Origin: a virus | DNA: 44,914 nt | Strand: one strand, 5' to 3' | Virus genome (UHGV): UHGV-0253772 | Shown: positions 1 through 44,914 of the stretch, in pieces | Layout of the letters: the number at the start of each line of letters is the position of its first letter | Position numbering within the stretch: the first letter of the stretch is position 1 | The notes under the pieces: generated by a model | What the model saw: only the letters and a program-made list of their open reading frames with translations | Told to the model about the DNA's origin: nothing | Databases searched by the model: none | Made by a program: the position numbers and the translations under genes

Positions 1-107
1 CCTAACTTCTCAGTAAACATGGGTAACACTCTACAGACACCACTGACTGATGCTGCTGTAGAGGCAACCTATGAAGAAGCAGACGAGATGAAATTTGTGC
101 TTGCTAT

Positions 108-575
108 TTATGGTATGGAAGGGTGTAAAGAAACACTTGACGCTGGAATTGTAGAAGTGTAGTCTAGCTTCTCACAACCAAAAATCCAAGTTTTAGAGTT
201 CTGGTCACGACCAAGTTCAATCTGCGGTAATTCCTGCAACCAAGCATTAATACCAGTTGCCAGAACAGAGCCTGATGGGTCGTAGATTACGAAGTTAGAA
301 GAGATATCTTCTTCAAGTTCCATATTGTCTTGTTTAGCTTGAATTGCAGAAAGCATCTGATTAGAGAGAGAAGTCTGCATTAGCTCAATCTCAATAGTAC
401 CTGTCTTGTCTGCATTTCTTGTCAGAGCAACCTGACCACCTGCACCTACAACTGGTGTAATAAGTGGTGATGTTCTCTGTAGACGTAAGAATGAATCTGG
501 AGCAAAGCCTTCAATAGCAATGCCGTTCCAGCTACACACAACGTCTTTAGGGGAATATTGCTGATACATAGCCAT
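108..575 (-). CDS. putative tail tube protein
   Basis: 155 aa ORF immediately downstream of putative sheath gene in the structural operon; ATG start verified; assignment by synteny only. Confidence 0.4.
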   Translation of the reverse strand: MAMYQQYSPKDVVCSWNGIAIEGFAPDSFLRLQRTSPLITPVVGAGGQVALTRNADKTGTIEIELMQTSLSNQMLSAIQAKQDNMELEEDISSNFVIYDPSGSVLATGINAWLQELPQIELGRDQNSKTWIFGCEKLDYTSTIPASSVSLHPSIP

Positions 576-590
576 TCCAATTTACCTCTA

Positions 591-1943
591 TTATTCGTAA
601 GCCACTGTACCTTTCAAGTCAACATCCAAGATAGCCCCTGCTAAGATACCTGCGAAGGTAACATCTTTCAGGATACGAGCTTTCTTGTCTGCCAAAGCAA
701 CTTGAGAGGCTTTAGGAACATTAACTGTGTAAGATGACAGGAAGTTTCTGTTGACTGCTCTTTGTAGAGAGGTTTCAATGACTTGACGAATACGGGTAAT
801 ACCAGTATCATCATAAGTAATCTTACCACCCTTCTGGTTAATTAGCAAGTCTCTCAGAGAAGTTTTCAGGTCTGATTCCAACCAGTCAACGCCACGGATG
901 ATATCAATCCATTCCCCACCAGAAGTAATCCCTCTACGAACCACTGGAACACCACCATCAAGGTCAATAAAGTTACAGTGACGTGCATCTAAAGCTGACT
1001 TCTGAATACTTGTCAGAGGTCTCTTATTAGCTGGCTGTAGAGAAGCAGCTACACCAGTCAACTGAGCATTACCCCAAGCAATTGACCCTGCATCGTATGG
1101 AGCACCGTAAGCAATGTATGCCATCTCTGGATAGTCTTCTGCTGCTGTGTGATGCCACAAGCAAACTGTGCGGGTATACATACTCTTAGCAAGCTGTGCT
1201 GGAACATCGTTTGCACTGTTTAATTCTGTACCTTGTAGTGCTGATACATCAGAGTTAGCAGTGAAGAAGATTTTCTTACGAGCCTGAATCTCAGAAGCCA
1301 TTGCTAAGACAAACTGTTGAGTTCTGTCTTCTGCTGCAATGAAATACCAGTCAGTTGAATAAGCTTCAATAGCTGCTAGAGCAGTTGATGCTGTATCGGC
1401 AGTTGTGCTTGCAATAGATACAGTCTGTGCTGTAGTTGTTACTTTCACAAAGTCATTATCACCAGCTTTAGTGATAATCATTGTGGCAGAACCACCGCTA
1501 CCAGTTACGTTCACAGAAACCTTATCTTTAATTGTTGGGTCAGCTTCAATCTGTGTTTTGAACTGTTGCAAAACTTTCTCAGCAGTATCTGATTCCACTG
1601 CTGTATACTGATATGGTTGAGAAATTCCACCGCCAGCAGCTACAGTAATTGAGTAGTCTGTACTTTCGGTAACAGCATCAGGAATTGATACAGTATACTG
1701 CATAGCACGTCTACCAATATAAAGCTGAGTTACTTTAGGAGTCTGACTCCAAAGTTGTTTAGCAGCCTTATATGCAGCAGAGTTTTCATCGAAATCTTCA
1801 GCAACTTCAGTTAAGGAAGTGTAACCACGCACTCTTTCTTCAAAGTTATCTGTTGAAGCTAAGAATAGTGGCAGCCCAAAACCTTCTCTTGTAGTTCCTG
1901 CGGTGTTCAATGTAATATCTACATTAACAATTGGATTCCACAT
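591..1943 (-). CDS. putative tail sheath protein
   Basis: 450 aa, S/T/A/G-rich, positioned after head-completion genes and before the small tube-like ORF as in contractile-tail phages; family recognised by composition and synteny only. Confidence 0.45.
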   Translation of the reverse strand: MWNPIVNVDITLNTAGTTREGFGLPLFLASTDNFEERVRGYTSLTEVAEDFDENSAAYKAAKQLWSQTPKVTQLYIGRRAMQYTVSIPDAVTESTDYSITVAAGGGISQPYQYTAVESDTAEKVLQQFKTQIEADPTIKDKVSVNVTGSGGSATMIITKAGDNDFVKVTTTAQTVSIASTTADTASTALAAIEAYSTDWYFIAAEDRTQQFVLAMASEIQARKKIFFTANSDVSALQGTELNSANDVPAQLAKSMYTRTVCLWHHTAAEDYPEMAYIAYGAPYDAGSIAWGNAQLTGVAASLQPANKRPLTSIQKSALDARHCNFIDLDGGVPVVRRGITSGGEWIDIIRGVDWLESDLKTSLRDLLINQKGGKITYDDTGITRIRQVIETSLQRAVNRNFLSSYTVNVPKASQVALADKKARILKDVTFAGILAGAILDVDLKGTVAYE

Positions 1944-2543
1944 TTATTTTACCCCTTTGGAGTCTACATCTAGATGGATAGTATATTCTGGCGGCTCTTG
2001 TCCTTCTTCGTAAACTAATTCACCATCCACAATGACACGCTCAATAATACTTCCACGTTCATCTTTCAGGACTGAATTTTTTACAAGAGTTACAACAAGA
2101 GGTGCAGAATTTTCGAAATCTGTATTGAGATAAGTATAGTCATTCGGGATTGCTCCAGTATCTAGTACTGTAGCCCCTGTTTCTTCAAGGATTAAATCTC
2201 TGACTGAACTCATCTCTAATCGTTGTTTAAGCTCAAGCATGATGCTGTGAGCACCCTTACCATTTACCGTAATCAATACAGGAATCTGAAAAGCAATTCT
2301 GTAGCAAACTACATCATCTTCAACAAATTTATCAAGAACCCAACCATAAGGTGTTGCAGCATCTTGACAATATACGGTAATGAATGGCTGGTCAGGTTTT
2401 AAACCTTTGTCATTTGAGTTATCAGAAGGGTAAGCTCTAATTACATTTGGTCTATTATTTTTATCACGAGCTAGTCTGTGACCAATAACATCCACTAAGG
2501 TTCTAACTAGACCTTTTTCAAGTTCTGCTGTTTCTAACTGCAT
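1944..2543 (-). CDS. hypothetical virion protein (head-tail joining or tail completion module)
   Basis: 199 aa ORF in structural operon, ATG start, overlaps upstream gene by 26 nt. Confidence 0.5.
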   Translation of the reverse strand: MQLETAELEKGLVRTLVDVIGHRLARDKNNRPNVIRAYPSDNSNDKGLKPDQPFITVYCQDAATPYGWVLDKFVEDDVVCYRIAFQIPVLITVNGKGAHSIMLELKQRLEMSSVRDLILEETGATVLDTGAIPNDYTYLNTDFENSAPLVVTLVKNSVLKDERGSIIERVIVDGELVYEEGQEPPEYTIHLDVDSKGVK

Positions 2544-2919
2544 TCATTTTATCCCTTCTAATAATGATATATTCATAATGGGACGTATGGGCTAATTGCT
2601 GTGACCAATCCATAGTCATAAATACTTCATACTCATGACCATCAATCATAACAATATCAGACTCATTCCACTCTACATCATCTGAAGTTCTAAGTTTATA
2701 TGTGGTATACAGGATTCTTGTATCGGTAAGCCTAATACCTTCCGGTAAAGCAATCTGTGTACCATTCTTTACAGAACCTTTGATATATGGCTGGATATTA
2801 CCTTTGCAGTTAACCTCTACAATATCTTGTGAAGCTACCCAATCACCATCATCATTATAATAACCATCTTCAGAGACTTTACGCTTTACTACAAAGCTGT
2901 GTCTGTTTAAGAGTCTCAT
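2518..2919 (-). CDS. hypothetical virion protein (head-tail connector module)
   Basis: 133 aa ORF, ATG start, operon position. Confidence 0.5.
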   Translation of the reverse strand: MRLLNRHSFVVKRKVSEDGYYNDDGDWVASQDIVEVNCKGNIQPYIKGSVKNGTQIALPEGIRLTDTRILYTTYKLRTSDDVEWNESDIVMIDGHEYEVFMTMDWSQQLAHTSHYEYIIIRRDKMNAVRNSRT

Positions 2920-3398
2920 TTTTTAATACCCTTCTTAGTAGAAATTTTATAAGCAAGGTTGTCTCTTAAGTCACCTGTCTCAACAAGAGGTGCATTAAAG
3001 CCTTTTTTCTTGACTGTGGAAGGTGCGTTAGGAGGGAGGATAGCAGAATTACCAAAACCTCTTTTAATTGCCTTTTGAGCATTCTTTGCAAATGCTTCTA
3101 AGGTATTTGAAGGGTCTGTGTTGAGACTGCTAAGTTGCTTATATAGATTCTTCTTAGTCTGCTCTAACAAGGTCTGTTTGTTTAGCATCATAGTGATTTC
3201 AAACAACCTACGATATACTTTACCAGAAGCTGAGGGAACCCCAATAACTTCTTGTAAATACATTAAAGCAGGATAAGAAAAACCAGAGCTATGTTGACCT
3301 TGTTCTTGAAAATACCCAACTTGAGCATTAGCCGTTTGCAAGTTCTTCATAGCCCCGACTAATTTTGCTCTAGCGGGGTGAATAACCCTTTTAACCAT
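2916..3398 (-). CDS. hypothetical virion protein (head completion module)
   Basis: 160 aa ORF, ATG start, start overlaps stop of upstream gene. Confidence 0.5.
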   Translation of the reverse strand: MVKRVIHPARAKLVGAMKNLQTANAQVGYFQEQGQHSSGFSYPALMYLQEVIGVPSASGKVYRRLFEITMMLNKQTLLEQTKKNLYKQLSSLNTDPSNTLEAFAKNAQKAIKRGFGNSAILPPNAPSTVKKKGFNAPLVETGDLRDNLAYKISTKKGIKK

Positions 3399-3847
3399 TA
3401 TTCATCTCGCTCGATAATAAATACGCCATTAACACGGTTGCAGTAATCTCTGCCTTCGTATCTGGCAGCATCACCATATTCTGTGTATTTCTTGACAGAG
3501 CAAGGATTCTGACGACGCATATCAATGTCGCACTGATTAATACCACCTGCATAGGGTAGTCCTGAAACAGAGCTTTTAACAAGGTCGTCATAAACAGCTT
3601 TCAGAGATTTGAATCTGGAAGAGTTACGTAAATAAACACCACCAACCTTCTCATCTCCCATCTTGGCTACTTGAAAGAGTAAATATTTAAGAGCTTTGAT
3701 GGCTGCTTTCTTTTCATCCTTTCCAGATTCTAGATAGAACCACTCTAGCACAGACTGCTCAATAAGAATTTCATCATTATTAGTGTCTGTGCAGAGGATT
3801 CTTACTCTATCAAGAGGGTTATTGGCTGGGTCGCCTGTATAACACAT
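3398..3847 (-). CDS. hypothetical virion protein (head-tail adaptor candidate)
   Basis: 149 aa ORF directly downstream of major capsid gene. Confidence 0.5.
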   Translation of the reverse strand: MCYTGDPANNPLDRVRILCTDTNNDEILIEQSVLEWFYLESGKDEKKAAIKALKYLLFQVAKMGDEKVGGVYLRNSSRFKSLKAVYDDLVKSSVSGLPYAGGINQCDIDMRRQNPCSVKKYTEYGDAARYEGRDYCNRVNGVFIIERDE

Positions 3848-3868
3848 TAATAACCCTCCTTAAGAATA

Positions 3869-4972
3869 TTAGTCTTTGGCGTCAGCACGAACATCTACCA
3901 GCAACTGAGGACGAGTACAGTATGGCAGCATGTAAGAGTGAGCTTCAAAGTCAATACCTTCGTCACGGTCTTTTTCGTATTCGAATACGTACAGTTCCTG
4001 ACCAAGTGTATTTGCGTAACCCATCTTAGGACATGGACCATAAGCCACTTCGAAGATGTTGTTTGCTTCACCCAGCATAGAAACGTTAGGGAAGGCATGA
4101 CCAACACCAACAGTTGCTGCTGCACCATCAATGCTCACCAGAGTGTGAACCTTACCGCGCTTGTCTTTGAACTTACCGTTGTACTGGACAAACTTAACAC
4201 CACCGTAGTAGAAGGTGTTCATATGAGCCTGAACGCCGTCAGTACCACCAGTTCTCAGAGAACCAGTAATCTGTTGCCAAGCCAGCGGAGTCTGCTGTGC
4301 AAGATAAGCGTCACGAATCTTAGGATGTTTAGTCAGCTTGCTGAAGAACACACGGTCAACAACTACGTGAATTTCTTCACCGTTGATTACAGTGCCAGTC
4401 TTAGCTTCATCTTCCATGTGCATACGCAGTTCTTCAATAGAAGCGTCGATATCCGCATTAGGGTTGTCAAGGTCGAAGTAAACAGTCTTCTTCTCAACAT
4501 CGAACTGCTTGTACAGGTCAGCGTACAGAGTACCACGAGCATCGACAACTTTACCCTTCAGAGCTTGCATAAACAGGAACTCACGAGTAATATCGAACTT
4601 GGTACGAATCTTCATCAGCTTCTTAGCACGTACTACAGCTTCAGTAGTAAGCTCGTTTGCAGTGCCTGGCTGACGTACACCCTGAATTTCATCAGGAGTG
4701 ATGCTTTCAACTTCTTTGAAGTACATCATTGGGAAGCTGATTTGACGAACACGCTCAGGTGCGCTAGTCTCTGCTTTACGGCTATCACGGTCTACCGCAT
4801 CAAGCAAGCTAACATCCCAATCAGTCAAGTCCATAAGGAAAGTAGTTTGGGTGATTGGTGCTGAACGGAACAGACCTAAGTTGGAAATATACCCATAAGT
4901 ATTTGGGATAGACTGGACTTCACCAGTCAGGTCAGCAAGGAAAAATCTGCTTTTTTCAGAATTAGTCAACAT
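3869..4972 (-). CDS. major capsid protein (lambda gpE-like family)
   Basis: 367 aa, follows protease and decoration-like genes; sequence pattern resembles gpE-type capsid proteins; ATG start verified. Confidence 0.75.
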   Translation of the reverse strand: MLTNSEKSRFFLADLTGEVQSIPNTYGYISNLGLFRSAPITQTTFLMDLTDWDVSLLDAVDRDSRKAETSAPERVRQISFPMMYFKEVESITPDEIQGVRQPGTANELTTEAVVRAKKLMKIRTKFDITREFLFMQALKGKVVDARGTLYADLYKQFDVEKKTVYFDLDNPNADIDASIEELRMHMEDEAKTGTVINGEEIHVVVDRVFFSKLTKHPKIRDAYLAQQTPLAWQQITGSLRTGGTDGVQAHMNTFYYGGVKFVQYNGKFKDKRGKVHTLVSIDGAAATVGVGHAFPNVSMLGEANNIFEVAYGPCPKMGYANTLGQELYVFEYEKDRDEGIDFEAHSYMLPYCTRPQLLVDVRADAKD

Positions 4973-5005
4973 TGTAAAATTCTCCAGAATGTCTTATTAT
5001 TGTTA

Positions 5006-5383
5006 TTACAGGCCAGTTGGTACGAAATCAATACCTTTAGCAGCCAGAGCTTTCTTGACGTTCTCAGCATTAACACCAGACTCAAGAGTAAGCATGTCTT
5101 TCAGTTCTGCATCACGGTAAATACCAACAACTTTCAACTGACCGTGGTAAGACAGTTGCAGGTCTGCATAAAAGTTAACGATACATACAGAATCAGCCTG
5201 AGTTTCTTCCCCTGCTGCAACTTTAGTACCATCTGCTTTCAGAACTTCACCTACACGGTATTCTGTTGAAGCAACTGGAGTGTACTCTTTACGAGAGTGG
5301 CCTGTTGGGGTAATCTGTTCCCAAAGAATGATATCATTCAGAGGTTCTCTTTTACCTAGCTTAGTAAAACCTTCATATGCCAT
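5006..5383 (-). CDS. head decoration-like protein
   Basis: 125 aa ORF between prohead protease and major capsid gene, the typical decoration position in gpD/gpE-type modules. Confidence 0.45.
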   Translation of the reverse strand: MAYEGFTKLGKREPLNDIILWEQITPTGHSRKEYTPVASTEYRVGEVLKADGTKVAAGEETQADSVCIVNFYADLQLSYHGQLKVVGIYRDAELKDMLTLESGVNAENVKKALAAKGIDFVPTGL

Positions 5384-5394
5384 TATTGTGTTCC

Positions 5395-6741
5395 TTATTT
5401 AATAAGAGATTTTAGAGCATTCTGGAGAGCCAGTTTGCGTTGTTCAGCGGTGTCTTCGGAAGCATTCTTAGCTGGTTCGTTTTCTTCTTCAACCAAATCA
5501 GCTTCGCCGTCATTACCCATTTCTTCCATAGCGTTGGAATGTTCAAGAACAGCACCAGCAGTTTCTTTCAGCTTGGTAATTTCTGATTCTTTTTCTTCCA
5601 TTGCAGAAGCGTGGGACGCGATAGTTTCATTAAGTTTCTGGTTAGCACCTTCCATAGCATTCATAAACAGAACACTCAGAGGGTTATCAAGACCAGCACC
5701 TAAAATAGTTGTTGCAGCTTCTTTTGCATCAAATCCAAAAGCTTCAGCAGAAGCAGAAATCTTATTAGTCAAATCTGACAAAGCAGCTTCCTGTTCTTTG
5801 GCTTTCATTTGAGCAACCTGAAGACGCAAAGCTTCTAGTTCTTGCTTTTCTTGTTCAGTCATTTCTTCACCTGAATTGTTAACGTTTAAACTTACAGGAG
5901 CCTCTTCAGAACCTTGTAAGTAATTTAAGAAATCATCTTGAGACATGATTGAGTTAATTAAACCAAGTTCAAGAGCTTCCTGAGCAGAATAAACATTCGC
6001 CTCAGTATTCTTTACAGCTTCTTCAGAGAGATTACGAGATTCAGCTACAAAACCTGTAAAGGTTGCGTAGGTATCATTAATTCTCTTTTGAAGTCTTTCT
6101 TTGCTTTCTTCTGAAAGTGCTTGGAATGGTGAACCCATACCTTTAAACTCACCAGCTTTGATGACGTTAATTGTTACGCCATTCTTTTCAAATGCCTTAG
6201 TTAATTCCTGATGAACCATGATTACACCAATAGAACCAACATCTGCATCTGGTGATGCAATAATTTCTTCAGCAGAAGATGCAAGAGCGTATGCAGCGGA
6301 ACAAGCGAACTCATCTACATAAGCAATAATTTTCTTTTGGCCTCTTGAAGCCATAATGTGACGTGCTAATTCAAAGCAACCTGAAGCTTCACCACCACCG
6401 GAATCAATATGCAGAACAATAGTCTTAATTGACTCATCTGCTAAAGCTTCGTCAAAGCCTCTGCGTAAACCTTCATAAGAGCTTAAACCACCTGTACACA
6501 TTGCATCAATGAATGTCATACGATGAGTTAAGCCACCCATAATAGGGATAATAGCAATATCATCTTTTACTTTTAAAAGACTTCTTGCTTCACCTTTGGG
6601 TTTATCAAAGTTTACTGCTGCTTGGACATCACCCAGCAATCTGTTATTCACATAAGTTGCTGCTGAGTGAGCTAATGATTCAGTGGCTAGTAAAGGTTGG
6701 TTGAATAATCTATCAGCAAGTCTGAAGATATTCGAACTCAT
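5395..6741 (-). CDS. prohead protease (S49/ClpP-like) fused to C-terminal scaffold-like coiled coil
   Basis: N-terminal half has S49 peptidase-like motifs (HIDSGGGE, GSIGVI); C-terminal 170 aa are E/K/A-rich helical, typical of scaffold. Confidence 0.75.
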   Translation of the reverse strand: MSSNIFRLADRLFNQPLLATESLAHSAATYVNNRLLGDVQAAVNFDKPKGEARSLLKVKDDIAIIPIMGGLTHRMTFIDAMCTGGLSSYEGLRRGFDEALADESIKTIVLHIDSGGGEASGCFELARHIMASRGQKKIIAYVDEFACSAAYALASSAEEIIASPDADVGSIGVIMVHQELTKAFEKNGVTINVIKAGEFKGMGSPFQALSEESKERLQKRINDTYATFTGFVAESRNLSEEAVKNTEANVYSAQEALELGLINSIMSQDDFLNYLQGSEEAPVSLNVNNSGEEMTEQEKQELEALRLQVAQMKAKEQEAALSDLTNKISASAEAFGFDAKEAATTILGAGLDNPLSVLFMNAMEGANQKLNETIASHASAMEEKESEITKLKETAGAVLEHSNAMEEMGNDGEADLVEEENEPAKNASEDTAEQRKLALQNALKSLIK

Positions 6742-6752
6742 TTTTACTCACC

Positions 6753-7085
6753 CTATTTGTTTAAATCTACAGAGACTGAAGAGATAACATAGATACCTTC
6801 TTCAGCAAAGAATTGAGGTTTGCTAAGAGCACCAGTTGCCACGCATTTATCGTTGGCATCCCACAAGCTATAGTGTGAGACCGTTGCAGAAGCTGGGACA
6901 GTAATATTAACTGTGTCTTCTGAGGCAATTAAGCCATTATCCGGTTCAGAAAAATAAATAGCCACTGGATGAGTAACCTTATTTGCTGTAGGGTCTGCCG
7001 TTGGGTCTACATTGTGTAAAATAATAGTCGTTGGGGTTAGCGTGGCGAGGATTTTATTCTTACCATCAATAGTTAATGTTCCCAT
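6753..7085 (-). CDS. hypothetical protein
   Basis: 110 aa ORF, ATG start, between portal and protease. Confidence 0.5.
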   Translation of the reverse strand: MGTLTIDGKNKILATLTPTTIILHNVDPTADPTANKVTHPVAIYFSEPDNGLIASEDTVNITVPASATVSHYSLWDANDKCVATGALSKPQFFAEEGIYVISSVSVDLNK

Positions 7086-7585
7086 TAATTAAACCTTACT
7101 TTTTGTTTAAGGACTGTTGAATGGTTACCAGATTCATCTACCACATTTACAATCATATCATATACTTTACCTTTGACAAGTACTTTGTAATCATTTTGTG
7201 AAAAAATGTATTCAAGTCTGTTTGTTTCTTTATTAACTATCATTGGAGATTGAAATGCAGTGTCGAGGGTAATGAAAGAGGCTTCAATGCTATTAACATT
7301 GATACGTTTATTCTCGCAGTTATATAACTTTACACCCAAAAGGCATGAACTGTCAAATGGAATTTTAACAATTTCACTACAATTTCCTGAAATAAACGAT
7401 TTTCCACTCATTGGTGCATCAAGTAACCTGCAAATAGTGAAAACGTCAGAGATTCCACCATCACTAACATAACCTGAAAGGCTGACCCTTGAGCCAGCCT
7501 CTACAGATAACTTATCAGTAATGATAAGGACACCTCTATACGAATGCACTCGTGTAGCATTTGAAATAGAGATAACTTCAGCCAT
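7085..7585 (-). CDS. hypothetical protein
   Basis: 166 aa ORF, ATG start overlapping portal stop (TAATG). Confidence 0.5.
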   Translation of the reverse strand: MAEVISISNATRVHSYRGVLIITDKLSVEAGSRVSLSGYVSDGGISDVFTICRLLDAPMSGKSFISGNCSEIVKIPFDSSCLLGVKLYNCENKRINVNSIEASFITLDTAFQSPMIVNKETNRLEYIFSQNDYKVLVKGKVYDMIVNVVDESGNHSTVLKQKVRFN

Positions 7586-9051
7586 TATTTATTTGCCTTA
7601 TTTGCTGTGCTTGGGTCTTTCGCTGAAGGTGTCTTTGCAGTACCTTCTCCAGCGGTCTTATAACCATCTCCTGAACGGCTTTGGCTATTCGGAGAAAGCT
7701 TTTCAGATACTGGCTGAGACTCATCAGCAGGAGGAAGACCAATATGCTCTCTAAGTTTGTTAGATAGCTCTTTGTCAACTTCCAAAGCACCTACTGCAAC
7801 AGTCTTCTGAATATAAGAACCAATTGCTTCAAGGTCTGGAGTTTCAATATCATCATATGTGATTTGCACATGTTCTTCATCATCCCACATATTAAGAGCA
7901 TAAGTCTGTGCAACTAAGTCACGGTTAATTACGTTCTTAATTTGCTTCAGCAGAATATCTACTGACATTGCTAATAAGCTTGTCTTAGAATCTGCAAGAG
8001 AGAATGAACCGTATTTTGACTGACCCATAGCAAGAACATCTGACATAAATGCCATCATAATCTGCTTAGAATATCTGTCAATGATAGAGCCTGTGTCATA
8101 TGCTTTAGCACCCTGTCTAGAAACTAATGAGAACTCAAAAATATCCTCTTTAGTATCTGGGTCGATATATCTAGGCCAGATTAAACCTGCTCTGTCATTA
8201 GCAATCATGTCATTAACAACAGTTTTGCAGTATTGTACGAAAGCTTTCTTTTCAGGTTCTGCATTTTCATCTAGATAGTCTGGTGGTAAACCAATCTTTG
8301 GCATACCTACTAAGTCTCTTGAAACACCAACAGCCTCATACTCTTCAATCTGTACTTTATATTTCCACGGTACATAAGCATTAAGTAATGGTGAACGACC
8401 TTCTGGATTTCCATATTCATCGTCATACTTAAACAGCATAAACTTAGCTCGTGGAAGTTTTCTTGTTAGAGGTCTCTCTCCAAGATTGATTGCTCCAGCA
8501 ATATGTGAAACATTTCTCAGATTCTGTCTAACACCAGTAACTTTTCTAAAGTCTTCGTCAAAATACCACTTATCAAGTGTTGACTGGTTTCTGATTGGTA
8601 ATTTAGCCCACCCAATTAGACCATCATCAAATTTTGACTGGTACTTTCCTTTTTTACCCTGACGTTTCTTATAAACCTTTTCGTTAACACAGAACCCATA
8701 AGTGCAGAATGACATTACAGAGTTAATAAAATCTGCCCAATCATGCTCCATGTCATCCATTAAAGAATTAAAGAAGTCTGCTCTTTCAAGCATTTTAGGG
8801 TCTTGCTCTTTTCCCTTTGGAGGTACGAATCTCCAGTTGACTTTTCTGACAAACATCTTAATAATATTTACAGATGCTGCTACAGCAGGGTCACGCATCA
8901 TTAATTGGAAAGTTTTAATACTTTCAGGGAACCTTAGTGCCTGACGAGGTTCTTCATAGATTCTTCCATTCTTAACCTTCAGACCCAAAGAACCTACTTC
9001 ACCCATTCTAAATGGTGGTAAGCTTTCTTGTGTTTCTGTAATATCTGCCAT
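7585..9051 (-). CDS. portal protein
   Basis: 488 aa directly downstream of large terminase; ATG at 9051 preceded by AGGTGAG; the ORF-track start at 9060 is a GTG. Confidence 0.65.
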   Translation of the reverse strand: MADITETQESLPPFRMGEVGSLGLKVKNGRIYEEPRQALRFPESIKTFQLMMRDPAVAASVNIIKMFVRKVNWRFVPPKGKEQDPKMLERADFFNSLMDDMEHDWADFINSVMSFCTYGFCVNEKVYKKRQGKKGKYQSKFDDGLIGWAKLPIRNQSTLDKWYFDEDFRKVTGVRQNLRNVSHIAGAINLGERPLTRKLPRAKFMLFKYDDEYGNPEGRSPLLNAYVPWKYKVQIEEYEAVGVSRDLVGMPKIGLPPDYLDENAEPEKKAFVQYCKTVVNDMIANDRAGLIWPRYIDPDTKEDIFEFSLVSRQGAKAYDTGSIIDRYSKQIMMAFMSDVLAMGQSKYGSFSLADSKTSLLAMSVDILLKQIKNVINRDLVAQTYALNMWDDEEHVQITYDDIETPDLEAIGSYIQKTVAVGALEVDKELSNKLREHIGLPPADESQPVSEKLSPNSQSRSGDGYKTAGEGTAKTPSAKDPSTANKANK

Positions 9052-9067
9052 TCTTCTCACCTAGCTA

Positions 9068-10669
9068 TCAACGTCTAAGCCCCTCATATGGGTTCCCTCT
9101 CACTAAGTCTGTGTGAGCACCCATTGATGGTGGCTTGAATAATTTAACTTCGTTAAGACTGTTGAAAGCATCACTGGTAGCATCCACTTGGTCATCTTTA
9201 GTTTTACCATCACCACAAAAGCCTTCAAGCTCTTGGAAGTAAGCTTCATTCCAGCTACCTCTCAAGACTTTTACAAGTCCAGCTTCAGAAGCAGCAGAAA
9301 ATCCCGCAAAGCGGGTAACTTTATCTTTATTTGTTGGTTTAGCTCTTGCGCGATAACCTTTCTCGGCAAGTTTCCTGATGAGGGATGTTGCATAGGATTT
9401 ACCAGCAGCGCCTGGGTCTTGAGGGATAAAAATACCAGTTCGCTTACCGTCACTTTCAGCAGTCAAATTAATTTGTGTTTCGACTCCAGAGGGTCTATCT
9501 CTAAATCTTACTACATCAATGATATAATAGCAACCGTCTTTTTTAGATTTACCCATCTTAACACCCGCTGTCCAGTCTGGGTTAGGGTTAATTTCAGATG
9601 GTAAAGTCGCTGCTAAGTCCCATGCTCTGACATCAAACACATCTTCTGGTAGTGAATCAACAATCTCACACCATTGTCTTTGCCAATAGTTTGAACCTTC
9701 TGCACGAGCCTTCCAGTTACCGAAACGAAGTCTTGCAACGTTTACAGGTGTGTTGTTTTCCAACTTACCACGATACTTAGGTTCCAAGAAGTCAAGAATT
9801 GGGTTATCATCAATCGTACCAGAGATGAAGGTGTATGTCTGAGGAATCTCAAGAGGGAACATTTCAAGAATCTTGTCTCTCTCCCAATCAGAAACCATCA
9901 CACCATCATTCATAACATACCAACGAATACGACCACATTTCTCAGGGTCTGGGTAACCTTCTTCATCTAAGAATGGCTCTACCCAATCATAAATGAAGTG
10001 GTCTCTATCTGGGTTCATAGAAATCTTCATGTATGAATCCCCTTCAGCACCAGAACGTAGACGGGTCTGTAGGTATGAAATCTGTGAAGCTGAGAAGTGT
10101 GTACCTTCGTCAAAGTAAATAGCTGAGTATTCAATACCCTGATGACCTTCAGCGTGCTTTTCAAGCTCTAAGTAGGTGAACTTAATAGTTGCCCCAGAAG
10201 GGAATGTGATAGTCATTTTCTGCTCGTGAGGAATCCCACCAAACTTACCAAATAGTTTCTTTGCAGCAGGCCATAAACCACCTTGTAACTGTGTTGTATT
10301 TCGACGGAAATATACAGCATTATAGTTAGGGTCTTCAATAAATCTTAAAGAGTCCATTAACAATGCAGCAGTTTTACCAGCACCAGCAGCACCACCATAT
10401 AAAACCAAGTCAGCATTAGTATTTAAAAACACCTCTTGAGAACCCGGTTGAGGGGCTACATAATTCTTATCAGTCATCAATTTGAAGATAAGTCTAACTT
10501 GGTCTGGTGTGTATCTTAATAAAGTCAGAATTTGAGTTGGAAGGAATTTAGAGGGGTCTTTACCGAATGATTTGATAATTTCTTTTACTTCATCAGAAAG
10601 CCCCAACTCTCCAGCTAGGACTTTCCTAACGTCTTCCACTCGCTTCTGCTTAACAGCATTTAAGTCCAT
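9068..10669 (-). CDS. terL: terminase large subunit
   Basis: Walker A motif YGGAAGAGKT, C-terminal nuclease-like acidic region; ATG at 10669 preceded by GGAGGTG; the ORF-track start at 10684 is a TTG. Confidence 0.85.
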   Translation of the reverse strand: MDLNAVKQKRVEDVRKVLAGELGLSDEVKEIIKSFGKDPSKFLPTQILTLLRYTPDQVRLIFKLMTDKNYVAPQPGSQEVFLNTNADLVLYGGAAGAGKTAALLMDSLRFIEDPNYNAVYFRRNTTQLQGGLWPAAKKLFGKFGGIPHEQKMTITFPSGATIKFTYLELEKHAEGHQGIEYSAIYFDEGTHFSASQISYLQTRLRSGAEGDSYMKISMNPDRDHFIYDWVEPFLDEEGYPDPEKCGRIRWYVMNDGVMVSDWERDKILEMFPLEIPQTYTFISGTIDDNPILDFLEPKYRGKLENNTPVNVARLRFGNWKARAEGSNYWQRQWCEIVDSLPEDVFDVRAWDLAATLPSEINPNPDWTAGVKMGKSKKDGCYYIIDVVRFRDRPSGVETQINLTAESDGKRTGIFIPQDPGAAGKSYATSLIRKLAEKGYRARAKPTNKDKVTRFAGFSAASEAGLVKVLRGSWNEAYFQELEGFCGDGKTKDDQVDATSDAFNSLNEVKLFKPPSMGAHTDLVRGNPYEGLRR

Positions 10670-10690
10670 TAAGCACCTCCGCAAATAGAA

Positions 10691-10891
10691 TTATTCAGAG
10701 TCTGTAGCAGTCTCTTCTTTCTTAACTTCGAACTTTGCATCAACAGCATCAAGAAGTGCATCCATAGATGCCTCTTTAATATCAATACCTGTTGCTACAG
10801 ATAATCTGTCTGCAATTGCCATGATAGTGTTCTGCATAAATTCTAGCTTCTTATTAGCTTCATAAAGTTCTTTATAAACGGTCTCACTCAT
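10691..10891 (-). CDS. hypothetical small protein upstream of terL
   Basis: 66 aa ORF with ATG; too small to call a small terminase subunit. Confidence 0.4.
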   Translation of the reverse strand: MSETVYKELYEANKKLEFMQNTIMAIADRLSVATGIDIKEASMDALLDAVDAKFEVKKEETATDSE

Positions 10892-11016
10892 TATGTTTTC
10901 TCCAAATAATTAACCATGTTTCCCCTTAAAAAAGACGGTACAGAGACCGTCAAGGAGAAACCACAATGTACGTCAGAGACATACTGTATAAGTCTTCTTA
11001 TAAAGTATAACTCTGT

Positions 11017-11076
11017 AAAAAAGCCCTGTCTAAAAATACTCTTCGGTAGCGAAAGGAAGAATACTTATAGCAGGGC
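11017..11076 (-). terminator. putative rho-independent terminator ending the tRNA operon
   Basis: minus-strand hairpin GCCCUG...CAGGGC followed by a U6 run, just downstream of the last tRNA. Confidence 0.45.
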
Positions 11077-11113
11077 ATTATTATTATTTTAATTGAGAGA
11101 GAGTAAAATAACT

Positions 11114-11189
11114 TGGAGAATCCGAAGGGACTCGAACCCTTATAAACCTGTTTTGCAGACAGGCACATAGCCATTTCTGTCACGGATTC
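11114..11189 (-). tRNA. tRNA-Cys (anticodon GCA)
   Basis: manual cloverleaf: 7 bp acceptor, T-loop GGTTCGAGTCC, anticodon loop cuGCAaa, CCA encoded. Confidence 0.65.
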
Positions 11190-11193
11190 AAAT

Positions 11194-11286
11194 TGGAGGA
11201 AGATACCAGACTTGAACTGGTACACCGATTTCTCAGTTACTGGCAGTTTAGCAAACTGCTCCCTTACCTTTTAGGGTTAATCTTCC
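11194..11286 (-). tRNA. tRNA-Ser (anticodon GCU), long variable arm
   Basis: 93 nt, T-loop GTTCAAGTC, anticodon loop ttGCTaa, long extra arm. Confidence 0.6.
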
Positions 11287-11287
11287 A

Positions 11288-12022
11288 TTATTTCTGTAAT
11301 GCGTTCTTCATTTCTGGTGTTGCAATAGTGTCAATCACACCAGTTTTACAAGCATCGTCAAACCAGTCTGGTAAGATACCTGCTAAGAACCCATTGATAT
11401 TCGTTTTAAGGTACTCTGCAATAAGGGCAGCTTCTTCTTCAATCATCTGCACAACTTCATCTGCATAAGCTGTAATCTTCGAAATACCTTCATTAATCTT
11501 ACTAACAGCTTGGTTAGCTAAATCAGAAATAGTATCAAGACCTTTGTCAATAGCATCTTGTAAGTCACTTAATACATCATTAACACCGTCTAGTGCACTG
11601 TTAATCATATCAATAGCTTTTTGACCATACTCTGTAGCAACACCCATAATACCACTAAATGGTGTACAACCGACTTGTTCACCTGCTGCACCCATAACAT
11701 TAGAATAACCTTTTGCTACCTGCATACGTGATGAAAACTCATCAATGGACTTTTGACCGTAATCCGTCAGCGTTTTGGTAGTTGATGTAGTACTTGTCAG
11801 ACTCGTTGTAAAGCTGTTAAGCAGAACTGTTGTAAGTCCAGCAGCAACAAGTTTATCCTTTATTGTAGGGTCTGTTACAGAGCTAATAGAGCTTACAAGT
11901 GATGTAGAGGCAGCTACGGTTCCACCGAGAACTGCTGCACCAGTAATAAGGGGATTAGAAAACCCTCTACCGGTTTTTAAGAGATTAAAAATCTCCTTAC
12001 CTTGTTCTGTCATCTCTTTCAT
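11288..12022 (-). CDS. hypothetical protein with N-terminal hydrophobic segment and helical C-terminal region
   Basis: ORF-track start at 12085 would overlap a tRNA; internal ATG at 12022 taken as start (244 aa). Confidence 0.5.
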   Translation of the reverse strand: MKEMTEQGKEIFNLLKTGRGFSNPLITGAAVLGGTVAASTSLVSSISSVTDPTIKDKLVAAGLTTVLLNSFTTSLTSTTSTTKTLTDYGQKSIDEFSSRMQVAKGYSNVMGAAGEQVGCTPFSGIMGVATEYGQKAIDMINSALDGVNDVLSDLQDAIDKGLDTISDLANQAVSKINEGISKITAYADEVVQMIEEEAALIAEYLKTNINGFLAGILPDWFDDACKTGVIDTIATPEMKNALQK

Positions 12023-12038
12023 TAAGCACCTTTGAAAT

Positions 12039-12115
12039 TGGTAGTCCAGTGGGATTTGAACCCTCTTCTCATGTTTTTCAGACACGCGCTTTAACCATAT
12101 AAGCTACTTGGACTA
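12039..12115 (-). tRNA. tRNA-Phe (anticodon GAA)
   Basis: T-loop GGTTCAAATCC, anticodon loop ctGAAaa; D-arm and acceptor pairing imperfect in manual fold. Confidence 0.5.
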
Positions 12116-12120
12116 TAAAT

Positions 12121-12196
12121 TGGGGTGACCTACGGGATTTGAACCCGTATAGACCATGTTCACAGCATGGGTCATTACCATTTATGATAAGGCCAC
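12121..12196 (-). tRNA. tRNA-His (anticodon GUG)
   Basis: acceptor 7 bp with one G-U, anticodon stem ccatg/catgg, loop ctGTGaa. Confidence 0.6.
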
Positions 12197-12227
12197 ATTT
12201 AAGGACTCTCGTAAGAACCCTTAGAAG

Positions 12228-12303
12228 TGGCAGCGGCATAAGGATTTGAACCTTAATAAGACAGCTTCAGAGACTGCTGCATTGCCAGTTATGCTATACC
12301 GCT
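12228..12303 (-). tRNA. tRNA-Gln (anticodon CUG)
   Basis: anticodon stem with two G-U pairs, loop ctCTGaa, T-loop TTCAAAT. Confidence 0.5.
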
Positions 12304-12308
12304 AAATT

Positions 12309-12388
12309 TGGTACTCCATATCGGATTCGAACCGATACATAACACAGATTTTAAGTCTGGCCTCTCTGCCAATTGGAGTAATGGAGCA
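12309..12388 (-). tRNA. tRNA-Leu (anticodon UAA), atypical short variable arm
   Basis: D-loop CAATTGGCAGA of type-II style, anticodon loop ctTAAaa, discriminator A, but only about 7 nt variable region; boundaries uncertain. Confidence 0.45.
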
Positions 12389-12389
12389 T

Positions 12390-12465
12390 TGGCGGGGGAT
12401 GTTGGAATTGAACCAACTTCTTCGATTTCAAAGACCGAGGTTTTAACCTTGTAAACTAATCCCCT
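12390..12465 (-). tRNA. tRNA-Gln (anticodon UUG)
   Basis: T-arm gttgg-TTCAATT-ccaac, anticodon stem tcggt/atcga, loop ctTTGaa. Confidence 0.6.
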
Positions 12466-12473
12466 TTAAATCT

Positions 12474-13031
12474 TTACTTTCTTAGTGGATGAATAAAGAA
12501 TGCCAACATAACTCTTTCCCTTGAGAATGCTCTTTCTTCTGGGACAACACTTTTTAGCTTCCACCCAATATAAATTCTCCAGTAAAACTGTTTACCAAAG
12601 ACTTTAATTGATGGGATAAAAGCGAATAATCCCCAAGCATTGCTGTTCCACATTAGGAGATAACCTGTCTGATTATCTTCAGGGTTAGAACTTACGTTGA
12701 TATTACCTTTCCACTTAGTAACATCTTTTACATCTCTTCCTAACACATGGTAAGAGAAGTTATAAGCTTTGTTTCTCCAGAGCCAACCAACTCTCTGCAT
12801 ATAGACACCAAGCTTACCAATCTTTCTAATCTTAGCCCATCGTTCGATATGACCTTCATCACCATCAATTGGGTTGTCATAAGTTTCCATCCATCTGAAC
12901 CCGAAAGGTAAGTGTCCTTTCTTCTCACTGTAGAATGGAACTACAAAAGGTGCTAAGATAACTGCTAAGATTGCTGCAAATGGCTCTAATAAAGCTAAGA
13001 AAATCCATGAAGCATACTTCAAATATCTCAT
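12474..13031 (-). CDS. hypothetical membrane protein
   Basis: 185 aa, N-terminal hydrophobic helices, W/Y-rich; ATG start. Confidence 0.5.
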   Translation of the reverse strand: MRYLKYASWIFLALLEPFAAILAVILAPFVVPFYSEKKGHLPFGFRWMETYDNPIDGDEGHIERWAKIRKIGKLGVYMQRVGWLWRNKAYNFSYHVLGRDVKDVTKWKGNINVSSNPEDNQTGYLLMWNSNAWGLFAFIPSIKVFGKQFYWRIYIGWKLKSVVPEERAFSRERVMLAFFIHPLRK

Positions 13032-13270
13032 TGTCTAATCCTAGTAAGGAGGTAAACATTATTATCTGTTTCTGAGTTTTCTGGTAAAGCTGTCTCAAAA
13101 TTGACGCTTTTAAATTGTCTCCCACCAAAGTAATGACCAATAAATTTTTGTACTTTTATTGGGTCACATTCCCAGCCGACTTTCAAGAAAATGTGGGTAT
13201 CTATAGTGGGAACCCTTACAAACTCAATACTATTGGAATTTTCATGTTCAACGACGATTAATGTTTGCAT
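13028..13270 (-). CDS. hypothetical protein
   Basis: 80 aa ORF, ATG start, overlaps downstream gene start by 4 nt. Confidence 0.45.
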   Translation of the reverse strand: MQTLIVVEHENSNSIEFVRVPTIDTHIFLKVGWECDPIKVQKFIGHYFGGRQFKSVNFETALPENSETDNNVYLLTRIRQ

Positions 13271-13288
13271 AAATCTCTCTTATTTATC

Positions 13289-13364
13289 TGGCGCAGGATA
13301 AGGGACTTGAACCCCTATTAACAGCTTCGTAGACTGTTGCTCTATCCATTTGAACTAATCCTGC
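13289..13364 (-). tRNA. tRNA-Arg (anticodon ACG)
   Basis: clean cloverleaf: acceptor gcaggat/atcctgc, anticodon stem acagt/gctgt, loop ctACGaa. Confidence 0.65.
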
Positions 13365-13479
13365 TTACCTACGAGAACACCATACAGTTTTTCACAAACT
13401 TTGCTTTTACGTCTGTTTAGATATGACGCTCTAAACTTTTTTTGCAATTGACTTATTACTCATAGTGTTCTCCTAAAAT

Positions 13480-13557
13480 TGGTGTTCCAAGACGGATTCG
13501 AACCGTCACTAGTACAAGGTTTGAGCTTGCATCCTCTGCCAATTGGGATACTGGAAC
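13480..13557 (-). tRNA. tRNA-Leu (anticodon CAA), atypical short variable arm
   Basis: D-loop CAATTGGCAGA, anticodon stem gcaag/cttgt, loop ctCAAac, discriminator A, about 6 nt variable region. Confidence 0.5.
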
Positions 13558-13558
13558 A

Positions 13559-13633
13559 TGGTACTCACTAAAGGACTTGAACCTTTTTCTTCATCTTGTA
13601 AGGGTGATGTTTTACCATATAAACTAAGCGAGT
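13559..13633 (-). tRNA. tRNA-Val (anticodon UAC)
   Basis: T-arm aaagg-TTCAAGT-ccttt, anticodon loop ctTACaa, one mismatch in anticodon stem. Confidence 0.5.
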
Positions 13634-13729
13634 GTGAAAGAGGTCTGAAGTTGTGCCACTAACTCAACTCCGTGGAATTTGTTACGGTCTTCAGTTGACT
13701 CAAAGTGGTCTTTCACTTGACCTCTGAAT

Positions 13730-13805
13730 TGGTGCTCCCACAAGGATTCGAACCCTGATAAGTTGCTTACAAGGCAACCGTAATAGCCAATTATACGATA
13801 GGAGC
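13730..13805 (-). tRNA. tRNA-Thr (anticodon UGU)
   Basis: anticodon stem gttgc/gcaac perfect, loop ctTGTaa, T-loop TTCGAAT. Confidence 0.65.
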
Positions 13806-13812
13806 ATTAATT

Positions 13813-13887
13813 TGGAGCATCCAGAGGGAATCGAACCCTCAACCTCAGTTTGGAAGACTGTAATTTTCCCGTTTAAACTATGGATGC
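13813..13887 (-). tRNA. tRNA-Gly (anticodon UCC)
   Basis: acceptor gcatcca/tggatgc, T-arm gaggg-TTCGATT-ccctc, loop ctTCCaa. Confidence 0.6.
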
Positions 13888-13893
13888 ACTAAT

Positions 13894-13969
13894 TGGTGGA
13901 GTCACTGAGAATTGAACTCAGTTCCCAAGTTTGCAAAACTCGAATTTTAACCATATAAACTATGACCCC
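13894..13969 (-). tRNA. tRNA-Ala (anticodon UGC)
   Basis: acceptor with G3-U70 pair typical of Ala identity, anticodon loop ttTGCaa. Confidence 0.6.
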
Positions 13970-13974
13970 AATTT

Positions 13975-14050
13975 TGGTACAGGTGGAGGGAATTGAACCC
14001 ATCGTCTTACTGATTAAGAGTCAGCCGCATAACCATTTTGCTACACCTGC
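13975..14050 (-). tRNA. tRNA-Lys (anticodon CUU)
   Basis: anticodon stem gctga/tcagt, loop ctCTTaa; T-stem only 3 clean pairs. Confidence 0.5.
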
Positions 14051-14057
14051 ATTAATT

Positions 14058-14134
14058 TGGTACACCTAGAGAGATTCGAACTCACACTGAGCAGATTCTA
14101 AGTCTGCTGCCTCTACCAATTGGGCTATAGGTGC
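14058..14134 (-). tRNA. tRNA-Leu (anticodon UAG), atypical short variable arm
   Basis: D-loop CAATTGGTAGA, anticodon stem gcaga/tctgc perfect, loop ctTAGaa, discriminator A, 5 nt variable region. Confidence 0.55.
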
Positions 14135-14377
14135 ATTAAATCTTTTTAGAGAACTTCTAAGAACCTAAGCAACAAGGTTCCACAACAAGCTGTAATAACC
14201 TTAGAAGCCCTCTAAAAAGACCTAATTTGGTCTTTGCATAGTCTTGTTTAATCCGGTGACTAGAACCTTTGGAGAGCTTGATATTATCTCTTCTCCGTGA
14301 CACCTACTAGGTGCTTTACTGTGCGTGTACGACAATACACGAGGGATAAACCGAAAATGCGAGCAAGCATGGACGGA

Positions 14378-14719
14378 TTAAATCTTTAAGCTAAGTTCAG
14401 TCTTAGACTTGACATCTTTAGCTTTGTAGATGACAACTTTATCAAGTGGTTCAATGTAAACAGCTAAGTAATCAACTTGAGAGTTATCAAAATTCATTAT
14501 TCTATTTTCATTCTTGTTAGAACGAACTCTTTTCAGTTGCACTCTCCAAAGTTCACCTCTTTTGACTGATGTTGATTTTACCTCAACAGTCTCAATCAAG
14601 CCATCTTTGTGGACTAGAAAGTCATACTTTGCATTATCTGTAGCTGGTGAATACACTTCATAACCTCTTTTGAGGAAAGCTAATTGTGTAGCAATTTCAC
14701 CTACTGAACCTTTCTTCAT
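14378..14719 (-). CDS. Hjc-like PD-(D/E)xK nuclease (Holliday-junction-resolvase-like fold)
   Basis: motif order GSxGE ... YDFLV ... IETVEVKS matches the E-D-ExK signature of Hjc-type nucleases; ATG at 14719 with AAGGTGA upstream; the ORF-track start at 14728 is a GTG. Confidence 0.45.
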   Translation of the reverse strand: MKKGSVGEIATQLAFLKRGYEVYSPATDNAKYDFLVHKDGLIETVEVKSTSVKRGELWRVQLKRVRSNKNENRIMNFDNSQVDYLAVYIEPLDKVVIYKAKDVKSKTELSLKI

Positions 14720-14740
14720 AATCATCACCTTAAATTATTT

Positions 14741-14827
14741 TGGCAGAGAGTGCAGGAGTTGAACCCGTACCGTTTCCAGCAGCACCAGTTTTCAAGGCTG
14801 GTTGGTCTCCGTTGACCGCCACTCTCT
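14741..14827 (-). tRNA. tRNA-Ser (anticodon UGA), long variable arm
   Basis: 87 nt, perfect 7 bp acceptor agagagt/actctct, loop ctTGAaa, extra arm present. Confidence 0.6.
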
Positions 14828-14831
14828 CCGA

Positions 14832-14902
14832 AACAATCTTTGGCAGGGGTGTAGAGATTCGAACTCTAATCAAGAATTTTGGAGACTCTATTGCTGCCAT
14901 AG
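14832..14902 (-). tRNA. tRNA-Trp (anticodon CCA)
   Basis: acceptor aggggtg/cacccct, T-arm tagag-TTCGAAT-ctcta, loop ctCCAaa. Confidence 0.6.
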
Positions 14903-15050
14903 CTCACCCCTATTAAAACTACAATTCGAAGCTTACCGTATTATCTCAACACTGTAAAGCCCCTTCTCAGATTATTTACATGTTCTGGAAAACATGAGAT
15001 ACAGACCACCTCCCTACAGGAAGACCCGCTTAGGTCGTCTAAGTAATCTG

Positions 15051-15127
15051 CTAACTAATTGGCACACCCTACAGGATTCGAACCTGTAACTAACGATTTA
15101 GAAGACCGTTGCTCTATCCAATTGAAC
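15051..15127 (-). tRNA. tRNA-Arg (anticodon UCU)
   Basis: T-arm acagg-TTCGAAT-cctgt perfect, anticodon loop ctTCTaa. Confidence 0.6.
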
Positions 15128-15473
15128 TAAGGGTGCATTAATCTTTAAAGACTCTCTTAGAAAGCCCTTAAAGATGCCCACCTTATTAATCATACCGTGG
15201 GCTAGTACGCCAAATTCTTTGATGAGGGATTGGAATACCTCACTGGTGTTTAGCCTATCAAGCTACTGCCAGAAAAACATTGTCGTTTGCATTTATTTTA
15301 AATTTGCAAAATAGACGCTACGCAACGAAAACTATTCAGAATATGTACAACAAATTTCCCCACATTGTGTTACGTCTAACGCTCATGTATTGGTGTTTGA
15401 ATTATACATATTATGAATTATTTTTAGTTACTATAAAGTAGTCACATCTTAATGTCAACAACTTTATTGAAAT

Positions 15474-15549
15474 TGGTACTGGTAGGTGGAATCGAACCAC
15501 CGATGTTCCCTTATCAGGGGAGTGTTATAACCTTCTTAACTATACCAGC
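15474..15549 (-). tRNA. tRNA-Ile (anticodon GAU)
   Basis: T-arm ggtgg-TTCGATT-ccacc, anticodon loop ctGATaa. Confidence 0.6.
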
Positions 15550-15550
15550 T

Positions 15551-15627
15551 TGGAGGTTCAGATGGGAATCGAACCCACATTCATAGGGCTTATGAAACCC
15601 CTGCATTACCTTATCTGCGACTGAACC
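15551..15627 (-). tRNA. tRNA-Met (anticodon CAU)
   Basis: anticodon stem with three consecutive G-C pairs, loop ttCATaa; cannot distinguish initiator, elongator or Ile2 by eye. Confidence 0.55.
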
Positions 15628-15705
15628 ATAATAAGTACCCTAGTTAGAGAAACTGTTGAGTGGGTGTTTCCAGCCGCGCAGGTGTTTCTCAGTTAAGGGT
15701 GAATT

Positions 15706-15781
15706 TGGTAGAAGTGGAGGGATTCGAACCCATCGCCTGTCAGATTAAAAGTCTGCCGCATCACCATTCTGCTACACTTCC
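15706..15781 (-). tRNA. tRNA-Lys (anticodon UUU)
   Basis: T-arm similar to the Lys(CUU) gene, anticodon loop ctTTTaa. Confidence 0.55.
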
Positions 15782-16239
15782 ATTAAATTATCTTTGTAGA
15801 TAAGCTACCCAGACTTGCTTAAGGTCTGTAGCGATGTGCCTTTTTGGGTTTAAATCTAGAATTTACCCTTTCACCCTTTGTGGTCGCATACTCACAGGTA
15901 AGCTTAATAACTTATCTACAAAGATAATTACCAGACCGTTGTTTATCATCTTAAGTGCTACCATTACACCAACTCGACATCTGCCGAGTGAAGGAATCGA
16001 ACCTTCGCCTTTTCTTTACCGGAGAAATAGATTGTTTAAGTTTTGCTGTAAACGGTCTTCTGTAAATTTGTTGAGCCAGACCAAGTTTTAAATTTTTTCA
16101 AAATTAAATTGGCTTGAAAATATCATACGTACTTGCTGAATTTGGTCTTCTGCTCCTTTAAAGAATACTCGTAAGAACTCTTTAAGGGAGGGGCTAAATA
16201 GCCCTCTCAAAACATCATTTTGAAATACTTATTATAATT

Positions 16240-16316
16240 TGGCGGCTACGATGAGACTTGAACTCACATCATCTCCCGTGACAGGGGAGTATTTTCTCCA
16301 GTTAAACTACATAGCC
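16240..16316 (-). tRNA. tRNA-Asp (anticodon GUC)
   Basis: anticodon stem ctccc/gggag perfect, loop ctGTCac. Confidence 0.6.
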
Positions 16317-16321
16317 TCTAT

Positions 16322-16409
16322 TGGTGTGCCGTGTAGGAGTCGAACCTACCGAGTCTCAATGACAAGGGATTTACAGTCCCCACCGCTACCATCTACGGGA
16401 TAACGACAC
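16322..16409 (-). tRNA. tRNA-Tyr (anticodon GUA), long variable arm
   Basis: 88 nt, T-arm gtagg-TTCGACT-cctac, loop ctGTAaa, extra arm. Confidence 0.6.
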
Positions 16410-16418
16410 ATTTTAATT

Positions 16419-16495
16419 TGGCGGTTAGTCAGGGATTCGAACCCTGTGCCATTCGCTTAACAGGCGACCGCACATACCTTATGTGCTTCCTAACC
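16419..16495 (-). tRNA. tRNA-Asn (anticodon GUU)
   Basis: T-arm caggg-TTCGAAT-ccctg, D-stem gcac/gtgc, loop ctGTTaa. Confidence 0.6.
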
Positions 16496-16571
16496 TTAAT
16501 ACATTACCAGACCGTGTTTTTCTTTTATCCGCAAAAAGTAGTTTGTTGCTGAATACGGTCTTCTGTAAAAT

Positions 16572-16648
16572 TGGAGGCGGGTGCAGGAGTCGAACCTGCC
16601 GATACCATGCTAATGAGACATGTGAGACGCCCTTTCTCTATACCCGCA
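16572..16648 (-). tRNA. tRNA-Met (anticodon CAU), second copy
   Basis: T-arm gcagg-TTCGACT-cctgc, anticodon stem catgt/gcatg, loop ctCATta; acceptor boundaries uncertain. Confidence 0.45.
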
Positions 16649-16739
16649 ATTCTTAATGACCAGACCAAATCTCTTCTTTGTCCGATTTACCTTCAGATGA
16701 ATAAGATTAAGTTTGCTGTAATTGGTCTTCTGTCAAAAC

Positions 16740-16817
16740 TGGCGTTCCAGAAGGGATTTGAACCCTCAGATATCCACTTTGAAAGAGTGGTGACTTTACC
16801 ATTTTGTCTACTGGAAC
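16740..16817 (-). tRNA. tRNA-Glu (anticodon UUC)
   Basis: acceptor gttccag/ctggaac, anticodon stem ccact/agtgg perfect, loop ctTTCaa. Confidence 0.6.
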
Positions 16818-16824
16818 ATTAATT

Positions 16825-16901
16825 TGGTCTCTGTTGGAGGACTTGAACCTCCGGCCTTACCGCCCCAAACGGAACGCTCTACCAAGCTGAGCTAAACAGA
16901 G
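16825..16901 (-). tRNA. tRNA-Pro (anticodon UGG)
   Basis: acceptor ctctgtt/aacagag, T-arm ggagg-TTCAAGT-cctcc, loop ttTGGgg. Confidence 0.55.
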
Positions 16902-16927
16902 ATAAACTTTTCAAACTCTATGTAAAC

Positions 16928-16957
16928 ACTTTAACATTATTTTTTAGTGGTTGTCAA
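16928..16957 (-). promoter_or_regulatory. sigma70-like promoter for the tRNA operon
   Basis: minus strand reads TTGACA, 18 nt spacer, TAAAGT, about 25 nt upstream of the first tRNA 5' end. Confidence 0.45.
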
Positions 16958-17027
16958 GAACTTTTTTAAAATATTTTTCAGTATCTTAGAAAAGCTCTCA
17001 TTTCGTTTCTATGTAGAACATATTAAA

Positions 17028-17053
17028 GGGTATCAAACACATTGTCAATACCC
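17028..17053 (-). terminator. hairpin downstream of the vWA-protein gene (possible terminator)
   Basis: perfect inverted repeat GGGTAT...ATACCC with U/A-rich flanks on both strands. Confidence 0.35.
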
Positions 17054-17066
17054 TTTTAAAACTTTT

Positions 17067-18482
17067 TTACCAGATGTAACGGTCAAGCATTACTGCTTTG
17101 AGCATTACGCTGATTGGGTCAAACTTCTCACCACCAAGCAGAGCTTTTAAAGTGGCTGGAGAGAACCCTGATACCATTGCTACACCATTATCCTTAACAG
17201 ATACTTCGCAAGTACCATTACGGTTTGCTAAGTACCAGAATACTAGTTGTGGCATTTCGTATCCAGCTTTTTTGTACTTACTCTGAATTGCTTCAAAGTT
17301 TGTACGACCATTTGCACCATCAACCTGATTAAACTCCATATCAGAGAAGATAATAAGCTTACTTGGCATATCTTTCTGAGTCAAGTTGTTTCTCTTACCT
17401 GTTTCAAGAATGCGGTCAAAAGCTGCTTGTAAGTTAGTTGAGCCATATTCAACGTGTCGCATCACCTGACGATGACGGTTTCGTAAATCACCACTCAGTT
17501 CGATGAAGTGAGGGTTTGTTGAATAAACCATTAACTCATTCTTAAAGCAACCTGTATTGCGTTCTGCTACATACAAGGCAAGTGATACACCAATATCCAG
17601 AGCAGTAATGGAGCCAAAATTCACCCAAGACATTGAACTTGATACATCAGACATACACAAGATGTTTTCACCTTCTGCCATCCAGTTTGGTAGTGCTTTC
17701 CACTGCTCATTAGCAACATCTGCATTACCATACTTGACAGATTTAATCACATCGTATGGGTAAACAGCACCAGCGTTAATCTTAGTCTCACCTTTTGATA
17801 AGGACTCGATGTAAGCTTTGTAACGCTCTCCATCTTTACGGTTAAACAGTTTTTGGTAACGTGCAGCAGCAAGTGAAGGAATCTTACTGTAGTCAATCTT
17901 ACCAAACTCATTAGCAGAGATTTTTTGCTCAACTGTATCAGATAGTGCAGACAACAGTGTGCGGTACTCTTTCTCACTCAAGTTGGCAAACTTGCAGAAA
18001 CGTTTTACAAACTGCTTATGACGTGGTTTGACTCGTGGCAACCACTTAGCCGCCAAACCTGCTGTTGCAGGGTCTAGTAATGCTGCTTCTAAATGTTTGA
18101 AGGCATCTGTCTCGAAACGAGTACCTACGAAGATTTTGAAGTCATCAAAACGACCAAGTTCTGCAATCTTATCCATAATGCGAAGAACCTGCGTAGACTC
18201 TAAAACTTTGTCTTCAATTGCTTGAAGCAAAACAGTTCTGAAGGCTTTACGCTCACCCATACCTTCTCGTACATCTCGCATATGAAGCAAAATACGAACT
18301 GCAACATCAACATCCTCACGCAAAGCTTTGTAGAACAGGTCTGGTAAGATTTCTACGTTGCTACGGCTTGAACCAGCAGCTTTGTAAAAGTCTACAAGAG
18401 CAGACATTGATGAAGTATGGTTTACAGCACCATTTTCAGTTCGACCTGCATGAAGGTGCGCATGTTTAAATAATTCGCTCAT
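17067..18482 (-). CDS. vWA-domain protein with N-terminal helical TROVE/DUF2828-like domain (Ro60-like architecture)
   Basis: 471 aa; MIDAS-type DxSxS motif (SDVSSSMS) at the start of a C-terminal vWA-like region; N-terminal 270 aa helical; family assignment from memory of domain architecture, not from a search. Confidence 0.4.
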   Translation of the reverse strand: MSELFKHAHLHAGRTENGAVNHTSSMSALVDFYKAAGSSRSNVEILPDLFYKALREDVDVAVRILLHMRDVREGMGERKAFRTVLLQAIEDKVLESTQVLRIMDKIAELGRFDDFKIFVGTRFETDAFKHLEAALLDPATAGLAAKWLPRVKPRHKQFVKRFCKFANLSEKEYRTLLSALSDTVEQKISANEFGKIDYSKIPSLAAARYQKLFNRKDGERYKAYIESLSKGETKINAGAVYPYDVIKSVKYGNADVANEQWKALPNWMAEGENILCMSDVSSSMSWVNFGSITALDIGVSLALYVAERNTGCFKNELMVYSTNPHFIELSGDLRNRHRQVMRHVEYGSTNLQAAFDRILETGKRNNLTQKDMPSKLIIFSDMEFNQVDGANGRTNFEAIQSKYKKAGYEMPQLVFWYLANRNGTCEVSVKDNGVAMVSGFSPATLKALLGGEKFDPISVMLKAVMLDRYIW

Positions 18483-18563
18483 ATTTTACTCTCTTCTCTC
18501 ATTTGTTTGTTGATGTGACAGACTTTAGAGCAACTTTGTAGAGTCTGTCAACACCTTTTAAGA

Positions 18564-18935
18564 TTATTTTTTGAGAGTCGCTACAGCAGAGAACGTTGGT
18601 TTGTTATCTGTCTGTTGTTGACCACCATTATCAGGAGTCTTCTTAGTGTCTGCTGCAAGTGCTTTCATCTCACCTGCTGAGTGAGTAAAGATAGTTTTAC
18701 CGACCTCAATCATACTCTTGATGGTTACGTCATCTGTGTTTAACCCGAACTCTGCAAGCTTAGCCGCGTCCCTTGTAACAATCGCCTCAAACAGCTTTGC
18801 AGCGAACTCAGCAGAATTATCAATGGTCAGTTGAGCTTTTACGAGCGAGCTTTTGTTACGAGAGCCTTTTGGTCTTCCAGATGGGTTTCCAGACTGGCCT
18901 TTTTTAAACTGGCCTTTGTTTGTTCTGTTTTTCAT
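18564..18935 (-). CDS. hypothetical basic protein with N-terminal GNPSGRPKG motif
   Basis: 123 aa, ATG start; function not assigned. Confidence 0.5.
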   Translation of the reverse strand: MKNRTNKGQFKKGQSGNPSGRPKGSRNKSSLVKAQLTIDNSAEFAAKLFEAIVTRDAAKLAEFGLNTDDVTIKSMIEVGKTIFTHSAGEMKALAADTKKTPDNGGQQQTDNKPTFSAVATLKK

Positions 18936-19184
18936 TGGTATGCCTCTTATAAGACCTCTTAAAAGGCTTTTAAGATAAAAGATAGATATCCAGAAAGATA
19001 TCTGTTTAAATAGCCTTTTTAGAGGAACCTTTTAAGTTATCTTCTAAGTATTTATAAGCCTACACCTTGTCAAGTACTTTGTCAACAACTTTTTTAACTT
19101 GTAATAGTTCTTGACTTGTTGTATGGATTACTGTACCATCTTACTTAAAGCTGTAGGTCTGCCTTGTTCTACAAAGGAGACTTA

Positions 19185-19346
19185 ATGAGAAAATCAAATA
19201 AACCGAAGAAAGGTAAGAATACCAATCACTGTAAGGAATCAAAAAGGGTAGAGTTACTCTACTATTCATCCTCTGAAATTGGTCTGTACCTGTTCTTTCA
19301 AAATTACAGAAGACAAGAGGATTATCTATGTGTAGTTCCCAATTAG
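19185..19346 (+). CDS. hypothetical small basic protein
   Basis: ATG at 19185 with AAAGGAGA 7 nt upstream; first gene of the plus-strand block. Confidence 0.4.
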   Translation: MRKSNKPKKGKNTNHCKESKRVELLYYSSSEIGLYLFFQNYRRQEDYLCVVPN

Positions 19347-19561
19347 AAATCGCAGATATTATAGATTTATATCAAACTGCAAAGAGTCATGGTTATATAA
19401 CCTCAATTGGAAAGAATAGTCACTATGATGCTTTGACTGGAATGTATTTCAGGGCAATGGCTCAATCTAGTGAACAACACTTAATGGTTTCTTCCAGTGA
19501 GTTTACTTCGTTTCTCTATTGCAGCAAAATCATAAATCGCAGGAGAACTGAAAAATGTTAA
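19328..19561 (+). CDS. hypothetical protein
   Basis: 77 aa ORF, AAGAGGA upstream. Confidence 0.45.
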   Translation: MCSSQLEIADIIDLYQTAKSHGYITSIGKNSHYDALTGMYFRAMAQSSEQHLMVSSSEFTSFLYCSKIINRRRTEKC

Positions 19562-20145
19562 CAGTAACTTTTAATTACAATAGTGACGGCTCTGTATCAA
19601 TTAATTCACCGTATGCTAATGACCTCTTGAAAGAGTTAGTTAACCAGTGTGACAGAGGTCTTTTCTATGTTCAAAACTCTTTTAAACAAAAGACCATTGC
19701 TAATAATTTGATGCGCGTAACAGTGACTGCATCTAATCCAAACTATGACTTTGATAGTGAAAGTCCATATTCATTAGTTGCTCTTGGAGAGTCTAGTCAA
19801 TTTAAACTTGTATGCCATGACTCAGAAACATTTCTTAAGGTATTTTCCAACCTTATTCACAATAATAAGTATAGTTACGTTGATGGGAGTGTGAACTTCT
19901 ATCCAGCAAACTATACCTGTTTATTGGTTGATAATATGAGAAAGAGTAAGCAAGAGCCTACAGAAATTTCATTTGATGTGAACTCTAGTCCAGATGCAGA
20001 AACAAGTAACAGCTTTGATATGGATTATGCGCTATCGCTTAGTAAAAAATCCGAGTTCATTGATTATGTCAATGGATTTGGTTTTAAGTTTGATGAGAGT
20101 ATGAATCTCAAAAAACTTAAGAACCTACTTAAGACTAAAGCTTAA
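19555..20145 (+). CDS. hypothetical protein
   Basis: 196 aa ORF, CAGGAGA RBS. Confidence 0.55.
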   Translation: MLTVTFNYNSDGSVSINSPYANDLLKELVNQCDRGLFYVQNSFKQKTIANNLMRVTVTASNPNYDFDSESPYSLVALGESSQFKLVCHDSETFLKVFSNLIHNNKYSYVDGSVNFYPANYTCLLVDNMRKSKQEPTEISFDVNSSPDAETSNSFDMDYALSLSKKSEFIDYVNGFGFKFDESMNLKKLKNLLKTKA

Positions 20146-20192
20146 GTGTAGATAGGGGTTATTACCCCTTTTACTATTTATAAGGATATTTA

Positions 20193-20564
20193 ATGAAGGC
20201 TAAGAGTGCAAAAGACTTTTACTGCTTCCTACAATCCTACATCAATTCTGTGAAAAATGGTGAGCGATATAATCTTAATGATGTTATCCCAACACCTTTG
20301 ACATGGAGACTAAGTAAATGGCCTGAAGAAGATATCACATCGACGAGTGAACAACCTGCCTACAACCCTGAAATGCACATCCCAGATTCTGAAAACCTAT
20401 TATATCCAATGTTTCATATTGTTGGTCTTGGTAGATTTCTTATGGATATTCAATATGTGATTGGTAAGGGTTATGAGATTAAAGGTATTGTTGTTGGTGA
20501 TGTATCTTCACATCATAAAGGTTATTTTAGATTAAACGCACATTTAGAGGCTAAAAAGAAATGA
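20193..20564 (+). CDS. hypothetical protein, paralog of the N-terminal domain of the downstream Ig-like protein
   Basis: 123 aa; alignable by eye with residues 1-125 of the next ORF (shared YxxF..F..NVKxGxRY ... FxMDxQYxI motifs). Confidence 0.55.
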   Translation: MKAKSAKDFYCFLQSYINSVKNGERYNLNDVIPTPLTWRLSKWPEEDITSTSEQPAYNPEMHIPDSENLLYPMFHIVGLGRFLMDIQYVIGKGYEIKGIVVGDVSSHHKGYFRLNAHLEAKKK

Positions 20565-21694
20565 TTAAAGCAAAAACTTACCCAGACTTCAAAGAGTTTG
20601 TGAAGGGCTTCATTGCAAACGTAAAGGCTGGTAAGAGATATGATTTTAGAACATATCAAGAAGCTATTTTACCGCTTACCTATAGTTCATATTGGCCTGA
20701 AGCTGATATCGCAGAAGTTGAGAAGTTTGACTACAAGCCAGACTACAAAGTTCCTTTTAGTGATGAATTGCTTTACAGTGTTGGTGCACAGATGAGAACT
20801 GCTGATTTCTTCATGGATTTGCAGTATGCAATCATCAATGGTAAAGATGTTGACACAATTTACTGTGAATGGTTGGCAAGAGTTAAGCCGTTCTCAATGT
20901 TGAATGCTAAGTTGAAGGATGCTATCAAGCCACCATCAATTACTCAGCAACCAACCAATCAAACAGTAAATGAAGGTGGTACACTTACCCTAAGTATTAT
21001 TGCAACTAATGCCACTGGATATCAATGGAAGAAGGATGGTGAGGACATCTCCAGTGCCACTTCTGCAACTTACACAAAACAATCTGTAGTACCTGCCGAT
21101 GCTGGTTCATATACTTGTGTTGTATCTGGAGAGGCTGGGACAAGTGTTACTTCAGACGCAGCAACAGTTACCGTTAACGCACTACCTGTTATTACCAAGC
21201 AACCTTCTAGCCAGACCATCAATGAGGGTGGAAACATTAGCTTGGAAGTGACTGCCACAGGTGCAACGGGCTATCAGTGGAAGAAAGATGGCTCTAATAT
21301 TCCTTCAGCTACAAATGCTACTTATAGCAAGTCTGGTGCACTACCAGCAGATGCAGGTTCATATACTTGCGTTGTAACGGGTGCAGGTGGTTCCGTTACT
21401 TCTAGCCCTGCAACAGTAACTGTTAAAGCACTTCCGGTAATCACTCAACAGCCAACTAATCAAGAAATCACTGAAGGTGAGGTATTGACACTCAACGTTG
21501 TGGCAACAGGTGCAACGGGTTATCAGTGGAAGAAGGGTGAGGAAAACATCCCAGACGCAACGACTGCAACTTACACCAAAGAAGGTGCAACTGCTGCTGA
21601 TGCAGGAAGCTACACTTGCGTAGTGACTGGTGCAGGTGGCTCTGTAACATCTAATGCGGCAACAGTTACAGTTAACCCAACAGGGGAGGCATAA
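20561..21694 (+). CDS. protein with three tandem Ig-like domains and a unique N-terminal domain
   Basis: three about 80 aa repeats each with TGYQWKKDG ... ADAGSYTCVV ... ATVTV pattern; stop overlaps endolysin start (TAATG). Confidence 0.65.
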   Translation: MIKAKTYPDFKEFVKGFIANVKAGKRYDFRTYQEAILPLTYSSYWPEADIAEVEKFDYKPDYKVPFSDELLYSVGAQMRTADFFMDLQYAIINGKDVDTIYCEWLARVKPFSMLNAKLKDAIKPPSITQQPTNQTVNEGGTLTLSIIATNATGYQWKKDGEDISSATSATYTKQSVVPADAGSYTCVVSGEAGTSVTSDAATVTVNALPVITKQPSSQTINEGGNISLEVTATGATGYQWKKDGSNIPSATNATYSKSGALPADAGSYTCVVTGAGGSVTSSPATVTVKALPVITQQPTNQEITEGEVLTLNVVATGATGYQWKKGEENIPDATTATYTKEGATAADAGSYTCVVTGAGGSVTSNAATVTVNPTGEA

Positions 21695-22158
21695 TGCAAC
21701 TCTCAAGAAAAGGTTTAGATGCCATTAAGTTCTTTGAAGGTCTGAAGTTAGAGGCTTACAAAGACTCTGCCGGAATCCCAACAATCGGGTACGGTACAAT
21801 CCGTATTGACGGAAAACCTGTTAAGATGGGTATGAAAATTACTGCTGAACAAGCTGAACAGTATCTTCTCGCAGATGTTGAAAAGTTTGTTGCAGCAGTG
21901 AACAAAGCTATCAAGGTTCCAACTTCTCAGAATGAGTTCGATGCACTTGTAAGTGAAACATACAACATCGGTATCACAGCTATGCAGGACTCTACATTTA
22001 TCAAGCGCCACAATGCTGGTAATAAAGTAGGTTGTGCAGAAGCTATGCAGTGGTGGAACAAGATTACAGTCAAAGGTGAGAAGGTCACTTCAAACGGTCT
22101 GAAAAATAGACGAAGAATGGAAGCTGACATTTATCTTGACAGTGTATATCCAAAGTAA
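21694..22158 (+). CDS. endolysin, GH24 phage lysozyme family
   Basis: N-terminal GLDAIKFFEGLKLEAYKDSAGIPTIGYGT signature of phage lysozyme/muramidase with catalytic Glu. Confidence 0.85.
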   Translation: MQLSRKGLDAIKFFEGLKLEAYKDSAGIPTIGYGTIRIDGKPVKMGMKITAEQAEQYLLADVEKFVAAVNKAIKVPTSQNEFDALVSETYNIGITAMQDSTFIKRHNAGNKVGCAEAMQWWNKITVKGEKVTSNGLKNRRRMEADIYLDSVYPK

Positions 22159-22168
22159 TATCTTCATA

Positions 22169-22195
22169 GGCTCCTTCGGGAGCCTTTTTTATTTT
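22169..22195 (+). terminator. rho-independent terminator
   Basis: GGCTCC-TTCG-GGAGCC hairpin followed by T6ATTTT. Confidence 0.7.
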
Positions 22196-22209
22196 CTAAG
22201 GAGAAAGCT

Positions 22210-22608
22210 ATGAAACTTTGGGCTAGTGACTTTGGGACTTTTAAGTACACCCGTAATGGCTCGCTTGTACGCATTGTTGGAAATAATGTAGTTTCAAGAG
22301 GTGACAAGGTGTATACACGGTTTACTGTAGAGCTTGTTGAACTGTCACCTATTGAGTCTGTTAACAATGGTCTATTCAAGTTTGAGACTTACAATGTCAA
22401 TGAGCATGGACAATTCAACCCTCTTGGCGAAAGTGGACTTGATATTATTTCAGAGCACCCATTGACAAAAGAGCAACTTGCAGGTTACTATAAAACTGTT
22501 CTGGAAAGGCAGTTAGCAACACATGAACAAGAAGCTAACTACCATCTACAGCATTGCGAAAATTTAAGAGCAAAAATTGAACAAGCAGAGAGAGGTTTTT
22601 ATGAATAA
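22210..22608 (+). CDS. hypothetical protein
   Basis: 132 aa, AAGGAGA RBS. Confidence 0.55.
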   Translation: MKLWASDFGTFKYTRNGSLVRIVGNNVVSRGDKVYTRFTVELVELSPIESVNNGLFKFETYNVNEHGQFNPLGESGLDIISEHPLTKEQLAGYYKTVLERQLATHEQEANYHLQHCENLRAKIEQAERGFYE

Positions 22609-22990
22609 AGAGATTCAAGTAAAAGTTGACACGTTTGGGCATGATGGTCGTGAAGACGCTGGTCTTGCTGATGCAGTAATTTTTGAGTGTAATGGTAATA
22701 TCAGCCTTCGTTTTACAGGCTCAGGTAGCACACTACGTAGGATGCGAGATGATGCAGATGGATGCCCTGTATTTGGTTGGTATGACATGGAGTTCCCACT
22801 TTATGCAATCCATTATCCAGATGGTGGGGAAGACTGGACAACTCAATCAATCCGTGATGAGCTTAACGGCATTCCGGTTGAGCCAGAAGAGAAAGAGCCT
22901 GTTGAACTGACCTTTACATTCATCAAAGAGGAGAAGGTAGGTGATTTGTCAGTAACTGAAGCAATTCAAGTCTCACAGGTTATCCGTTAA
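22601..22990 (+). CDS. hypothetical protein
   Basis: ATG at 22601 with AGAGAGG upstream; the ORF-track start at 22577 is a TTG. Confidence 0.5.
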   Translation: MNKEIQVKVDTFGHDGREDAGLADAVIFECNGNISLRFTGSGSTLRRMRDDADGCPVFGWYDMEFPLYAIHYPDGGEDWTTQSIRDELNGIPVEPEEKEPVELTFTFIKEEKVGDLSVTEAIQVSQVIR

Positions 22991-23283
22991 TGAGCAAAGT
23001 ACAGGTTATTTTCCCTATTTGTGACTTCTCACTAGAGCGTGAACTTGACCTGTACGAAGAAATTACTGACGAAATCATCTGGTCTGTTGTAGAAGAGGCT
23101 ATCAAGAAACTGTATGGTGGCCTCTTAAACCCATCAAGTAAAAAGCTCACTACTAAGCAAGTAGCTGATACGTACACTTCATACGATGCCTACAACAAGC
23201 CTTTTGAAAATACCTGCTTTGACCTTATGGTAGGCAATAATAAAGTCAACTATTTCTTCGTCAGAGAGTTTAACGATGAGTAA
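22990..23283 (+). CDS. hypothetical protein
   Basis: 97 aa, coupled start TAATG. Confidence 0.5.
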   Translation: MSKVQVIFPICDFSLERELDLYEEITDEIIWSVVEEAIKKLYGGLLNPSSKKLTTKQVADTYTSYDAYNKPFENTCFDLMVGNNKVNYFFVREFNDE

Positions 23284-23620
23284 GCTCCATGTCGTAGTCT
23301 ACAAAAACTTCTCAGATATCAAAGAGTCTTTAACCAATAAGCTTGACATGCAACGGAAAAGACTCTTTTTAATGTACGATATTGACAACTACAACCATCC
23401 TAAAGAGTTCAACTACAAAGATGGTACAAAGGTTGTAGAATTTGAAGATTCTGTAACAGTGTATGTCAAACATGACTTACCAGCAAAGTACATAGGGATG
23501 TTAGAATACTATATATTCAAACATACAGGTATGCGTGGTGAATCTGTAAAGATATCTTCTGTAGAAGTTTTTGAGAAACCTAACACACAACTTAAAAAGT
23601 ATTTAATGAGGAAACTGTAA
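23276..23620 (+). CDS. hypothetical protein
   Basis: 114 aa ORF. Confidence 0.5.
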   Translation: MSKLHVVVYKNFSDIKESLTNKLDMQRKRLFLMYDIDNYNHPKEFNYKDGTKVVEFEDSVTVYVKHDLPAKYIGMLEYYIFKHTGMRGESVKISSVEVFEKPNTQLKKYLMRKL

Positions 23621-24210
23621 TGTCCGAAGAGCAACAGAATATTACCCCACAAGTAACACTAGTCCAACATTTTGGGAACATTGAAGGTTGTGTTGCACTT
23701 TTTCAACCAAGTATCAATTCTCCTGCAAAAGTCTGTAAGTTGACTATGAATGTCAACAATATCAGTGTTTGCCTTGTTGATGAAGTACAATACTTCAAAT
23801 TCAATGACAGAGAGGTTGATGCTGCACTATTGAAGTATCGAGCGAGCCTCGAAAAAGACATTGACCACAAAGAACTTGTAACACTGTTTGGTGACCTTCA
23901 CAAGCTTCTTGAAAAGGTTATTAAGCGTACATACTACATGAACAATGGTTCAATTGTCACAACTTTGATTTCTCCATGTATCTCAGAGCCAATTCTGACT
24001 GATGAAGGTGGATTCTACGTAGTGGCATCAGCAGATTCTGATTGGTGGATGAAAAATACAGCACTTAAGACGGTTATTGAGGCTATTCGTGAGCATATCC
24101 CTTCATTCAGCCCGTGGAAAGGTAAAGGTGATGACTTTATCGCATTGTTGAGCGAAGAAAGTAGCAAACGTAGTGCATTAATGCCTAAGAAATACTCTTG
24201 CCGAGTATAA
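23620..24210 (+). CDS. hypothetical protein
   Basis: 196 aa, GAGGAAA RBS, coupled start. Confidence 0.55.
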   Translation: MSEEQQNITPQVTLVQHFGNIEGCVALFQPSINSPAKVCKLTMNVNNISVCLVDEVQYFKFNDREVDAALLKYRASLEKDIDHKELVTLFGDLHKLLEKVIKRTYYMNNGSIVTTLISPCISEPILTDEGGFYVVASADSDWWMKNTALKTVIEAIREHIPSFSPWKGKGDDFIALLSEESSKRSALMPKKYSCRV

Positions 24211-24272
24211 AATATTGACTATAATGGGAGCTATCGAGAGGTAGTTCCCTTTTTAGTTTCTGGAGAATAGAT

Positions 24273-24818
24273 ATGCCTAAAGTAAAAGAACACGATAAAA
24301 TTATTCTGTATGTTAAACAAAACCCTTTGAAGAGTGTTGAGGCTGTTGTGACATATGTCTCACACAATGGTACAGTCTATTTTCGACCACTGAAGAACTT
24401 AGACTTTGATACTACACCAAACCACACATTTAGTACTTCTGCAAGACTGTGTGCAGGAACTGTATACTCAACCGCTGAGATTGAGTCCTTAGCTTTCACA
24501 GGTGCTTACAAGAACTTTATAGGGATTGCTTTAAAGGACTCTGAAGAAACTTTTAAGTTTTTCATGGAAACTAATAAGGGCTGTTATGCACATACTATGC
24601 CAGTTTTTAAGAGGGTTGGTACAGAGCTTGCTAGTAAGTGCGAAGAAATTAGCAGTGACCTGAAGGAACTTAAAGCATCGGTGCAGAATGCTGTTTACAT
24701 CATTGAAAGGAACCACTTAGAAGCTCTTTTCAGAGATATGTTGAAAGCAGGGTTTACTCCAAATGAAATCACAAGAGAGACTCAACGTCAGTTCAGAAAC
24801 GCTATGGTGAAAGAATGA
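24273..24818 (+). CDS. hypothetical protein
   Basis: 181 aa ORF, TGGAGAA RBS. Confidence 0.55.
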   Translation: MPKVKEHDKIILYVKQNPLKSVEAVVTYVSHNGTVYFRPLKNLDFDTTPNHTFSTSARLCAGTVYSTAEIESLAFTGAYKNFIGIALKDSEETFKFFMETNKGCYAHTMPVFKRVGTELASKCEEISSDLKELKASVQNAVYIIERNHLEALFRDMLKAGFTPNEITRETQRQFRNAMVKE

Positions 24819-25033
24819 AAAAACTAACTACAGTTGAAGATTACTACAAGCTGTCCCTATTAGAACAATATCGTAGGAGTCAGAATATCAGAAAATGCTA
24901 TGGTAAACACGCTGAAGGTGACTTTTACCGTTGCTACGATGCAGATTTAAAAGGTGTAACACCTAGAGGGAAAGTCCTGCAAAGACTTGTTGACCTTGAG
25001 TGGAACAAACGATTGAGAGGGGTTGGAAAATGA
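24815..25033 (+). CDS. hypothetical protein
   Basis: 72 aa ORF. Confidence 0.45.
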   Translation: MKKLTTVEDYYKLSLLEQYRRSQNIRKCYGKHAEGDFYRCYDADLKGVTPRGKVLQRLVDLEWNKRLRGVGK

Positions 25034-25533
25034 TTTACGAAGAAAGATATAAAATAGATTATCAGGATACTCGTCATCATACTTCTTTGAGAGTAACCAA
25101 ACCAAATGGAGATACCGGTATCATAGCACATTTCGGTGGTGATTATTGGTACGGTACAGGTTGTTTTGAAGGCTACACTCAAGAATACTTGAAAGCTTTC
25201 TACAGAGATTTTACAAACGACTACAACAGAGTTGTTGACGAAAAGAATAAGTGCATTAAGCATGAACACCATGCCAGAGGTTGTCTGAATATTGCTATGA
25301 TACTGGTTTTCTTCTTAGCAACATTACTAGCCGTATCAGCAATCAGCTACATAGCTCAAGACTTGACTATCACACAGATTACTGCAAAGGTATATGATGT
25401 TTGGTACTTGTATGCTGTTCCTTTAGCTGGTATCATCATCTCACTACTAAGATTCAGAGTTCATAAGAAACGACTTAAGGACTCGGAGATTAAACTTGAA
25501 GAGGTAAGTAAAGAATGCAACCTACAATTATAG
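25030..25533 (+). CDS. hypothetical membrane protein (two C-terminal transmembrane helices)
   Basis: ATG at 25030; hydrophobic segments LNIAMILVFFLATLLAVSAISYI and VWYLYAVPLAGIIISLL. Confidence 0.5.
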   Translation: MIYEERYKIDYQDTRHHTSLRVTKPNGDTGIIAHFGGDYWYGTGCFEGYTQEYLKAFYRDFTNDYNRVVDEKNKCIKHEHHARGCLNIAMILVFFLATLLAVSAISYIAQDLTITQITAKVYDVWYLYAVPLAGIIISLLRFRVHKKRLKDSEIKLEEVSKECNLQL

Positions 25534-25609
25534 CTGTATGTGTTCGTTTTGCAATCGCTGAAATGATTAACAAGGCAATCTTGAAAGATGCCTATGGAGA
25601 AACTAAGTA

Positions 25610-25834
25610 ATGATTAAGACACCTGTACCAATTTTTGGATTTCCTTCTATAGAAGAGTTTAAAGTTTATCTTGACAAAAACTTCTACAATGAGCAGCCTG
25701 TTACTTTGCTGAAGAGTGACTTATCAGAGCTTCTTGATATGGTTATCAAGGCAACTTCTGAGAAGGAGCCTGAGCAGAAAGCTGAGAAGAAGACTAGTAA
25801 GAAATCCGATAAAAAGGCTGAAAAGTCTGAGTAG
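25610..25834 (+). CDS. hypothetical protein with lysine-rich C-terminus
   Basis: 74 aa, GGAGA RBS. Confidence 0.5.
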   Translation: MIKTPVPIFGFPSIEEFKVYLDKNFYNEQPVTLLKSDLSELLDMVIKATSEKEPEQKAEKKTSKKSDKKAEKSE

Positions 25835-25887
25835 TAACTTGAGGGGTTACTTGATAGCCCCTTCGTAGAAACTTAGAAGGTAGCGAA

Positions 25888-26310
25888 ATGAAAGAGCTTA
25901 TTGGTAAAAGATTGACAGTTTACTGCTCTAAAACAAAGAAACCACTCACTTCTGTGAAGGTTTTTGATGTTGACACCACTGGTGTAGAGTACCCAATCCA
26001 ATGCACAATAATTACTCCATTCAATGCAGATGATATGGATTTTAAAGAGTGTGAAGTGATATCTTTTAATGCTGATGGGTATTGGAGAGGTAAGTTAAAC
26101 AAGCAATCAAAAGATTTTGATATGAAAATCCTTATCAATGAGGGCTATATCAGTGTAAAAGATATCCTCGTAGAAGCCTATGAAGAGGGTATAATAGATG
26201 TTGTGCAAGATGTTGAAAAAGCTTTAAAGCTTGTTATTCCACATTTAGAATCTGGAAAGCTGACTTTAGAGATGCTTAATAGGGTTATTCGGAGAGCTTA
26301 TGAAAATTAA
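25888..26310 (+). CDS. hypothetical protein
   Basis: 140 aa ORF. Confidence 0.5.
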   Translation: MKELIGKRLTVYCSKTKKPLTSVKVFDVDTTGVEYPIQCTIITPFNADDMDFKECEVISFNADGYWRGKLNKQSKDFDMKILINEGYISVKDILVEAYEEGIIDVVQDVEKALKLVIPHLESGKLTLEMLNRVIRRAYEN

Positions 26311-26764
26311 AGTAGTAGTTCAAAAAGCAATGCTTAACAATTCAACTAAAGATAAAATGTACAAAGAGATTTGTGATAAGTTGAATTGTTCAAGACATGC
26401 TGCTAAGGCTCTTGTGCATTGCTTTATCTTGGAATGCTCAGAAGCTTATATGAAACATATAGCTTTTGAAAGTTCTAACTTACTAGGTGATGTAGAAGTT
26501 GGTGAGAAGCTAAAAGAACCTGAGATGAAAACAGTTCCTAAAGTTGGTAATGTATACCCTCTTAAAGATTTCAAGACTGGAAAGATTGTTGCAAAAGGTG
26601 TAGTAGAATCTGTTTATCACGATGGTAAATACTTACTTAAAATATTTGAGTATGATAGCCACTACACACACTTATGTGGGATTACATTCTTAGTAACAGA
26701 AGAAGACCTCATTAAGAACAATGGCAACAAGTTTGCAGTTCCAGCTTACCAAGTTTTACGATAA
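26300..26764 (+). CDS. hypothetical protein
   Basis: 154 aa, GGAGAG RBS. Confidence 0.5.
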   Translation: MKIKVVVQKAMLNNSTKDKMYKEICDKLNCSRHAAKALVHCFILECSEAYMKHIAFESSNLLGDVEVGEKLKEPEMKTVPKVGNVYPLKDFKTGKIVAKGVVESVYHDGKYLLKIFEYDSHYTHLCGITFLVTEEDLIKNNGNKFAVPAYQVLR

Positions 26765-26777
26765 TGGTGTGATAGAT

Positions 26778-27326
26778 ATGGAAAAAGATAACTTAAAAGA
26801 TGTTGAAGGTAACTACCTAGTACTTGACTGGAGTGATATCCGAGAAGCACTCTCCGAAGAAAGCCTTGACCTGCTAGAGCAACTTATCTTCTCAGTACGC
26901 CATACCAGAGGTATTGTAAATGGTAAAGAACCATTAGAAGGAATCTTTGTAGAGAAGTCTTATCCGTTCTATGAAGACACTTTACAGAAAGTTAAAATCT
27001 ACTTTAGACAGAAGAACCGTAAAGTGGTCACTATGGTATCTCTTGGTGGACAGAGTATGTCTGTGATGGAAGATATCAACCCTAAGAGACCGAGTAAAGG
27101 TGTTTGTATAAAAATCACAGGTCATGAAGAGTATATCTCAGTGGATGACTTTAGCTCATTCTGTAGTGGTTCTTGTGTCTTTAATGGTTTTCACTATGAT
27201 ATCCGAGTGTACCCAATCAAGGGAGATGATATCATGATGCAGGTATTCGATAATAACAATGGATTTACTCATTTTTATCAGACAACCAAGTCATCATTAA
27301 AAACAGTTCTTGAAACACTGATTTAA
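26778..27326 (+). CDS. hypothetical protein
   Basis: ATG at 26778 chosen to avoid a 43 nt overlap with the upstream gene; start uncertain. Confidence 0.45.
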   Translation: MEKDNLKDVEGNYLVLDWSDIREALSEESLDLLEQLIFSVRHTRGIVNGKEPLEGIFVEKSYPFYEDTLQKVKIYFRQKNRKVVTMVSLGGQSMSVMEDINPKRPSKGVCIKITGHEEYISVDDFSSFCSGSCVFNGFHYDIRVYPIKGDDIMMQVFDNNNGFTHFYQTTKSSLKTVLETLI

Positions 27327-27337
27327 AATATCTTAAG

Positions 27338-27370
27338 AGCCTCCTTAATCGGGGGCTTTTTAATTTTTAT
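27338..27370 (+). terminator. rho-independent terminator ending the plus-strand block
   Basis: hairpin AGCCTCC-ttaatc-GGGGGCT followed by a T-rich run. Confidence 0.55.
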
Positions 27371-27399
27371 AAAATTTTATCGGTTGTCCCAACCTCTGG

Positions 27400-28900
27400 G
27401 TCACCATCATATGTGAATAAGATATCTACCCTTCTTAATAGCCTTCTTAATCTTACTCTCTATATAGTTATATAGTACTATACAGTATCTTAGTAACTAT
27501 CTAGTGGTCTTAATAGCCCTCTGTATAGCCCTTCTAAACACTCTTCTAACAAGCCTTCTTAACAGCCTATACAATCACCTTAACCGTACCTCTACACCCT
27601 CTTAGAAGCCCCTATACACCTCTTAATCTCTATGTCAGCTATGATACCCTCTATATGTGTTCACTAGGGAATACTAAGCCTCTATATAGACTGTTTTAAC
27701 AAACTTAACAGGAATATCTTCACAGACCTTATCTCACAAGGTCTAACACGGTACTAACAAGGTATCTTATAAGCCTGTTTATGCCTGTATTTTTAAAAGA
27801 CTGTATAGGTAATTATTCAGAATTTTAAAATTTTTATAAAATAGGACTATCAAGTCATTTTTTAGGGTCTTTGAAGGAACTGAAAAATATCTGTAGAAGA
27901 TGTATATCTGCTTGGTAGCCCTTAACATCCCTGTAACATCCCCTTTGCAGAATTTTAAAATATCATTAACAATCTCTTAACAGCTATTACATTCTCTTAA
28001 CATCTCTTCAGAGGTCTTAACAGATTCTTAACAGAACTAACAAGGGTGTAACAAGTTCTTAACAGTCAATACATGGTCTTTATAGTTTCTTAACAGATGA
28101 CTAACAATAGCTAACAAGTTAATTTTTAAGAGTTATTTTGTAGGGATTGGTAACAATACCAATTAAGATAATTAACAAGTTTCTAACAAGTGTTTAATCT
28201 TTTTAACAAGCTATTAACATGGTCACTATCTCTTTTCTTATCATTCCCTTTCCCTCTTAGTGATTCTCTAAATAGCCCTCTTAAAAGCTCTCTATAGCTC
28301 CTTGTAAGCTCTTTTAAGCCTCTTCCTAGTAGTTACACCCCAACTGTACAGACACCTTTTTATAGGGCTTTACAGGGGCTTTAAAGGCTATGTCAAAGGT
28401 TCTTACAAGGCTTTTACGTGGTCTTAACAGAGATTTAACAAGGGGCTAACAAGTTGCTAACAAGTGCCTTAAAAGCATAACTATGTAGGGATTGTTAAGA
28501 AATTGTTAAGGGGGCTAGCATTTACGTAACTTTTAAGCTATCTATCACGTAACTTTGAAGTAACTTTATAGCCCCTATAACATACTTTTTAGTGACTATC
28601 AAGGGGATTGTTTAGTTATTCACAAGATACTAACGAGATAATAAAGCTCACACCCTTATAAGATTCTTTTAAGCCTCTATAAAGCCCTGTAAAGAGCTTT
28701 TAAGGGTGAGTTAATGCAATCCCTTAAGTTAGATTGATAAGGCTGTTATAGCGCTTTATAGAGCGTTTAAGTGGGCCATCCCCTTTCTGGGGTTATTGGC
28801 TTATATTTAAGTTGATTTGATAAAAGGCTATAGAGTAGACTATAGAGTTATTGCTTTTAAGGTCTGATAAGATTCTGAAAAGGTGAGGAAAGGGATTGTA
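27400..28900. repeat. ORF-free region dense in short TAACA(A/G)-type motifs and other short direct repeats
   Basis: no ORF of 60 aa or more on either strand; roughly 30 copies of cTTAACAG / cTAACAAG-like motifs, clustered at 27960-28230 and 28420-28465. Confidence 0.6.
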
Positions 28901-28918
28901 TAAGGATTGGATAGACGT

Positions 28919-28940
28919 AAAAAAGCCCCTGTGAGGGGCT
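28919..28940 (-). terminator. rho-independent terminator ending the minus-strand small-gene array
   Basis: minus-strand hairpin AGCCCCUCACAGGGGCU followed by U6. Confidence 0.6.
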
Positions 28941-28980
28941 GTATAAAGGTATCTGGGGCTATTTAGCCCCGTTGCGTCGA

Positions 28981-29229
28981 TTAGTTGTAACCTTGTTTAT
29001 TGTAGTACAGTGAGACAATCAAGTCACCCCAGTAATGATAGTGATGCTCATCGTTTAATGCCTCTTTTACAGCGTCTTTCCAGAAGTCATCAGTAGGGTT
29101 ATAATCTGGGATAACTTGCTTGATAACTGTCTTCACTAATGAAAAGCATTCATCAGTTCCACCGATATCAAATTTAACGTCCAGAGTATAACAGCCATAA
29201 GCATTGACAGTTGCGCGGATAGTTGCCAT
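28981..29229 (-). CDS. hypothetical small protein
   Basis: 82 aa; ATG preceded by the conserved type A cassette with GGAGA RBS. Confidence 0.55.
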   Translation of the reverse strand: MATIRATVNAYGCYTLDVKFDIGGTDECFSLVKTVIKQVIPDYNPTDDFWKDAVKEALNDEHHYHYWGDLIVSLYYNKQGYN

Positions 29230-29303
29230 TTTCAGAATCTCCTAGTTTAAGGACTTTATTTAGTGGGGAAGGTCATTCCCTCCCCGTTGATTAGTAATTT
29301 ACT
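29230..29303 (-). repeat. intergenic cassette repeat, type A (copy 1)
   Basis: conserved gaatctccagtttaggac...tttagtggggaaggtcattccctccccgttgatt core with hairpin. Confidence 0.7.
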
Positions 29304-29562
29304 GCATGTTGGCGTATGTTGCAAGCCTTTTTTCGTTGTATTTTGTCAGAATCTCACAAGATAAAACATCATATTTTGTAACCGCTTTGCCTTTGTCGAG
29401 GTCAAAGAATCCGAACGCTTTACCGTCTTTGAATCCGACAACTTCGTAAGATTCTTTAACGATTTCACCATTGAACAAATCGCTTTCGATGCGGTGAAAC
29501 AGTGCTACGTCTTCTTTGTCAGTTGCAATTTGTAAAAGTGTGGTCAGCTCGACGTGTTCCAT
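29299..29562 (-). CDS. hypothetical small protein
   Basis: 87 aa; start defined by type A cassette. Confidence 0.55.
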   Translation of the reverse strand: MEHVELTTLLQIATDKEDVALFHRIESDLFNGEIVKESYEVVGFKDGKAFGFFDLDKGKAVTKYDVLSCEILTKYNEKRLATYANMQ

Positions 29563-29632
29563 TTCGAATCTCCAGTTTAGGATTTTATTTAGTGGGGAAG
29601 GTCATTCCCTCCCCGTTGATTGACAATTTACA
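29563..29632 (-). repeat. intergenic cassette repeat, type A (copy 2)
   Basis: same conserved core; spans stop of upstream gene to ATG of downstream gene. Confidence 0.7.
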
Positions 29633-30158
29633 GATTTTTGATTGTCTCGTCAATGTCTTTTTCAATATCTTTTAAAGTTTTTTCTAAGTTCTTGATATTG
29701 AACGTTAAACCTTCTCCCAGTGTCTTAGAGTAACCGCTAGGACGTAAATCATAAAGCTCGATTTCTTCCACTAGAGAAAGGTTAACAGCCCAGCCACCTA
29801 TGCCGTAGGCCATTGAAACGGTATTTACAGGGGCTTTATAGAACTTGTTCAAGGACTTGATAGAACGTTCATAAGCCATTTTATAACCATTTAAAAGGTT
29901 TTTAACGTGGTTGTGAACGTTTTTACAATCATCTAAGTAAAGACCTAAAAACATCGGGAGAAGTTCCGCGACAGCTTGCATAAAGTGAGAGACTACAACG
30001 GTGGAAACATTGCGACGATGGACGTAATAAGCCCCGTTTTCTGATTTGGTAATGGTTGCAAAGTGTACACCATTGCAACGAAATTCATAGGTATCTTTAA
30101 CAGGCTTTGACATTACAGCATTTGAACGAATGAAGTTGATAGCTTGAAATTTGTTCAT
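29628..30158 (-). CDS. hypothetical protein
   Basis: 176 aa ORF, start defined by cassette. Confidence 0.55.
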   Translation of the reverse strand: MNKFQAINFIRSNAVMSKPVKDTYEFRCNGVHFATITKSENGAYYVHRRNVSTVVVSHFMQAVAELLPMFLGLYLDDCKNVHNHVKNLLNGYKMAYERSIKSLNKFYKAPVNTVSMAYGIGGWAVNLSLVEEIELYDLRPSGYSKTLGEGLTFNIKNLEKTLKDIEKDIDETIKNL

Positions 30159-30228
30159 TTTAGAATCTCCAGTTTAGGACTTTATTTAGTGGGGAGGTTA
30201 TTGCCTTCCCGTTGATTAGTAATTTACT
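30159..30228 (-). repeat. intergenic cassette repeat, type A variant (copy 3)
   Basis: variant hairpin ggggaggttattgccttccc. Confidence 0.65.
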
Positions 30229-30377
30229 TGTTTTGATAGCTGATTGCAAGCAATTTTTTAAGTTTATCTATAAAGAATCTTTTAAGTGAATCCCTTTTAG
30301 ATAAACCCCCTCGAACAAATGTACTATTGTCAAGGGGTATCGTCAAGTAATTTTTTAAAGTTTTTATAAGTTATTGA

Positions 30378-30719
30378 TTAACTGATGAATATTTTTTCAG
30401 GCTTTACATAGCTGATACGCTGACTTTTTAGCAGGTCATCCCAGATTAGCGCGGCAATATGAGAATAGCCGGATTCACGTAAAAGTTTCATTGTTTTACT
30501 TCTCGTCTCAAAGCGGCTTGCGTAGTATTCACTGTTCAAGGTTGTTTTATTCCCTTCGTTGTCTGTATGGATGATTTGCATCACTTGAAAGGGGCTTACA
30601 TCCTCACCTTTGTTCCACTGCTCAAAGTATTTTAGGCACTGCATAGGTGATATCTTATCACTTACTTGAGTTGACCAAGATGAACCCTCTTTATCAGTAA
30701 TTACAGTTACATAAGCCAT
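30378..30719 (-). CDS. hypothetical protein
   Basis: 113 aa ORF. Confidence 0.55.
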   Translation of the reverse strand: MAYVTVITDKEGSSWSTQVSDKISPMQCLKYFEQWNKGEDVSPFQVMQIIHTDNEGNKTTLNSEYYASRFETRSKTMKLLRESGYSHIAALIWDDLLKSQRISYVKPEKIFIS

Positions 30720-30792
30720 TTTAGAATCTCCAGTTTAGGACTTTATTTAGTGGGGAAGGTCATTCCCTCCCCGTTGATTGACAATTTACAGA
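30720..30792 (-). repeat. intergenic cassette repeat, type A (copy 4)
   Basis: conserved core. Confidence 0.7.
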
Positions 30793-30808
30793 TTTTTATC
30801 AGGCTTGT

Positions 30809-31042
30809 CTAGTCTTTTTCAATGATAATTTCATACTGACCATCTACGCTGTCAAAATAGACACCATCTTCATCTTCTGTCTTAAAGTAGCATTGAATAT
30901 CATCACTGGCGGGATAGTCTTGTCTTGCTATCTGGCAAACTTGAATAGCATTTTCTTTACTCCCTGTAAACTCCTCAAGCCCTTTAAAATCACATGAATG
31001 ACCATTACAAATAGAAAGGATAAGATAAACGGTTGTAAGCAT
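30809..31042 (-). CDS. hypothetical small protein with N-terminal hydrophobic/signal-like segment
   Basis: 77 aa; the only array gene without a cassette immediately upstream. Confidence 0.45.
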   Translation of the reverse strand: MLTTVYLILSICNGHSCDFKGLEEFTGSKENAIQVCQIARQDYPASDDIQCYFKTEDEDGVYFDSVDGQYEIIIEKD

Positions 31043-31105
31043 GATTTAAGCCCTTTAAATGGCCCTGTATGGGCCTTAAGTTGGAAGTTGGTGTCTTTGT
31101 ACTGA

Positions 31106-31669
31106 TTAACCTAAAAAGTCTTTTAAATTGCGCTCTGTGATGTTTGCCGTGATTTTATCCAACAAGTCACAAAACACGGAACTATCACCGCTATTCTGTA
31201 CAATTTTCGCCATACTTAACAAATCATCGTCAACATAGCCTAAATTGCGGTTAGTTGCATCTGGTACAAAGAAAGGTGCATACATCGCACTAAATTTCGT
31301 CGAGTGAAGGCCAATAATCCAACCTTTATCAAAGTGTCCGGTAAAGCTGGCGATATCACTCATGTTGTCACAAGAATAATCATCCTCTAGCTCTTCCTCT
31401 GGGATATCCATCTCAATGACAATTACGTCCTGCGTTTCCATTTGGAAAGCTGCCGTAATAAGCCCAGATTCTAAAGCGTTTTGAATGCAGCGTTCACGAA
31501 TGTAAGAATCTTCCTCATCTTCCAGACATTCCGTTTTGATAATCTTGTTCATTGGGTAAACGTAGAAACAATCATCCATGTATGAGCAGTTCCAGATTCC
31601 TTCCGGCTTGTCGCCACCATTCAGCAGGTTTACAAAGTTTTTGATGGTAGTTCCGTGATAGCATTTCAT
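31106..31669 (-). CDS. hypothetical acidic protein
   Basis: 187 aa, D/E-rich. Confidence 0.55.
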   Translation of the reverse strand: MKCYHGTTIKNFVNLLNGGDKPEGIWNCSYMDDCFYVYPMNKIIKTECLEDEEDSYIRERCIQNALESGLITAAFQMETQDVIVIEMDIPEEELEDDYSCDNMSDIASFTGHFDKGWIIGLHSTKFSAMYAPFFVPDATNRNLGYVDDDLLSMAKIVQNSGDSSVFCDLLDKITANITERNLKDFLG

Positions 31670-31762
31670 TTTTGAATCTCCAGTTTAGGATTTAGTGGTA
31701 AAGCTCTTTATCTGGGGCTTAAGATACCAACTTTTTAAGCCCCTTGTAAAGTACTTTATTAC
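31670..31762 (-). repeat. intergenic cassette repeat, type B (copy 1)
   Basis: shares RBS-proximal core with type A but carries GGGGCTTAAG...CTTAAGCCCC hairpin plus ttgtaaagtactttat. Confidence 0.7.
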
Positions 31763-31960
31763 TTAATTTTTGACAACTTTTAAAACTGCAAGATAACCTA
31801 AGCAATAAGAATCACCGAAGAGAGTTCTACCCATGAAAGAATCCTCTTTGATATCCTTTGCAGTGACAGTTTTTTCTACGCCGTGGGAAAGGACTACATC
31901 ACCAACTTTGATATCTTTGATGTGTGTTGTTTCAATGGTTAAGCCGTTAATAATAGCCAT
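31763..31960 (-). CDS. hypothetical small protein
   Basis: 65 aa ORF. Confidence 0.45.
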   Translation of the reverse strand: MAIINGLTIETTHIKDIKVGDVVLSHGVEKTVTAKDIKEDSFMGRTLFGDSYCLGYLAVLKVVKN

Positions 31961-32030
31961 TTTAGAATCTCCTAGTTTAAGGACTTTATTTAGTAGGGAG
32001 GTTATTGCCTCCCCGTTGATGAGTAATTTA
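31961..32030 (-). repeat. intergenic cassette repeat, type A variant (copy 5)
   Basis: conserved core with variant hairpin. Confidence 0.65.
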
Positions 32031-32060
32031 ATCTATCTAAAAATCAGTGTCAACATCTTT

Positions 32061-32465
32061 TTAAAGTTCTGCGTAGATTGCATCACAGACATCACGGAAA
32101 TCATGATTTGTTAAGTTACGTTGTAACCAAGTGGCAAAGAAATCAGCGATTGCAAAATTAGCGTCATACTCGACGGATAGCCACACTTTAACAGCAAATC
32201 GGAACATCTTTAAATCAAGCTCTTTATTCATTACCTTTGATTTGCCTAACATGTCGGCCATCTCATGTTGTGCACCGTCTAGCGTGATACCGGCTGCAAC
32301 GTCAGCCAATGAGTTTTTTACGCTTTCAACGTCTAAGATAATACTTTGAATCTTCCCAATAATGTTTTGCAGTGTTTCATCTGGTGCTGATGATGTGATA
32401 ACATTAATCCGGTTGACGGTCAAACGTGCTTTTAAGATAGATAACTCACGATTATTAATAGCCAT
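32061..32465 (-). CDS. hypothetical protein
   Basis: 134 aa ORF. Confidence 0.55.
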   Translation of the reverse strand: MAINNRELSILKARLTVNRINVITSSAPDETLQNIIGKIQSIILDVESVKNSLADVAAGITLDGAQHEMADMLGKSKVMNKELDLKMFRFAVKVWLSVEYDANFAIADFFATWLQRNLTNHDFRDVCDAIYAEL

Positions 32466-32553
32466 TTTTGAATCTCCAATTTAGGATTTAGTGGTAAAGC
32501 TCTTTATCTGGGGCTTACTTTATCGAACTATAAGCCCCTTGTAAAGTACTTTA
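32466..32553 (-). repeat. intergenic cassette repeat, type B (copy 2)
   Basis: GGGGCTTA...TAAGCCCC hairpin variant. Confidence 0.7.
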
Positions 32554-32823
32554 TGCTAAATGCAGCTTTTTGCCTTTTACTATGATGTAACTTGATGCGC
32601 TATTGCCGCATACATCTTGATAAATTCTACGCAAACGGCCTTCGTAGTATACTTTCCAGCTAGTTGGAATCTTTTTCCCGTATCCGGTAGCAGTTTTTTG
32701 GAATCCTGCAAGTTGCCAATCCAAAATGTGCTGTTCAGCTTGTAAATCCTCGAAGTGCATTACACCGTTTACATAGTGGCGTAGGGTTACGTTTAAGGTG
32801 CGACCGTTGTTAGTAGTGTACAT
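32551..32823 (-). CDS. hypothetical protein
   Basis: 90 aa ORF. Confidence 0.5.
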   Translation of the reverse strand: MYTTNNGRTLNVTLRHYVNGVMHFEDLQAEQHILDWQLAGFQKTATGYGKKIPTSWKVYYEGRLRRIYQDVCGNSASSYIIVKGKKLHLA

Positions 32824-32897
32824 TTTTGAATCTCCTAGTTTAAGGACTTTACTTAGTGGGGAAGGTCATTCCCTCCCCGTTGATTAGTAATTTACTT
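32824..32897 (-). repeat. intergenic cassette repeat, type A (copy 6)
   Basis: conserved core. Confidence 0.7.
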
Positions 32898-32913
32898 GTT
32901 TTTAAAACTAAAA

Positions 32914-33246
32914 TCAAGAGAAATTTTTTCGTTTGTTCAGTTCTTGGACAATTACAGTGTAATAGTCTTTTAAGTCACTGATATTTAAAGCATTTATCAG
33001 AGAGTTATAATCATCGACAAGCTGAAAATTATCTTTGAAAATGTCGCTGATTTGATAAGTTTTTGATTGAAATCTGAAGCTCATTTCTAACCGTTTTATT
33101 TGTTCATCACTTAAACGCTCCAGAAAGCTCATTACAAGGCTATTATTAACCTGTTGCGTGATTGCCTTACTTGCCAAATTATATGCGCTATAAGCCTTGT
33201 ACAGTGCTATAATGGCAATGATTGCAGTGATACCCATCATTAACAT
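32914..33246 (-). CDS. hypothetical membrane-anchored protein
   Basis: 110 aa, N-terminal TM helix, start overlaps upstream gene end. Confidence 0.5.
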   Translation of the reverse strand: MLMMGITAIIAIIALYKAYSAYNLASKAITQQVNNSLVMSFLERLSDEQIKRLEMSFRFQSKTYQISDIFKDNFQLVDDYNSLINALNISDLKDYYTVIVQELNKRKNFS

Positions 33247-33536
33247 GGTGCTTCCTCTTTACGTGATACTTTGCCATTTAAAGTTATCTCATAAGACTCT
33301 AGTAAATCACTTTCAGACTTAACAGGACTTTTACAAGTATCATCATAAACATTAATTTGCAATACAGGCTTTTTATACTCCCTGCAACTATTCCATAAGC
33401 AAATCACTACACGACGGCCTTTTATTTTGCCGTGTAACCATTCCATAACCTCATGAGTATTTCTTGAGGTCTCGATAAAATCGATTTTGTTGAGTAACTT
33501 GCTTAGATTTTCCCTAACTTTATTTGATAATTTCAT
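33240..33536 (-). CDS. hypothetical protein
   Basis: 98 aa ORF. Confidence 0.5.
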   Translation of the reverse strand: MKLSNKVRENLSKLLNKIDFIETSRNTHEVMEWLHGKIKGRRVVICLWNSCREYKKPVLQINVYDDTCKSPVKSESDLLESYEITLNGKVSRKEEAPC

Positions 33537-33627
33537 TTTTGAATCTCCAGTTTAGGATTTAGTGGTAAAGCTCTTTATCTGGGGCTTAAGATATCAGCTT
33601 TTAAGCCCCTTGTAAAGTACTTTATCA
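33537..33627 (-). repeat. intergenic cassette repeat, type B (copy 3)
   Basis: conserved core with GGGGCTTAAG hairpin. Confidence 0.7.
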
Positions 33628-33882
33628 GATTAAATTGCCAGTTAATGATAAGTGCATTTTATAGCCTTTTTTGGTAAAAACGTTCACTTTACCCAGTGTT
33701 TTTACACCTTTAAAAAGGTTGTTTGAACTGCGTTTTAAAGTTAACTGCTTATCAACCTTCACGCCCCACCTTACAGCAGATTGTTTCCCGTTGTCAATCA
33801 CTTTCCCGCATAACTTTTTAGCCATGTTGCGAGCGTCATCACGAGTCTTTGTAGTAATTACAACGTTTTTGATAATAGCCAT
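33625..33882 (-). CDS. hypothetical basic protein
   Basis: start moved to the ATG at 33882 that follows the cassette RBS; 85 aa. Confidence 0.5.
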   Translation of the reverse strand: MAIIKNVVITTKTRDDARNMAKKLCGKVIDNGKQSAVRWGVKVDKQLTLKRSSNNLFKGVKTLGKVNVFTKKGYKMHLSLTGNLI

Positions 33883-33972
33883 TTTTAAGTTCTCCAATTT
33901 AGGATTGAGTGGTAAAGCTCTTTATCTGGGGCTTACTTTATCGAACTATAAGCCCCTTGTAAAGTACTTTAT
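33883..33972 (-). repeat. intergenic cassette repeat, type B (copy 4)
   Basis: conserved core. Confidence 0.7.
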
Positions 33973-34352
33973 TTGTTAATTTTGAAGATAGTTACATAAC
34001 CATCGCTGCCGATGATTTGTGATGCTCCAGCTTTTTCTACTTGATAGCCCATATTTTCAAGATGATAAACAGCATCATCATAACCATATGCGCCGCCTTG
34101 ATAACGTCTCTTATCACATCTTACTAATACCTTTCCACGTCCAGCAAGTGCATTTAGTACAGCTTTTTCACTTGAAAGTGTACCATCTAACATGGTTGCC
34201 GTGTAATGGTTGATTCTATTCCCGTTTACATCATACTTAAAATTGAATGCGTGAACAACGATAATGTTACCTTTAAAATTTTCATCAAGTGACTTCTCCA
34301 GTGCGTTGCGAAAGTTGTCTTTGTTGATGAATTTAGGTGCACGGTATTTCAT
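33969..34352 (-). CDS. hypothetical protein
   Basis: 127 aa ORF. Confidence 0.55.
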   Translation of the reverse strand: MKYRAPKFINKDNFRNALEKSLDENFKGNIIVVHAFNFKYDVNGNRINHYTATMLDGTLSSEKAVLNALAGRGKVLVRCDKRRYQGGAYGYDDAVYHLENMGYQVEKAGASQIIGSDGYVTIFKINK

Positions 34353-34412
34353 TTTTGAATCTCCAGTTTAGGACTTTATTTAGTGGGGAAGGTTATTCCC
34401 TCCCCGTTGATG
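34353..34412 (-). repeat. intergenic cassette repeat, type A (copy 7, most upstream)
   Basis: conserved core; truncated upstream part. Confidence 0.65.
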
Positions 34413-34599
34413 CAAATACTAGGTAACCACGTTCAAAGAGTCAAGAAAAATTTTAAAAATATTTTTAGCAAAACTGTAATGAAACGGGCGCACACGACTA
34501 CCACAAAACAGAACTATAATCAAGAATTATTTTTCAATCCGCTACAAATTTTTCTGTTGACTTTTATTTCCAGATGTGGTAGCCTTGTGAGAAATGGCG

Positions 34600-34810
34600 A
34601 CATCCCCACCTGCACCCACCTACCTGCACAATTCTAAAATGATTTTTCTTGCCCGACCTGAGCGGGGTCTGCACGTTTTGAAAATGAAAAAGCTCTTTGG
34701 AGATTACCTGCACAGTTTGAAAATGAATTTTCTCTTTGGAGTTCAAAATTTTCTCTACAGATTTCTGTCCAGAACTCTACCTGCACAATCCTGAAATGAA
34801 AAAGCCCTCC
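34600..34810. repeat. four direct repeats CTGCAC(A/G)..(T/C)TGAAAATGA in a 450 bp noncoding stretch
   Basis: copies near 34632, 34668, 34708 and 34775; candidate promoter/operator region upstream of the minus-strand array. Confidence 0.5.
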
Positions 34811-34871
34811 TTACCTGAAAATTTACCAGATAAGAAAGGCTTAACCTATTGTGAATATTCTACAGAGTTTC

Positions 34872-35657
34872 TTAGTTCTTTGCGTCTAAGAAGGTTACTT
34901 CCGGTGAAGAGAAAATTTCCTCAACATCCTCATCAGTTCTTGCATAGATATATGTATCTGCATCACTGCCAAATGTTACTGCAATTCTGTGATTGCTCTT
35001 CGACAGGTGGGTAACTAGAGCGTTACTTAGAGACATCTTTTCAACCGGAGGGTTACTTTGATGTATCTTGCCTTTTCTTCGTCTGAAGAGGGTAACTGTA
35101 TCATCAGTGAACACTACTACACCTGCAAAGTATTCTGGTTCACAGTAGTTCTTCCAACCTGAGCGTAACTTGTGGTACATCTCACCTTCGTAGACATACA
35201 GATACACATCTACATTCTTCATCACCTGATTAATGATAACAGTGACGGCTTGAGGGTCTAGTCCACCGATACCTGCACCAATCATAGGTAACCCAACTTT
35301 CTTCAACTGATTGACTTCACAGTATCTGTTAAGCTGTTTCAAAGATGACTCTAAAGCACTGTATCGGGCATCTTTACCAGTCTTAAGCTGGGTGTAAAGG
35401 TTAGCTATACATCCTTGTCTTAAACGTGCTACAGAGAAATTGCCTAGTAAATTCTCACAGGGCTTGTGGCCTATGCCACCTGCATACAGATAAACTTCTG
35501 TATCAGTCTCGTATGCTTTTGGGTAAAATTTAGAAATCTTGTCAGCGATACCTGCACCCATTAAGTTCATACAGTTGCAACCGTGACCGATGACATCAAA
35601 CTTACCTTTATCAAATGCTGCAAAGATATCACCGTTGATGATTTTTACAATACCCAT
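34872..35657 (-). CDS. macrodomain protein, TARG1/DarG-like, with unassigned C-terminal domain
   Basis: N-terminal motifs INGDIF...FDVIGHGCNCMNLMGAGIA and later KVGLPMIGAGIGGLD resemble the TARG1-type macrodomain signature (recognised from memory, not searched). Confidence 0.55.
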   Translation of the reverse strand: MGIVKIINGDIFAAFDKGKFDVIGHGCNCMNLMGAGIADKISKFYPKAYETDTEVYLYAGGIGHKPCENLLGNFSVARLRQGCIANLYTQLKTGKDARYSALESSLKQLNRYCEVNQLKKVGLPMIGAGIGGLDPQAVTVIINQVMKNVDVYLYVYEGEMYHKLRSGWKNYCEPEYFAGVVVFTDDTVTLFRRRKGKIHQSNPPVEKMSLSNALVTHLSKSNHRIAVTFGSDADTYIYARTDEDVEEIFSSPEVTFLDAKN

Positions 35658-35858
35658 TTAACATCTCTCCCAAGTTTCTTTATCTTCTGAAGGTTTTACA
35701 CGTTGCCCTTCGTGGTCTACCCAGATACATCCACAACCTTCACAGATTACTGGCATTGCATAGCCAGCTTTAAAGTCGTCTTCAGTGATAAGACCTTTTA
35801 AGTCACCTGTATCACGTCCAAACATTTCAATAGAACAATCTTTGCAGAAATCAGCCAT
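35658..35858 (-). CDS. small Cys-rich (zinc-ribbon-like) protein
   Basis: ATG at 35858 with AAGAGG upstream; CKDC ... CEGCGC. Confidence 0.45.
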   Translation of the reverse strand: MADFCKDCSIEMFGRDTGDLKGLITEDDFKAGYAMPVICEGCGCIWVDHEGQRVKPSEDKETWERC

Positions 35859-36078
35859 GAATAATTGCCTCTTGAATGATGATACCTTTACCACAACGAC
35901 TTTTAAAGTGTTCTAATGGTTCAGAGATGAAGCCACGTAAACAGTCAGTGAATACTAAGTTCTTCCGGTAAGCTATCACATCATTTGCTGTAAATGGTAT
36001 GACCTCATTTCGTCCAATGAACACCGCTGACCTGATAAGTCTCCGTGTCTTTTTATCTCTGGCTAGTATTACTTTCAT
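35851..36078 (-). CDS. hypothetical protein
   Basis: 75 aa ORF in operon. Confidence 0.45.
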   Translation of the reverse strand: MKVILARDKKTRRLIRSAVFIGRNEVIPFTANDVIAYRKNLVFTDCLRGFISEPLEHFKSRCGKGIIIQEAIIHG

Positions 36079-36379
36079 AGTTTACCTTCTCAGTTAGCTC
36101 ATACAAATCAACATGTTCAATGCTATCAATGTTGATACCAATCTTTTTGAAGCGTTCTATCACTTCGTTGTCAGTCATCCATATCAGACACCAATGATTG
36201 TGGATGGATTCTTCAAGGAGGTCAACACAATCTTTAAAAGTTTTTGTATCACTTCTTGTTCCGACTACTGCGATTGTTCCATATAGCCACTTACCATTGC
36301 CATAAGATACTTGTGCTACGCCAACTTCTTTATCTTTCTCATAGTAAACGGCTACAAAGTCTCTTCCATTAATCTGCAT
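36053..36379 (-). CDS. hypothetical protein
   Basis: ATG at 36379 with AGAGGA upstream (108 aa). Confidence 0.5.
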   Translation of the reverse strand: MQINGRDFVAVYYEKDKEVGVAQVSYGNGKWLYGTIAVVGTRSDTKTFKDCVDLLEESIHNHWCLIWMTDNEVIERFKKIGINIDSIEHVDLYELTEKVNYESNTSQR

Positions 36380-36683
36380 TTGTAAGTTCCTCTGTTGGTA
36401 ACTCACCATTTTCAGCAAAGTATTGAAGGTACGGCAACAACTCTTTTACCTGTTCTTGATTGAGCTTCATTCTTTGATTACCTACAAAATCTTTACCTAC
36501 TAATGCTGGGATATCAAGTGTTTTCCAGCCATTATCTAGGTACTGAACAGAGACCTCTTTAGCACCTAACCATATACATGGTTCATATGATGAACTCTCT
36601 TGTAAAGTACAAATTTCCCCTTTAGCATCTTTAAATTCTGCATAAGAAAATCCACGATTTGTTGGCTGGAATTGCATAATCAT
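36369..36683 (-). CDS. hypothetical protein
   Basis: 104 aa ORF. Confidence 0.5.
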   Translation of the reverse strand: MIMQFQPTNRGFSYAEFKDAKGEICTLQESSSYEPCIWLGAKEVSVQYLDNGWKTLDIPALVGKDFVGNQRMKLNQEQVKELLPYLQYFAENGELPTEELTNAD

Positions 36684-36949
36684 TTCCTCGTTTTAAGAAC
36701 TGCTAAGATTTCTTTAGAATCTGGTAAGAACCATGTGTAGTGATTCTCTTTGATTTCTGGATGAGTGTCAACCTTTATTTTGCAATCTTTACCAACATGC
36801 TTAAGCTGTGCTGTGACACCTTGCATAAAAATATGACACATCACATTATCCATAATGGTAGGTATGAAGTCAATTCGCATATAAGTTTCTTTTGGTCGTG
36901 GTAACAGTAAGTATCCTTCTACGTAAAAAGTATCTTCATTCTCTGTCAT
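36680..36949 (-). CDS. hypothetical protein
   Basis: 89 aa ORF, coupled to upstream stop. Confidence 0.5.
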   Translation of the reverse strand: MTENEDTFYVEGYLLLPRPKETYMRIDFIPTIMDNVMCHIFMQGVTAQLKHVGKDCKIKVDTHPEIKENHYTWFLPDSKEILAVLKTRK

Positions 36950-37215
36950 TGCTGTTTATTTCCTAATAAAATCATATCAATAAGGTTATTAGCTTTGATT
37001 GTACACTGGTAGAATTCATCACGATAAAACTCAAGGGCTGCTGCCACATCACTACCGGTATTACCTTTGATAGTGAATCTTGAATCTTCTTGAGTGTACT
37101 TGTCACTCTCACTTACTTGGGAGTTTTTGAATGTACTGCTCACTTTGTTCGTTGAACACCCTGACATAATTATCAGTAACACAAACATTATAAAACTCTG
37201 GCTTAGTTTTTTCAT
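36946..37215 (-). CDS. putative o-spanin (outer-membrane lipoprotein, Rz1-like)
   Basis: signal peptide ending in lipobox-like IMSGC; starts inside the 3' part of the i-spanin gene in another frame; AAGAGGT RBS. Confidence 0.5.
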   Translation of the reverse strand: MKKLSQSFIMFVLLIIMSGCSTNKVSSTFKNSQVSESDKYTQEDSRFTIKGNTGSDVAAALEFYRDEFYQCTIKANNLIDMILLGNKQQ

Positions 37216-37456
37216 ATGTTAGTACCTCTTTTGTATGCTTATTCTTAGCAAGCACGTCTTTCAAATCATTTTTGTAATTGGTGCTCAGTGTAACTAATCC
37301 TTCCTGATAAGCATCTTTAGCAACACTTATCAGCTTCTCATTGTTTAACTCAGCTTCAGCAACTTGGTAGTCTCTGTAAGAGTATCCTCCCCAGACACCC
37401 GCCCCAACTAAGAAAACAATTATGAAAGTAGCTTGACAGAACTCTTTAAATGTCAT
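37109..37456 (-). CDS. putative i-spanin (Rz-like)
   Basis: N-terminal TM helix, helical periplasmic part, overlapped by o-spanin gene; AGGAGA RBS. Confidence 0.5.
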   Translation of the reverse strand: MTFKEFCQATFIIVFLVGAGVWGGYSYRDYQVAEAELNNEKLISVAKDAYQEGLVTLSTNYKNDLKDVLAKNKHTKEVLTYEKTKPEFYNVCVTDNYVRVFNEQSEQYIQKLPSK

Positions 37457-37471
37457 TTAACAATCTCCTGA

Positions 37472-37496
37472 AATGAAAAAGGCTCCCGAAGGAGCC
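37472..37496 (-). terminator. rho-independent terminator
   Basis: minus-strand GGCUCC-UUCG-GGAGCC hairpin followed by U5. Confidence 0.65.
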
Positions 37497-37508
37497 TGTA
37501 TCTTAACC

Positions 37509-37973
37509 TTAACCGAGGACTTTAGCAAGGATATTCGCAGCCATCGAAGAAGCTTTTGCAGCAGCAACTACGCCAGCTTTGACAGTGCTATCCTTAATAG
37601 CAGATACCGTTGCAGCATCAGTAAAGAGATAAGTGATTGTTTTAGAACCACTTGTAAAGGAAAGCATAAGAGTAGTTTCCAGATTGAAAGAGCGATACGG
37701 AGCACCTTCTTTAACGATACCTTCAGCACCTAACTCTGAAGCCTTACCCATATCATAGATAGTCATCAGGTTTTCTTTGTGTGCAGTCGTTGAACCAGCA
37801 CCTTTTACGTGCTTTTTAACATTCAACAATGCACGATATTCACGAATGCTGCCATCAGCTTTTACATTAACAGCACGAAAAATTTTACCTTCAAAGTTAC
37901 CTTGAATCATTTTACGAACTACTTCAGATTTGTTTGCCGTAACGTCCAGTGCTACCGTGATGATATTGTTCAT
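37509..37973 (-). CDS. hypothetical protein
   Basis: ATG at 37973; the ORF-track start at 37988 is a TTG. Confidence 0.5.
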   Translation of the reverse strand: MNNIITVALDVTANKSEVVRKMIQGNFEGKIFRAVNVKADGSIREYRALLNVKKHVKGAGSTTAHKENLMTIYDMGKASELGAEGIVKEGAPYRSFNLETTLMLSFTSGSKTITYLFTDAATVSAIKDSTVKAGVVAAAKASSMAANILAKVLG

Positions 37974-37984
37974 AAGTTTTTCTC

Positions 37985-38680
37985 TCAATGTTTAACTAAC
38001 ATGGTTTTAATGTGTGGAAGGATTCTGTTTACCTTCTGAACATTCTTCTCTGTATCTTCTATAAAACATACTATATTAAAGTAAGGCAGAATGCAAGACT
38101 GAATCATCCTCACTTTCAAACTTTCTGCACTTATAGAATTATTCCCAAAACCACGCATAAAAAGCATGTAGTCATGCTCTGTGTTATGCCTTAAAAACAT
38201 CTCAGTAGGTATTCTCTGAGATTCACCTCTGGCTGTCAAGAGTCCAATGGCAGCATGATTAGCAATTGCATCAATAATATTGAAAACATACGTTGGTTTT
38301 GCTCTTACAGAGTCAAGAAGATTAGTGTACTGTGAAAATGACCCATCAATCAATTCTGTTGAGCAATCTTCGTGATTAAAATTTGTAAGAACACCATCAA
38401 TATCTGCTAAGATGAGGTTACCTTTTTCTACAAGGTCTTTATTGACTATGACTAAACTGTCACGTCTTACACCTATAGATTGTCCAGTCTCTTTGTCCAC
38501 AACGTTCACAATTGATTCTGAAGTGTGGAACTCTTCAAGTGAACATACAACTTCTCTTGCAGTATCTTCAAAATCCCTGCACTGTTCTGAAGTCCATACA
38601 CAGGAATCAAGACCTAACTCATGAGGGTGCAAGTCGTAAGCATGACACAGGACTTCATCAGACTTTCTTAATTTTTTCAT
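37985..38680 (-). CDS. HAD-superfamily hydrolase, 5'(3')-deoxyribonucleotidase-like
   Basis: motif I LADIDGVLTNF (DxDGV) in the C-terminal half. Confidence 0.5.
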   Translation of the reverse strand: MKKLRKSDEVLCHAYDLHPHELGLDSCVWTSEQCRDFEDTAREVVCSLEEFHTSESIVNVVDKETGQSIGVRRDSLVIVNKDLVEKGNLILADIDGVLTNFNHEDCSTELIDGSFSQYTNLLDSVRAKPTYVFNIIDAIANHAAIGLLTARGESQRIPTEMFLRHNTEHDYMLFMRGFGNNSISAESLKVRMIQSCILPYFNIVCFIEDTEKNVQKVNRILPHIKTMLVKH

Positions 38681-39206
38681 GGTTTACCTTAGAAATGTTT
38701 GTTGCAAATTCACATTGAGCAATAACTTTCATGTTGTTATAGACATCTTGAGAATATTTCTTAGCTTTAGGAATTTTGTATGAATACCCAGCATTATAAG
38801 ATGCTAAAACTTTTTGTAAAGTCTTCTTTGACTTTGGCTGACCATGTACCTTTGTCCAAAACTCAAGCTCTTTATGCGTTTCTTTTGCGGCATAATCAAA
38901 ATCTTTTAAAAGTTTCTTTTTAGCCACATTAGGACTAATTTTGTTACGCTTTACAACAGTCTTCAAGTGATTCTGGAAAATACCATAGTCATGTGTCTTT
39001 TTATTCTCTACCTTCAGACCTAACTCTGACTCTTGTAAGGCTATAGCAGCTAGAGTGATACCCCAACCTTTACCCATATTATTCTCACCATACTGGTAAG
39101 CTTTTAACATGTTTACTTTTTGGCTAATTGATAGCTCTGGGCAGTCAACTGCATAAGATAAGTGTGCTGTAAACATTAAGCACAAACCTAGAATCAATTT
39201 CTTCAT
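38658..39206 (-). CDS. secreted lytic transglycosylase (SLT domain)
   Basis: signal peptide MKKLILGLCLMFTAHLSYA; catalytic-region motifs AIALQESELG and SYNAG. Confidence 0.65.
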   Translation of the reverse strand: MKKLILGLCLMFTAHLSYAVDCPELSISQKVNMLKAYQYGENNMGKGWGITLAAIALQESELGLKVENKKTHDYGIFQNHLKTVVKRNKISPNVAKKKLLKDFDYAAKETHKELEFWTKVHGQPKSKKTLQKVLASYNAGYSYKIPKAKKYSQDVYNNMKVIAQCEFATNISKVNHEKIKKV

Positions 39207-39265
39207 TGGTTCTCCTGTTTAGTTTATCGTGACAACAATTATACAGTACTCTGCACAAAATACAA

Positions 39266-39290
39266 ATAAAAAAGGACCGCCGAAGCAGCC
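39266..39290 (-). terminator. rho-independent terminator
   Basis: minus-strand GGCUGC-UUCG-GCGGUC hairpin (two G-U pairs) followed by U6. Confidence 0.5.
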
Positions 39291-39307
39291 TTTTAAGAAA
39301 TTACTTA

Positions 39308-40417
39308 TTAGATTTCACGTTTACGTTGAGAGATGAGTTCACCAGCAGTGCCAACGATGACATGCAAAGCTTCGGCCTTACCATCCCATGCTTTCAGCAC
39401 TTTACGTTGATTATCAACGATTGCTGTAACTTCATAACGAGAGGAACGCATCTTCATATCGTTGTAATCAGTTGGGACAGACACAACATCTCGTGGATGG
39501 ACACGAACCTTCAGGATTGTATCGCCTGAGAAGCAACGAACATAATCCCAAGCACCAACATGAAGACCTTGAGAGCAAGTCACGTTACGGTTATTATCAA
39601 CCATCCAACGTGGCATTTCTACAATGTTACCCAAATCATTAGGTACTTTGTATGTGCGGGAGTCAACCAGCTTGCCTTCATGAGTAGAGACTTTCTTCCA
39701 ACCAATGATGTAACCTTCTTCATCAATTTCAACATCAAGGTGAGATACGAAGCCCCAAAGTTGTTCTACAGAGTCTTTAGATGGGTTTTCCATCAGTTTT
39801 TCGAAGAACATTACAAGTCGTTCAAAGCCTTTATCACCAGTCTTCATCATGTGAAGAATACGGTCAACCAGAGTAGAACGCATCTCAACAGCACCGTAGA
39901 ATAACTTGTCACCTTTGATTGTGATAGCACCCTGAGTGAAGTTTTCGATAGACTTACGAATGTTCATCAGTTCAAAGGCTTTCTTGAACTCACCTTTCAC
40001 AACATGAACTACAATCTCTTGATAGTTCGGATGAGTAGACTCAACAATTTCAGATTCTGAACCGTAAGTCATAATTACAGAGTCACCAGTAATCATGTAC
40101 TCAATCTTGTCATCTTTCTGCATAGCTTCATGCAGTTTATTTACCGGAGCTTTCTGTACAGAATCTTTAACAACCTTTTCAACTGGCTTGTCAGCTTTCT
40201 TTTTAAAGGTCTTAGCAACTTGTTTCAAAGTCTTTGTAGCTGGTGTAGAAGTTGCCTTCTTCTTCCCTTTTAAGGTTGCTTCATGACGCTCTACAGCACG
40301 ACCGACTGAACGGGTTGAAGTATTGAATTTCTGTGCAATAGCTGTTTTGGTCAGCTTACCTTCTTTAACCAGTTTGTAAATTTCTGCGTCAATCTGTGCT
40401 TTAGTTTTAGTAGTCAT
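39308..40417 (-). CDS. rIIB-like protein (tentative)
   Basis: 369 aa ORF immediately downstream of the rIIA-like gene; assignment by synteny and size only. Confidence 0.35.
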   Translation of the reverse strand: MTTKTKAQIDAEIYKLVKEGKLTKTAIAQKFNTSTRSVGRAVERHEATLKGKKKATSTPATKTLKQVAKTFKKKADKPVEKVVKDSVQKAPVNKLHEAMQKDDKIEYMITGDSVIMTYGSESEIVESTHPNYQEIVVHVVKGEFKKAFELMNIRKSIENFTQGAITIKGDKLFYGAVEMRSTLVDRILHMMKTGDKGFERLVMFFEKLMENPSKDSVEQLWGFVSHLDVEIDEEGYIIGWKKVSTHEGKLVDSRTYKVPNDLGNIVEMPRWMVDNNRNVTCSQGLHVGAWDYVRCFSGDTILKVRVHPRDVVSVPTDYNDMKMRSSRYEVTAIVDNQRKVLKAWDGKAEALHVIVGTAGELISQRKREI

Positions 40418-40496
40418 CTTATTACTCTCTCTTGTTAGTTAATAAATCATTTTGTGAGGTTATTCTAAGGGGCTTTGAAGCCCCTTGTCAAACATT

Positions 40497-42863
40497 TTAA
40501 TCGTAAATTGTAGTCCCTTCTGGAACACACTTCACATCAAAGCCTAAGAACTTACTCACTTCGATAGGTGACACTTTATTCCAATCTAAATGAGAAAGCA
40601 AGAAGTTTTCTTGTTTTCTTTTTGAAAGATAGTTTGTCACCTTAATAACCATACGGTCACCAGCTTTCTTAATTTTATTGTACAGCTTTGTATCGTTGTC
40701 AAGGCATTCTTTCAAAGTTTGCAATCTACTAACAGTGTAAGTGTATGCAAACGGTGCAGCAACGTATTGGATTTTACCAAACATTGCCTCTACAGCCTCT
40801 TCATTACCTTCTAGGAAGATAGTTTTGTTTGTATCCCGTGAATAGCAATAACCACGAGAAATCTTCCTGTTATTGAATGTAAAGTTTCTGGCAATAATCC
40901 AGCTACTTGTAAGGTCAAGAACACCATTCATATAGATACGTGTCATATACCTGTTATGATTAATCCAATGAACATCAGTTAAGCTGTCGTTCAAGAGCTT
41001 CTCATCTACTTCAATCCAGTCTTCTGGTATCTTTTTCCAATTTGCTTTTCGGAAAACATATACTGTCTTTCCAATGACATTGGCAACTGACTTAGCTACA
41101 TCTTCTGGAGATGAGCAAAAACATTCGCCATCAACTGTGTCGCCTACTGCCTTAATATAAAGCTGAGGCTCTTCAATCGTATCTAAGTCTTCTGACACCT
41201 CTTTGTATGAAGCTACACCTTCTGCTGGAACAGCTTTCCAGAGTTTTACAACACCTCTTACAGCTTCTTTACGCTGATAATGGTGTTCCTTATCAGACAT
41301 CTTCACAATCTTTAACAAGCTTTTATCAAGTTTGTGTAGATTGATTAAGTCATCTAACTCTTTTTCAGTAGAGAATACAAAGACAATACCATTGTATCTG
41401 TGAAACAGACTTGACTCACTGGCATAGTCTCGACATGCACCACGCAAGATTTGGTTGCGTCCTACAGTCTTCTCAGTACCGTTTTTATTGCGACGGTCAT
41501 TTATAACAAACAAAAACTGTTCAATTTGGCTTTTACGCATTGCGCCAAAGATATTGAACATGCTTGCCTCTTGAGTGTAGGAAAGTGCTGTTGCACGAAT
41601 CTTACTCTCTAAAGAGTTGAACTTGACATAAGCAACTGGTTCATAAAGGTAATCTACTTTAGGTATGTTGTTCCCTTTGCTGTCAACCTTAATATTACCT
41701 TTACCATCACGTTCATAAATGACTGAACCGTCTTCTGCGTAGATAATTCCACGACGAATGTTTAGTAATTCTTCTTCCAGAGAATCAAGCTTAACACCAC
41801 CCCACTCTAGCTTTGGACACACAGCATTAAACATCTCTCGTGAGTTCAAACGTAACTCAGCATAAGCCTGTGCAGCATCCATGAGTGTAGGTTGGTTATT
41901 AACACCCTTAATAACGTCCCTTGTGATTGCTTCAGTTATCTTTTTAGTAGCCTCGATGATAACATTTTTTGTCGTGTCATTCATCTGCAATGCTTCACGA
42001 GAAGCTGCAATAGCAACTGAACCAATAGGCATGTAGATGTTTACAAGGTCTACGCTCCTACGGAAAAATTCTGGCAAGACTTTGAAGAAATCATCGCCAA
42101 GTAACGCTTCCATGTTAACTGGATAGGCAATATTACCCATCACCACATTAAACTCTGTCCTGTTATCGCTAGAGCGCCAACTTAGCTTATGAATCATGGC
42201 ATCATAAACACCCTCTTCACGAGCAATGACGTTCATATCTGCTAATACATCGTCGTACACAATATTACTTTCTGGTTTTACAGCAAAGTATGAGTATACA
42301 TTACCAGCTTCTTCAAAGAACTTTGAGATACGATGGTCAGCAACTGCTACACGTACAGCTAAACCATTAGGTTCTTTTGTTGGGTTAGTGGTCAGCTTGG
42401 TTACTTGAGGGATACCATTCTCAAGATAAACAGAGTATTTATTAACAACACCATCAACGTAGCTAGATACTGTGAATGACTGAGCAATCGCAAACGGTGA
42501 CTTTGAACCGATACCCATTGCACCAATGTAGTCATTAGAGTCATTCTTTGTAGAAGCCCCGTAGTTTAGGTACAAACTCATAACTTTATCATGAGTTAAT
42601 CCAGTTCCAAAATCACGAACTTCAAAGTAAGGCTCAAAACGAGTAGGTAAATGCACATGGAACGGGATGTTCTCTTTTCCAGCTTCTTTCTGAGCATCTA
42701 CTGCGTTACATGACAGTTCACGAATAACTGCCCTTTCTTTAAATGTGTATACACCAGAACTCAAAAGGCTGAACATTTCAGGTGTCATTGTAATCTGTGC
42801 TTGAGACGTCTCTAAAGAAGTTGAACTCTTAATCACTTCTGCGTGGTCGTTTACCATGCGCAT
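40497..42863 (-). CDS. rIIA-like protein with N-terminal GHKL-type ATPase fold
   Basis: N-box ELSCNAVDA, G1 box RDFGTGL, G2 box GAMGIGSKS near the N-terminus; 788 aa. Confidence 0.55.
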   Translation of the reverse strand: MRMVNDHAEVIKSSTSLETSQAQITMTPEMFSLLSSGVYTFKERAVIRELSCNAVDAQKEAGKENIPFHVHLPTRFEPYFEVRDFGTGLTHDKVMSLYLNYGASTKNDSNDYIGAMGIGSKSPFAIAQSFTVSSYVDGVVNKYSVYLENGIPQVTKLTTNPTKEPNGLAVRVAVADHRISKFFEEAGNVYSYFAVKPESNIVYDDVLADMNVIAREEGVYDAMIHKLSWRSSDNRTEFNVVMGNIAYPVNMEALLGDDFFKVLPEFFRRSVDLVNIYMPIGSVAIAASREALQMNDTTKNVIIEATKKITEAITRDVIKGVNNQPTLMDAAQAYAELRLNSREMFNAVCPKLEWGGVKLDSLEEELLNIRRGIIYAEDGSVIYERDGKGNIKVDSKGNNIPKVDYLYEPVAYVKFNSLESKIRATALSYTQEASMFNIFGAMRKSQIEQFLFVINDRRNKNGTEKTVGRNQILRGACRDYASESSLFHRYNGIVFVFSTEKELDDLINLHKLDKSLLKIVKMSDKEHHYQRKEAVRGVVKLWKAVPAEGVASYKEVSEDLDTIEEPQLYIKAVGDTVDGECFCSSPEDVAKSVANVIGKTVYVFRKANWKKIPEDWIEVDEKLLNDSLTDVHWINHNRYMTRIYMNGVLDLTSSWIIARNFTFNNRKISRGYCYSRDTNKTIFLEGNEEAVEAMFGKIQYVAAPFAYTYTVSRLQTLKECLDNDTKLYNKIKKAGDRMVIKVTNYLSKRKQENFLLSHLDWNKVSPIEVSKFLGFDVKCVPEGTTIYD

Positions 42864-42891
42864 AATACTTTCCTCTTAGTTTACTGTTAAA

Positions 42892-43068
42892 TTACTTATT
42901 AAACATTTTACCAGAACCACCACACATAGGGCAACAACCTGCTCTTGTATAACCTTCTCCATTACAGAAGTCACATTTTTTGTGCTCTGCATAGTACTTG
43001 CAAAGAAGGTAAACAAACACTGCTACACTACCAAGTGACAGTAAGATTTCTATCCAATATGCTTGCAT
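42892..43068 (-). CDS. small membrane-anchored Cys-rich protein (not in ORF track)
   Basis: 58 aa, MQAYWIEILLSLGSVAVFVYLL then CDFCNGEGYTRAGCCPMCGGSG; GAGGTGA RBS. Confidence 0.4.
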   Translation of the reverse strand: MQAYWIEILLSLGSVAVFVYLLCKYYAEHKKCDFCNGEGYTRAGCCPMCGGSGKMFNK

Positions 43069-43385
43069 GACTCACCTCTCATATTCTTGTAAAGGATAAA
43101 GCTTCTATCATGGACGATACTTGTAGATACTGCAAAGTTACTTTCAAGCATCTGTTTGTTTGGATTGTAGAAGCTTTCTTTAAACTCGTCAAGAGCAAAC
43201 TGGTGATGTTGTGGAAGACCTTTTACACAAACCTTTATTGTGATTGCTGCTGCAACCTTTCCAGTCAGTTCTTCTTTAGCTGCTACTAAAATTTTGTTGA
43301 GGAACTTATGACCATCTTCAGGCTTCTTGATGTTCTCCCAACGTTCTTCTAAGACAATGTTGATGTTCATTTCTTTGATTTTCAT
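43050..43385 (-). CDS. hypothetical protein
   Basis: ATG at 43385 with GGTGA upstream; the ORF-track start at 43397 is a TTG. Confidence 0.5.
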   Translation of the reverse strand: MKIKEMNINIVLEERWENIKKPEDGHKFLNKILVAAKEELTGKVAAAITIKVCVKGLPQHHQFALDEFKESFYNPNKQMLESNFAVSTSIVHDRSFILYKNMRGESCKHIG

Positions 43386-43390
43386 AATTT

Positions 43391-43735
43391 TCACCAAGTC
43401 CAGTTAACGAGTATACCATCAAAACCTTTTGCTAAAGGTACACCCTCATGCTCATAAAATTCAGGATTAACTTCGAATCCACGATTTTCAATATACTCTA
43501 TCATGTATTTCATTACAAAGCTAATCTCTTCGTAGTCCTCTGGGTCTCTGCCAAAGAACTGTTCTATGACAAACATACCTTCTTTTGTAGCAAATTGGCA
43601 GTGGTGATTGTAGATACCTTCACAAAACTTTTCAAACTTTTCTTTACCGAGAACTTCAAGGATGTCTGTATAGGCAACTTGTAAGTATTTCGGTTGTACA
43701 GGTTTCTTGTTAAACCATATGGAAAGGTTGTCCAT
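43391..43735 (-). CDS. hypothetical protein
   Basis: 114 aa ORF. Confidence 0.5.
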   Translation of the reverse strand: MDNLSIWFNKKPVQPKYLQVAYTDILEVLGKEKFEKFCEGIYNHHCQFATKEGMFVIEQFFGRDPEDYEEISFVMKYMIEYIENRGFEVNPEFYEHEGVPLAKGFDGILVNWTW

Positions 43736-43752
43736 AGCATTCTCCAGAAATT

Positions 43753-43773
43753 AAAAAGGCTCCCGTAGGAGCC
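43753..43773 (-). terminator. rho-independent terminator
   Basis: minus-strand GGCUCC-UACG-GGAGCC hairpin followed by U5. Confidence 0.6.
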
Positions 43774-43788
43774 TCTTATCATATACTT

Positions 43789-44914
43789 TTAAAGCTGCTT
43801 GTCAATATTATTTCGAATATCACCAAGAGATGTGTAACCATACTGCTCAGAATCACTAAAGACTAAGCGTAGAGCACAAGCTGGATGTTCAAGTGCATCT
43901 GCAAAGCTTTTGAATCCATAGCCATCTACAGCTTTCAGTTTATCACCATCCCACATAGGTGCTACACCACCAAAAGCAGACTTCTTAACACCACTATCTG
44001 TTTTAGGGTCTTTTGCAAGCATAATCTCTTTACCACCAATGCTTGCAAGAGTTGCTTTAACAGCAAATGCAAAGGTGTCACGAGTCATGTACTGGTAAGT
44101 GTAGGAGCCTACGCCAAACACTACGTTAGAGCTTGCAAAACCCATTTCATACATACGCTTCAGGATTTCGTTTGCACGTTCCAGTGTGATAGAGTCACCA
44201 TAGATAAGGCCAATGTGCTCATCCAGTACCTTAAAACCTTTGGAGTTGATAGTCCCTCCGAAGATGTTATACAGAGTCTTAATAGCTCCATCAATCTCTG
44301 CTACAGGGCGTGTTACAACGTTTGCAGAACCAACCATATAAGCATTTTTCAACATCACTGTATCAGCAACTTCAAAATCTTCTCTGTCAACAACCATTTC
44401 GTAGCCTTCTGACAGTAGCCATCCAGCAATACCATAGCTGATGTTTTCAAGCTTCATATTCATAACAGCATTCAACATTGTGTCGCTGGCTTCAAGCTTA
44501 CTAAGGTGCTCATAATAAGCCTTTTTAGCGCACTCTAAGTGGATTGCTTTATAACCTGTGACAATATGTACAGGGTCTCCAGAGTCAGGACGAATTACCA
44601 GTTTACCGTCACGTTCCATAATCTCTTTGCGAAGTGCTGGTAAGATTTCTGACACAGTTCTCCAGAAGTTATAAGTATCTGAAACAACACTTGCAATACC
44701 AGTCGGGTAAGTCTCTGTTAAGAAACGACGGAAGGTCTGCAACTCACCTTTAAAGCGTCTTTCCTCTTCAATCAATTCATTACCACCTTCCCAAGCAATG
44801 TTTGCACACATTACAGAGTGTTCAGTGGCTGGTACAGAACCACCAATATCAGAGACTTGGTAAGACTGTCCGTAGATGCGTTTAGCTGTATATACAGCAG
44901 GGAAGCTATCAGTC
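43789..44914 (-). CDS. nicotinamide phosphoribosyltransferase (NAMPT), 5'-truncated by window edge
   Basis: RPDSGDP signature of the NAPRTase family; reading frame stays open upstream of the annotated Met to the window end (SVPATEHSV... resembles the NAMPT active-site region). Confidence 0.75.
   Translation of the reverse strand, partial: TDSFPAVYTAKRIYGQSYQVSDIGGSVPATEHSVMCANIAWEGGNELIEEERRFKGELQTFRRFLTETYPTGIASVVSDTYNFWRTVSEILPALRKEIMERDGKLVIRPDSGDPVHIVTGYKAIHLECAKKAYYEHLSKLEASDTMLNAVMNMKLENISYGIAGWLLSEGYEMVVDREDFEVADTVMLKNAYMVGSANVVTRPVAEIDGAIKTLYNIFGGTINSKGFKVLDEHIGLIYGDSITLERANEILKRMYEMGFASSNVVFGVGSYTYQYMTRDTFAFAVKATLASIGGKEIMLAKDPKTDSGVKKSAFGGVAPMWDGDKLKAVDGYGFKSFADALEHPACALRLVFSDSEQYGYTSLGDIRNNIDKQL

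What the first reader, a model, noticed from the sequence alone, without database searches (positions are those of the whole stretch)
12309..14134. Three Leu-anticodon tRNAs (UAA, CAA, UAG) with type-II-style D-loops but short variable arms
Seen by manual folding: genes at 12309-12388, 13480-13557 and 14058-14134 share the D-loop CAATTGG(C/T)AGA and discriminator A73, yet have only 5-7 nt between anticodon and T stems, while the Ser and Tyr genes in the same cluster keep long arms. Established: bacterial tRNA-Leu is normally class II. Inference: either unusual phage tRNA-Leu species or misassigned isoacceptors.
Basis: seen in the sequence. Interest (0 to 1): 0.55.

Follow-up and report, generated by a model that had tools for sequence, protein, structure and literature searches.

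The report
Short-armed leucine tRNAs in a coliphage
This FelixO1-like phage of E. coli and Salmonella carries three real leucine tRNA genes that lack the long extra arm of all host leucine tRNAs; this "type I" form is already known in Streptomyces and turns out to be common in phages, so the genes are ordinary, apart from the untested question of how the host enzyme loads them with leucine.

Summary
ARAGORN and Rfam both call three tRNA-Leu genes on the minus strand: UAA 12309-12387, CAA 13480-13557, UAG 14058-14134. They are 74-76 nt before the encoded CCA. Each has a 3-bp D stem, the 11-nt D loop CAAUUGGYAGA, A73 and a 5-7 nt variable loop. Ser and Tyr in the same 27-gene cluster keep long arms.

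The window is a Felixounavirus. These are type I (class I) tRNALeu. That kind was described and shown to be leucylated in Streptomyces coelicolor (Fan et al. 2019), and M. tuberculosis papers imply it. I found the same architecture in:
- more than 250 Felixounavirus records and the sister genus Kolesnikvirus;
- phages of Mycobacterium, Streptomyces, Klebsiella, Pseudomonas and Enterococcus;
- many IMG/VR contigs;
- single chromosomal genes of many Actinomycetota.

It was absent from 5,426 E. coli genomes. A covariance model built from 84 outside examples scores the three genes 70-84 bits; the next window tRNA scores 56.

Most likely the host LeuRS charges them, because every E. coli leucine identity element outside the long arm is present. 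Together they would cover the phage's UUA- and CUU-rich leucine codons. The open point is that E. coli LeuRS failed to charge the Streptomyces type I tRNALeu. This is a new member of a known kind, of moderate interest.

The parts
12309..12387 (-). Type I tRNA-Leu(UAA), 76 nt plus encoded CCA. Acceptor stem GCUCCAU/AUGGAGU with G1.U72. D stem CUC/GAG, D loop CAAUUGGCAGA, anticodon loop CUUAAAA, 7-nt variable loop GUUAUGU ending in U48, T loop UUCGAAU, A73. The top pair of the anticodon stem is a C.U mismatch.
   Evidence: ARAGORN; Rfam 47.5 bits; parse; type I tRNALeu model R1 70.3 bits; 100% identical in more than 200 phage records
13480..13557 (-). Type I tRNA-Leu(CAA), 75 nt plus encoded CCA. 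D stem UCC/GGA, D loop CAAUUGGCAGA, anticodon loop CUCAAAC (C38), 6-nt variable loop ACUAGU ending in U48, T loop UUCGAAU, A73.
   Evidence: ARAGORN; Rfam 43.6 bits; parse; R1 69.6 bits; at least 95% identical in about 250 records, with an ortholog of about 84% identity in Erwinia phages
14058..14134 (-). Type I tRNA-Leu(UAG), 74 nt plus encoded CCA. Acceptor stem with G1.U72. D stem GCC/GGC, D loop CAAUUGGUAGA, anticodon loop CUUAGAA (A37, not G37), 5-nt variable loop UCAGU, T stem with one U.U mismatch, A73.
   Evidence: ARAGORN; Rfam 58.9 bits; parse; R1 83.5 bits, the best match of all sources searched; ungapped matches of 76-83% over most of its length to tRNA-Leu of mycobacteriophages, Streptomyces phages and CR3-like phages
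11114..16901 (-). The surrounding cluster of 27 tRNA genes. All are on the minus strand and all encode CCA. Many are separated by only 1-7 nt, for example Gln(UUG)/Leu(UAA) by 2 nt and Val/Leu(CAA) by 1 nt. Small ORFs interrupt the cluster. It lies between the large terminase gene (9068-10669) and an RNA-binding-protein gene (17067-18482).
   Evidence: The same layout is annotated in Felixounavirus TP1, NC_041979.1.
11194..11286 (-). tRNA-Ser(GCU), 93 nt. Class II comparator that keeps its long variable arm.
14741..14827 (-). tRNA-Ser(UGA), 87 nt. Class II comparator with a long variable region.
   Evidence: It does not reach the Rfam gathering score.
16322..16409 (-). tRNA-Tyr(GUA), 88 nt. 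Class II comparator that keeps its long variable arm.

Best explanation
The three genes encode functional leucine tRNAs of the type I (short variable loop) kind. They are transcribed as part of the phage's 27-gene polycistronic tRNA cluster. Host enzymes process them, and the 3' CCA is already encoded. The host leucyl-tRNA synthetase (LeuRS) then charges them with leucine. Enterobacterial LeuRS reads A73 and the shape of the D/T-loop elbow: U8-A14, the A15-U48 Levitt pair, G18G19 with U55/C56, the extra D-loop A (A20a) and U54-A58. It does not read the anticodon or the long arm. All of these elements are present in the three tRNAs, so loss of the arm should be tolerated. Ser and Tyr tRNAs keep their arms; I take this to be because bacterial SerRS and TyrRS use the arm. 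Anticodons UAA, CAA and UAG together can read all six Leu codons, if U34 of UAG is modified as in the host. This gives an AT-rich phage its own supply for UUA, UUG, CUU and CUA, which E. coli decodes with minor tRNAs. What is shown: the genes, their fold, their conservation, their family membership and the presence of the identity elements. What is inferred: expression, charging by host LeuRS and use in translation.
For: Gene calls and fold.
Identity elements: alignment with E. coli leuZ, leuX and leuW shows the same D-arm design (3 bp plus an 11-nt loop NAAUYGGYAGA) with 8-10 nt of variable arm missing. U8, A14, A15, G18, G19, the A after Y20, U48, U54, U55, C56, A58 and A73 are all present. 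Those same positions are invariant in 84 diverse type I tRNALeu. Of these, U48 was not imposed by any pattern or filter used to collect the sequences.
Literature on the E. coli enzyme: the review PMC9976931 states that E. coli LeuRS needs exactly these elements, does not need the anticodon or the long arm, and still leucylates variants that lack both arms.
Purifying selection: the genes are 95-100% identical in about 250-290 phage records. The sister genus (phiEa104) has three short Leu tRNAs with different, compensating stems. Across the family 98.2% of stem cells pair and all 20 pairs show double changes.
Family membership: model R1 gives 83.5, 70.3 and 69.6 bits, against 55.7 for the next window tRNA.
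Precedent: type I tRNALeu is leucylated and essential in S. coliecolor's relative sense, that is, in S. coelicolor itself (PMC6614811).
Codon use in 49 window ORFs: UUA 27%, CUU 28%, UUG 14%, CUG 14%, CUA 11%, CUC 6%.
No phage LeuRS: a tblastn search with E. coli LeuRS hits only 9 Escherichia or Salmonella phage records in the whole collection, none of them among the 25 rows shown, against more than 250 Felixounavirus records.
Against: E. coli LeuRS did not charge the only bacterial type I tRNALeu tested so far, S. coelicolor tRNALeu(CAA). Fan et al. describe it as an enzyme that charges type II tRNALeu only. That tRNA has C48 rather than U48, which may explain the failure, but this is my inference.
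One listed E. coli determinant, the unpaired nucleotide 47n at the base of the long arm, cannot exist in these tRNAs.
Energy-only folding gives a cloverleaf for UAG, a near-cloverleaf for CAA and a different fold for UAA, with weak z-scores of -0.6 to -2.0.
There are small blemishes: a C.U mismatch in the UAA anticodon stem, a U.U mismatch in the UAG T stem, A37 instead of G37 in UAG, and C38 in CAA.
I have no expression or charging data.
Confidence: 0.75

Rival explanations
1. The short arm is itself the selected feature. By lacking the long variable arm, the phage's leucine tRNAs escape host or rival-element toxins that recognise class II tRNAs through that arm. Leucine decoding therefore survives when host tRNALeu is attacked. 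Under this view the tRNAs are still charged by host LeuRS, so this adds to the best explanation rather than replacing it.
For: Phage tRNAs are known to replace or escape targets of tRNA-directed defences (text cited). [quoted passage not shown] Type I tRNALeu is frequent in phage contigs: 31 of 81 Leu genes that the search pattern did not itself select. It also occurs in phages of hosts whose own tRNALeu are all type II, here E. coli.
Against: No bacterial defence is known to target tRNALeu through its long arm. MenT3 prefers tRNASer and largely spares tRNALeu. The bacterial Schlafen nucleases described so far cut the T loop or the anticodon arm broadly. Many phages, including T4 and T5, keep type II tRNALeu. 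Twelve viral loci carry both types. Chromosomal type I tRNALeu in Actinomycetota shows the form exists without any phage context.
Confidence: 0.12
2. Host LeuRS charges these tRNAs poorly or not at all. They need a phage-encoded helper, or they act in some way other than ordinary decoding, for example as uncharged regulators or decoys.
For: E. coli LeuRS did not charge S. coelicolor type I tRNALeu(CAA), and charging of type I depended on the Streptomyces leucine-specific domain. An RNA-binding-protein gene of unknown role lies right next to the cluster (17067-18482).
Against: The full E. coli identity set outside the arm is conserved, including U48, which the Streptomyces tRNA lacks. Type I tRNALeu occurs in phages of many unrelated hosts, which argues that ordinary LeuRS enzymes accept it. 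No LeuRS homologue is conserved in Felixounavirus. The three anticodons form a coherent decoding set that matches phage codon use.
Confidence: 0.07
3. The tRNAs carry an amino acid other than leucine, so the isoacceptors are misassigned or a codon is recoded.
For: Only the general point that LeuRS does not read the anticodon. Leucine identity therefore rests on the tRNA body, and the body is atypical for the host.
Against: The body is Leu-type. The outside type I tRNALeu model scores these genes 14-28 bits above any other tRNA in the window. There is no G3.U70 (Ala). There is no long arm (Ser, Tyr). The anticodons UAA, CAA and UAG are not cognate for any synthetase that reads the anticodon. 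A73 and the Leu-type D loop are present. Public records annotate all three as tRNA-Leu, and in the sister-genus record the CAA and AAG counterparts are tRNAscan-SE Leu calls.
Confidence: 0.03
4. They are decaying tRNA genes that lost the variable arm by deletion and no longer function.
For: There are a few stem mismatches, and the energy-only fold of the UAA species is not a cloverleaf.
Against: The genes are near-identical in hundreds of genomes. The sister genus shows compensatory changes. The whole type I family shows 98% pairing. The window has no type II tRNALeu that could serve instead.
Confidence: 0.03

Closest known systems
Type I tRNALeu(CAA) of Streptomyces coelicolor (Fan, Huang, Ji & Wang 2019, Nucleic Acids Res 47:6369; PMC6614811)
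   Same: A bacterial-type cloverleaf with a Leu anticodon and a short unpaired variable loop (5 nt there; 5, 6 and 7 nt here). It has U8-A14 and the G18G19/U55C56 elbow. It was shown experimentally to accept leucine and to be essential. My genome scan found the same D arm, UAGCCCAAUUGGCAGAGGC, in chromosomal type I tRNALeu of many Actinomycetota.
   Different: The window's genes are phage-borne, and all three Leu tRNAs of the cluster are type I. The host (E. coli or Salmonella) has only type II tRNALeu, and its LeuRS was reported not to charge the Streptomyces type I tRNA. The phage tRNAs have U48 where the Streptomyces tRNA has C48. Two of the three have loops longer than the usual 5 nt.
E. 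coli type II tRNALeu (leuZ UAA, leuX CAA, leuW UAG)
   Same: The same three anticodons. The same D-arm design (3-bp stem, 11-nt loop NAAUYGGUAGA). A73, U8-A14, A15-U48 and the T-loop determinants are shared. leuZ also has G1.U72.
   Different: The host tRNAs carry a 13-15 nt variable arm. Outside the variable region they are only 49-65% identical to the phage tRNAs, whereas actinobacterial type I tRNALeu average 65-74%. blastn finds no match to the phage UAG gene in 5,426 E. coli genomes.
tRNA-Leu of the model coliphages T4 and T5
   Same: Phage-encoded leucine tRNAs that sit in tRNA clusters interrupted by small ORFs and endonuclease genes.
   Different: The T4 gene is 87 nt and the T5 tRNALeu(UAG) gene is 85 nt, so both are type II. 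They score 58.9 and 48.6 bits with the type I model, against 70-84 bits here.
Animal mitochondrial tRNALeu, for example human mt-tRNALeu(UUR)
   Same: A leucine tRNA without a long variable arm. Its identity is specified mainly by A73 and A14.
   Different: Mitochondrial tRNAs are structurally relaxed and have their own dedicated LeuRS. The phage tRNAs have canonical bacterial D and T loops and must rely on the host's single LeuRS.
Short tRNA-Leu genes of other phages, such as Mycobacterium phage Cali/Bxz1, Streptomyces phages, Cronobacter CR3-like phages and Erwinia phiEa104
   Same: The same 74-76 nt architecture. The window's UAG tRNA matches them at 76-83% without gaps. Model R1 scores them 64-80 bits.
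   Different: Different hosts and anticodon sets: Cali has CAG, GAG and CAA; phiEa104 has CAA, AAG and UAA. For actinobacteriophages the host itself has type I tRNALeu. For this phage it does not.

Membership tests
tRNA (Rfam RF00005) | A full-length match to the tRNA covariance model above the gathering score | tested here: met
   47.5, 43.6 and 58.9 bits against a gathering score of 29, covering model positions 1-71. ARAGORN calls all three.
Type I (short variable loop) tRNALeu | A leucine anticodon (NAG or YAA) in a 7-nt loop with U33 | tested here: met
   Anticodons UAA, CAA and UAG. Loops CUUAAAA, CUCAAAC and CUUAGAA.
Type I (short variable loop) tRNALeu | A variable region of about 5 nt with no stem, as opposed to the 10 or more nt with a helix of type II | tested here: met
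   7, 6 and 5 nt. The family norm is 5 nt: 55 of 60 viral and 76 of 77 chromosomal examples. Two of the three are therefore slightly long but still cannot form a stem.
Type I (short variable loop) tRNALeu | A Leu-type D arm (3-bp stem, 10-12 nt loop with A14, A15, G18G19 and an extra A after position 20), with U48 and A73 | tested here: met
   The same positions are invariant in 84 outside members. A14A15 with U48 is found in 59 of 60 viral and 77 of 77 chromosomal members.
Type I (short variable loop) tRNALeu | Scores as a member with a covariance model built only from other members, clearly above other isotypes | tested here: met
   Model R1 was built from 84 sequences, none from the window. 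It gives 83.5, 70.3 and 69.6 bits. The next window tRNA (Glu) scores 55.7, and E. coli type II Leu tRNAs score 57.8-63.1.
Type I (short variable loop) tRNALeu | Accepts leucine from a LeuRS | not testable with these tools
   This needs aminoacylation assays or charged-tRNA sequencing. It has been shown only for S. coelicolor tRNALeu(CAA) with its own LeuRS.
Canonical bacterial type II (class II) tRNALeu | A long variable arm with a base-paired stem | tested here: not met
   The genes are 74-76 nt before CCA. ARAGORN, Rfam and my explicit parse all give 5-7 unpaired nt. The host's leuZ, leuX and leuW have 13-15 nt.
Substrate of E. coli LeuRS (identity set as summarised in PMC9976931 and PMC6614811) | A73; U8-A14; A15-U48; G18G19 with U55/C56; A20a; U54-A58 | tested here: met
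   All are present in all three tRNAs.
Substrate of E. coli LeuRS (identity set as summarised in PMC9976931 and PMC6614811) | The position of the unpaired residue 47n at the base of the long arm | tested here: not met
   There is no long arm, so the element cannot exist. The review reports that arm-less minimal variants are still leucylated, whereas E. coli LeuRS failed on the Streptomyces type I tRNA.
Substrate of E. coli LeuRS (identity set as summarised in PMC9976931 and PMC6614811) | Actual leucylation by the host enzyme | not testable with these tools
   No biochemical or tRNA-sequencing data were available. The ten searches of the paper library turned up nothing on charging of phage tRNALeu.

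The most novel reading that the evidence does not exclude
Phages of hosts that have only type II tRNALeu carry type I tRNALeu because the missing arm makes leucine decoding immune to host or rival-element toxins that recognise class II tRNAs through the variable arm. The three genes would then be anti-defence tRNAs. Their charging in E. coli would also show that enterobacterial LeuRS is not restricted to type II tRNALeu, contrary to the published statement.
Probability: 0.12. Interest if true: 0.75.

Novelty: new member of a known kind. Interest (0 to 1): 0.42.

Why it matters
Textbooks place tRNALeu with the long-armed class II tRNAs. The one biochemical study of a bacterial short-armed tRNALeu concluded that E. 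coli LeuRS charges only the long-armed type. Here a well-conserved group of E. coli and Salmonella phages relies on three short-armed leucine tRNAs and has no long-armed one. Either the host enzyme does accept this form when U48 and the elbow determinants are right, or something else is going on. Both outcomes are cheap to test and would refine the rules of leucine identity. The survey also shows that short-armed tRNALeu is widespread in phages and is a regular chromosomal gene in Actinomycetota. That matters for tRNA annotation, where some records label such genes 'Undet' or 'Pseudo'. It also matters for arguments about where phage tRNAs come from, because these are closer to actinobacterial tRNAs than to host tRNAs. 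In addition, they offer naturally compact tRNALeu scaffolds for engineering. The genes themselves are already annotated as tRNA-Leu in hundreds of public records, so this is a refinement and not a discovery of new genes.

Tried and rejected
1. Energy-only folding. Only the UAG species gives a clean cloverleaf, and the z-scores are weak. This is normal for AU-rich unmodified tRNA sequences, so I did not use it as evidence either way.
2. The D-loop string as a Leu marker. The pattern AATTGGYAGA...GTTCRANTC in IMG/VR mostly hit Thr, Lys, Asn and other tRNAs with ordinary 4-bp D stems. The string alone is therefore not 'type II style'. What matters is the register: a 3-bp stem and an 11-nt loop, which leaves 9 nt before position 32. 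The second pattern used that spacing and proved Leu-specific.
3. Literature. Ten searches were run. Seven found nothing on short-armed tRNALeu in phages. The papers on phage tRNAs and tRNA-targeting defences do not mention it. Only the ninth search surfaced Fan et al. 2019, and the tenth confirmed it is the only held paper that uses the phrase 'type I tRNALeu'. Larkin et al. 2002 is not held, so its result is cited only through the review.
4. A phage-encoded LeuRS. The tblastn search with E. coli LeuRS gives 74 phage records, most of which look like bacterial fragments or jumbo phages. Nothing is conserved in Felixounavirus. I rejected this idea.
5. Host origin. blastn of the UAG gene against 5,426 E. 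coli genomes finds nothing, and identity to leuZ, leuX and leuW is lower than to actinobacterial type I genes. I rejected recent capture from the host.
6. Promoter and terminator scan. The site counts are not above the shuffled controls. There are consensus-like promoters upstream of the cluster (17048-17020 and 16957-16928, minus strand) and a terminator-like hairpin after it (10951-10934). I mention these only as compatible with a polycistronic unit.
7. Frequencies from capped scans. The proportions (31 short against 50 long among unselected viral Leu genes; 99 of 120 genome loci) are indications, not a census.
Full report
**Observation.** ARAGORN finds 27 tRNA genes, all on the minus strand between 11114 and 16901. 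Three are tRNA-Leu: UAA at c[12309,12387], CAA at c[13480,13557] and UAG at c[14058,14134]. They are 79, 78 and 77 nt long including an encoded CCA. Rfam's general tRNA model matches all three end to end at 47.5, 43.6 and 58.9 bits, against a gathering score of 29.

An explicit cloverleaf parse gives the same layout for each gene:
- a 7-bp acceptor stem, then U8 and A9;
- a 3-bp D stem and the 11-nt D loop CAAUUGG(C/U)AGA;
- one linker nucleotide, then a 5-bp anticodon stem and a 7-nt loop;
- a variable loop of 7 nt (GUUAUGU), 6 nt (ACUAGU) or 5 nt (UCAGU);
- a 5-bp T stem, the T loop UUCGAAU and the discriminator A73.

With 74-76 nt before CCA there is no room for a long arm. Ser(GCU), Ser(UGA) and Tyr(GUA) in the same cluster are 93, 87 and 88 nt.

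**Context.** The region 11000-17000 is 93-97% identical to many FelixO1/wV8-like phages of E. coli, Salmonella, Shigella and Citrobacter, that is, the genus Felixounavirus in the subfamily Ounavirinae. RefSeq record NC_041979.1 annotates the same cluster with the same three tRNA-Leu of 79, 78 and 77 nt. The cluster lies between the large terminase gene (9068-10669) and a 471-aa 'RNA-binding protein' gene (17067-18482). Conserved small ORFs of unknown function and a PD-(D/E)XK endonuclease ORF interrupt it. Neighbouring tRNAs are often only 1-7 nt apart and all encode CCA, which fits polycistronic transcription and host processing. The promoter and terminator scan is compatible with this but is not above chance.

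**Comparison with the host.** E. coli K-12 leuZ (UAA), leuX (CAA) and leuW (UAG) are 85-87 nt. In the alignment the phage tRNAs have the same D-arm design as the host tRNAs, a 3-bp stem and a loop NAAUYGGYAGA, but lack 8-10 nt of the variable arm. Outside the variable region they are only 49-65% identical to the host tRNAs. blastn of the UAG gene finds nothing in 5,426 complete E. coli genomes. These genes were not recently captured from the host.

**Distribution.** The three genes are 95-100% identical in roughly 250-290 phage records. Erwinia phage phiEa104 belongs to Kolesnikvirus, another genus of the same subfamily. It has three short Leu tRNAs (CAA 77 nt, AAG 78 nt, UAA 77 nt) with the same core but different, compensating acceptor and anticodon stems.

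The UAG gene also matches annotated tRNA-Leu genes in quite unrelated phages, without gaps and at 76-83% identity over most of its length. Their hosts include Mycobacterium (Bxz1/Cali type), Streptomyces, Klebsiella, Cronobacter and Enterobacter (CR3 type); shorter ungapped matches come from phages of Pseudomonas, Acinetobacter, Enterococcus, Lactobacillus and a crAss-like phage. Phage Cali has three tRNA-Leu of 74-76 nt next to an 85-nt tRNA-Ser. T4 (87 nt) and T5 (85 nt) have long-armed Leu tRNAs.

In 120 IMG/VR loci, ARAGORN found 111 tRNA-Leu with a bimodal length distribution: 61 of 73-78 nt and 50 of 80-91 nt. All 61 tRNA-Ser and 32 of 35 tRNA-Tyr were long. Among Leu genes that the search pattern had not itself selected, 31 were short and 50 long. 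These numbers come from a capped, pattern-selected sample and are indications only.

Of those loci, 99 contained a short tRNA-Leu. In 75 loci it was the only tRNA within 8 kb. Nearly all of these were Actinomycetota chromosomes, including Nocardia, Mycobacterium, Rhodococcus, Gordonia, Corynebacterium, Arthrobacter, Bifidobacterium and Amycolatopsis. Their anticodons were UAA, CAA or UAG, and the D arm was UAGCCCAAUUGGCAGAGGC, the same as in the phage UAG tRNA. Other hits sat in arrays of 8-26 tRNA genes. The window's tRNAs are on average 65-74% identical to the chromosomal actinobacterial genes, which is more than to host tRNAs. The selection pattern inflates that figure somewhat.

**A coherent family.** I took 84 non-redundant 74-nt members (less than 85% pairwise identity, none from the window). 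They align without gaps. The invariant positions are U8, A14, A15, G18, G19, the A after position 20, U33, A35, U48, U54, U55, C56, A58 and A73. Several of these were imposed by my patterns or filters (A14, A15 and G18G19 in the genome set, the UUC of the T loop, and A73). U48 was not. On the stated cloverleaf, 98.2% of stem cells pair, against 37-47% when the partners are slid. All 20 pairs show changes on both sides. One caveat applies: the sequences were chosen because they parse into this fold. Where position 15 is G, position 48 is C, so the Levitt pair covaries. The variable loop is 5 nt in 55 of 60 viral and 76 of 77 chromosomal members, so the window's 6- and 7-nt loops are at the long end of the range.

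A covariance model built from these 84 sequences scores the window's Leu genes 83.5, 70.3 and 69.6 bits. The next best window tRNA scores 55.7. E. coli long-armed Leu tRNAs score 57.8-63.1, T4 Leu 58.9 and T5 Leu 48.6. Membership in the short-armed tRNALeu family is therefore tested and met. Membership in canonical class II tRNALeu is tested and not met.

**What is already known.** Fan, Huang, Ji and Wang (2019, PMC6614811) describe 'type I' tRNALeu(CAA) in Streptomyces coelicolor, with a 5-nt variable loop ACAGC.
- Its own LeuRS leucylates both type I and type II tRNALeu.
- The leucine-specific domain of that enzyme is what enables type I charging.
- Five nucleotides including position 48 is the minimal loop.
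- The gene could not be deleted.

They also state that almost all bacterial tRNALeu are type II, and that E. coli LeuRS did not charge the Streptomyces type I tRNA and 'only charges type II'. Two M. tuberculosis papers note that only three of its five tRNALeu have long arms. The identity review (PMC9976931) lists what E. coli LeuRS needs: A73, the A15-U48 pair, G18G19, A20a and the D/T-loop tertiary pairs. [quoted passage not shown] None of the ten literature searches found a paper that notes type I tRNALeu in phages. Absence from this library is not proof that no such paper exists.

**Most likely mechanism (confidence about 0.75).** The three genes are working leucine tRNAs, charged by the host LeuRS and used to translate phage mRNAs.
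- *Shown:* they are bona fide tRNA genes under strong purifying selection. They belong to a family whose one tested member accepts leucine. They contain every E. coli leucine determinant that lies outside the long arm. The cluster has no long-armed Leu tRNA. No LeuRS homologue is conserved in these phages.
- *Inferred:* expression, charging and use in translation.

Leucine codon use in 49 ORFs of the window is UUA 27%, CUU 28%, UUG 14%, CUG 14%, CUA 11% and CUC 6%. From general knowledge, E. coli uses CUG for about half of its leucines and decodes the other codons with minor tRNAs. UAA reads UUA and UUG, CAA reads UUG, and UAG reads the CUN codons. The set therefore covers the phage's needs.

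Keeping the arms of Ser and Tyr while dropping that of Leu fits the general knowledge that bacterial SerRS and TyrRS use the arm, while the review states that E. coli LeuRS does not.

The main evidence against is the published failure of E. coli LeuRS on the Streptomyces type I tRNA. That tRNA has C48, whereas the phage tRNAs keep U48, which E. coli LeuRS requires as part of A15-U48. This may resolve the conflict, but it is my inference. A second point is that the determinant '47n' cannot exist without the arm. There are also minor blemishes: a C.U mismatch in the UAA anticodon stem, a U.U mismatch in the UAG T stem, and a weak energy-only fold for UAA.

**Rivals.**
- *Anti-defence reading (about 0.12; compatible with the above).* Loss of the arm protects leucine decoding from toxins that recognise class II tRNAs through the arm. 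MenT3 shows that such recognition exists. However, no known bacterial system targets tRNALeu this way, and T4 and T5 keep long arms.
- *Poor host charging, needing a helper or serving another role (about 0.07).* This rests on the Fan et al. result and on the adjacent RNA-binding-protein gene.
- *A different amino-acid identity (about 0.03).* The Leu-type body, the model scores and the absence of other identity marks contradict it.
- *Decaying genes (about 0.03).* The conservation contradicts it.

**Verdict.** It is not a new kind of molecule. It is a new, phage-borne member of the type I tRNALeu kind, and hundreds of GenBank records already annotate these genes as tRNA-Leu. Two points are worth recording. 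First, this form is common in phages and in actinobacterial chromosomes. Second, there is a concrete, untested tension between its presence in E. coli and Salmonella phages and the published view that E. coli LeuRS is restricted to type II tRNALeu. Interest is moderate (0.42).

Noticed in passing
window 17067-18482 (-): A 471-aa ORF lies directly upstream of the tRNA cluster. It matches PHROG 850 'RNA-binding protein' (E 1e-183) and Pfam DUF2828 plus DUF7788. RefSeq relatives annotate it as an RNA-binding protein. Any functional link to the tRNA cluster is unknown.
   Followed up: partly
window 14378-14725 (-), and 11288-12022, 12474-13031, 13028-13270 (-): ORFs are interspersed among the tRNA genes: a PD-(D/E)XK endonuclease (PF11645), DUF7217, DUF7338 and a small PHROG of unknown function. 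Relatives align to 11000-17000 in 3-6 pieces, so blocks between the tRNA groups come and go, as with homing-endonuclease traffic in the T4 and T5 tRNA regions.
   Followed up: partly
window 14741-14827, 14841-14911, 16322-16409, 16572-16648 (-): Four ARAGORN tRNAs do not reach the Rfam gathering score. They are Ser(UGA); a 71-nt Trp(CCA) with a poorly paired D arm (T5 also has a 71-nt Trp gene); Tyr(GUA); and a Met(CAU) with a mismatched 1:72 pair, which looks initiator-like.
   Followed up: no
window 14058-14134 and 13480-13557 (-): tRNALeu(UAG) has A37 rather than the G37 that E. coli leuW has (host TrmD would methylate G37 to m1G37; general knowledge). tRNALeu(CAA) has C38, so it lacks the A36-A37-A38 motif. 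Among type I Leu tRNAs with NAG anticodons, A37 occurs in 18 of 30 viral genes and 22 of 30 array genes, but only 2 of 9 solitary chromosomal genes.
   Followed up: partly
GU169904.1 (hit H122): The record 'Staphylococcus phage SA1' (147 kb) contains a 100% identical copy of the Felixounavirus tRNA-Leu(UAA). This suggests a mixed or chimeric assembly and not a real Staphylococcus phage gene.
   Followed up: no
L247 (Erwinia phage phiEa104) 5116-5192 and 5278-5354: The deposited tRNAscan-SE annotation labels as 'Pseudo' and 'Undet' two genes that ARAGORN calls Arg(ACG) and a short Leu(UAA). Type I Leu tRNAs may be under-called in some phage annotations.
   Followed up: partly
L204 (Cylindrospermum, 26 tRNAs in 8 kb), L141, L207, L210, L239, L241, L137: Type I tRNALeu genes also occur inside dense arrays of 17-26 tRNA genes in genomes of Cyanobacteria, Acidobacteriota, Proteobacteria and Actinomycetota. 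These may be prophages or 'tRNA array units'. Several arrays hold multiple type I Leu isoacceptors.
   Followed up: no
L127-L245: Many Actinomycetota chromosomes carry a solitary type I tRNALeu (UAA, CAA or UAG) with a nearly invariant D arm, UAGCCCAAUUGGCAGAGGC. This is far more widespread than the single Streptomyces case treated in the literature I could read.
   Followed up: partly

Follow-up and report, generated by a model that had tools for sequence, protein, structure and literature searches.

A small nuclease gene of the I-Ssp6803I family and its linked tRNA-Ser allele in the tRNA cluster of a FelixO1-like phage, a probable free-standing homing endonuclease

Investigation of the tRNA cluster in the viral genome UHGV-0253772, a DNA stretch of 44,914 nucleotides (hereafter the window), revealed a gene for a nuclease of 113 aa which is probably a free-standing homing endonuclease with its target in or beside the tRNA-Ser(UGA) gene of related phages lacking the gene, a reading that draws on sequence comparison, a structural model and analogy with characterised enzymes. 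Together with its own tRNA-Ser(UGA) allele, the gene most likely forms a rare mobile cassette in the tRNA cluster of FelixO1-like phages, as suggested by alignments of carriers and non-carriers. The window itself, judged by its sequence, comes from a FelixO1-like phage of the genus Felixounavirus.

The nuclease gene and its protein family

An intact ORF of 113 codons is present at positions 14378..14719 on the minus strand of the window. The ORF lister reported it as 14378..14728 (-), with a GTG start and 116 aa, while the ATG at 14719 gives a product of 113 aa (MKKGSVGEIATQ...YDFLVHKDGLIETVEVKS...LKI*) and is preceded by the Shine-Dalgarno sequence AAGGTG (14726-14731), 6 nt ahead of it, for which reason 14378-14719 is regarded as the best gene model. 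The size, position and three motifs given for this protein in a preliminary description of the window were all recovered, with GSVGE at residues 4-8, YDFLV at residues 32-36 and IETVEVKS at residues 42-49. The reading frame is a genuine gene; a chance ORF is excluded by the Pfam and PHROG matches described below, by the 3756 cluster representatives retrieved with the family profile at E<=0.001 and by the low dN/dS.

Regarding family membership, residues 2-109 of the protein matched PF11645 (PDDEXK_5) in Pfam with E=3e-17 and 63.3 bits, against a cut-off of 26.1, and in the PHROGs the protein matched the unannotated family PHROG 5018 (E=9e-22). Neither the Hjc family (PF01870) nor the tRNA-intron endonuclease family (PF01974) was matched in Pfam at E<=1, and the Holliday-junction-resolvase family PHROG 843 reached E=0.11 only, with no significant stretch. 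The single solved structure detected by sequence was 2OST, that of I-Ssp6803I, which was found in the PDB with E=4e-6 using the single sequence and with E=1e-10 using a 13-sequence profile, and no Hjc chain was retrieved by the profile search of the PDB at E<=10. Similarly, when the AlphaFold2 model of the 113-aa protein (pLDDT 89.3) was compared with known structures using Foldseek, the top four matches were chains of 2OST (TM 0.70-0.79, best E=2e-8), with a sequence identity to I-Ssp6803I of 23-26% in the Foldseek alignment; the following match had E=3e-3, and Hjc structures formed a second tier (TM 0.5-0.57, E about 4e-3 or worse).

By sequence and predicted fold, the nuclease therefore belongs to the I-Ssp6803I family (PF11645) and not to Hjc, membership of the latter being rejected given the missing PF01870 match, the weak PHROG 843 score and the absence of Hjc chains from the PDB profile search. 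The preliminary description had called the protein Hjc-like, which holds in so far as Hjc is a structural cousin but not with regard to family. Hjc is among the closest folds of the published I-Ssp6803I structure (PMC3384342), and this near structural relationship accounts for the resemblance that had been noticed. A Foldseek comparison had been proposed in the same description, and it returned the PD-(D/E)xK fold, with I-Ssp6803I ahead of Hjc. The 'HEase' (homing endonuclease) model of PADLOC also matched the protein (E=1.6e-8) and was the only PADLOC model to do so, while an NCBIfam scan of the nuclease returned nothing meaningful; a component of a defence system was rejected on these two results.

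The putative catalytic residues E8, D33, E46 and K48 are all present. Among 160 family representatives, D33 is kept in all 160 and K48 in 159 (100 and 99%, respectively), E8 is kept in 85%, and position 46 is occupied by E, S or Q, with Q being found in I-Ssp6803I, the catalytic residue numbers and target of which were taken here from alignment and reviews only. With the E8...D33...E46-x-K48 set intact in the protein and its residues conserved in homologues, the PD-(D/E)xK nuclease proposed from the motifs is borne out. Purifying selection on the ORF is strong: the ORF is intact in all nine copies, dN/dS among the nine phage alleles was 0.03-0.13 in pairs separated by 12 or more synonymous differences (dS up to 0.4), and it was about 0.08 in comparison with a paralogue in phage LNA6.

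The cassette, its tRNA-Ser allele and the surrounding tRNA cluster

The presence/absence comparison among related phages that had been suggested in the preliminary description showed the gene to be rare, as it was detected in 8 of about 254 Ounavirinae records (~3%), leaving about 244-246 relatives without it. A query of 606 bp (14135-14740) was matched end to end in these 8 of 254 related records, and gene-less phages matched 14135-14386 only. In tblastn searches, the protein was 94-100% identical in Barry, Tribble, CHB7, EC106, LF110P1, SPJ41, SWJM-02 and NJ12, which span the two genera Felixounavirus and Suspvirus, CHB7 being classed as Suspvirus. No carrier was found among the best 60 matches to 8 kb of neighbouring backbone, and the tRNA region of the window is nearest to those of the gene-less phages pEP20 (97.0%) and JN01 (96.9%), above any carrier. 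The carrier backbones are polyphyletic in these sequence comparisons, i.e., they are not one another's nearest relatives. The flanks of the gene also reassort among carriers, with two alleles of tRNA(UAG), at least two of tRNA-Arg(UCU), two of the upstream tRNA-Trp and three versions of a hairpin. The upstream tRNA-Trp allele of the window is present elsewhere in 23 phages only, all of them without the nuclease gene and with matches beginning at 14841, and this allele, which is otherwise confined to gene-less phages, marks the window as a recombinant.

The window has 27 tRNA genes predicted by ARAGORN, all on the minus strand, between 11114 and 16901. In the direction of transcription, the nuclease gene is preceded by tRNA-Trp(CCA) (14841..14911), by tRNA-Ser(UGA) (14741..14827), which is 87 nt long with an encoded CCA and ends 21 nt ahead of the ATG, and by a leader of 21 nt (14720..14740) which extends from the CCA end of tRNA-Ser to the ATG, includes the AAGGTG and is kept in all aligned carriers. 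The gene is followed by a structured noncoding spacer (14135..14377) and a tRNA with the anticodon UAG (14058-14134), all of these features being on the minus strand. The tRNA flanks and the noncoding stretch of about 240 bp noted earlier are therefore exact, the latter having 243 nt.

Alignments of carriers with gene-less phages delimit a heterologous cassette of ~451 bp (14387..14837, minus strand) consisting of a 10-nt spacer, the tRNA-Ser allele, the leader and the nuclease gene, which takes the place of ~105 bp (spacer and common tRNA-Ser allele) in phages lacking the gene; in these alignments the arrival of the gene is a replacement and not a simple insertion. On its upstream side, the cassette starts immediately behind AAG, 3 nt beyond the CCA end of the preceding tRNA-Trp, and the downstream edge lies inside AAGATTTA, which represents both the final codons of the ORF and the sequence after tRNA-Ser in the empty site. 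The boundaries are identical in the window and six carriers, those that could be aligned. A search of 50,697 phage records for the 87-nt tRNA-Ser(UGA) allele at an identity of at least 98% returned precisely the 8 carriers. Compared with the common tRNA-Ser(UGA) allele of the empty site (90 nt, present in about 244 records), the identity is 69%, with differences in every arm. The anticodon arm of the common allele (AACTGT-CTTGAAA-ACAGTT) is a near-perfect palindrome in which TTGAA is symmetric about the middle anticodon base, and in the linked allele five stem positions of this arm are changed while the loop is kept. Rarity, cassette structure and allele linkage favour the second possibility raised in the preliminary description, that of a mobile nuclease that shapes the tRNA cluster.

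A second gene of this kind, the paralogue in LNA6 (L002 2501-2842), is 71% identical to the nuclease, is located 15 nt after tRNA-Arg(UCU) and replaces a spacer of ~42 nt. The tRNA-Arg allele upstream of this paralogue is also found in gene-less phages, and no linked 'immune' allele is visible there. At the same site, CHB7 has an extra tRNA-like sequence of ~120 nt.

Regarding the spacer downstream of the gene, positions 14135-14377 show 92-99% identity across about 254 phages, carriers as well as non-carriers, and alignments show it to be ancestral backbone outside the mobile cassette; a role of this noncoding stretch as part of the element was rejected because phages that lack the gene have conserved it too. 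The spacer folds much better than shuffled sequence (z-score -3.65) and might represent a processing site or a small RNA. An Rfam scan at E<=1 gave no family for the spacer and no group I intron, but only tRNAs and weak sub-threshold matches. A group I intron with an internal ORF was rejected as well, since the tRNA-Ser is complete, the spacer is also present in gene-less phages and no intron was detected by Rfam. A hairpin of ~30 bp is present in the spacer directly 5' of the next tRNA, and the first hairpin of the spacer, right after the nuclease stop codon, has three versions which differ in sequence and form an equivalent hairpin.

With respect to transcription, a sigma-70-like promoter (TTGACA-17-TATAGT, with 11/12 matches to the consensus, by which alone it was recognised) is located at 15430..15458 on the minus strand, inside a 337-nt spacer upstream of tRNA-Arg(UCU), tRNA-Trp, tRNA-Ser and the nuclease gene, and is a candidate source of the nuclease transcript. 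A promoter scan detected no promoter-like site between tRNA-Ser and the nuclease gene, and for this reason the gene is probably expressed from the tRNA-operon transcript.

The tRNA cluster as a whole has a mosaic make-up, in which genes sharing an anticodon occur as strongly divergent alleles (14058-14134, 14841-14911 and 15060-15136 in the window, and L001-L003 and L011-L019 among the relatives). The two tRNA(UAG) alleles show at most a partial match, with 81% identity over 42% of their length, and tRNA-Arg(UCU) has at least three alleles, in which changes of the anticodon stem are fully compensatory, the allele of NJ12 being unrelated. The window has a true tRNA-Trp of 71 nt, while most relatives have a Trp-like sequence of ~84 nt that is not called by ARAGORN. 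Bacterial tRNA-Leu has a long variable arm, which is missing from all three genes of the window that ARAGORN calls tRNA-Leu (UAA, CAA and UAG at 12309-12387, 13480-13557 and 14058-14134, respectively), as these have just 77-79 nt. At 15989-16039 on the minus strand, in the 458-nt spacer between tRNA-Lys(UUU) and tRNA-Asp, a low-scoring match to part of a tRNA (22 bits, E=0.5) may be a tRNA remnant. Protein genes bordering or inside the cluster, all on the minus strand, include those encoding a DUF2828/DUF7788 protein of 471 aa (17067-18482), which is named 'RNA-binding protein' in one record, a DUF7338 protein of 185 aa (12474-13031) and a DUF7217 protein of 265 aa (11288-12085). In some relatives, tRNA-Asp and tRNA-Tyr are separated by a gene for an HNH homing endonuclease (L013 4505-4933, L017 4543-4971 and L019 4498-4926), which makes this cluster a hotspot for endonucleases of more than one family; in the window, the gap between these two tRNA genes is only 5 nt (16317-16321).

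tRNA adjacency in the wider family, proposed mechanism and alternatives

Homologues with 24-55% identity to the protein, representing about 25 lineages, were collected from annotated phages, IMG/VR contigs, sequencing-run assemblies and metagenomes and scanned for tRNA genes; the viral and metagenome scans with the 13-sequence alignment contributed 6 and 13 loci, respectively, and a word-index protein search gave only 14 matches. A tRNA gene was found within 140 nt of the ORF in about 20 of the about 25 lineages, often at 0-25 nt or overlapping. In about 11 lineages, tRNA-Ser(UGA) is located within 80 nt of the gene, on either side of it; this tRNA gene precedes the ORF in the window type, L037 and L044/L045 and follows it in L020/L035, L021, L024, L025, L029, L038, L039 and L043, and three more lineages (Jada, the Bartholomune group and L028) have tRNA-Ser(GCU) within 60 nt. 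The neighbours in other lineages are mostly tRNA-Leu(UAG) or tRNA-Arg. Exceptions are two contigs which end near the gene, the lineages L023 and L041/L042, where the nearest tRNA is 230-275 nt away, and Pseudomonas phage phiIBB-PAA2, in which the nuclease gene comes after a split gene for DNA polymerase.

The tRNA-Ser(UGA) genes adjoining these nucleases are only 44-69% identical to one another, and the corresponding nucleases are spread over several deep branches, so that the association is with a kind of tRNA gene and not with one travelling copy; a single shared tRNA-Ser that travels with the nuclease was rejected on the low identity of the neighbours. As to variation in arrangement, one metagenomic contig, L027, has two PF11645 genes in tandem (3001-3315 and 3422-3787) and no tRNA genes, and its sister contigs L026 and L028 have tRNA-Ser, two tRNA-Leu and tRNA-Gly after the first PF11645 gene.

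In the mechanism proposed here, the nuclease gene would share the transcript of the tRNA operon, with translation starting from a Shine-Dalgarno sequence of its own, and the product, a small metal-dependent DNA endonuclease, would cut the genome of a gene-less co-infecting relative in or next to the tRNA-Ser(UGA) gene. The likeliest place of the cut would be the near-palindromic anticodon arm, by analogy with I-Ssp6803I. Repair of the broken genome on the carrier template would then copy the ~451-bp cassette into it, comprising a cleavage-resistant tRNA-Ser allele and the nuclease gene. A target inside the tRNA-Ser gene of cassette-less phages is suggested by the position of tRNA-Ser on either side of the nuclease gene in different lineages. 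DNA cleavage, target position, immunity of the linked allele and biased inheritance are what we infer from sequence and by analogy with known enzymes.

Some observations limit how far this mechanism can be specified. All aligned carriers share their boundaries and no variable co-conversion tracts were seen among them, which leaves no tract ends from which a cleavage site might be mapped. Identical boundaries point to one ancestral insertion, and spread by ordinary homologous recombination would look alike. The frequency of ~3% despite dS up to 0.4 is not obviously the pattern of an efficient invader. The oligomeric state and target length may also differ from those of I-Ssp6803I, given the C-terminal residues that are missing from the phage protein.

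Among the alternatives, the one which survives best is a DNA nuclease that does not copy itself and is retained because it profits the phage in some other way, such as by cutting competing phages, by stimulating recombination or amplification of tRNA or anti-defence genes, or by degrading host DNA. The strong purifying selection and long persistence at low frequency would fit such an enzyme, and SegB drives amplification of tRNA and anti-defence segments (PMC13096335). This explanation overlaps with homing and does not exclude it, however, and the window has no tandem amplifications, while insertion polymorphism and linkage to a replacement tRNA allele are what homing predicts; as a full account of the gene it is considered unlikely.

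The role in recombination or debranching which the preliminary description had considered, that of an Hjc-type Holliday-junction resolvase or debranching enzyme serving phage recombination or packaging, was not supported by the comparison and is regarded as very unlikely. The superfamily fold and the E...D...ExK layout are shared with Hjc, Hjc structures were the second-tier fold matches (TM 0.5-0.57) and some GenBank records name homologues 'Holliday junction resolvase', but no Hjc profile was matched in Pfam, the resolvase PHROG stayed at E=0.11, and a resolvase of replication or packaging would not be expected to be missing from ~97% of close relatives, nor to be carried in a cassette with precise boundaries. 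The steady adjacency to tRNA genes in unrelated phages would also be left unexplained.

Less probable again is an enzyme acting on RNA, i.e., one of tRNA processing, tRNA repair or the anticodon-nuclease type that acts on the neighbouring tRNAs. The tight adjacency to tRNA genes, tRNA-Ser above all, would suit it, the PD-(D/E)xK fold is common to tRNA-splicing endonucleases (PMC3424549), and InterPro places homologues in a 'tRNA endonuclease-like' superfamily. However, the tRNA-intron endonuclease family was not matched, the conserved acidic metal-binding residues are those typical of DNA phosphodiesterases, and the closest characterised relative cuts DNA. About 246 relatives furthermore keep the same kind of tRNA cluster without the gene. 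The least probable explanation is a decaying or domesticated remnant without nuclease activity, for example a protein that only binds DNA, as homing endonuclease genes often degenerate once fixed and the protein is shorter than I-Ssp6803I, but all nine copies are intact, with the catalytic residues present and dN/dS of 0.03-0.13.

Returning to the homing endonuclease reading, a broader form of it can be put forward tentatively, although it is doubtful in its entirety: the phage branch of PF11645 might represent widespread, tRNA-gene-specific, free-standing homing endonucleases that read the anticodon arm of tRNA-Ser(UGA) as DNA and, by way of a resistant replacement tRNA, drive allele exchange across tRNA clusters. 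If such a class exists, the exchange could swap in tRNA variants that escape host tRNA-cleaving defences.

Relation to known systems

Membership of PF11645 is not new in itself, since automated annotation labels some copies 'PD(D/E)XK endonuclease'. Papers that mention PF11645 treat it as a cyanobacterial intron enzyme or a generic nuclease domain, and in the searchable literature no account was found of phage members that stand alone beside tRNA genes or that favour tRNA-Ser. I-Ssp6803I is the one characterised enzyme on which the PD-(D/E)xK homing endonuclease family is based, and the present data indicate a large free-standing phage branch of this family which is associated with tRNA genes, most of all with tRNA-Ser. 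If confirmed, homing by this branch would help to explain why otherwise near-identical phages have very different tRNA alleles with the same anticodon, would offer a source of endonucleases of only about 113 aa, which may have long target sites derived from tRNA, and would allow 'Holliday junction resolvase' database labels on such genes to be corrected.

[quoted passage not shown] The phage protein shares with I-Ssp6803I the Pfam family, the fold and the D...(E/Q)xK layout, and both are mobile, sporadic and associated with tRNA genes. In contrast to the intron-encoded enzyme, the phage gene stands alone, with its ORF starting 21 nt behind a complete tRNA and with no group I ribozyme, and it is encoded by a phage beside tRNA-Ser(UGA), whereas I-Ssp6803I is cyanobacterial and located by tRNA-fMet. 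I-Ssp6803I has Q at the catalytic position where the phage protein has the canonical E46, and its chain has 151 residues, while the phage protein of 113 aa lacks about 35-40 C-terminal residues.

Archaeal Hjc (PF01870; PDB 1GEF, 2WCW) resembles the phage protein in its PD-(D/E)xK core, small size and E/D/E-x-K arrangement. However, it is structure-specific and a core gene in its hosts, whereas the phage gene is rare, linked to tRNA genes and part of a cassette, with no profile relationship to Hjc detected.

The closest parallel to the proposed behaviour is SegB of phage T4, a free-standing homing endonuclease which is encoded within a tRNA cluster and drives the inheritance of that cluster (PMC2330249), and homologues of SegB are widely associated with tRNA genes (PMC13096335). 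As proposed for the phage nuclease, SegB is free-standing between tRNA genes, is absent from close relatives, recognises tRNA-gene sequence and drives the inheritance of itself and the surrounding tRNA genes. If the proposal is confirmed, the nuclease described here would be the second example, after SegB and mechanistically independent of it, of homing endonucleases that shape phage tRNA clusters. The fold of SegB is GIY-YIG and unrelated to the PD-(D/E)xK fold of the phage nuclease, and SegB recognises a T-arm motif common to all tRNAs, without isotype preference (PMC13096335), whereas the phage PF11645 family prefers tRNA-Ser.

Follow-up and report, generated by a model that had tools for sequence, protein, structure and literature searches.

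The gene at positions 20561-21694 (forward strand) of the window, by which is meant the whole 44,914-nucleotide stretch of viral DNA UHGV-0253772, very probably encodes the Felixounavirus hexamer decoration protein (Hex-Dec; gp20 of phage Sf14, gp36 of phage Felix O1), and the small gene upstream of it would be an old duplicate of the Hex-Dec capsid-binding domain (CapBD). This reading, to which a probability of about 0.9 can be assigned, is derived from comparison of the sequences with those of homologues. The predicted product has 377 residues, with an N-terminal domain of about 120 residues followed by three I-set Ig domains. The window belongs to a Felixounavirus, many isolates of the genus having 91-93.5% DNA identity to it across the block of three genes discussed here. 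The main object is already known, its structure and capsid site having been published in 2025. The small upstream copy of the CapBD is the only detail of the locus that has not been described.

Capsid anchor and Ig modules of Hex-Dec

The 377-residue protein matches, over its full length, both solved structures of the family: Hex-Dec of Escherichia phage JohannRWettstein (Bas63; PDB 9NCF, chain S; phmmer E 1.1e-299, residues 1-372) and gp20 of Shigella phage Sf14 (9C2D/9C3A, chain S; E 4e-171, residues 1-371 on the 9C2D chain). The N-terminal domain (residues 1-123, positions 20561-20929, forward strand) is aligned with residues 1-118 of the 9NCF and 9C2D chains and is 96-100% identical to that of Felixounavirus homologues. 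The published contact residues are all retained in the window, namely R79 and R107 of Hex-Dec and D221 of the major capsid protein (MCP). The latter, the binding partner of Hex-Dec, has 367 residues and is encoded about 15.6 kb away on the reverse strand (3869-4972), and its translation matches the sequence given for the MCP of Felix O1 in PMC3185647.

The Bas63 (PMC12609058) and Sf14 (PMC11821841) studies describe a Hoc-like monomer having an N-terminal CapBD and one to four predicted Ig domains, which binds only to the facet-edge, pentamer-proximal hexamers through R79/R107-D221 contacts. The gene, often misannotated as a tail protein, is separated from the structural module by more than 10 kb. 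Mass spectrometry detected Sf14 gp20 in virions, and Felix O1 gp36 was found there with 14 peptides at 44% coverage. The location of the protein on the virion of the present phage is transferred from homologues with CapBDs 86-98% identical to its own. In the T=9 head, each of the 60 pentamer-proximal hexamers would take up one monomer, whose largely helical, pseudo-two-fold N-terminal domain of about 118 residues would insert into the hexamer centre, as was seen by cryo-EM in Bas63 and Sf14, and would be anchored there in part by salt bridges from Arg79 and Arg107 to Asp221 of the MCP. The sequence-only reading proposed two functions, of which one, a Hoc-like decoration of the virion that is out of place among lysis genes, is borne out by the cryo-EM structures of near-identical homologues.

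From the anchor, the Ig-like domains, of which this phage has three, would project outwards as an acidic and flexible string. The first is situated at positions 20930-21181 (residues 124-207) and the second at 21182-21430 (residues 208-290), the boundaries being taken from the Pfam matches (Ig_3, I-set and Ig_2 for the first) and from the repeats. The third, at 21431-21679 (residues 291-373), corresponds to the last, fourth Ig domain of Bas63 Hex-Dec. All three are on the forward strand. The domain search suggested in the sequence-only reading matched Ig-fold families (Ig_3, E 8.8e-33; Ig_2, 4.1e-27; I-set, 3.3e-25), with three stretches each. The three Ig repeats of 80 residues that had been seen in the sequence are thus present, but they are not near-identical, since pairwise identity between modules is 67-71% at the protein level and 65-67% at the DNA level. 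Exact DNA words common to the modules are at most 13-14 nucleotides long, and the divergence of the DNA is too great for Tandem Repeats Finder, which reported nothing between 19000 and 23500. The number of Ig modules in homologues is one, two, three or four, giving lengths of 210, 294, 377 and 461 residues, and the single-Ig homologue is a hybrid with its crossover within the conserved TGYQWKK motif. Such variation among homologues supports the idea that the repeats are prone to recombination, although the repeats in the window have low DNA identity to one another.

Bas63 is the closer of the two solved relatives in its CapBD (about 96% identical) and has the same Ig module family and the same order of paralog, Hex-Dec and lysin, but it carries four Ig modules (460 residues) against three (377 residues) in the window, which has no equivalent of Bas63 Ig3. 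Sf14 belongs to another genus, Mooglevirus, and its CapBD is about 86% identical. Like the window protein, its gp20 has three Ig modules, a capsid-binding domain at the N-terminus (118 residues), R79 and R107, with D221 in the MCP, an upstream paralog (gp21) and a downstream lysin (gp19). In Sf14 the stop of gp20 is followed by 8 nucleotides before gp19 begins, compared with a one-base overlap in the window.

The likeness to T4 Hoc, which is non-essential in T4, lies in a monomer at the hexamer centres, in a small capsid-binding domain from which Ig-like domains project in a string, and in an acidic surface. The domain order is reversed, as the anchor is C-terminal in Hoc and N-terminal in Hex-Dec. 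Furthermore, the Hex-Dec CapBD is larger than the Hoc anchor and pseudo-two-fold; its topology is distinct and the two sequences are minimally similar, as the Bas63 authors reported (PMC12609058). Hoc-like PHROG matches with a reported extent cover only residues 121-290, that is, the Ig region, and no homologue of the C-terminal, capsid-binding domain 4 of Hoc was found in the 377-residue protein. The Hex-Dec anchor is an analogue of the Hoc anchor domain and not its homologue. In T5, the Ig domain of pb10 matches Ig3 of the window protein (PDB 5LXK, E 9.9e-12), but pb10 has a single Ig domain instead of three, and the match is limited to query residues 299-374, with no similarity detected between pb10 and the CapBD. 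The analogy with T4 Hoc suggests that the string of Ig domains may serve to adhere weakly to surfaces, to mucus or to other particles, and not to stabilise the capsid. A mouse study of a Citrobacter Felixounavirus contains no Ig or mucus data.

The small paralog of the capsid anchor

The gene directly upstream (positions 20193-20564, forward strand; ORF37 of Felix O1, gp21 of Sf14, phrog_4463) encodes 123 residues without an Ig domain. Its resemblance to the N-terminus of the Ig protein, noticed from the sequence, is far beyond chance (BLASTP, 37% over 101 residues, E 4e-17). The identity to the CapBD is 36-37%, with the alignment falling in the N-terminal 100-120 or so residues of the Ig protein, the paralog and Hex-Dec give reciprocal cross-matches in PHROG (5.7e-16), and the paralog aligns with residues 3-118 of a solved homologue (phmmer E 1.7e-11). 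The homology spans both lobes of the CapBD and includes its core motifs (DF..F, G.RY, PLT, WPE.DI, LLY, F.MD.QY and LNA.L), but the position of Hex-Dec R79 is occupied by an invariant Gly. The gene has its own AAGGA Shine-Dalgarno sequence, and its final 40 or so nucleotides contain the ribosome-binding site of Hex-Dec.

Of 28 IMG/VR loci, 26 have paralog, Hex-Dec and lysin together; in one of the remaining two the paralog is a pseudogene, and the other is on a contig that stops short of the lysin. All three genes are retained in a distant uncultured relative, in which the paralog is 43% and the CapBD 57% identical. This distant paralog (P0055) was not found in scans of IMG/VR or JGI metagenome contigs, while an exact-protein look-up did match. 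For the paralog the dN/dS ratio is 0.11, against 0.04 for the CapBD, 0.11-0.15 for Ig1 and 0.05 for the lysin. About 8% of isolates, which are viable phages, have the paralog pseudogenised; phages with such a natural pseudogene include SP116, mio, Tf and REP11. In Felix O1, RT-PCR placed ORF36 and ORF37 in the late class. The paralog would accordingly be an old, faster-evolving duplicate of the CapBD alone, expressed late with Hex-Dec and held under purifying selection, yet dispensable.

A profile search for the CapBD family gave only 12 clusters in 1.84 billion representatives, and all clusters inspected contain either paralog-type proteins or a CapBD joined to a display domain. A CapBD without an Ig domain also exists elsewhere (P0060). 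From an alignment of 24 sequences, AlphaFold2 gave a poor model of the paralog (mean pLDDT 60), and a Foldseek search of the PDB with it returned only weak ferredoxin/ACT-like matches (E > 0.1) and neither 9NCF nor 9C2D. The Sf14 authors noted that AlphaFold mispredicts the CapBD (PMC11821841).

The most likely role of the paralog, inferred with low confidence, is that of a non-virion or sub-stoichiometric factor binding to capsid hexamers. A more specific proposal, which we regard as unlikely, is that this conserved late protein is an unrecognised hexamer ligand acting together with Hex-Dec. It may cap the 20 three-fold hexamers that are closed to Hex-Dec, it may sit transiently at hexamer centres on procapsids, or it may compete with Hex-Dec and so tune the number of Ig "antennae" per head. 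If the paralog is such a ligand, the invariant Gly at the R79 position would adapt it to hexamers of another geometry.

It is also doubtful that the paralog is a minor decoration of the capsid, for instance on the 20 three-fold-axis hexamers not bound by Hex-Dec or at portal-proximal sites. The retention of the fold-defining CapBD residues, the late expression with Hex-Dec and the purifying selection are consistent with such a role, as is the existence elsewhere of a CapBD without Ig domains. The Gly replaces precisely the residue whose contact was linked by the Sf14 authors to discrimination between the two hexamer types (PMC11821841), and R79 is missing as well from distant CapBD proteins that presumably bind capsids. 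However, both cryo-EM papers report no density on the other hexamers, and viable isolates carry natural pseudogenes. The mass spectrometry list published for Felix O1 virions, which gives top hits only, at coverage of at least 25%, and includes proteins of 9.7-13.7 kDa, does not contain gp37. The VpaE1 homologue (ORF40c) is annotated "hypothetical" and not "structural". The Sf14 and Bas63 structure papers make no mention of the paralog, and the Sf14 supplements are silent on phage gp21.

The lysin, the gene junctions and the tail label

Hex-Dec is encoded outside the structural module, directly upstream of the endolysin gene, an order common to Felix O1, AYO145A, VpaE1, Sf14 and phiEa21-4. The lysin (positions 21694-22158, forward strand; 154 residues) is a homologue of Felix O1 gp35 and a complete, separate, single-domain GH24 enzyme (PF00959, E 8.9e-41; phrog_7, endolysin). 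Its own strong Shine-Dalgarno sequence, GGGGAGG at 21683-21689 on the forward strand, lies within the 3' end of the Hex-Dec gene and is kept as GGGGAGG or GGAGGGG across 19 loci. The block is bounded by two forward-strand hairpins, both annotated in the AYO145A record as terminators, the upstream one as rho-independent. Upstream, a pattern scan found a terminator-like GC hairpin with a T-run at 20154-20169, which is kept in 19 related loci with varying loop and stem; the strong hairpin at the block end (22168-22185) consists of AGGCTCC-TTCG-GGAGCCT followed by seven T residues. No sigma-70 promoter was found directly 5' of the paralog in a pattern scan, and the block is probably transcribed from a divergent promoter region near 19080-19140; with the corresponding promoter, a transcription unit of genes 40-24 was proposed in Felix O1. 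The Hex-Dec and endolysin genes would both belong to one leftward transcription unit, which would explain why they stand side by side in a terminator-bounded block. The temporal classes reported for Felix O1, in which the lysin ORF35 differs from ORF36 and ORF37, fit simple co-transcription of Hex-Dec and lysin awkwardly, though they were assigned by end-point RT-PCR.

The stop/start overlap with the lysozyme gene is real, the Hex-Dec stop TAA (21692-21694) and the lysin ATG (21694-21696) having one base in common (TAATG). The paralog and Hex-Dec genes overlap in turn by ATGA, and start and stop codons overlap at 8 of the 11 consecutive junctions in the gene block. The overlap with the lysin is therefore no sign of a special partnership, and overlapping codons of this kind are ordinary tight gene packing.

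The other function proposed by the sequence-only reading, an accessory cell-wall- or glycan-binding module that acts with the endolysin, is very improbable and has been largely refuted; translational coupling of the genes would, on such a view, fix the stoichiometry. The genes do adjoin, their one-base overlap is kept across Felixounavirus, and Ig-like domains in general are capable of binding carbohydrates. However, the homologues are capsid components by cryo-EM and mass spectrometry, the N-terminal domain is a capsid anchor, and the lysin is complete and has its own ribosome-binding signal. A Pfam scan of the Ig protein found no cell-wall-binding families (LysM, SH3, PG_binding, CW_7 and similar), as all significant matches were to the Ig superfamily and others fell below the curated cut-offs. 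In Kolesnikvirus phiEa21-4 a terminator separates the Hex-Dec homologue from the lysin gene, in some Mooglevirus and Suspvirus loci gaps of 2-9 nucleotides take the place of the overlap, and Hex-Dec and lysin fall into different temporal classes in Felix O1.

The Ig protein is most unlikely to be a tail protein, although it is so labelled in most GenBank records, in PHROG 3995 and, as "Gp36, major tail protein", in the Felix O1 paper. It matches phrog_3995 (E 2e-208) and further "major tail protein" PHROGs, but the matches to tail PHROGs other than 3995 are confined to the Ig region. Two independent cryo-EM studies, those of Bas63 and Sf14, place the N-terminal domain in the centres of head hexamers, report no such density on the tail and explicitly call the label wrong.

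A CapBD-CapBD-Ig fusion, which would result from a programmed -1 frameshift into the Hex-Dec frame at T AAA AAG, close to the end of the paralog gene (GCT AAA AAG AAA TGA), was considered and rejected as scarcely credible: the site is not conserved (GAA AAG in wV8 and L006; gaggctaagaaATGA or gaggctaataaATGA in Mooglevirus and Suspvirus), the A-run is accounted for by a Lys-rich C-terminus, gp37 peptides are absent from the Felix O1 virion list, and phages lacking an intact paralog are viable.

Implications for the Felixounavirus head

The widespread annotation of the Hex-Dec gene and of its small paralog as tail proteins is wrong and should not be propagated, and adjoining an endolysin gene with a start/stop overlap is no evidence for a function in lysis. 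Hex-Dec is a natural display scaffold with one to four swappable Ig modules. Beside it stands a separate copy of the capsid anchor, which purifying selection has preserved in Felixounavirus and as far as distant uncultured relatives. If the paralog binds capsids, the T=9 head would have in it a third component of its decoration, or a protein that regulates how dense the decoration is.

The Ig-like protein and the capsid

The region 20193-22158 is taken up by three open reading frames on the + strand. An ORF at 20193-20564 encodes a 123-aa protein without a Pfam domain (called the paralog here), followed by a 377-aa protein (20561-21694) having three Pfam Ig-superfamily stretches and a 154-aa lysin (21694-22158) with a full Phage_lysozyme domain (Pfam, 8.9e-41). 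The first two genes overlap in ATGA. The sequence-only reading had described a stop/start overlap with the GH24 lysozyme gene, and it is found as TAATG, with one base common to the TAA stop (21692-21694) and the ATG (21694-21696). The block matches 253 phage records in total, and its DNA is 91-93.5% identical to that of about 200 Felix O1-like myophages (Felixounavirus). In the Felix O1 record the lysin, the Ig protein and the 123-aa protein follow one another as ORF35, ORF36 and ORF37. The structural module also lies within the window, on the opposite strand to the block, and its 367-aa major capsid protein (3869-4972) matches the Felix O1 sequence. The minus strand at 17067-18482 carries a 471-aa ORF homologous to Felix O1 ORF42, an "RNA-binding protein" (DUF2828 in the Sf14 annotation), which in relatives adjoins the phage tRNA gene cluster.

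A PDB sequence search with the 377-aa protein gave full-length matches to 9NCF chain S ("Immunoglobulin-like domain protein", 460 aa, E 1.1e-299) and 9C2D/9C3A chain S ("putative tail protein", 372 aa, E 4e-171). These belong to the cryo-EM structures of phage Bas63 (PMC12609058) and Shigella phage Sf14 (PMC11821841). In both, the hexamer decoration protein, Hex-Dec, sits as a monomer at the hexamer centers of a T=9 head, on the 60 pentamer-proximal, facet-edge hexamers only, leaving those on the three-fold axes bare. It is anchored by a capsid-binding domain (CapBD) of about 118 aa at its N-terminus, followed by a flexible chain of one to four predicted Ig-like domains that is not resolved in the maps; the gene is more than 10 kb from the structural module, and its usual annotation as a "tail protein" is wrong (PMC12609058, PMC11821841). 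The Bas63 authors call their CapBD pseudo-two-fold and name its lobes L1 and L2 (PMC12609058). In Sf14, Arg79 and Arg107 of the anchor form salt bridges to Asp221 of the capsid protein (PMC11821841), and all three residues are present in the window. Virion proteomics detected Felix O1 gp36 (31.6 kDa, 14 peptides, 44% coverage), then labeled "major tail protein", and Sf14 gp20 (PMC11821841). The full-length matches, the contact residues and the presence of homologues in virions identify the 377-aa protein, by homology, as a member of the structurally solved Hex-Dec/Sf14 gp20 family, of which it has every defining feature that a sequence can reveal. The earlier suggestion of a Hoc-like decoration misplaced among lysis genes was thus the correct one.

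Like Hex-Dec, T4 Hoc and T5 pb10 are monomers at hexamer centers with projecting Ig domains. However, the anchor of Hex-Dec is N-terminal and topologically different from that of Hoc, and the Hoc-like profile matches with a reported extent span only the Ig region. Hex-Dec is therefore not a member of the Hoc family. When 1.84 billion representative proteins were searched with a profile, only 12 CapBD-family clusters came up, and those inspected were all either paralog-type or CapBDs fused with a module for display (I-set Ig, Big_2-like or, once, only a Lys/Ser-rich tail). The CapBD is a modular capsid anchor restricted to this lineage. A distant homologue lacking Ig domains, P0060, ends in a probably disordered 30-aa tail rich in Lys, Ser and Asp, and may be a minimal decoration protein.

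The sequence-only reading had also offered a cell-wall or glycan-binding module that acts with the neighboring lysin, but this is contradicted by the capsid anchor at the N-terminus, by the lack of any cell-wall-binding domain in the Pfam scan, and by the lysin itself, which is a complete enzyme with a single GH24 domain and a conserved, strong Shine-Dalgarno sequence (GGGGAGG/GGAGGGG, 21683-21689) four bases 5' of its ATG. Start/stop overlap is the default packing here, as 8 of the 11 successive junctions on the + strand from 19328 to 25033 have overlaps of 1-8 nt (at most 32 nt if the raw ORF start at 22577 is used). Two of the other three junctions coincide with terminator-like hairpins (20154-20169 and 22168-22185), and the third is the site of a terminator annotated in the related phage AYO145A. 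In Kolesnikvirus phiEa21-4, a terminator is annotated between the endolysin and the orthologous 204-aa "conserved structural protein" (a CapBD plus one Big_2-type Ig), while Sf14 and several Mooglevirus and Suspvirus loci have small gaps between Hex-Dec and the lysin. The Felix O1 RT-PCR classes differ as well, with ORF35 at 25 min and ORF36 and ORF37 at 60 min. The adjacency is ancient within Ounavirinae and provides no evidence of joint function.

Ig module number and recombination

The Ig modules of Hex-Dec span residues 124-207, 208-290 and 291-373 (Pfam Ig_3 8.8e-33, Ig_2 4.1e-27, I-set 3.3e-25). The sequence-only reading had described three Ig repeats, but their "near-identity" was overstated: in the window the protein identity between them is 67-71% and the DNA identity 65-67%, the longest exact DNA words in common are 13-14 nt, and TRF reported no tandem repeat. 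Among 28 IMG/VR loci and the isolates, Hex-Dec is 210, 294, 377 or 461 aa long, corresponding to one to four modules on a constant CapBD, in agreement with the Bas63 paper (PMC12609058). The third module of the window equals the final one, the fourth, in the four-module form. The two-module form consists of Ig1 and the last Ig, joined at ATVTVNALPVITQQP, and the one-module form is a hybrid that begins with the N-terminal half of Ig1 and crosses over within TGYQWKK to the C-terminal half of the last Ig. One-Ig and two-Ig variants occur, for example, at L018:3501-4133 and L006:3501-4385 in IMG/VR relatives. These chimeras suggest in-register recombination between modules. The relatives bear out the proposal that the repeats favor rearrangement; the exchange runs through short conserved motifs, not long stretches of identical DNA.

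The CapBD-only paralog

As the sequence-only reading noted, the paralog aligns with the N-terminus of the Ig protein, over its first 100-120 residues or so (37% identity, pairwise E 4e-17). The two have reciprocal PHROG matches (5.7e-16), and the paralog matches the PDB homologue in a database-wide search (E 1.7e-11). It terminates almost exactly at the CapBD end and retains the core motifs common to all CapBDs. The Bas63 and Sf14 structure papers and the Sf14 supplements do not mention it, and a literature search found no later papers using the term Hex-Dec; the paralog is the sole part of the feature without coverage in the searchable literature.

The paralog is a genuine gene: practically every Felixounavirus, Mooglevirus and Suspvirus genome has it, at 122-124 aa, and copies of at least 60% identity occur in 233 of the 253 records. 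Its dN/dS is 0.11 (CapBD 0.04, lysin 0.05); it is served by an AAGGA ribosome-binding site of its own, and Felix O1 RT-PCR places ORF37 with ORF36 in the late class. An uncultured, distant Ounavirinae-like phage (ENA ERZ28599557 scaffold_93, 87 kb; L039:3001-4726) keeps all three genes, whose products are a paralog of 122 aa, a Hex-Dec of 298 aa and a lysozyme of 154 aa; the genes overlap by 1 nt and 4 nt. Scans of IMG/VR and JGI metagenomes for the distant paralog were empty. The AlphaFold2 model of the paralog was of low confidence, and a fold search with it gave nothing meaningful.

Judged by identities, the paralog evolves faster than the CapBD (80-97% versus 95-100% within the genus; 43% versus 57% in the distant uncultured relative). 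It is 36% identical to the Felix-type CapBD and 25-28% to those of other lineages, and Kolesnikvirus and Hafnia phages show a single CapBD gene, which fits an in-lineage duplication after the Kolesnikvirus split followed by accelerated divergence. The R79 contact position is Gly in all paralogs, and that of R107 is His followed by a conserved Lys. Some distant CapBDs lack R79 too, so the paralog may still bind the capsid.

The paralog ends in GCT AAA AAG AAA TGA (20550-20564), and a -1 shift in the AAA AAG run leads exactly into the Hex-Dec frame, so that slippage there would permit a fusion of the two. A -1 frameshift at T AAA AAG was rejected, as the site is not conserved: it is GAA AAG in the related phage wV8 and in L006 and is absent from Mooglevirus and Suspvirus junctions.

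One pseudogenised allele, which has lost the start codon and about 180 nt internally, is common to the phages SP116, mio, Tf and REP11, whose origins include China, Denmark and the USA. The paralog is dispensable, because these phages are viable. The allele retains the last 90 nt or so, carrying the Hex-Dec ribosome-binding site. Its copies (L004:2809-3000, L035:1010-1200, L036:1009-1200, L037:1006-1197) are 97% identical to one another and, in these four phages, are followed by differing numbers of Ig modules. The allele may either have spread by recombination or mark a clade.

Our best guess is that the paralog would act as a late hexamer-binding factor, non-virion or sub-stoichiometric. The virion evidence is negative but thin: the homologue is absent from the published Felix O1 proteome list, which does include proteins of 9.7-13.7 kDa and consists of top hits with at least 25% coverage only, and neither cryo-EM paper reports density on hexamers lacking Hex-Dec (PMC12609058, PMC11821841). 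That the paralog decorates the three-fold hexamers is unlikely. Elsewhere in the virion, the Bas63 Fig. 3E legend mentions helical density that is unassigned, with two helices per 120° around the baseplate "PA" (PMC12609058). This points to one or more small virion proteins in the genus beyond those assigned; nothing ties the density to the paralog. The main feature of this region, the decoration protein, is already known and structurally solved, and the modest question that remains is the CapBD-only paralog.

Follow-up and report, generated by a model that had tools for sequence, protein, structure and literature searches.

A non-coding, repeat-dense region of a Felixounavirus genome as a concatemer junction with converging arrays of putative packaging recognition sites

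Introduction

The virus genome UHGV-0253772 raises the question of what is served by about 1.5 kb of DNA that holds no sizeable ORF and is crowded with short repeats. This region lies at positions 27371-28918 of the window, by which we mean the whole 44,914-nt stretch of DNA that was analyzed, and all coordinates below refer to the window. An earlier reading made from the sequence alone (the original prediction) described the region as free of ORFs, dense in repeats, and enclosed by inward-facing terminators, and it named several identities that the region could have: an iteron-type replication origin, a packaging or terminus region, a protein-binding array, and a structured non-coding RNA. 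Here we report the repeat content of the region, its flanks, its conservation in relatives, and its relation to the genome ends of those relatives, and we ask which of these identities fits best.

Results

No ORF of 60 aa or more is present on either strand of 27371-28918, in agreement with the original prediction, and the longest ORFs found on the two strands are 49, 35, and 33 aa. The pentamer TAACA occurs 29 times on the plus strand of the region versus 3 times on the minus strand, and 16 copies of TAACA fall within 27960-28230, where about 15 motif copies had been reported. Set against shuffled composition, a check that the original prediction had suggested, the excess of the 29 copies is evident: 1,000 dinucleotide-preserving shuffles give a mean of 2.97 copies (sd 1.67) and a maximum of 9. 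Adjacent TAACA pairs exactly 11 bp apart are found 12 times, compared with 0.007 in the shuffles. Other short motifs also exceed expectation in 27371-28918, including CT.TA.AG (16 versus 1.2), TCTTAA (13 versus 1.8), and TATAG (13 versus 4.4). No other 300-nt stretch of the 44.9-kb window contains five or more copies of TAACA.

The region is bounded on both sides by terminators. A terminator scan places one intrinsic terminator at 27335-27360 on the plus strand, where it closes the rightward gene cluster ending at 27326, and another at 28924-28940 on the minus strand, where it closes the leftward gene cluster ending at 28981. These terminator-like hairpins, read as 27335-27360 (+) and 28940-28924 (-), face inward as had been described. 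AYO145A and Michonne carry a terminator annotation at the site equivalent to the first, and AYO145A, Barry, and Michonne at the site equivalent to the second. In all relatives, the region is flanked by the same pair of convergent clusters, whose small genes are of unknown function. Elsewhere in the window, along the minus strand of 29215-34430, at least seven copies of an intergenic cassette of about 60-75 nt stand ahead of successive small genes; each has a GC-rich hairpin (GGGGAGGGAATGACCTTCCCC), after which come a Shine-Dalgarno sequence and ATG, and the cassettes resemble a repeated module of the 5' leader or terminator type. In addition, the whole 44.9-kb window (1-44914) is devoid of GATC, so that the Dam/MboI-type site is completely avoided.

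Phage records matching the region number about 260, with identities of 75-93%, and nearly all of them are Felixounavirus or Mooglevirus. Judged by its sequence, the window is a Felixounavirus, that is, a Felix O1-like myovirus of the subfamily Ounavirinae. Some of the matching records call for a comment on their own account. The phage vB_EcoM_I14.1 (GenBank PP892526) is filed under Tequintavirus, and its sequence is that of a Felixounavirus. The 147-kb record named 'Staphylococcus phage SA1' (GU169904) includes a Felixounavirus region, which suggests that this record is chimeric.

Because several GenBank records were found to end inside the region, record ends were compared for identity, and three independent records stood out. 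The two ends of a record are 100% identical over 591 bp in ZX4221, over 581 bp in vB_EcoM_I14.1, and over 592 bp in ECP2307, and in all three cases they map to window positions 27914 and 28515. These close relatives carry the same sequence at both ends of their linear DNA, and the interval 27914-28515 is the single-copy equivalent (602 bp) of this direct terminal repeat (DTR). The boundaries are fixed and non-permuted in the relatives: both positions are shared by three records, and breaks at the equivalent of 27914 or 28515 are seen in at least seven others, whether records or contigs (REP10, Seyj1-1, NBEco004, NJ12, MET-P1-301, NBSal004, and one metagenomic contig). The identical 77-bp record ends of REP10 were considered as a true DTR and judged to be an assembler overlap; the break point of this record still corresponds to the right boundary. 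In a metagenomic contig (IMGVR_UViG_3300045988_004931), the last ~200 nt are a scrambled tandem reiteration of right-boundary units, probably an assembly artifact arising from the physical end and the 11-bp repeats.

The exact terminal repeats of three relatives at 27914-28515, together with experimental work on UAB_Phi87, bear out the packaging or terminus alternative of the original prediction. In UAB_Phi87, a DTR of 608 bp was determined by Bal31 digestion and run-off sequencing (PMC4837284), compared with 614 bp for the equivalent of 27914-28515 by our alignment. A DTR of 613 bp was determined with PhageTerm in Ro111lw (PMC6454146), and DTRs were reported with PhageTerm for Philippine isolates including I14.1 (PMC11737134). 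Homology and this literature together show that 27914-28515 should be present once per genome unit in concatemers and twice, as an exact DTR, in packaged DNA. The single copy in the window is as expected, because assembly collapses the two copies. From relatives that are 85-93% identical, we infer that the termini of this phage lie at about 27914 and 28515. By homology, the region as a whole is a concatemer junction, composed of a left arm (27371-27913, 543 bp), the DTR (27914-28515), and a right arm (28516-28918, 403 bp).

The DTR contains 22 (Y)TAACA(R) cores between 27923 and 28462, all on the plus strand and mostly in an 11-bp register, and over 22 relatives the commonest spacing of adjacent cores is by far 11 bp (245 cases). 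A 22-nt segment at 28141-28162 inside this DTR is missing from most relatives. The left end of the DTR at 27914 reads GGTAGCCCTTAACA..., and the right end at 28515 reads ...TGTTAAGGGGGC. Reading of the sequence identifies inverted TGTTAAG units on the minus strand at 28493-28515, again in an 11-bp register, which end at the right boundary; 2 units are present here and 2-4 in relatives, and this variation, like that in the 22-nt segment, makes for DTRs of different length. Read inward, the right end is GCCCCCTTAACA, an imperfect mirror of the left end. Through this flip of orientation at the right boundary, both physical ends, read inward, begin with the same sequence, G(C)CCC(C)TTAACA, and continue with further TAACA units. 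The recorded DTR boundaries are not symmetric within the inverted boundary motif.

The unique arms on either side of the DTR carry arrays of their own. The left arm (27371-27913), which in the mature genome adjoins the right-end DTR copy on its inner side, contains CCTTCT(T)AA / AGCCCTCT-type repeats in a register of about 12 bp at roughly 27420-27630, along with TATAG palindromes, 6 TAACA cores, and a block at 27700-27913 that is AT-rich and near-invariant. The right arm (28516-28918), which lies just inside the left-end DTR copy, shows three (AC)GTAACTTTNAAG units at 28516-28572, directly past the boundary, and its TTAAG-type motifs are mostly oriented opposite to those of the left arm. CTTAA/TCTAA motifs are found 10 times on the plus strand and once on the minus strand in the left arm, versus once on the plus strand and 8 times on the minus strand in the right arm, and this opposite strand bias indicates that the arm arrays converge on the DTR. 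The right arm also contains an inverted repeat (28668-28692 / 28746-28770) and a small two-tier hairpin (28773-28799), of which relatives show two haplotypes that differ by compensatory stem changes (GCCA/TGGC versus GCCC/GGGC).

We compared the conservation of these elements with that of the flanking genes. Over 22 distinct Felixounavirus sequences, conservation is 0.92-0.98 in the left arm and 78-96% in the DTR, compared with 0.73-0.82 at the third codon positions of flanking genes (four genes with at least 13 aligned sequences), and the non-coding region is under strong constraint. The TAACA cores are conserved at 0.98 versus 0.88 for the other DTR positions (p=1.5e-8, 22 relatives), and 19-23 copies of TAACA are kept in relatives despite a DTR length that varies from 569 to 658 bp. 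Both DTR boundary sequences are invariant in the 22 Felixounavirus sequences and conserved in Mooglevirus and Suspvirus. The region as a whole is about 75% identical to Mooglevirus, and long invariant blocks, both boundary sequences included, are shared with Mooglevirus and SUSP1 (Suspvirus); the 82-aa protein encoded next to it shares only about 50% identity with the corresponding proteins of Moogle and phiSUSP1.

The layout also recurs in Erwinia phage M7 (Kolesnikvirus). Its DTR, 444 bp long, can scarcely be aligned with that of this phage, apart from one segment of about 120 nt that spans a boundary at 72% identity. The DTR boundaries of M7 are homologous and lie 3 nt further out on each side. 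M7 is nevertheless enriched in the same motifs, with 16 copies of GTTAAGA versus 0.15 expected and 11 copies of TTCTAA versus 0.9 expected, and after reorientation its arm motifs converge on the DTR as they do in this phage. The arm motifs point toward the DTR in all four genera, namely Felixounavirus, Mooglevirus, Suspvirus, and the Kolesnikvirus of M7. That motif type, orientation, and position are kept without the intervening sequence argues for protein-binding sites.

Discussion

We consider it likely, with a probability of about 0.8, that the region is a concatemer junction and that its arrays are putative sites for terminase or a specificity factor. In the mechanism that we propose, the arrays would be bound by the packaging machinery, and terminase or the specificity factor would find the junction there. 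The candidate sites are the TAACA cores in their 11-bp register, the converging CTTAA/TCTAA-type arm motifs, and the near-invariant boundary blocks. Terminase would cut at the two conserved boundary sequences, and the DTR would become duplicated in the course of packaging, following the model put forward for T7-type phages. With an 11-bp register, neighboring sites would share one helical face, an arrangement suited to cooperative binding head to tail. The protein-binding array of the original prediction is compatible with such a terminus, and as far as indirect evidence goes it is supported by the 11-bp phasing, by cores that are more conserved than their spacers, and by a layout found in four genera. 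An array can be conserved without each of its units being essential, and a further role in origin function, end protection, or transcription may exist beside packaging.

The large terminase subunit, TerL, is encoded at 9068-10684 on the minus strand (phrog_979, E=1e-233) and the portal protein at 7585-9060 on the same strand, and both genes lie directly downstream of a cluster of 27 tRNAs (11114-16901). No small terminase is recognizable beside TerL, and the tRNA cluster is directly upstream of it. That TerL directly follows the tRNA cluster is also stated in the Felix O1 paper and in the UAB_Phi87 paper (PMC4837284), and the TerL of UAB_Phi87 was placed in a separate 'Felix O1-like DTR' clade (PMC4837284). 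A bolder version of the packaging reading, which is rather unlikely, is that the TAACA and arm arrays form a nucleoprotein 'telomere/junction' bound by a dedicated Ounavirinae protein that replaces the small terminase and perhaps also acts in end protection or replication priming. If this were true, it would mean that a dedicated junction protein system is conserved over at least four genera, with a mode of recognition distinct from the lambda, P1, and T7 models.

Other readings account for part of the same evidence. In an iteron-type origin, the phased repeats would bind an initiator and the AT-rich DNA at 27800-27850 would unwind, and such an origin could exist alongside the terminus. Direct repeats in helical register, a block of 82% A+T at 27800-27849, and strongly conserved non-coding DNA are what this reading would predict. 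However, the region coincides with mapped genome ends and lies between converging transcription units. Each of the two DnaA-like boxes has one mismatch, neither is conserved in Mooglevirus, and no IHF consensus is present. No initiator is recognizable either: Pfam and PHROG scans of six flanking proteins for DNA-binding or initiator functions found no Pfam family, and the PHROG families matched are all of unknown function. Of what an iteron origin would comprise, tandem repeats and an AT-rich block are present here, whereas a recognizable initiator gene and conserved host-factor sites are not. The GC-skew turn, which the original prediction had offered as a check, coincides with the switch in gene orientation and is uninformative about an origin, and there is no meaningful Chi signal. 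The iteron origin of the original prediction is improbable on these grounds. The TAACA repeats at both ends could instead be coated by a virion or early protein, which would shield the ends from host exonuclease or defense systems, or organize them for ejection or concatemer formation. The shared inward start of both ends, with its G(C)CCC(C)TTAACA followed by TAACA units, would suit this role, the 11-bp register would suit a protein filament, and Bas63, a related phage, is suggested by the PhageMaP authors to be without a RecBCD inhibitor (the PhageMaP knockout library of Bas63 targeted genes only). However, conservation is just as high in the arm arrays outside the DTR, which favors junction recognition over end capping. 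We regard end coating of this kind as quite improbable.

Transcription of the region, as a structured non-coding RNA or from a promoter cluster between the terminators, is very doubtful. There are sigma-70-like hexamer pairs, such as TTAACA-N16-TATAGT at 28059-28086, but the 13 promoter-like sites are no excess over the 10.4 in shuffles, the strongest of them falls in the part of the region with the least conservation, and no promoter is conserved. The hairpin at 28773-28799 with its compensatory haplotypes and the folding z-scores of 28651-28800 (-3.5 on the plus strand and -2.7 on the minus strand) would be consistent with an RNA; this modest right-arm signal is, however, present on both strands, as expected from DNA inverted repeats, and sliding-window z-scores on both strands show no folding signal over the DTR or the left arm. 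An Rfam search of 26800-29400 (E<=1) returned two chance-level matches, the better at E=0.26. The family or covarying fold, together with a promoter, that would mark a structured non-coding RNA was not found in the region, and this part of the original prediction loses its footing. A literature search on Felixounavirus transcriptomics returned nothing relevant. Small proteins, which the original prediction had named as the alternative outcome, are almost certainly not what the region encodes. ORFs of 33-49 aa are present, and some GenBank records annotate CDSs ('hypothetical proteins') there, but in most of the 22 relatives all three are disrupted by loss of the start codon, by in-frame stops, or by frameshifts.

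The junction reading is in part a return to known ground. The DTR of Felix O1-like phages is already published and deposited, so that the region's identity is not new. The motif arrays, the 11-bp phasing, the converging arms, and the mirrored boundary are not described in the papers on Felix O1, wV8, VpaE1, Michonne, and UAB_Phi87, and the dense oriented arrays seem never to have been described before. This internal anatomy is a modest addition, which leaves the current understanding of phage biology unchanged, and it offers a testable lead for understanding site recognition by a terminase for which no small subunit is known. In practical terms, ends at ~27914 and 28515 give the correct genome orientation and annotation, and the junction explains why many Felixounavirus assemblies break here or carry spurious 'hypothetical proteins'. 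The candidate recognition sites are of use in packaging studies and in the engineering of Felix O1-type phages for therapy or diagnostics.

The DTRs of the Felix O1-like phages UAB_Phi87, Ro111lw, ZX4221, I14.1, and ECP2307 are the same element as the one described here, with 85-93% identity, identical boundaries, and the same flanking genes. Nothing of substance separates them from the DTR of this phage, which is 602 bp long, has the 22-nt insertion at 28141-28162, and has only two TGTTAAG units. Among better-known systems, iteron origins and R1 parC-type centromeres, in which tandem 11-bp repeats are bound cooperatively, are similar in having direct repeats in helical register (11 bp here). 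They differ in that no initiator or partition gene is recognizable next to the region, the phage is lytic, and the array lies inside a mapped DTR. In the R sites of lambda cosB and the hexamer repeats of P1 pac, short repeats flanking the terminase cut are the recognition element, and by analogy the several short repeats that flank the cut site here may act in the same way. Unlike lambda cos and P1 pac, which go with cohesive ends or headful packaging and an identified small subunit, this phage has exact-repeat ends, no recognizable small subunit, and far more sites.

T7 offers a further comparison and a precedent for arrays of this kind. Its junction processing includes a transcription-coupled step, and since we know of no T7-type RNA polymerase in Felix O1-like phages, this step is unlikely to apply here. 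The two phages also differ in that CCTAAAG is spaced at 13 bp in T7 and TAACA at 11 bp here, the DTR is about four times longer here, both arms carry arrays here and these converge on the repeat, and this phage is a myovirus whose TerL would, by the literature on UAB_Phi87, belong to a different clade. In T7, the sensitive positions are at the repeat boundary, and the initial 340 bp at the left end contain 11 one-way copies of CCTAAAG, located inside the 160-bp repeat and next to it, largely at 13-bp spacing. T7 and this phage have in common a short exact DTR and a one-way short motif that is repeated in a regular register inside and beside it.

What the first reader, a model, noticed from the sequence alone, without database searches (positions are those of the whole stretch)
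28981..34412. Array of 13 small genes separated by 11 copies of a conserved promoter/stem-loop-like cassette in two subtypes
Seen: almost every gene is separated from its neighbour by a 60-90 bp element running from the stop codon of one gene to the ATG of the next. All copies share the RBS-proximal core (CUAAACUGGAGAUUCnAAAAUG on the mRNA). Type A (7 copies) has a GGGGAGGG/CCUUCCCC hairpin with a compensating G-U. Type B (4 copies) has a perfect GGGGCTTAAG...CTTAAGCCCC hairpin. Established: T4-type hyperplastic regions use repeated promoter-early stem-loop elements as recombination linkers between accessory genes. Inference: this is a modular accessory or anti-defence locus in which genes are exchanged as cassettes.
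Basis: partly seen in the sequence, partly recalled or inferred. Interest (0 to 1): 0.75.

Follow-up and report, generated by a model that had tools for sequence, protein, structure and literature searches.

The report
Repeated promoter–hairpin cassettes between phage genes
In this Felix O1-like phage, 11 of 13 small early genes of unknown function carry their own copy of a repeated promoter-plus-hairpin-plus-ribosome-site cassette, and related phages gain and lose genes at these cassettes, as already described for T4-like phages but not for this group.

Summary
On the minus strand of 28981-34444 lie 13 small genes and 11 repeated intergenic elements: 7 type A and 4 type B. The elements occur nowhere else in the ~87 kb genome.

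The window is a Felixounavirus (Felix O1-like myovirus). Each element is a sigma-70-type promoter fused to a GC-rich hairpin and a standardised leader with Shine-Dalgarno site and ATG.
- **Type A:** the -35 sits exactly 17 nt from TAAATT, often inside the preceding gene. The hairpin starts 10 nt after the -10.
- **Type B:** TTTACA-N17/18-TAnnnT, with the -10 in the hairpin loop. The hairpin extends to about 20 bp.

Stems covary across 13 genomes of three genera and are sense-strand specific, which points to RNA.

Eleven close relatives show 9 different gene contents. Every gain, loss or allele swap is bounded by elements, and the crossovers I mapped lie inside them.

This matches the sequence-level definition of the PeSL (promoter-early stem-loop) cassettes of T4-like phages, here in the unrelated subfamily Ounavirinae. 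The Felix O1 genome paper listed a few of these repeats without interpreting them.

Promoter activity and the hairpin's role remain untested.

Verdict: new member of a known kind, moderate interest.

The parts
34353..34444 (-). Type A element 1, the first promoter of the array: -35 TTGACT (34444-34439), N17, -10 TAGTAT, hairpin 34385-34405, leader, SD GGAG
33883..33973 (-). Type B element 1: -35 TTTACA (starts 33963), N17, -10 TAAAGT in the loop; upper hairpin 33928-33956; 70-nt structured part 33904-33973
33537..33626 (-). Type B element 2: TTTACA (starts 33616), N17, TATCTT; upper hairpin 33581-33609; structured part 33557-33626
32824..32917 (-). Type A element 2: -35 TTGATT overlapping the stop codon of the preceding gene, N17, TAAATT; hairpin 32858-32878; core allele CCTTAAACTAGGAGATTC
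32466..32555 (-). Type B element 3: TTTACA (starts 32545), N17, TAAAGT; upper hairpin 32510-32538
31961..32053 (-). Type A element 3: TTGACA (starts 32053), N17, TAAATT; hairpin 31995-32014 (GGGGAGG/CCTCCCT)
31670..31760 (-). Type B element 4: TTTACA (starts 31750), N18, TATCTT; upper hairpin 31714-31743
30720..30811 (-). Type A element 4: TAGACA (starts 30811, overlaps the stop codon), N17, TAAATT; hairpin 30752-30772
30159..30249 (-). Type A element 5: TTGCAA, N17, TAAATT; hairpin 30191-30211 (weakest stem, GGGAAGG..CCTCCC)
29563..29653 (-). Type A element 6: TTGACG (starts 29653, inside the preceding CDS), N17, TAAATT whose TAA is the stop codon; hairpin 29594-29614
29230..29324 (-). Type A element 7: TTGCAA (inside the preceding CDS), N17, TAAATT whose TAA is the stop codon; hairpin 29265-29285
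33969..34352 (-). Gene f2, 127 aa, phrog_4495, unknown function
33625..33882 (-). Gene f3, 85 aa, phrog_5089, unknown function; relatives carry an alternative 96-aa allele
33240..33536 (-). Gene f4, 98 aa; overlaps f5 by 7 nt, so this pair has no element between them
32914..33246 (-). Gene f5, 110 aa, unknown function
32551..32823 (-). Gene f6, 90 aa; paralogue of the gene at 31763-31960
32061..32465 (-). Gene f7, 134 aa, unknown function
31763..31960 (-). Gene f6', 65 aa; absent, together with f8 and f9, from Felix O1 and Sl26
31106..31669 (-). Gene f8, 187 aa; equals Bas63 g107, which is conditionally important on E. coli S17-1
31043..31105 (-). Spacer without an element or promoter; different hairpin GGCCCATACAGGGCC. 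Replaced in DaR-2019b and Bas63 by a terminator-like AGCCCC..GGGGCTTTT
30809..31042 (-). Gene f9, 77 aa, unknown function
30378..30719 (-). Gene f10, 113 aa, unknown function
29628..30158 (-). Gene f11, 176 aa, phrog_4725, unknown function
29299..29562 (-). Gene f12, 87 aa; absent from Felix O1, NBEco005, Bas63 and Mushroom
28981..29229 (-). Gene f13, 82 aa; last gene of the array; absent from Mushroom
28924..28940 (-). Canonical intrinsic terminator that closes the array (AGCCCCTCACAGGGGCT plus TTTTT)
34802..34842 (-). Canonical intrinsic terminator of the upstream phosphatase gene; it isolates the array from upstream transcription
   Evidence: t13 in PMC3185647

Best explanation
The locus is a hyperplastic early-gene array of a Felix O1-like phage. 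It sits between two canonical terminators.

**What each element is.** Eleven of the 13 small genes have their own PeSL-type regulatory cassette; f5 overlaps f4 and f9 follows f8 with no cassette between them. From 5' to 3' the cassette has:
1. an AT-rich stretch;
2. a host sigma-70 promoter;
3. a GC-rich hairpin;
4. a standardised AU-rich leader;
5. a GGAG Shine-Dalgarno site 8-9 nt before the ATG.

**Type A.** The promoter is TTGaca-N17-TAAATT. The predicted start lies 2-4 nt before the 8-bp hairpin, so the transcript would begin with a 5'-terminal stem-loop.

**Type B.** The promoter is TTTACA-N17/18-TAnnnT.
- The 5' arm of the hairpin fills the promoter spacer, the -10 lies in the loop, and the 3' arm covers the start region.
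- The roughly 20-bp hairpin can therefore form only in RNA that reads through from an upstream promoter.

**What I infer the hairpins do.**
- They act on the sense RNA as stability and insulation elements.
- They would block 3' exonucleases, or attenuate read-through, at the end of the upstream cistron.
- In type A they would also protect the 5' end of the element's own transcript.
- They would not be efficient intrinsic terminators, because none is followed by a U-tract.

**Evolutionary consequence.** The 65-95-nt cassettes are repeated head to tail every 0.3-0.6 kb. Homologous recombination between them deletes, inserts or swaps promoter-plus-gene units without disturbing the neighbours. This produces the observed diversity of gene content.

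**Shown here:** anatomy, promoter geometry, stem covariation, strand asymmetry, restriction of the elements to the array, and element-bounded indels with mapped crossover intervals.

**Inferred:** promoter activity, start sites, the RNA-level role of the hairpins, and the recombination mechanism.
For: **Identity of the window.** It is a Felixounavirus: 258 phage records match, the best being AYO145A at 92%.

**Promoters.**
- The scan finds TTGACA/TTGACT/TTGACG/TAGACA-N17-TAAATT or TAGTAT, and TTTACA-N17/18-TAAAGT or TATCTT, at the elements.
- Over 78 type A/C copies from 13 genomes, the hexamer at spacing 17 matches TTGACA at 4.79 of 6 positions, against 0.8-1.6 at spacings 12-22. This holds although that hexamer lies outside the repeat, often in coding sequence.
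- In about 70 type B copies the loop sequence varies. Nearly every copy still has TAnnnT 16-18 nt (almost always 17) after TTTACA, with ten different hexamers. The two exceptions are AYO145A, with TAAAGC, and one Erwinia copy, with TGnGACTAT.
- The 20 nt upstream of the -35 are 65-95% AT, against an array average of 63%.
- Felix O1 encodes no RNA polymerase, and ORFs 16, 20, 21 and 22 of its array peak 5 min after infection (PMC3185647).

**Hairpins.**
- There are 17 distinct type A/C stems and 17 distinct type B stems at fixed positions.
- On the structure-aware alignment of 71 type B copies, 97.9% of cells pair against 91.0% in shuffles (0 of 500 reach it). Fifty cells carry a change on both sides against 11.2 expected (0 of 500). 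Sliding the partner drops pairing to 34-55%.
- The Erwinia phage keeps the architecture with GGTG/CACC in place of GGGG/CCCC.
- G.U pairs are frequent, and the covariance model scores 55-96 bits on the sense strand against 24-43 on the antisense strand. The structure is therefore read on the sense strand.
- Type B folds at -20.7 to -24.5 kcal/mol with z of -2.7 to -3.9.
- The 8 nt after each hairpin hold only 1-2 U, whereas the two flanking terminators have U-tracts.

**Array specificity.** There are no copies in the rest of the window or in the other 45 kb of AYO145A.

**Cassette turnover.**
- There are 9 gene-content architectures among 11 genomes that are about 90% identical.
- The junctions are visible.
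- The crossover for the f14 loss in this window lies in the SD-ATG module. The crossover for the f12 loss in three phages lies within GTAAATT, the -10 and stop codon.
- Scars are present: tandem elements separated only by an ATG in Michonne, and a duplicated first promoter in NBEco005.
- f16 arrives with its own copy of the promoter found downstream of f7.
- The two SD-proximal core alleles assort independently of hairpin type.
Against: - I found no transcript mapping for any Ounavirinae phage. Start sites, promoter strength and any processing are predictions.
- The generic promoter scan is not enriched over shuffles for the region as a whole: 22 sites against 18.2 +/- 4.7. The case rests on position-specific conservation.
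- The type A -10 (TAAATT) and the type B -35 (TTTACA) are imperfect.
- Most compensatory cells derive from a few lineage-level events that spread among copies by concerted evolution. The number of independent events is small, probably 4-6.
- The lower stem of type B is mostly invariant. One pair covaries (GC 46, UA 6) but is broken in 5 rows.
- The structure-aware alignment was fitted to the model.
- Hairpin position is fixed relative to the promoter and the ATG (31-35 nt in A, 44-45 nt in B). It is not fixed relative to the upstream stop codon in type A, where the distance is 13-166 nt. That weakens the reading of the hairpin as the 3' end of the upstream cistron for type A.
- In RB49, a PeSL stem-loop reduced reporter expression as much as rrnB T1 (PMC2839356). 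Real termination therefore cannot be excluded.
- Element-bounded indels would also be favoured by selection against truncated genes, not only by the recombination mechanism.
Confidence: 0.68

Rival explanations
1. The hairpins are true transcription terminators or attenuators, as proposed for T4-type PeSLs. Each gene would then be a fully isolated promoter-to-terminator unit, and read-through between genes would be minimal.
For: - The PeSL stem-loop of RB49 cut lacZ expression as strongly as rrnB T1 (PMC2839356).
- The hairpins are GC-rich, with 8-9 bp stems and GGGG/CCCC at the base.
- Neighbouring Felix O1 array genes show different kinetics, at 5 min and at 25 min.
Against: - None of the more than 140 copies examined has a U-tract. 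The tails are ACUAAAUA or AGAUAAAG, with 1-2 U in 8 nt.
- The same phage uses canonical hairpin-plus-U-tract terminators at both ends of the array and, in some relatives, in the f8-f9 spacer.
- In type A the hairpin lies just downstream of its own predicted start. An efficient terminator there would abort the gene's own transcript.
Confidence: 0.15
2. The array is one polycistronic early operon driven only by the first promoter at about 34444. The repeats would be RNA processing sites between cistrons, comparable to the RNase III sites of the T7 early region. The internal -35/-10 matches would be incidental.
For: - Type B folds into about 20 bp with a 3x3 internal loop, a shape reminiscent of T7 R1.1-type RNase III substrates.
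- The structure is sense-strand specific.
- The first promoter is the closest to consensus (TTGACT-N17-TAGTAT), and the array is bracketed by terminators.
Against: - In type A the -35 is conserved at exactly N17 in non-repeated sequence (4.79 of 6 against about 1.3).
- TAnnnT persists in otherwise variable type B loops.
- Neither fact is explained by an RNA processing role.
- Type A is only an isolated 8-bp hairpin, too short for RNase III.
- Processing and internal promoters are not mutually exclusive, so part of this rival may hold alongside the main explanation.
Confidence: 0.1
3. The inverted repeats are DNA-level sites. They could be operators for a dimeric phage or host regulator that shuts off the early promoters, or targets of a site-specific recombinase or nuclease that mobilises the cassettes.
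For: - TAAAGTACTTTA, which overlaps the type B -35, is a perfect 12-bp palindrome, and a second near-copy (TAAAGAGCTTTA) follows the hairpin.
- Arbiol et al. speculated that the GGGG...CCCC stem could be a protein target.
- The mapped crossovers cluster at element edges.
Against: - G.U pairs would be A.C mismatches on the other strand.
- The model scores much lower on the reverse strand.
- Several different stem sequences coexist in one genome at equivalent positions, with compensatory changes. That fits base-pairing rather than recognition of one sequence by one protein.
- No array protein matches any Pfam family, recombinases and nucleases included.
Confidence: 0.05

Closest known systems
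PeSL (promoter-early stem-loop) cassettes of the T4-like phages RB49/phi1 (Arbiol et al. 2010, PMC2839356)
   Same: - Elements run from stop codon to ATG.
- They combine an AT-rich stretch, a sigma-70-like promoter with N17 spacing, a GGGG...CCCC stem-loop and a Shine-Dalgarno site.
- The stem-loop overlaps the -10, or lies just downstream of it, in the commonest subclasses.
- They are clustered between small ORFans in a hyperplastic region.
- Indels between close relatives are bounded by elements, with crossovers mapped between the -10 and the ATG.
   Different: - The host lineage is different: Ounavirinae, not Straboviridae. Blast searches with single elements hit only Ounavirinae records, so there is no detectable sequence homology.
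- Here a single array holds all copies, rather than many regions around the genome.
- The leader is far more standardised: only two core alleles across this window and 10 close relatives.
- Type B has an additional lower stem that includes the -35.
- Promoter activity, terminator activity and mini-circle formation were demonstrated for RB49 and are untested here.
PeSL/PmSL elements of T4/PST and KVP40/nt-1 (Comeau et al. 2014, PMC4122927)
   Same: - They are composite promoter and stem-loop motifs next to indels in hyperplastic regions.
- The promoter consensus of the T4/PST pair (TTTACW-N17-TAYWAT) is very close to the type B promoter here (TTTACA-N17-TAnnnT).
   Different: - In those phages the stem-loop lies just upstream of the promoter and is A/T-flanked.
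- Here it lies across or after the -10.
RNase III processing hairpins between the early genes of phage T7 (textbook knowledge, not tested here)
   Same: - An intercistronic, irregular hairpin of about 20 bp with an internal loop, in a co-oriented early operon transcribed by host polymerase (type B only).
- In T7 it leaves a protective 3' hairpin on the upstream mRNA.
   Different: - T7 sites do not contain promoters.
- Type A is too short for RNase III.
- No cleavage data exist here.
5'-terminal stabilising stem-loops such as the ompA leader (Emory, Bouvet and Belasco 1992; from memory)
   Same: In type A the hairpin is predicted to begin 2-4 nt from the 5' end of the transcript. That is the geometry needed to hinder 5'-end-dependent decay.
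   Different: - It does not apply to type B's own transcripts.
- The start sites are predicted, not measured.

Membership tests
PeSL (promoter-early stem-loop) cassettes | Sigma-70-like early promoter (-35, about 17 nt, -10) inside each element | tested here: met
   All 11 window copies and about 150 copies in 13 genomes have it. Type A -35 scores 4.79 of 6 at N17 against about 1.3 elsewhere. Type B is TTTACA-N17/18-TAnnnT. This is sequence-level evidence only.
PeSL (promoter-early stem-loop) cassettes | Stable stem-loop, typically GGGG...CCCC, placed in or next to the promoter (five positional subclasses) | tested here: met
   Type B spans the -10. Type A starts 10-11 nt after the -10. Stems covary. 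The subclass definitions are in PMC2839356.
PeSL (promoter-early stem-loop) cassettes | [quoted passage not shown] | tested here: met
   65-95% AT in the 20 nt upstream, against 63% for the array. The enrichment is modest where this stretch is coding sequence.
PeSL (promoter-early stem-loop) cassettes | [quoted passage not shown] | tested here: met
   GGAG lies 8-9 nt before the ATG in all copies. In type A copies the stop codon lies in or just before the promoter, serving as the TAA of TAAATT in two and overlapping the -35 in two. In type B it lies 1-8 nt before the conserved AGTACTTTACA motif.
PeSL (promoter-early stem-loop) cassettes | Concentrated in a hyperplastic region of small, non-essential ORFans | tested here: met
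   All copies lie in one 5.4-kb array and none elsewhere in about 87 kb. The 13 proteins have unknown function. The neighbouring 46-66 kb stretch of Bas63 scored uniformly non-essential, although the array itself (64.6-70.5 kb) only partly overlaps it.
PeSL (promoter-early stem-loop) cassettes | Insertions, deletions and replacements between close relatives are bounded by the elements | tested here: met
   There are 9 architectures among 11 genomes. All events are element-bounded, and two crossover intervals map inside elements.
PeSL (promoter-early stem-loop) cassettes | Demonstrated promoter and terminator/attenuator activity in vivo | not testable with these tools
   This needs reporter fusions or transcript end mapping. 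The lack of a U-tract argues against strong termination.
PeSL (promoter-early stem-loop) cassettes | Recombination between flanking elements yields excised mini-circles | not testable with these tools
   This needs inverse PCR on infected cells or virion DNA. Tandem-element scars are compatible with it but are indirect.
Intrinsic (rho-independent) terminators | GC-rich hairpin immediately followed by a U-tract | tested here: not met
   The terminator scan does not call any element, and the tails hold 1-2 U in 8 nt.
T7-type RNase III processing sites | Intercistronic irregular hairpin of about two helical turns with an internal loop | tested here: inconclusive
   The predicted type B fold fits, but its lower stem is weakly supported. 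Type A does not fit. Cleavage itself is not testable here.
Any curated RNA family (Rfam 15) | Match to a covariance model | tested here: not met
   No match at E <= 1 in 28500-35000.

The most novel reading that the evidence does not exclude
The type B element would be a dual-coded unit. The same 70 nt would serve as a promoter on the DNA and, on read-through RNA, as a roughly 20-bp hairpin that sequesters the RNA copy of that promoter and is cut or bound by a double-strand-specific factor. Candidates are RNase III or a phage protein. Each gene's message would then be severed from upstream transcription exactly where a fresh transcript begins. Alternatively, the conserved hairpins are recognition sites for a dedicated recombination activity, which would make the array an integron-like cassette system in a lytic phage.
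Probability: 0.12. Interest if true: 0.7.

Novelty: new member of a known kind. Interest (0 to 1): 0.42.

Why it matters
- It extends the PeSL principle beyond T4-like phages to an unrelated myovirus subfamily. In that principle, repeated self-contained promoter and stem-loop linkers let phages plug accessory genes in and out. The extension suggests the principle is a general, probably convergent, solution for organising hyperplastic regions.
- It answers part of an open remark in the Felix O1 genome paper, which asked how transcription proceeds through this region. Candidate early promoters are now defined.
- It gives a compact, portable set of parts (promoter, hairpin, leader, ribosome site) for engineering Felix O1-like phages, which are used in Salmonella and E. 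coli biocontrol.
- It explains why gene content in this array differs between otherwise near-identical therapeutic phage candidates.

Tried and rejected
- **Phage RNA-polymerase promoter.** CCACTAAAT resembles the T3/SP6 core. I dropped this because Felix O1-like phages encode no RNA polymerase (PMC3185647) and the motif lies in the leader downstream of a good sigma-70 geometry.
- **Alternative type B promoter upstream of the hairpin (-10 TACTTT).** There is no conserved -35 in the variable upstream gene ends, whereas TTTACA-N17-TAnnnT is almost universal.
- **Second promoter in the type B 3' flank (CTTTAC...).** No TAnnnT lies at the right distance.
- **MAFFT alignment for covariation (A1).** The inner pairs were blurred by a misplaced 1-nt gap in the B' variant. 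I replaced it with a covariance-model alignment.
- **First model search.** It mixed sense and antisense hits. I repeated it at E <= 1e-10.
- **First type A folds.** I had clipped the 5' arm and redid them.
- **ORF caller errors.**
  - My ORF caller fused f12 and f13 in phage mio; the annotation shows both genes.
  - In Sl26 it started f10 inside a hairpin.
- **Rfam.** Nothing.
- **Pfam and PHROGs on all 13 proteins.** No function assigned.
- **Literature searches for transcription start maps of Felix O1-like phages.** None found.
- **Integron attC analogy.** I considered it but did not pursue it. No integrase-like protein is in the array, and the elements contain promoters and ribosome sites.
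- **Not used.** The large protein homology, structure prediction and metagenome searches, because gene function was not decisive for the question.

Full report
**1. What is there**

The window is part of a Felix O1-like myovirus (genus Felixounavirus).
- Region 28900-34500 matches 258 phage records, almost all named as Escherichia, Salmonella, Shigella or Citrobacter phages. The best is vB_EcoM_AYO145A, at 92% identity over 86%.
- All genes of the finding are on the minus strand.
- Read in mRNA sense, there are 13 ORFs of 65-187 aa from 34352 down to 28981.
- Eleven of the twelve junctions between them, counting the one upstream of the first gene, carry a repeated element.
- One gene pair overlaps by 7 nt (33240-33536 / 32914-33246).
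- One spacer (31043-31105) is unrelated.

The repeat finder separates two families, with 7 type A and 4 type B copies.

The shared core CCTAAACTGGAGATTC occurs 8 times at up to 3 mismatches, against 0.43 expected by chance.
- Seven of those matches lie in the array.
- Three more copies carry the allele CCTTAAACTAGGAGATTC.
- The remaining copy, the type B element upstream of 33882, reads CCTAAATTGGAGAACTTAAAA.

The second gene starts at ATG 33882.

The array is bracketed by two canonical terminators, at 34842-34802 and 28940-28924. These correspond to t13 and t23 of Felix O1.

**2. Anatomy of the elements**

*Type A* reads as follows:
- a -35-like hexamer (TTGACT, TTGATT, TTGACA, TAGACA, TTGCAA, TTGACG, TTGCAA);
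- 17 nt;
- TAAATT (TAGTAT in the first copy);
- 10 nt (ACTAATCAAC or a variant);
- an 8-bp hairpin, GGGGAGGG-loop-CCTTCCCC;
- ACTAAATAAAGT;
- CCTAAACTGGAGATTCnAAA-ATG.

The -35 lies outside the repeated sequence, and in several copies inside the preceding gene. In two copies the stop codon TAA is the first half of the -10.

Over 78 type A or related copies from 13 genomes, the hexamer at spacing 17 matches TTGACA at a mean of 4.79 of 6 positions. At every other spacing from 12 to 22 the mean is 0.8-1.6. That is hard to explain except by selection for a sigma-70 promoter.

*Type B* reads as follows:
- TAAAGTAC;
- TTTACA;
- 17 or 18 nt;
- TAAAGT or TATCTT;
- AAGCCCC;
- AGATAAAGAGCTTTACCACTAAAT;
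- the core and ATG.

The 5' arm (GGGGCTTAA/T) fills the promoter spacer, the -10 sits in the loop, and the 3' arm covers the start region.

Across about 70 copies the loop sequence varies. Nearly every copy still has TAnnnT 16-18 nt (almost always 17) after TTTACA, with ten different hexamers. The two exceptions are a copy in AYO145A with TAAAGC and one in the Erwinia phage with TGnGACTAT.

The 20 nt upstream of the -35 are 65-95% AT.

Felix O1-like phages encode no RNA polymerase. In Felix O1, array ORFs 16, 20, 21 and 22 peak 5 min after infection, while ORFs 17, 19 and 23 peak at 25 min. Neighbours in one co-oriented array therefore behave differently, as expected for separate units.

**3. 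The hairpins are selected structures, read on the sense strand**

I collected the elements from three sources:
- ten other Felixounavirus genomes;
- Citrobacter phage Michonne (Mooglevirus);
- Erwinia phage vEam_PM_6 (Kolesnikvirus).

There are 17 distinct stems for type A and its variants and 17 for type B, all at the same positions relative to the promoter.

The Erwinia phage keeps the whole type B architecture, TTTACA, arm, TAnnnT, arm, (A/T)GATAAAGA. Its stems differ, however: GGTG...CACC and GGGGTTA...TAACCCC.

- The flanks UAAAGUACUUUA, which include the -35, and UAAAGAGCUUUA pair to form a lower stem.
- The result is about 20 bp with a 3x3 internal loop.
- The free energy is -20.7 to -24.5 kcal/mol, with z of -2.7 to -3.9.
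- Type A is an isolated 8-bp hairpin.

I built a covariance model of the extended type B structure.
- It finds 71 sense-strand copies at 55-96 bits in the window and 13 loci.
- Four are in the window, and none is in the other 45 kb of AYO145A.
- The reverse strand of the same sites scores only 24-43 bits.

Counts on the resulting alignment:

| Measure | Observed | Shuffled control |
|---|---|---|
| Cells that pair | 97.9% | 91.0% (0 of 500 reach it) |
| Cells with a change on both sides | 50 | 11.2 (0 of 500) |
| Pairing when partners are slid 1-3 columns | 34-55% | - |

Four of the nine upper-stem pairs show compensatory changes. The lower stem is mostly invariant. One of its pairs covaries (GC 46, UA 6) but is broken in 5 rows, so the lower stem is only weakly supported.

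G.U pairs are common, for example 53 of 57 rows at one lower-stem pair. Together with the strand asymmetry of the scores, this argues for an RNA, or sense single-strand, structure rather than a symmetric protein-binding palindrome.

Caveats:
- The alignment was fitted to the model.
- Copies within a genome evolve in concert. For instance, all Michonne copies share GGGGTTT, and four Erwinia copies share GGTG.
- The independent compensatory events therefore number a handful, not fifty.

**4. Consequences for mechanism**

- In type A the hairpin begins 10-11 nt after the -10, which is 2-4 nt after the expected start. The element's own transcript would begin with a stem-loop.
- In type B the expected start lies at the foot of the 3' arm. 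Only RNA reading through from upstream can form the hairpin.
- None of the hairpins has a U-tract; the tails are ACUAAAUA or AGAUAAAG. The terminators at both ends of the array have one.
- The hairpin-to-ATG distance is constant, at 31-35 nt in A and 44-45 nt in B. The distance from the upstream stop codon is 12-19 nt in B but 13-166 nt in A.

From this I infer that the hairpins work on RNA as stability and insulation elements, with at most partial attenuation, and not as efficient terminators. This step is inference. In RB49 a PeSL stem-loop behaved as a strong terminator in a reporter assay, so the terminator reading is kept as the main rival.

**5. Cassette turnover**

Proteins of 11 Felixounavirus arrays were clustered and the spacers classified. 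There are 9 different gene contents among the 11 genomes, always in the same order.

| Gene(s) | Distribution |
|---|---|
| f15 | absent from this window, AYO145A, Mushroom, Sl26 |
| f14 | absent only from this window |
| f2-f3 | absent from Felix O1 |
| f16 | present only in SME50, MET-P1-301, Sl26 |
| f6'-f8-f9 | absent from Felix O1 and Sl26 |
| f12 | absent from Felix O1, NBEco005, Bas63, Mushroom |
| f13 | absent from Mushroom |
| f20 | present only in DaR-2019b |

f3, f6' and f8 also exist as alternative alleles whose divergence stops at the elements.

Mapped junctions:
- The f14 loss in this window keeps the complete upstream type B element. It switches to the downstream sequence within roughly CTGGAGATTCAAAAATGA, the SD-ATG module.
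- The f12 loss in three phages switches within GTAAATT, the -10 and stop codon.

Other signs of recombination at the elements:
- f16 comes with its own copy of the promoter that otherwise follows f7.
- In Michonne, two tandem type B elements are separated only by an ATG.
- NBEco005 has a duplicated first promoter with a gene stump between the copies.
- The two core alleles assort independently of hairpin type, which shows exchange inside elements.

Intergenic DNA is about 21% of the array, yet every breakpoint seen lies there. Selection against truncated genes may contribute to that bias.

**6. Comparison with what is known**

The PeSLs of T4-like phages are defined by these features (PMC2839356 and PMC4122927):
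- an AT-rich stretch;
- a sigma-70-like early promoter;
- a stem-loop, often GGGG...CCCC, in one of five positions relative to the promoter, most commonly between the boxes or overlapping the -10;
- a Shine-Dalgarno site and ATG;
- location in hyperplastic regions;
- association with indels;
- promoter and terminator activity;
- formation of mini-circles.

All six sequence-level features are met here. The three experimental ones cannot be tested with these tools.

The elements are confined to Ounavirinae, with no T4-like phage among the hits:

| Element | Records | Places |
|---|---|---|
| Type B | 287 | 1,365 |
| Type A | 248 | 1,148 |

This is therefore the same kind of device in an unrelated lineage, without sequence homology.

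The Felix O1 genome paper listed a 57-bp repeat, which is the type B hairpin region, and a 39-bp repeat, which is the type A promoter. It gave no interpretation and said that transcription through the region was not understood.

AYO145A annotates two generic promoters in the array. One lies in the type A element downstream of f7, and the other is not in an element. I found no description of the array as repeated regulatory cassettes, and no start-site mapping. The held library lacks many subscription papers.

**7. Function of the genes**

- All 13 proteins fall in PHROGs of unknown function and have no Pfam match.
- In the Bas63 knockout study the neighbouring 46-66 kb stretch scored uniformly non-essential. 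The array itself spans 64.6-70.5 kb and only partly overlaps that stretch.
- g107, which corresponds to f8, is conditionally important on one host.
- The validated counter-defence genes g79, g80, g84, g85 and g130 lie outside the array, which spans g98-g111.
- 'Accessory' is therefore reasonable, and 'anti-defence' is unsupported.

**8. Verdict**

- It is a new member of a known kind: PeSL-type cassettes in Ounavirinae.
- It has two features worth noting, the fully standardised leader and a promoter embedded in a hairpin of about 20 bp that only read-through RNA can form.
- Interest is moderate. A phage genomics specialist would find it tidy and useful rather than surprising.

Noticed in passing
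window 30227-30377 (-), inside the 219-nt spacer between the genes at 30378-30719 and 29628-30158: An extra non-coding segment of about 130 nt lies upstream of the type A element. It is almost invariant from Felixounavirus to Mooglevirus. It has tandem TTGACA boxes (TTGACnATACCCCTTGACA) and two strong adjacent hairpins (dG -32.2 kcal/mol, z -4.9, 0 of 200 shuffles as stable). There is no Rfam match. It could be a small RNA gene or a regulatory leader. Sl26 annotates a 41-aa ORF there, and AYO145A annotates a promoter.
   Followed up: partly
window 34420-34870 (-): A non-coding stretch of about 450 nt separates the phosphatase terminator from the first array promoter. It holds four or five copies of a motif of about 34 nt, TTCATTTTCAAAnnGTGCAGGT, ending in GTGCAGGTAGGTGGGTGCAGGTGGGG. 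It is conserved in length (about 505-520 nt in most, 635 nt in NBEco005) in all relatives. Its function is unknown.
   Followed up: no
window 27330-28920: A 1.6-kb ORF-free region lies between the two convergent transcription units. It is packed with short repeats of the form (C/T)TAACA(A/G), partly at 11-nt spacing (for example 28424-28475), and with many inverted repeats. The phage mio record starts in this region and annotates repeat_regions there. It may therefore hold the genome terminus or terminal repeat, or an origin.
   Followed up: partly
window 32551-32823 and 31763-31960 (-): Two genes of the same array, of 90 aa and 65 aa, are paralogues that fall in one BLAST cluster. This indicates duplication within the array, presumably through the flanking elements.
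   Followed up: partly
all 11 elements, e.g. window 30720-30745 (-): The conserved core forms a small hairpin that pairs (U)CC(U) with the GGA of the Shine-Dalgarno site. The two core alleles, CCTAAACTGGAG and CCTTAAACTAGGAG, differ by a complementary T/A co-insertion that lengthens this stem from 3 to 4 bp. The Erwinia phage has CCTTAAACAGGAA and CCCTTATAAAGGAA with the same logic. This may tune translation, but the sites are tightly linked, so the evidence is weak.
   Followed up: partly
L012 (Citrobacter phage Michonne) 7349-7520; L006 (NBEco005), first promoter region: These look like recombination scars. In Michonne, two complete type B elements lie in tandem, separated only by an ATG. 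In NBEco005, the first promoter-hairpin element is duplicated with a gene stump of about 50 nt between the copies.
   Followed up: partly
window 31043-31105 (-) and the same spacer in L004 and L008: This is the one spacer with no promoter element. It carries GGCCCATACAGGGCC here, but a canonical terminator-like AGCCCCTTGTAGGGGCTTTT in DaR-2019b and Bas63. The change goes together with a different C-terminal allele of the upstream gene (180 against 187 aa).
   Followed up: no
window 11114-16901 (-): A cluster of 27 tRNA genes, more than the 22 reported for Felix O1.
   Followed up: no
GenBank GU169904.1 'Staphylococcus phage SA1' (hits): This 147-kb record, labelled as a Staphylococcus phage, contains several Felix O1-type elements at about 92% identity. 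That suggests a chimeric or contaminated assembly.
   Followed up: no

Follow-up and report, generated by a model that had tools for sequence, protein, structure and literature searches.

The noncoding gap between the macro-domain gene and the first cassette gene of the virus genome UHGV-0253772 contains four direct repeats that are real, unique in the genome and under purifying selection, and whose position and orientation are kept across the subfamily. The repeats are not explained by RNA structure, by coding or by a promoter consensus. Their sequence features suggest that they probably form a DNA-level, iteron-like binding array for a sequence-specific protein. The best overall explanation, to which we give a probability of roughly 0.4, is an iteron-like cis-acting array with a probably phage-encoded binder in a complex of the origin type; we infer all three of its parts, namely protein binding, the phage origin of the binder and the origin-type complex. 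That the repeats function as a replication origin, a reading by analogy, is possible but doubtful.

The window, that is, the whole stretch of DNA analysed (44,914 nucleotides), was assigned to Felixounavirus (Felix O1-like myovirus, subfamily Ounavirinae) by megablast and blastn, and 235 to 289 phage records matched the gap region in these searches, mostly at 88–96% identity. All genes around the repeats are encoded on the minus strand, and in the direction of transcription the repeats follow the macro operon and precede the cassette array. The macro-domain gene (34872–35657, minus strand) encodes a 261 aa product that generated a hit on Macro in Pfam (4e-8) and on 'phosphatase' in PHROG. The first cassette gene (33969–34352, minus strand) encodes a small protein without assigned function, as do the genes below it. 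A preliminary description, made from the sequence alone, had placed four direct repeats in a noncoding gap that separates the macro operon from the first cassette gene, and this location is confirmed, with the correction that the gap upstream of the cassette array measures 519 bp (34353–34871) rather than 450 bp. Mechanically called open reading frames of 50–92 aa overlap the gap on both strands; some are annotated in relatives, and they are not conserved as coding sequences. On the minus strand, the gap is ordered as terminator, R1 to R4, 60-nt spacer, 120-nt block including an A/T tract, promoter and 5′UTR, as listed below (pi, diversity among 17 distinct Felixounavirus sequences; PWM, built from 36 repeat copies of nine genomes).

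34802–34842, minus strand: intrinsic terminator hairpin of the macro-domain operon, from a terminator scan (17 pairs; pi = 0.019)
34778–34805, minus strand: R1 (GCTTTTTCATTTCAGGATTGTGCAGGTA), core at 34782–34799, PWM 35.5 bits
34705–34732, minus strand: R2 (GAAAATTCATTTTCAAACTGTGCAGGTA), core at 34709–34726, PWM 38.8 bits, pi = 0.020
34666–34693, minus strand: R3 (GCTTTTTCATTTTCAAAACGTGCAGACC), core at 34670–34687, PWM 33.6 bits
34621–34648, minus strand: R4 (GAAAAATCATTTTAGAATTGTGCAGGTA), core at 34625–34642, PWM 35.5 bits, pi = 0.020
34565–34624, minus strand: 60-nt spacer after R4, in the window a G-rich 'allele A' with a partial GTGCAGGT copy
34445–34564, minus strand: conserved 120-nt block, from alignments (pi = 0.096)
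34416–34444, minus strand: predicted sigma-70 promoter TTGACT-17-TAGTAT of the first cassette gene, from a promoter scan
34353–34411, minus strand: 59-nt 5′UTR module with a GC-rich hairpin GGGGAGGGAATAACCTTCCCC (34385–34405) and a GGAG ribosome-binding site

The repeats are 28-bp units in one orientation (34621–34805, minus strand) with the minus-strand consensus G-N-W4-T-TCATTT-N7-GTGCA-G-G-T, which reads CTGCAC(A/G)..(T/G)AAAATGA on the plus strand, in agreement with the motif noticed earlier. Each unit consists of invariant TCATTT and GTGCA with 7 bp between them, about one helical turn centre to centre, and an A/T tract precedes these conserved half-sites; dyad symmetry was not found in the unit. 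The start-to-start spacing from R1 to R4 is 73, 39 and 45 bp, with which the previous estimate of 40–60 bp agrees only in part. Being interspersed, the copies were not picked up by Tandem Repeats Finder. Within the 44.9-kb window there are four occurrences of the exact core TCATTT-N7-GTGCA, each of them inside the gap and on the same strand, against 0.04 expected by chance, and none of 100 dinucleotide shuffles reached four. In the complete genome of the relative Ro111lw (86,950 bp), the PWM detected only four sites, scoring 30–39 bits, and the next-best score was 10 bits, at the rIIB terminator tail. Scanning of a genome collection revealed no paired copy of the motif in enterobacterial genomes, and the 42 scattered matches were all from unrelated taxa. 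A metagenome scan with the GTGCAT variant returned only unrelated perfect tandem, coding or low-complexity repeats, and the IMG/VR matches outside contigs of ~85–90 kb were tandem repeats with periods that are multiples of 3.

The array occupies the same locus, directly past the terminator of the macro gene, in the same orientation in four genera. Four copies are present in Felixounavirus (spacing 73/39/45 bp), in Mooglevirus and Suspvirus (75/41/45 bp) and in Kolesnikvirus, which comprises Erwinia phages (37/37/39 bp), and three copies (75/45 bp) in ECML-1-type Felixounavirus variants, from which R2 is missing. Between the gaps of Felixounavirus and Kolesnikvirus, blastn aligns the repeat segment only (window 34625–34727). 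An uncultured lineage only distantly related to Ounavirinae, with genomes of ~85–88 kb (L037/L136 and L138) that blastn could not match to a single Felix O1-type record of the phage collection, keeps the gene order of PNK-like phosphatase, SH3-barrel protein and macro gene, and carries four to five copies of AAAWTCATTTYAAAAACGTGCATAGG past the macro gene in a noncoding region of ~700 bp. In this lineage, ~170 bp of A/T-rich sequence with about ten TTAACA motifs abuts the repeats (5600–5780 of the reverse complement of L037; 3850–4030 of L136), and the small genes past the TTAACA region in the L037 lineage have TTGCnn-16-TATAMT promoters preceded by GATCCG. The macro-domain gene itself occurs as strongly diverged alleles, with 42% aa identity, among otherwise close Felixounavirus genomes, and the diverged allele (ECML-1; L010 1989–2768 compared with window 34872–35657) accompanies the three-copy array. 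Macro-domain homologues of T4-like and other phages are not followed by such an array, which therefore does not accompany macro genes as a rule.

Among the 17 Felixounavirus sequences, pi was 0.163 at third and 0.034 at second codon positions of the macro gene. The corresponding values for the repeat cores were 0.020 for R2, 0.000 for R3, whose core is invariant, 0.020 for R4 and 0.087 for R1, the most variable copy. Variable columns numbered 11 of 72 in the cores against 161 of 261 at third codon positions of the macro gene (Fisher p = 8e-13), and in Felixounavirus the cores are ~5 times less variable than third codon positions. The 28-mers were also more conserved than the spacers between the repeats (p = 0.006). 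The low diversity of the cores indicates purifying selection on the repeats, which are therefore not neutral duplication relics. The base following GTGCA is uniform within each lineage, G in Felixounavirus, Mooglevirus and Suspvirus and T in Kolesnikvirus and the L037 lineage, and copy-specific features such as an A5 versus a T5 tract persist between genera; for example, R4 and copy 3 of Kolesnikvirus are nearly identical, sharing the A5 tract and the flank GGTC(G/T)GGCAAG. Lineage-wide sharing of a base together with persistent copy features would fit co-evolution with one binder better than gene conversion.

Under the explanation that we prefer, an iteron-like array, a sequence-specific DNA-binding protein, probably encoded by the phage, would bind the four sites of ~28 bp in their single orientation, each with its two half-sites, TCATTT and GTGCA, separated by roughly one helical turn and preceded by the A/T tract. 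The array belongs to a conserved module of ~0.5 kb made up of the terminator, the repeats, a spacer of fixed length, the block, the A/T tract and a strong early promoter. The resulting nucleoprotein complex would be unique in the genome and of the replication-origin type, its iterons loaded with protein beside easily melted, actively transcribed A/T-rich DNA. The setting is origin-like in that 22 bp of pure A/T sequence and a strong promoter are located downstream of the repeats; the A/T tract in the window (34446–34467) lies ~150 bp from R4 and could be merely a promoter UP element. The lack of paired motif copies in enterobacterial genomes and the changes shared within lineages favour a phage-encoded binder. 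By-eye comparison with known consensus sequences gave no consistent fit across copies and lineages for sigma-54, sigma-E, sigma-32 or MotA-type sites, for IHF, Fis, OmpR, CRP or MarA/Rob sites, or for LacI-family, LexA, EcoKI or CRISPR-repeat sequences.

The array has the iteron hallmark of at least three direct repeats of ~17–28 bp in one orientation that are unique to the replicon, here four 28-bp units. It departs from iterons in being neither contiguous nor phased (at ~22 bp or whole helical turns), the copies being 37–75 bp apart with no common phase, and in adjoining no initiator gene. The flanking genes, the macro-domain gene and members of PHROG families without assigned function, contain no Rep-, O- or DnaA-like, DNA-binding or initiator domain. 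The existence of phages with three copies also counts against an origin-type complex. GC and AT skew follow gene orientation only, with no switch at the repeats. The replisome is T7 gp4-like (Toprim and DnaB_C), and replisomes of the T7 type are known to use promoter-driven origins and not iteron origins. In Felix O1, early transcription was suggested to start at the divergent DNA-polymerase region, and no origin was proposed at the repeat locus (PMC3185647).

Felixounavirus has two unrelated alleles of the spacer that follows R4, both of exactly 60 nt (pi = 0.287 across alleles). The second allele is a C-rich tract CCCCTCTCCCCCTCTTACTCCCCC, capable of forming a G-quadruplex on the opposite strand, that is also present in Mooglevirus, Suspvirus and Kolesnikvirus; the spacer length in Mooglevirus and Suspvirus is 54–56 nt. 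Unrelated alleles of equal length suggest that the distance from the repeats to the downstream block is architecturally constrained, a point in favour of the iteron-like array. Part of the block lies between the arms of a 15-nt inverted repeat (34491–34505 and 34575–34589; 87% complementarity, 69 nt between the arms); since one arm (34575–34589) lies in the allele A spacer, the inverted repeat is specific to the window-type allele. The 120-nt block carries an invariant AAAGTCAA, which includes a TTGACT −35-like hexamer on the plus strand, as well as TTGATT-17-TAGTCG, a degenerate repeat-like TTTCATTACAGTTTTGC and the A/T tract, which abuts the promoter; judging from the sequence, these sub-elements may be functional. 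The −35 and −10 of the 34416–34444 promoter, upstream of which the A/T-rich tract lies, are kept in all genera including Kolesnikvirus, and its register relative to ATCAACGGGG is identical to that of the other cassette promoters.

This conventional sigma-70 promoter is the actual promoter of the first cassette gene and belongs to the same family of promoter and 5′UTR-hairpin modules as those of other cassettes. BLAST of the gap against the window showed that the 5′UTR module recurs at 90–97% identity before at least six other cassette genes (copies at 29235, 29562, 30159, 30720, 31961 and 32824, in addition to 34353). The cassette array (window 29235–34411) contains two types of repeated intergenic module. 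Type A consists of a TTGACA-17-TAAATT promoter followed by a 59-nt 5′UTR with the hairpin GGGGAGGGAATGACCTTCCCC and a GGAG site, and type B, with copies near 31670, 32466 and 33537, consists of a hairpin GGGGCTTA..TAAGCCCC followed by AGATAAAGAGCTTTACCACT and a GGAG ribosome-binding site. Repeats of 39 bp and 57 bp are known from Felix O1 (PMC3185647), and they are contained in the type A and type B modules; the four-repeat motif is absent from all cassette modules of both types. In Ro111lw, the cassette array (80–86 kb, equivalent to window ~28.9–34.3 kb) is compositionally distinct while having the same coding strand as the upstream operon, with GC falling from ~0.39–0.40 to ~0.36, AT skew reaching 0.13–0.145 and GC skew approaching 0. 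The gap module marks the junction between a long early/middle operon, which contains replication and nucleotide-metabolism genes, rIIA/B and macro, and a terminal array of individually promoted small genes. Further away, the window encodes 27 tRNA genes on the minus strand (11114–16901, ARAGORN), 23 of which pass the Rfam gathering threshold.

In the regulatory or boundary alternative, which we hold to be unlikely though it is the strongest competitor, a host or phage factor at the repeats would activate, shut off or insulate the 34444–34416 promoter, or block read-through from the macro operon, possibly by looping or as a roadblock. The array does lie between a terminator and the first and best-conserved promoter of the cassette array, at a fixed-length spacer from the downstream block, and inspection showed a degenerate repeat-like sequence at about −70 from the predicted start site and a fifth weak match in L051. 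The phage also encodes a candidate regulator, a 99-aa HTH_3 protein, the Bas63 counterpart of which has negative fitness scores on disruption; its gene is elsewhere in the genome. However, the repeats lie 177–370 bp upstream of the −35 of the promoter (177 bp for R4, ~340–360 bp for R1), which is far for bacterial operators or activators, and no site overlaps the promoter or lies within ~100 bp of it. The units also do not have the dyad symmetry expected to be needed by HTH dimers of the Cro/C1 type, the distance to the promoter varies (~180 bp in Felixounavirus and Mooglevirus, ~206 bp in Kolesnikvirus, >220 bp in the L037 lineage), and the other cassette promoters do without such sites. The preliminary description had interpreted the array as an operator or phage-specific promoter array, and this is partly supported: the operator proposal may stand in the generic sense that cis-acting, protein-bound sites are favoured, and does not stand as a conventional operator, given the distance from the promoter and the asymmetry of the unit.

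It is improbable that the repeats act at the RNA or coding level, as a small RNA or protein-sponge RNA from either strand or as part of annotated small ORFs such as 34594–34794 on the plus strand. Open frames of 58–92 codons do persist on the plus strand in all lineages, several records annotate them, and a weak promoter-like TTGACT-17-TAGCCT on the plus strand (34559–34587), with a −35 invariant in three genera, faces the repeats. Two of the three frames of the unit are without stops, however, and long open stretches are thus expected from repetition alone. The spacing differences between genera are not multiples of 3, so the repeats are read in different frames in different genera; neither frame nor start codon is conserved among the relatives, and the plus-strand ORF 34594–34794 starts inside the hypervariable spacer. 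For RNA, shuffled versions fold better than the minus strand itself (z = +1.18), the plus strand is about average (z = −0.31), and RNAalifold on nine diverse sequences gave −13.5 kcal/mol for 200 nt with a covariation term of +0.08, which does not support a structure. Rfam gave no match in the gap, either at the gathering threshold or at E ≤ 1, and only tRNAs elsewhere. Sense-strand repeats would, moreover, sit behind a strong terminator. With RNA structure and coding unsupported, a DNA-level element remains.

A DNA-entry arrest or anchoring site analogous to the injection-stop (iss) region of T5 is a slim prospect. In the record of phage D4 (PP886228), both ends carry the identical 581-bp repeat, which maps to window ~27914–28526 and so shows where the virion ends fall, and the relative UAB_Phi87 has an experimentally determined 608-bp terminal repeat (PMC4837284). 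The window thus spans the physical genome ends, and its sequence is circularly assembled or concatemer-ordered. Genes converge from both sides on the mapped D4 terminal repeat at window ~27914–28526. The four repeats themselves were also considered as the genome end or packaging site, a candidate that was rejected since the 581-bp terminal repeat of D4 is ~6–7 kb away from them. Placed on D4, the four repeats fall within the right-terminal ~8% of the genome, and transcription runs towards the right end. According to the entry-arrest proposal, the repeats would be the inner edge of a first-entering segment with small early 'takeover' genes. A membrane-associated DNA-binding protein, for instance DnaA, would hold the repeats, which would be ancestrally DnaA-bound.

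In T5, the first-step-transfer segment accounts for 7.9% of the genome, and its end is a conserved, untranslated region of repeats and DnaA boxes that adjoins poorly conserved ORFs (bioRxiv 10.1101/866236). The position and setting of the array parallel this segment: the D4 repeats are 7.37–7.53 kb (8.2–8.4%) from the right end, and the terminal segment consists of small genes with their own sigma-70 promoters. Each of the four Kolesnikvirus copies agrees with the DnaA box TTATNCACA in eight of its nine positions. At a threshold of at most one mismatch to TTATNCACA, however, no copy in the window qualified, the copies being ACCTGCACA or GTCTGCACG with three mismatches each; across the lineages, mismatches numbered one in each Kolesnikvirus copy, one to three in the L037 lineage, and two to three in the window, Mooglevirus and Suspvirus, which is not box grade. 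Also against this proposal, strong sigma-70-like promoters are found inside the genome upstream of the repeats as well, the terminal repeat is ~0.6 kb as opposed to 10 kb in T5, and two-step entry is unreported for Felix O1-type phages in the literature examined.

About equally improbable is that the array is a non-functional relic, consisting of degenerated tandem copies of a terminator tail that remained after cassettes had been gained and lost. The U-tract of the macro operon terminator (TTTTTCATTTC) forms the 5′ part of R1, which thus overlaps the terminator; the two stem arms of this terminator co-vary in relatives, those of the ECML-1 type included. The same tail TTTTTCATTTC follows another intrinsic terminator (37480–37497, minus strand), and a one-mismatch core follows the rIIB terminator, the tail of which (CTTTTTTATTTGTATTTTGTGCAG; 39252–39290, minus strand) resembles the start of the repeat unit and has a TATAAT promoter next to it. 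These sequences hint at a terminator tail as the possible source of the T-rich half of the unit, and a copy number ranging from 3 to 5 would also fit decay. Nevertheless, the cores evolve ~5 times more slowly than third codon positions, and the array survives where the surrounding noncoding DNA is unalignable, as neutral relics would not; the conservation data thus disfavour a relic.

The promoter array of the preliminary description, four promoters of the sigma-70 or a phage-modified type, is very improbable: a TTGAAA-like hexamer was seen in each unit on the plus strand by inspection, but a properly spaced −10 is absent from both strands in any lineage (by consensus scan, and by eye in four genera), leaving no usable −10/−35 pair in any unit, the motif is not found upstream of other genes (10 bits for the next-best PWM site versus 30–39 bits), and the Felix O1 genome has a gene for neither an RNA polymerase nor a known specificity factor (PMC3185647). 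Four PWM sites in the whole genome of a relative do not make a promoter family. The motif search beyond the gap, which the preliminary description had suggested as a check, found the repeats at no other transcription unit, which is the computational half of the outcome it had named as contradicting its interpretation.

The element appears to be undescribed, as no earlier account of it was found in the genome papers on Felix O1, wV8 and UAB_Phi87 or by full-text searches on repeats, origin and transcriptome; the Felix O1 genome paper lists repeats of at least 24 bp only and states that temporal regulation is unknown (PMC3185647). Felix O1-type phages are widely used in typing, biocontrol and therapy of Salmonella and E. 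coli, and Bas63 is an emerging engineering chassis; so far, these phages lack a defined origin, packaging-independent cis element or temporal control site. As a noncoding array that is unique in the genome and kept throughout the subfamily, the four repeats are a concrete candidate for a cis-acting site of this sort. The PhageMaP data for Bas63, which are gene-level scores only, show that the macro gene and its neighbours are non-essential, and the array is best regarded as a 'do not disrupt' landmark for payload insertion in the adjoining non-essential cassette region. If the array serves as an origin or for entry arrest, experiments could begin on how the whole subfamily replicates or enters its hosts, and in the latter case genome entry in two steps or with a pause would extend far beyond the T5-like phages.

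Three known systems can be compared with the array. T4-type phages reportedly contain 'promoter-early stem-loop' (PeSL) regulatory cassettes, which are said to have been described by Arbiol et al. in 2010. The Felixounavirus cassette array resembles these in having small ORFs flanked by a repeated module of promoter and stem-loop, whereas the four repeats lie outside the modules and occur once only, at the head of the array. As in the iss region of T5, the repeats are located in a conserved noncoding region ~8% from the genome end, the array borders small, poorly conserved early genes transcribed towards that end, and some Ounavirinae lineages (Kolesnikvirus) have DnaA-box-like 9-mers. The iss region of T5, however, exceeds 1 kb, contains many inverted repeats and eight paired DnaA boxes, and is inside the 10-kb terminal repeat, whereas the array here has only four simple direct repeats, and the copies in the window are below DnaA-box grade. 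Iteron origins include lambda ori, with four O-protein sites, and those of the plasmids F, P1 and pPS10, in which the iterons abut at ~22 bp. Unlike these, the Ounavirinae repeats are 37–75 bp apart and overlap or adjoin no initiator gene, and the replisome of Felixounavirus is T7 gp4-like. Like them, the array consists of four to five non-palindromic repeats of ~20–28 bp in the same orientation, unique to the replicon and near A/T-rich DNA and a promoter, and lineage-specific changes are common to all of its copies. Judged by these sequence properties, the element would be best filed among iteron-like cis-acting repeat arrays.
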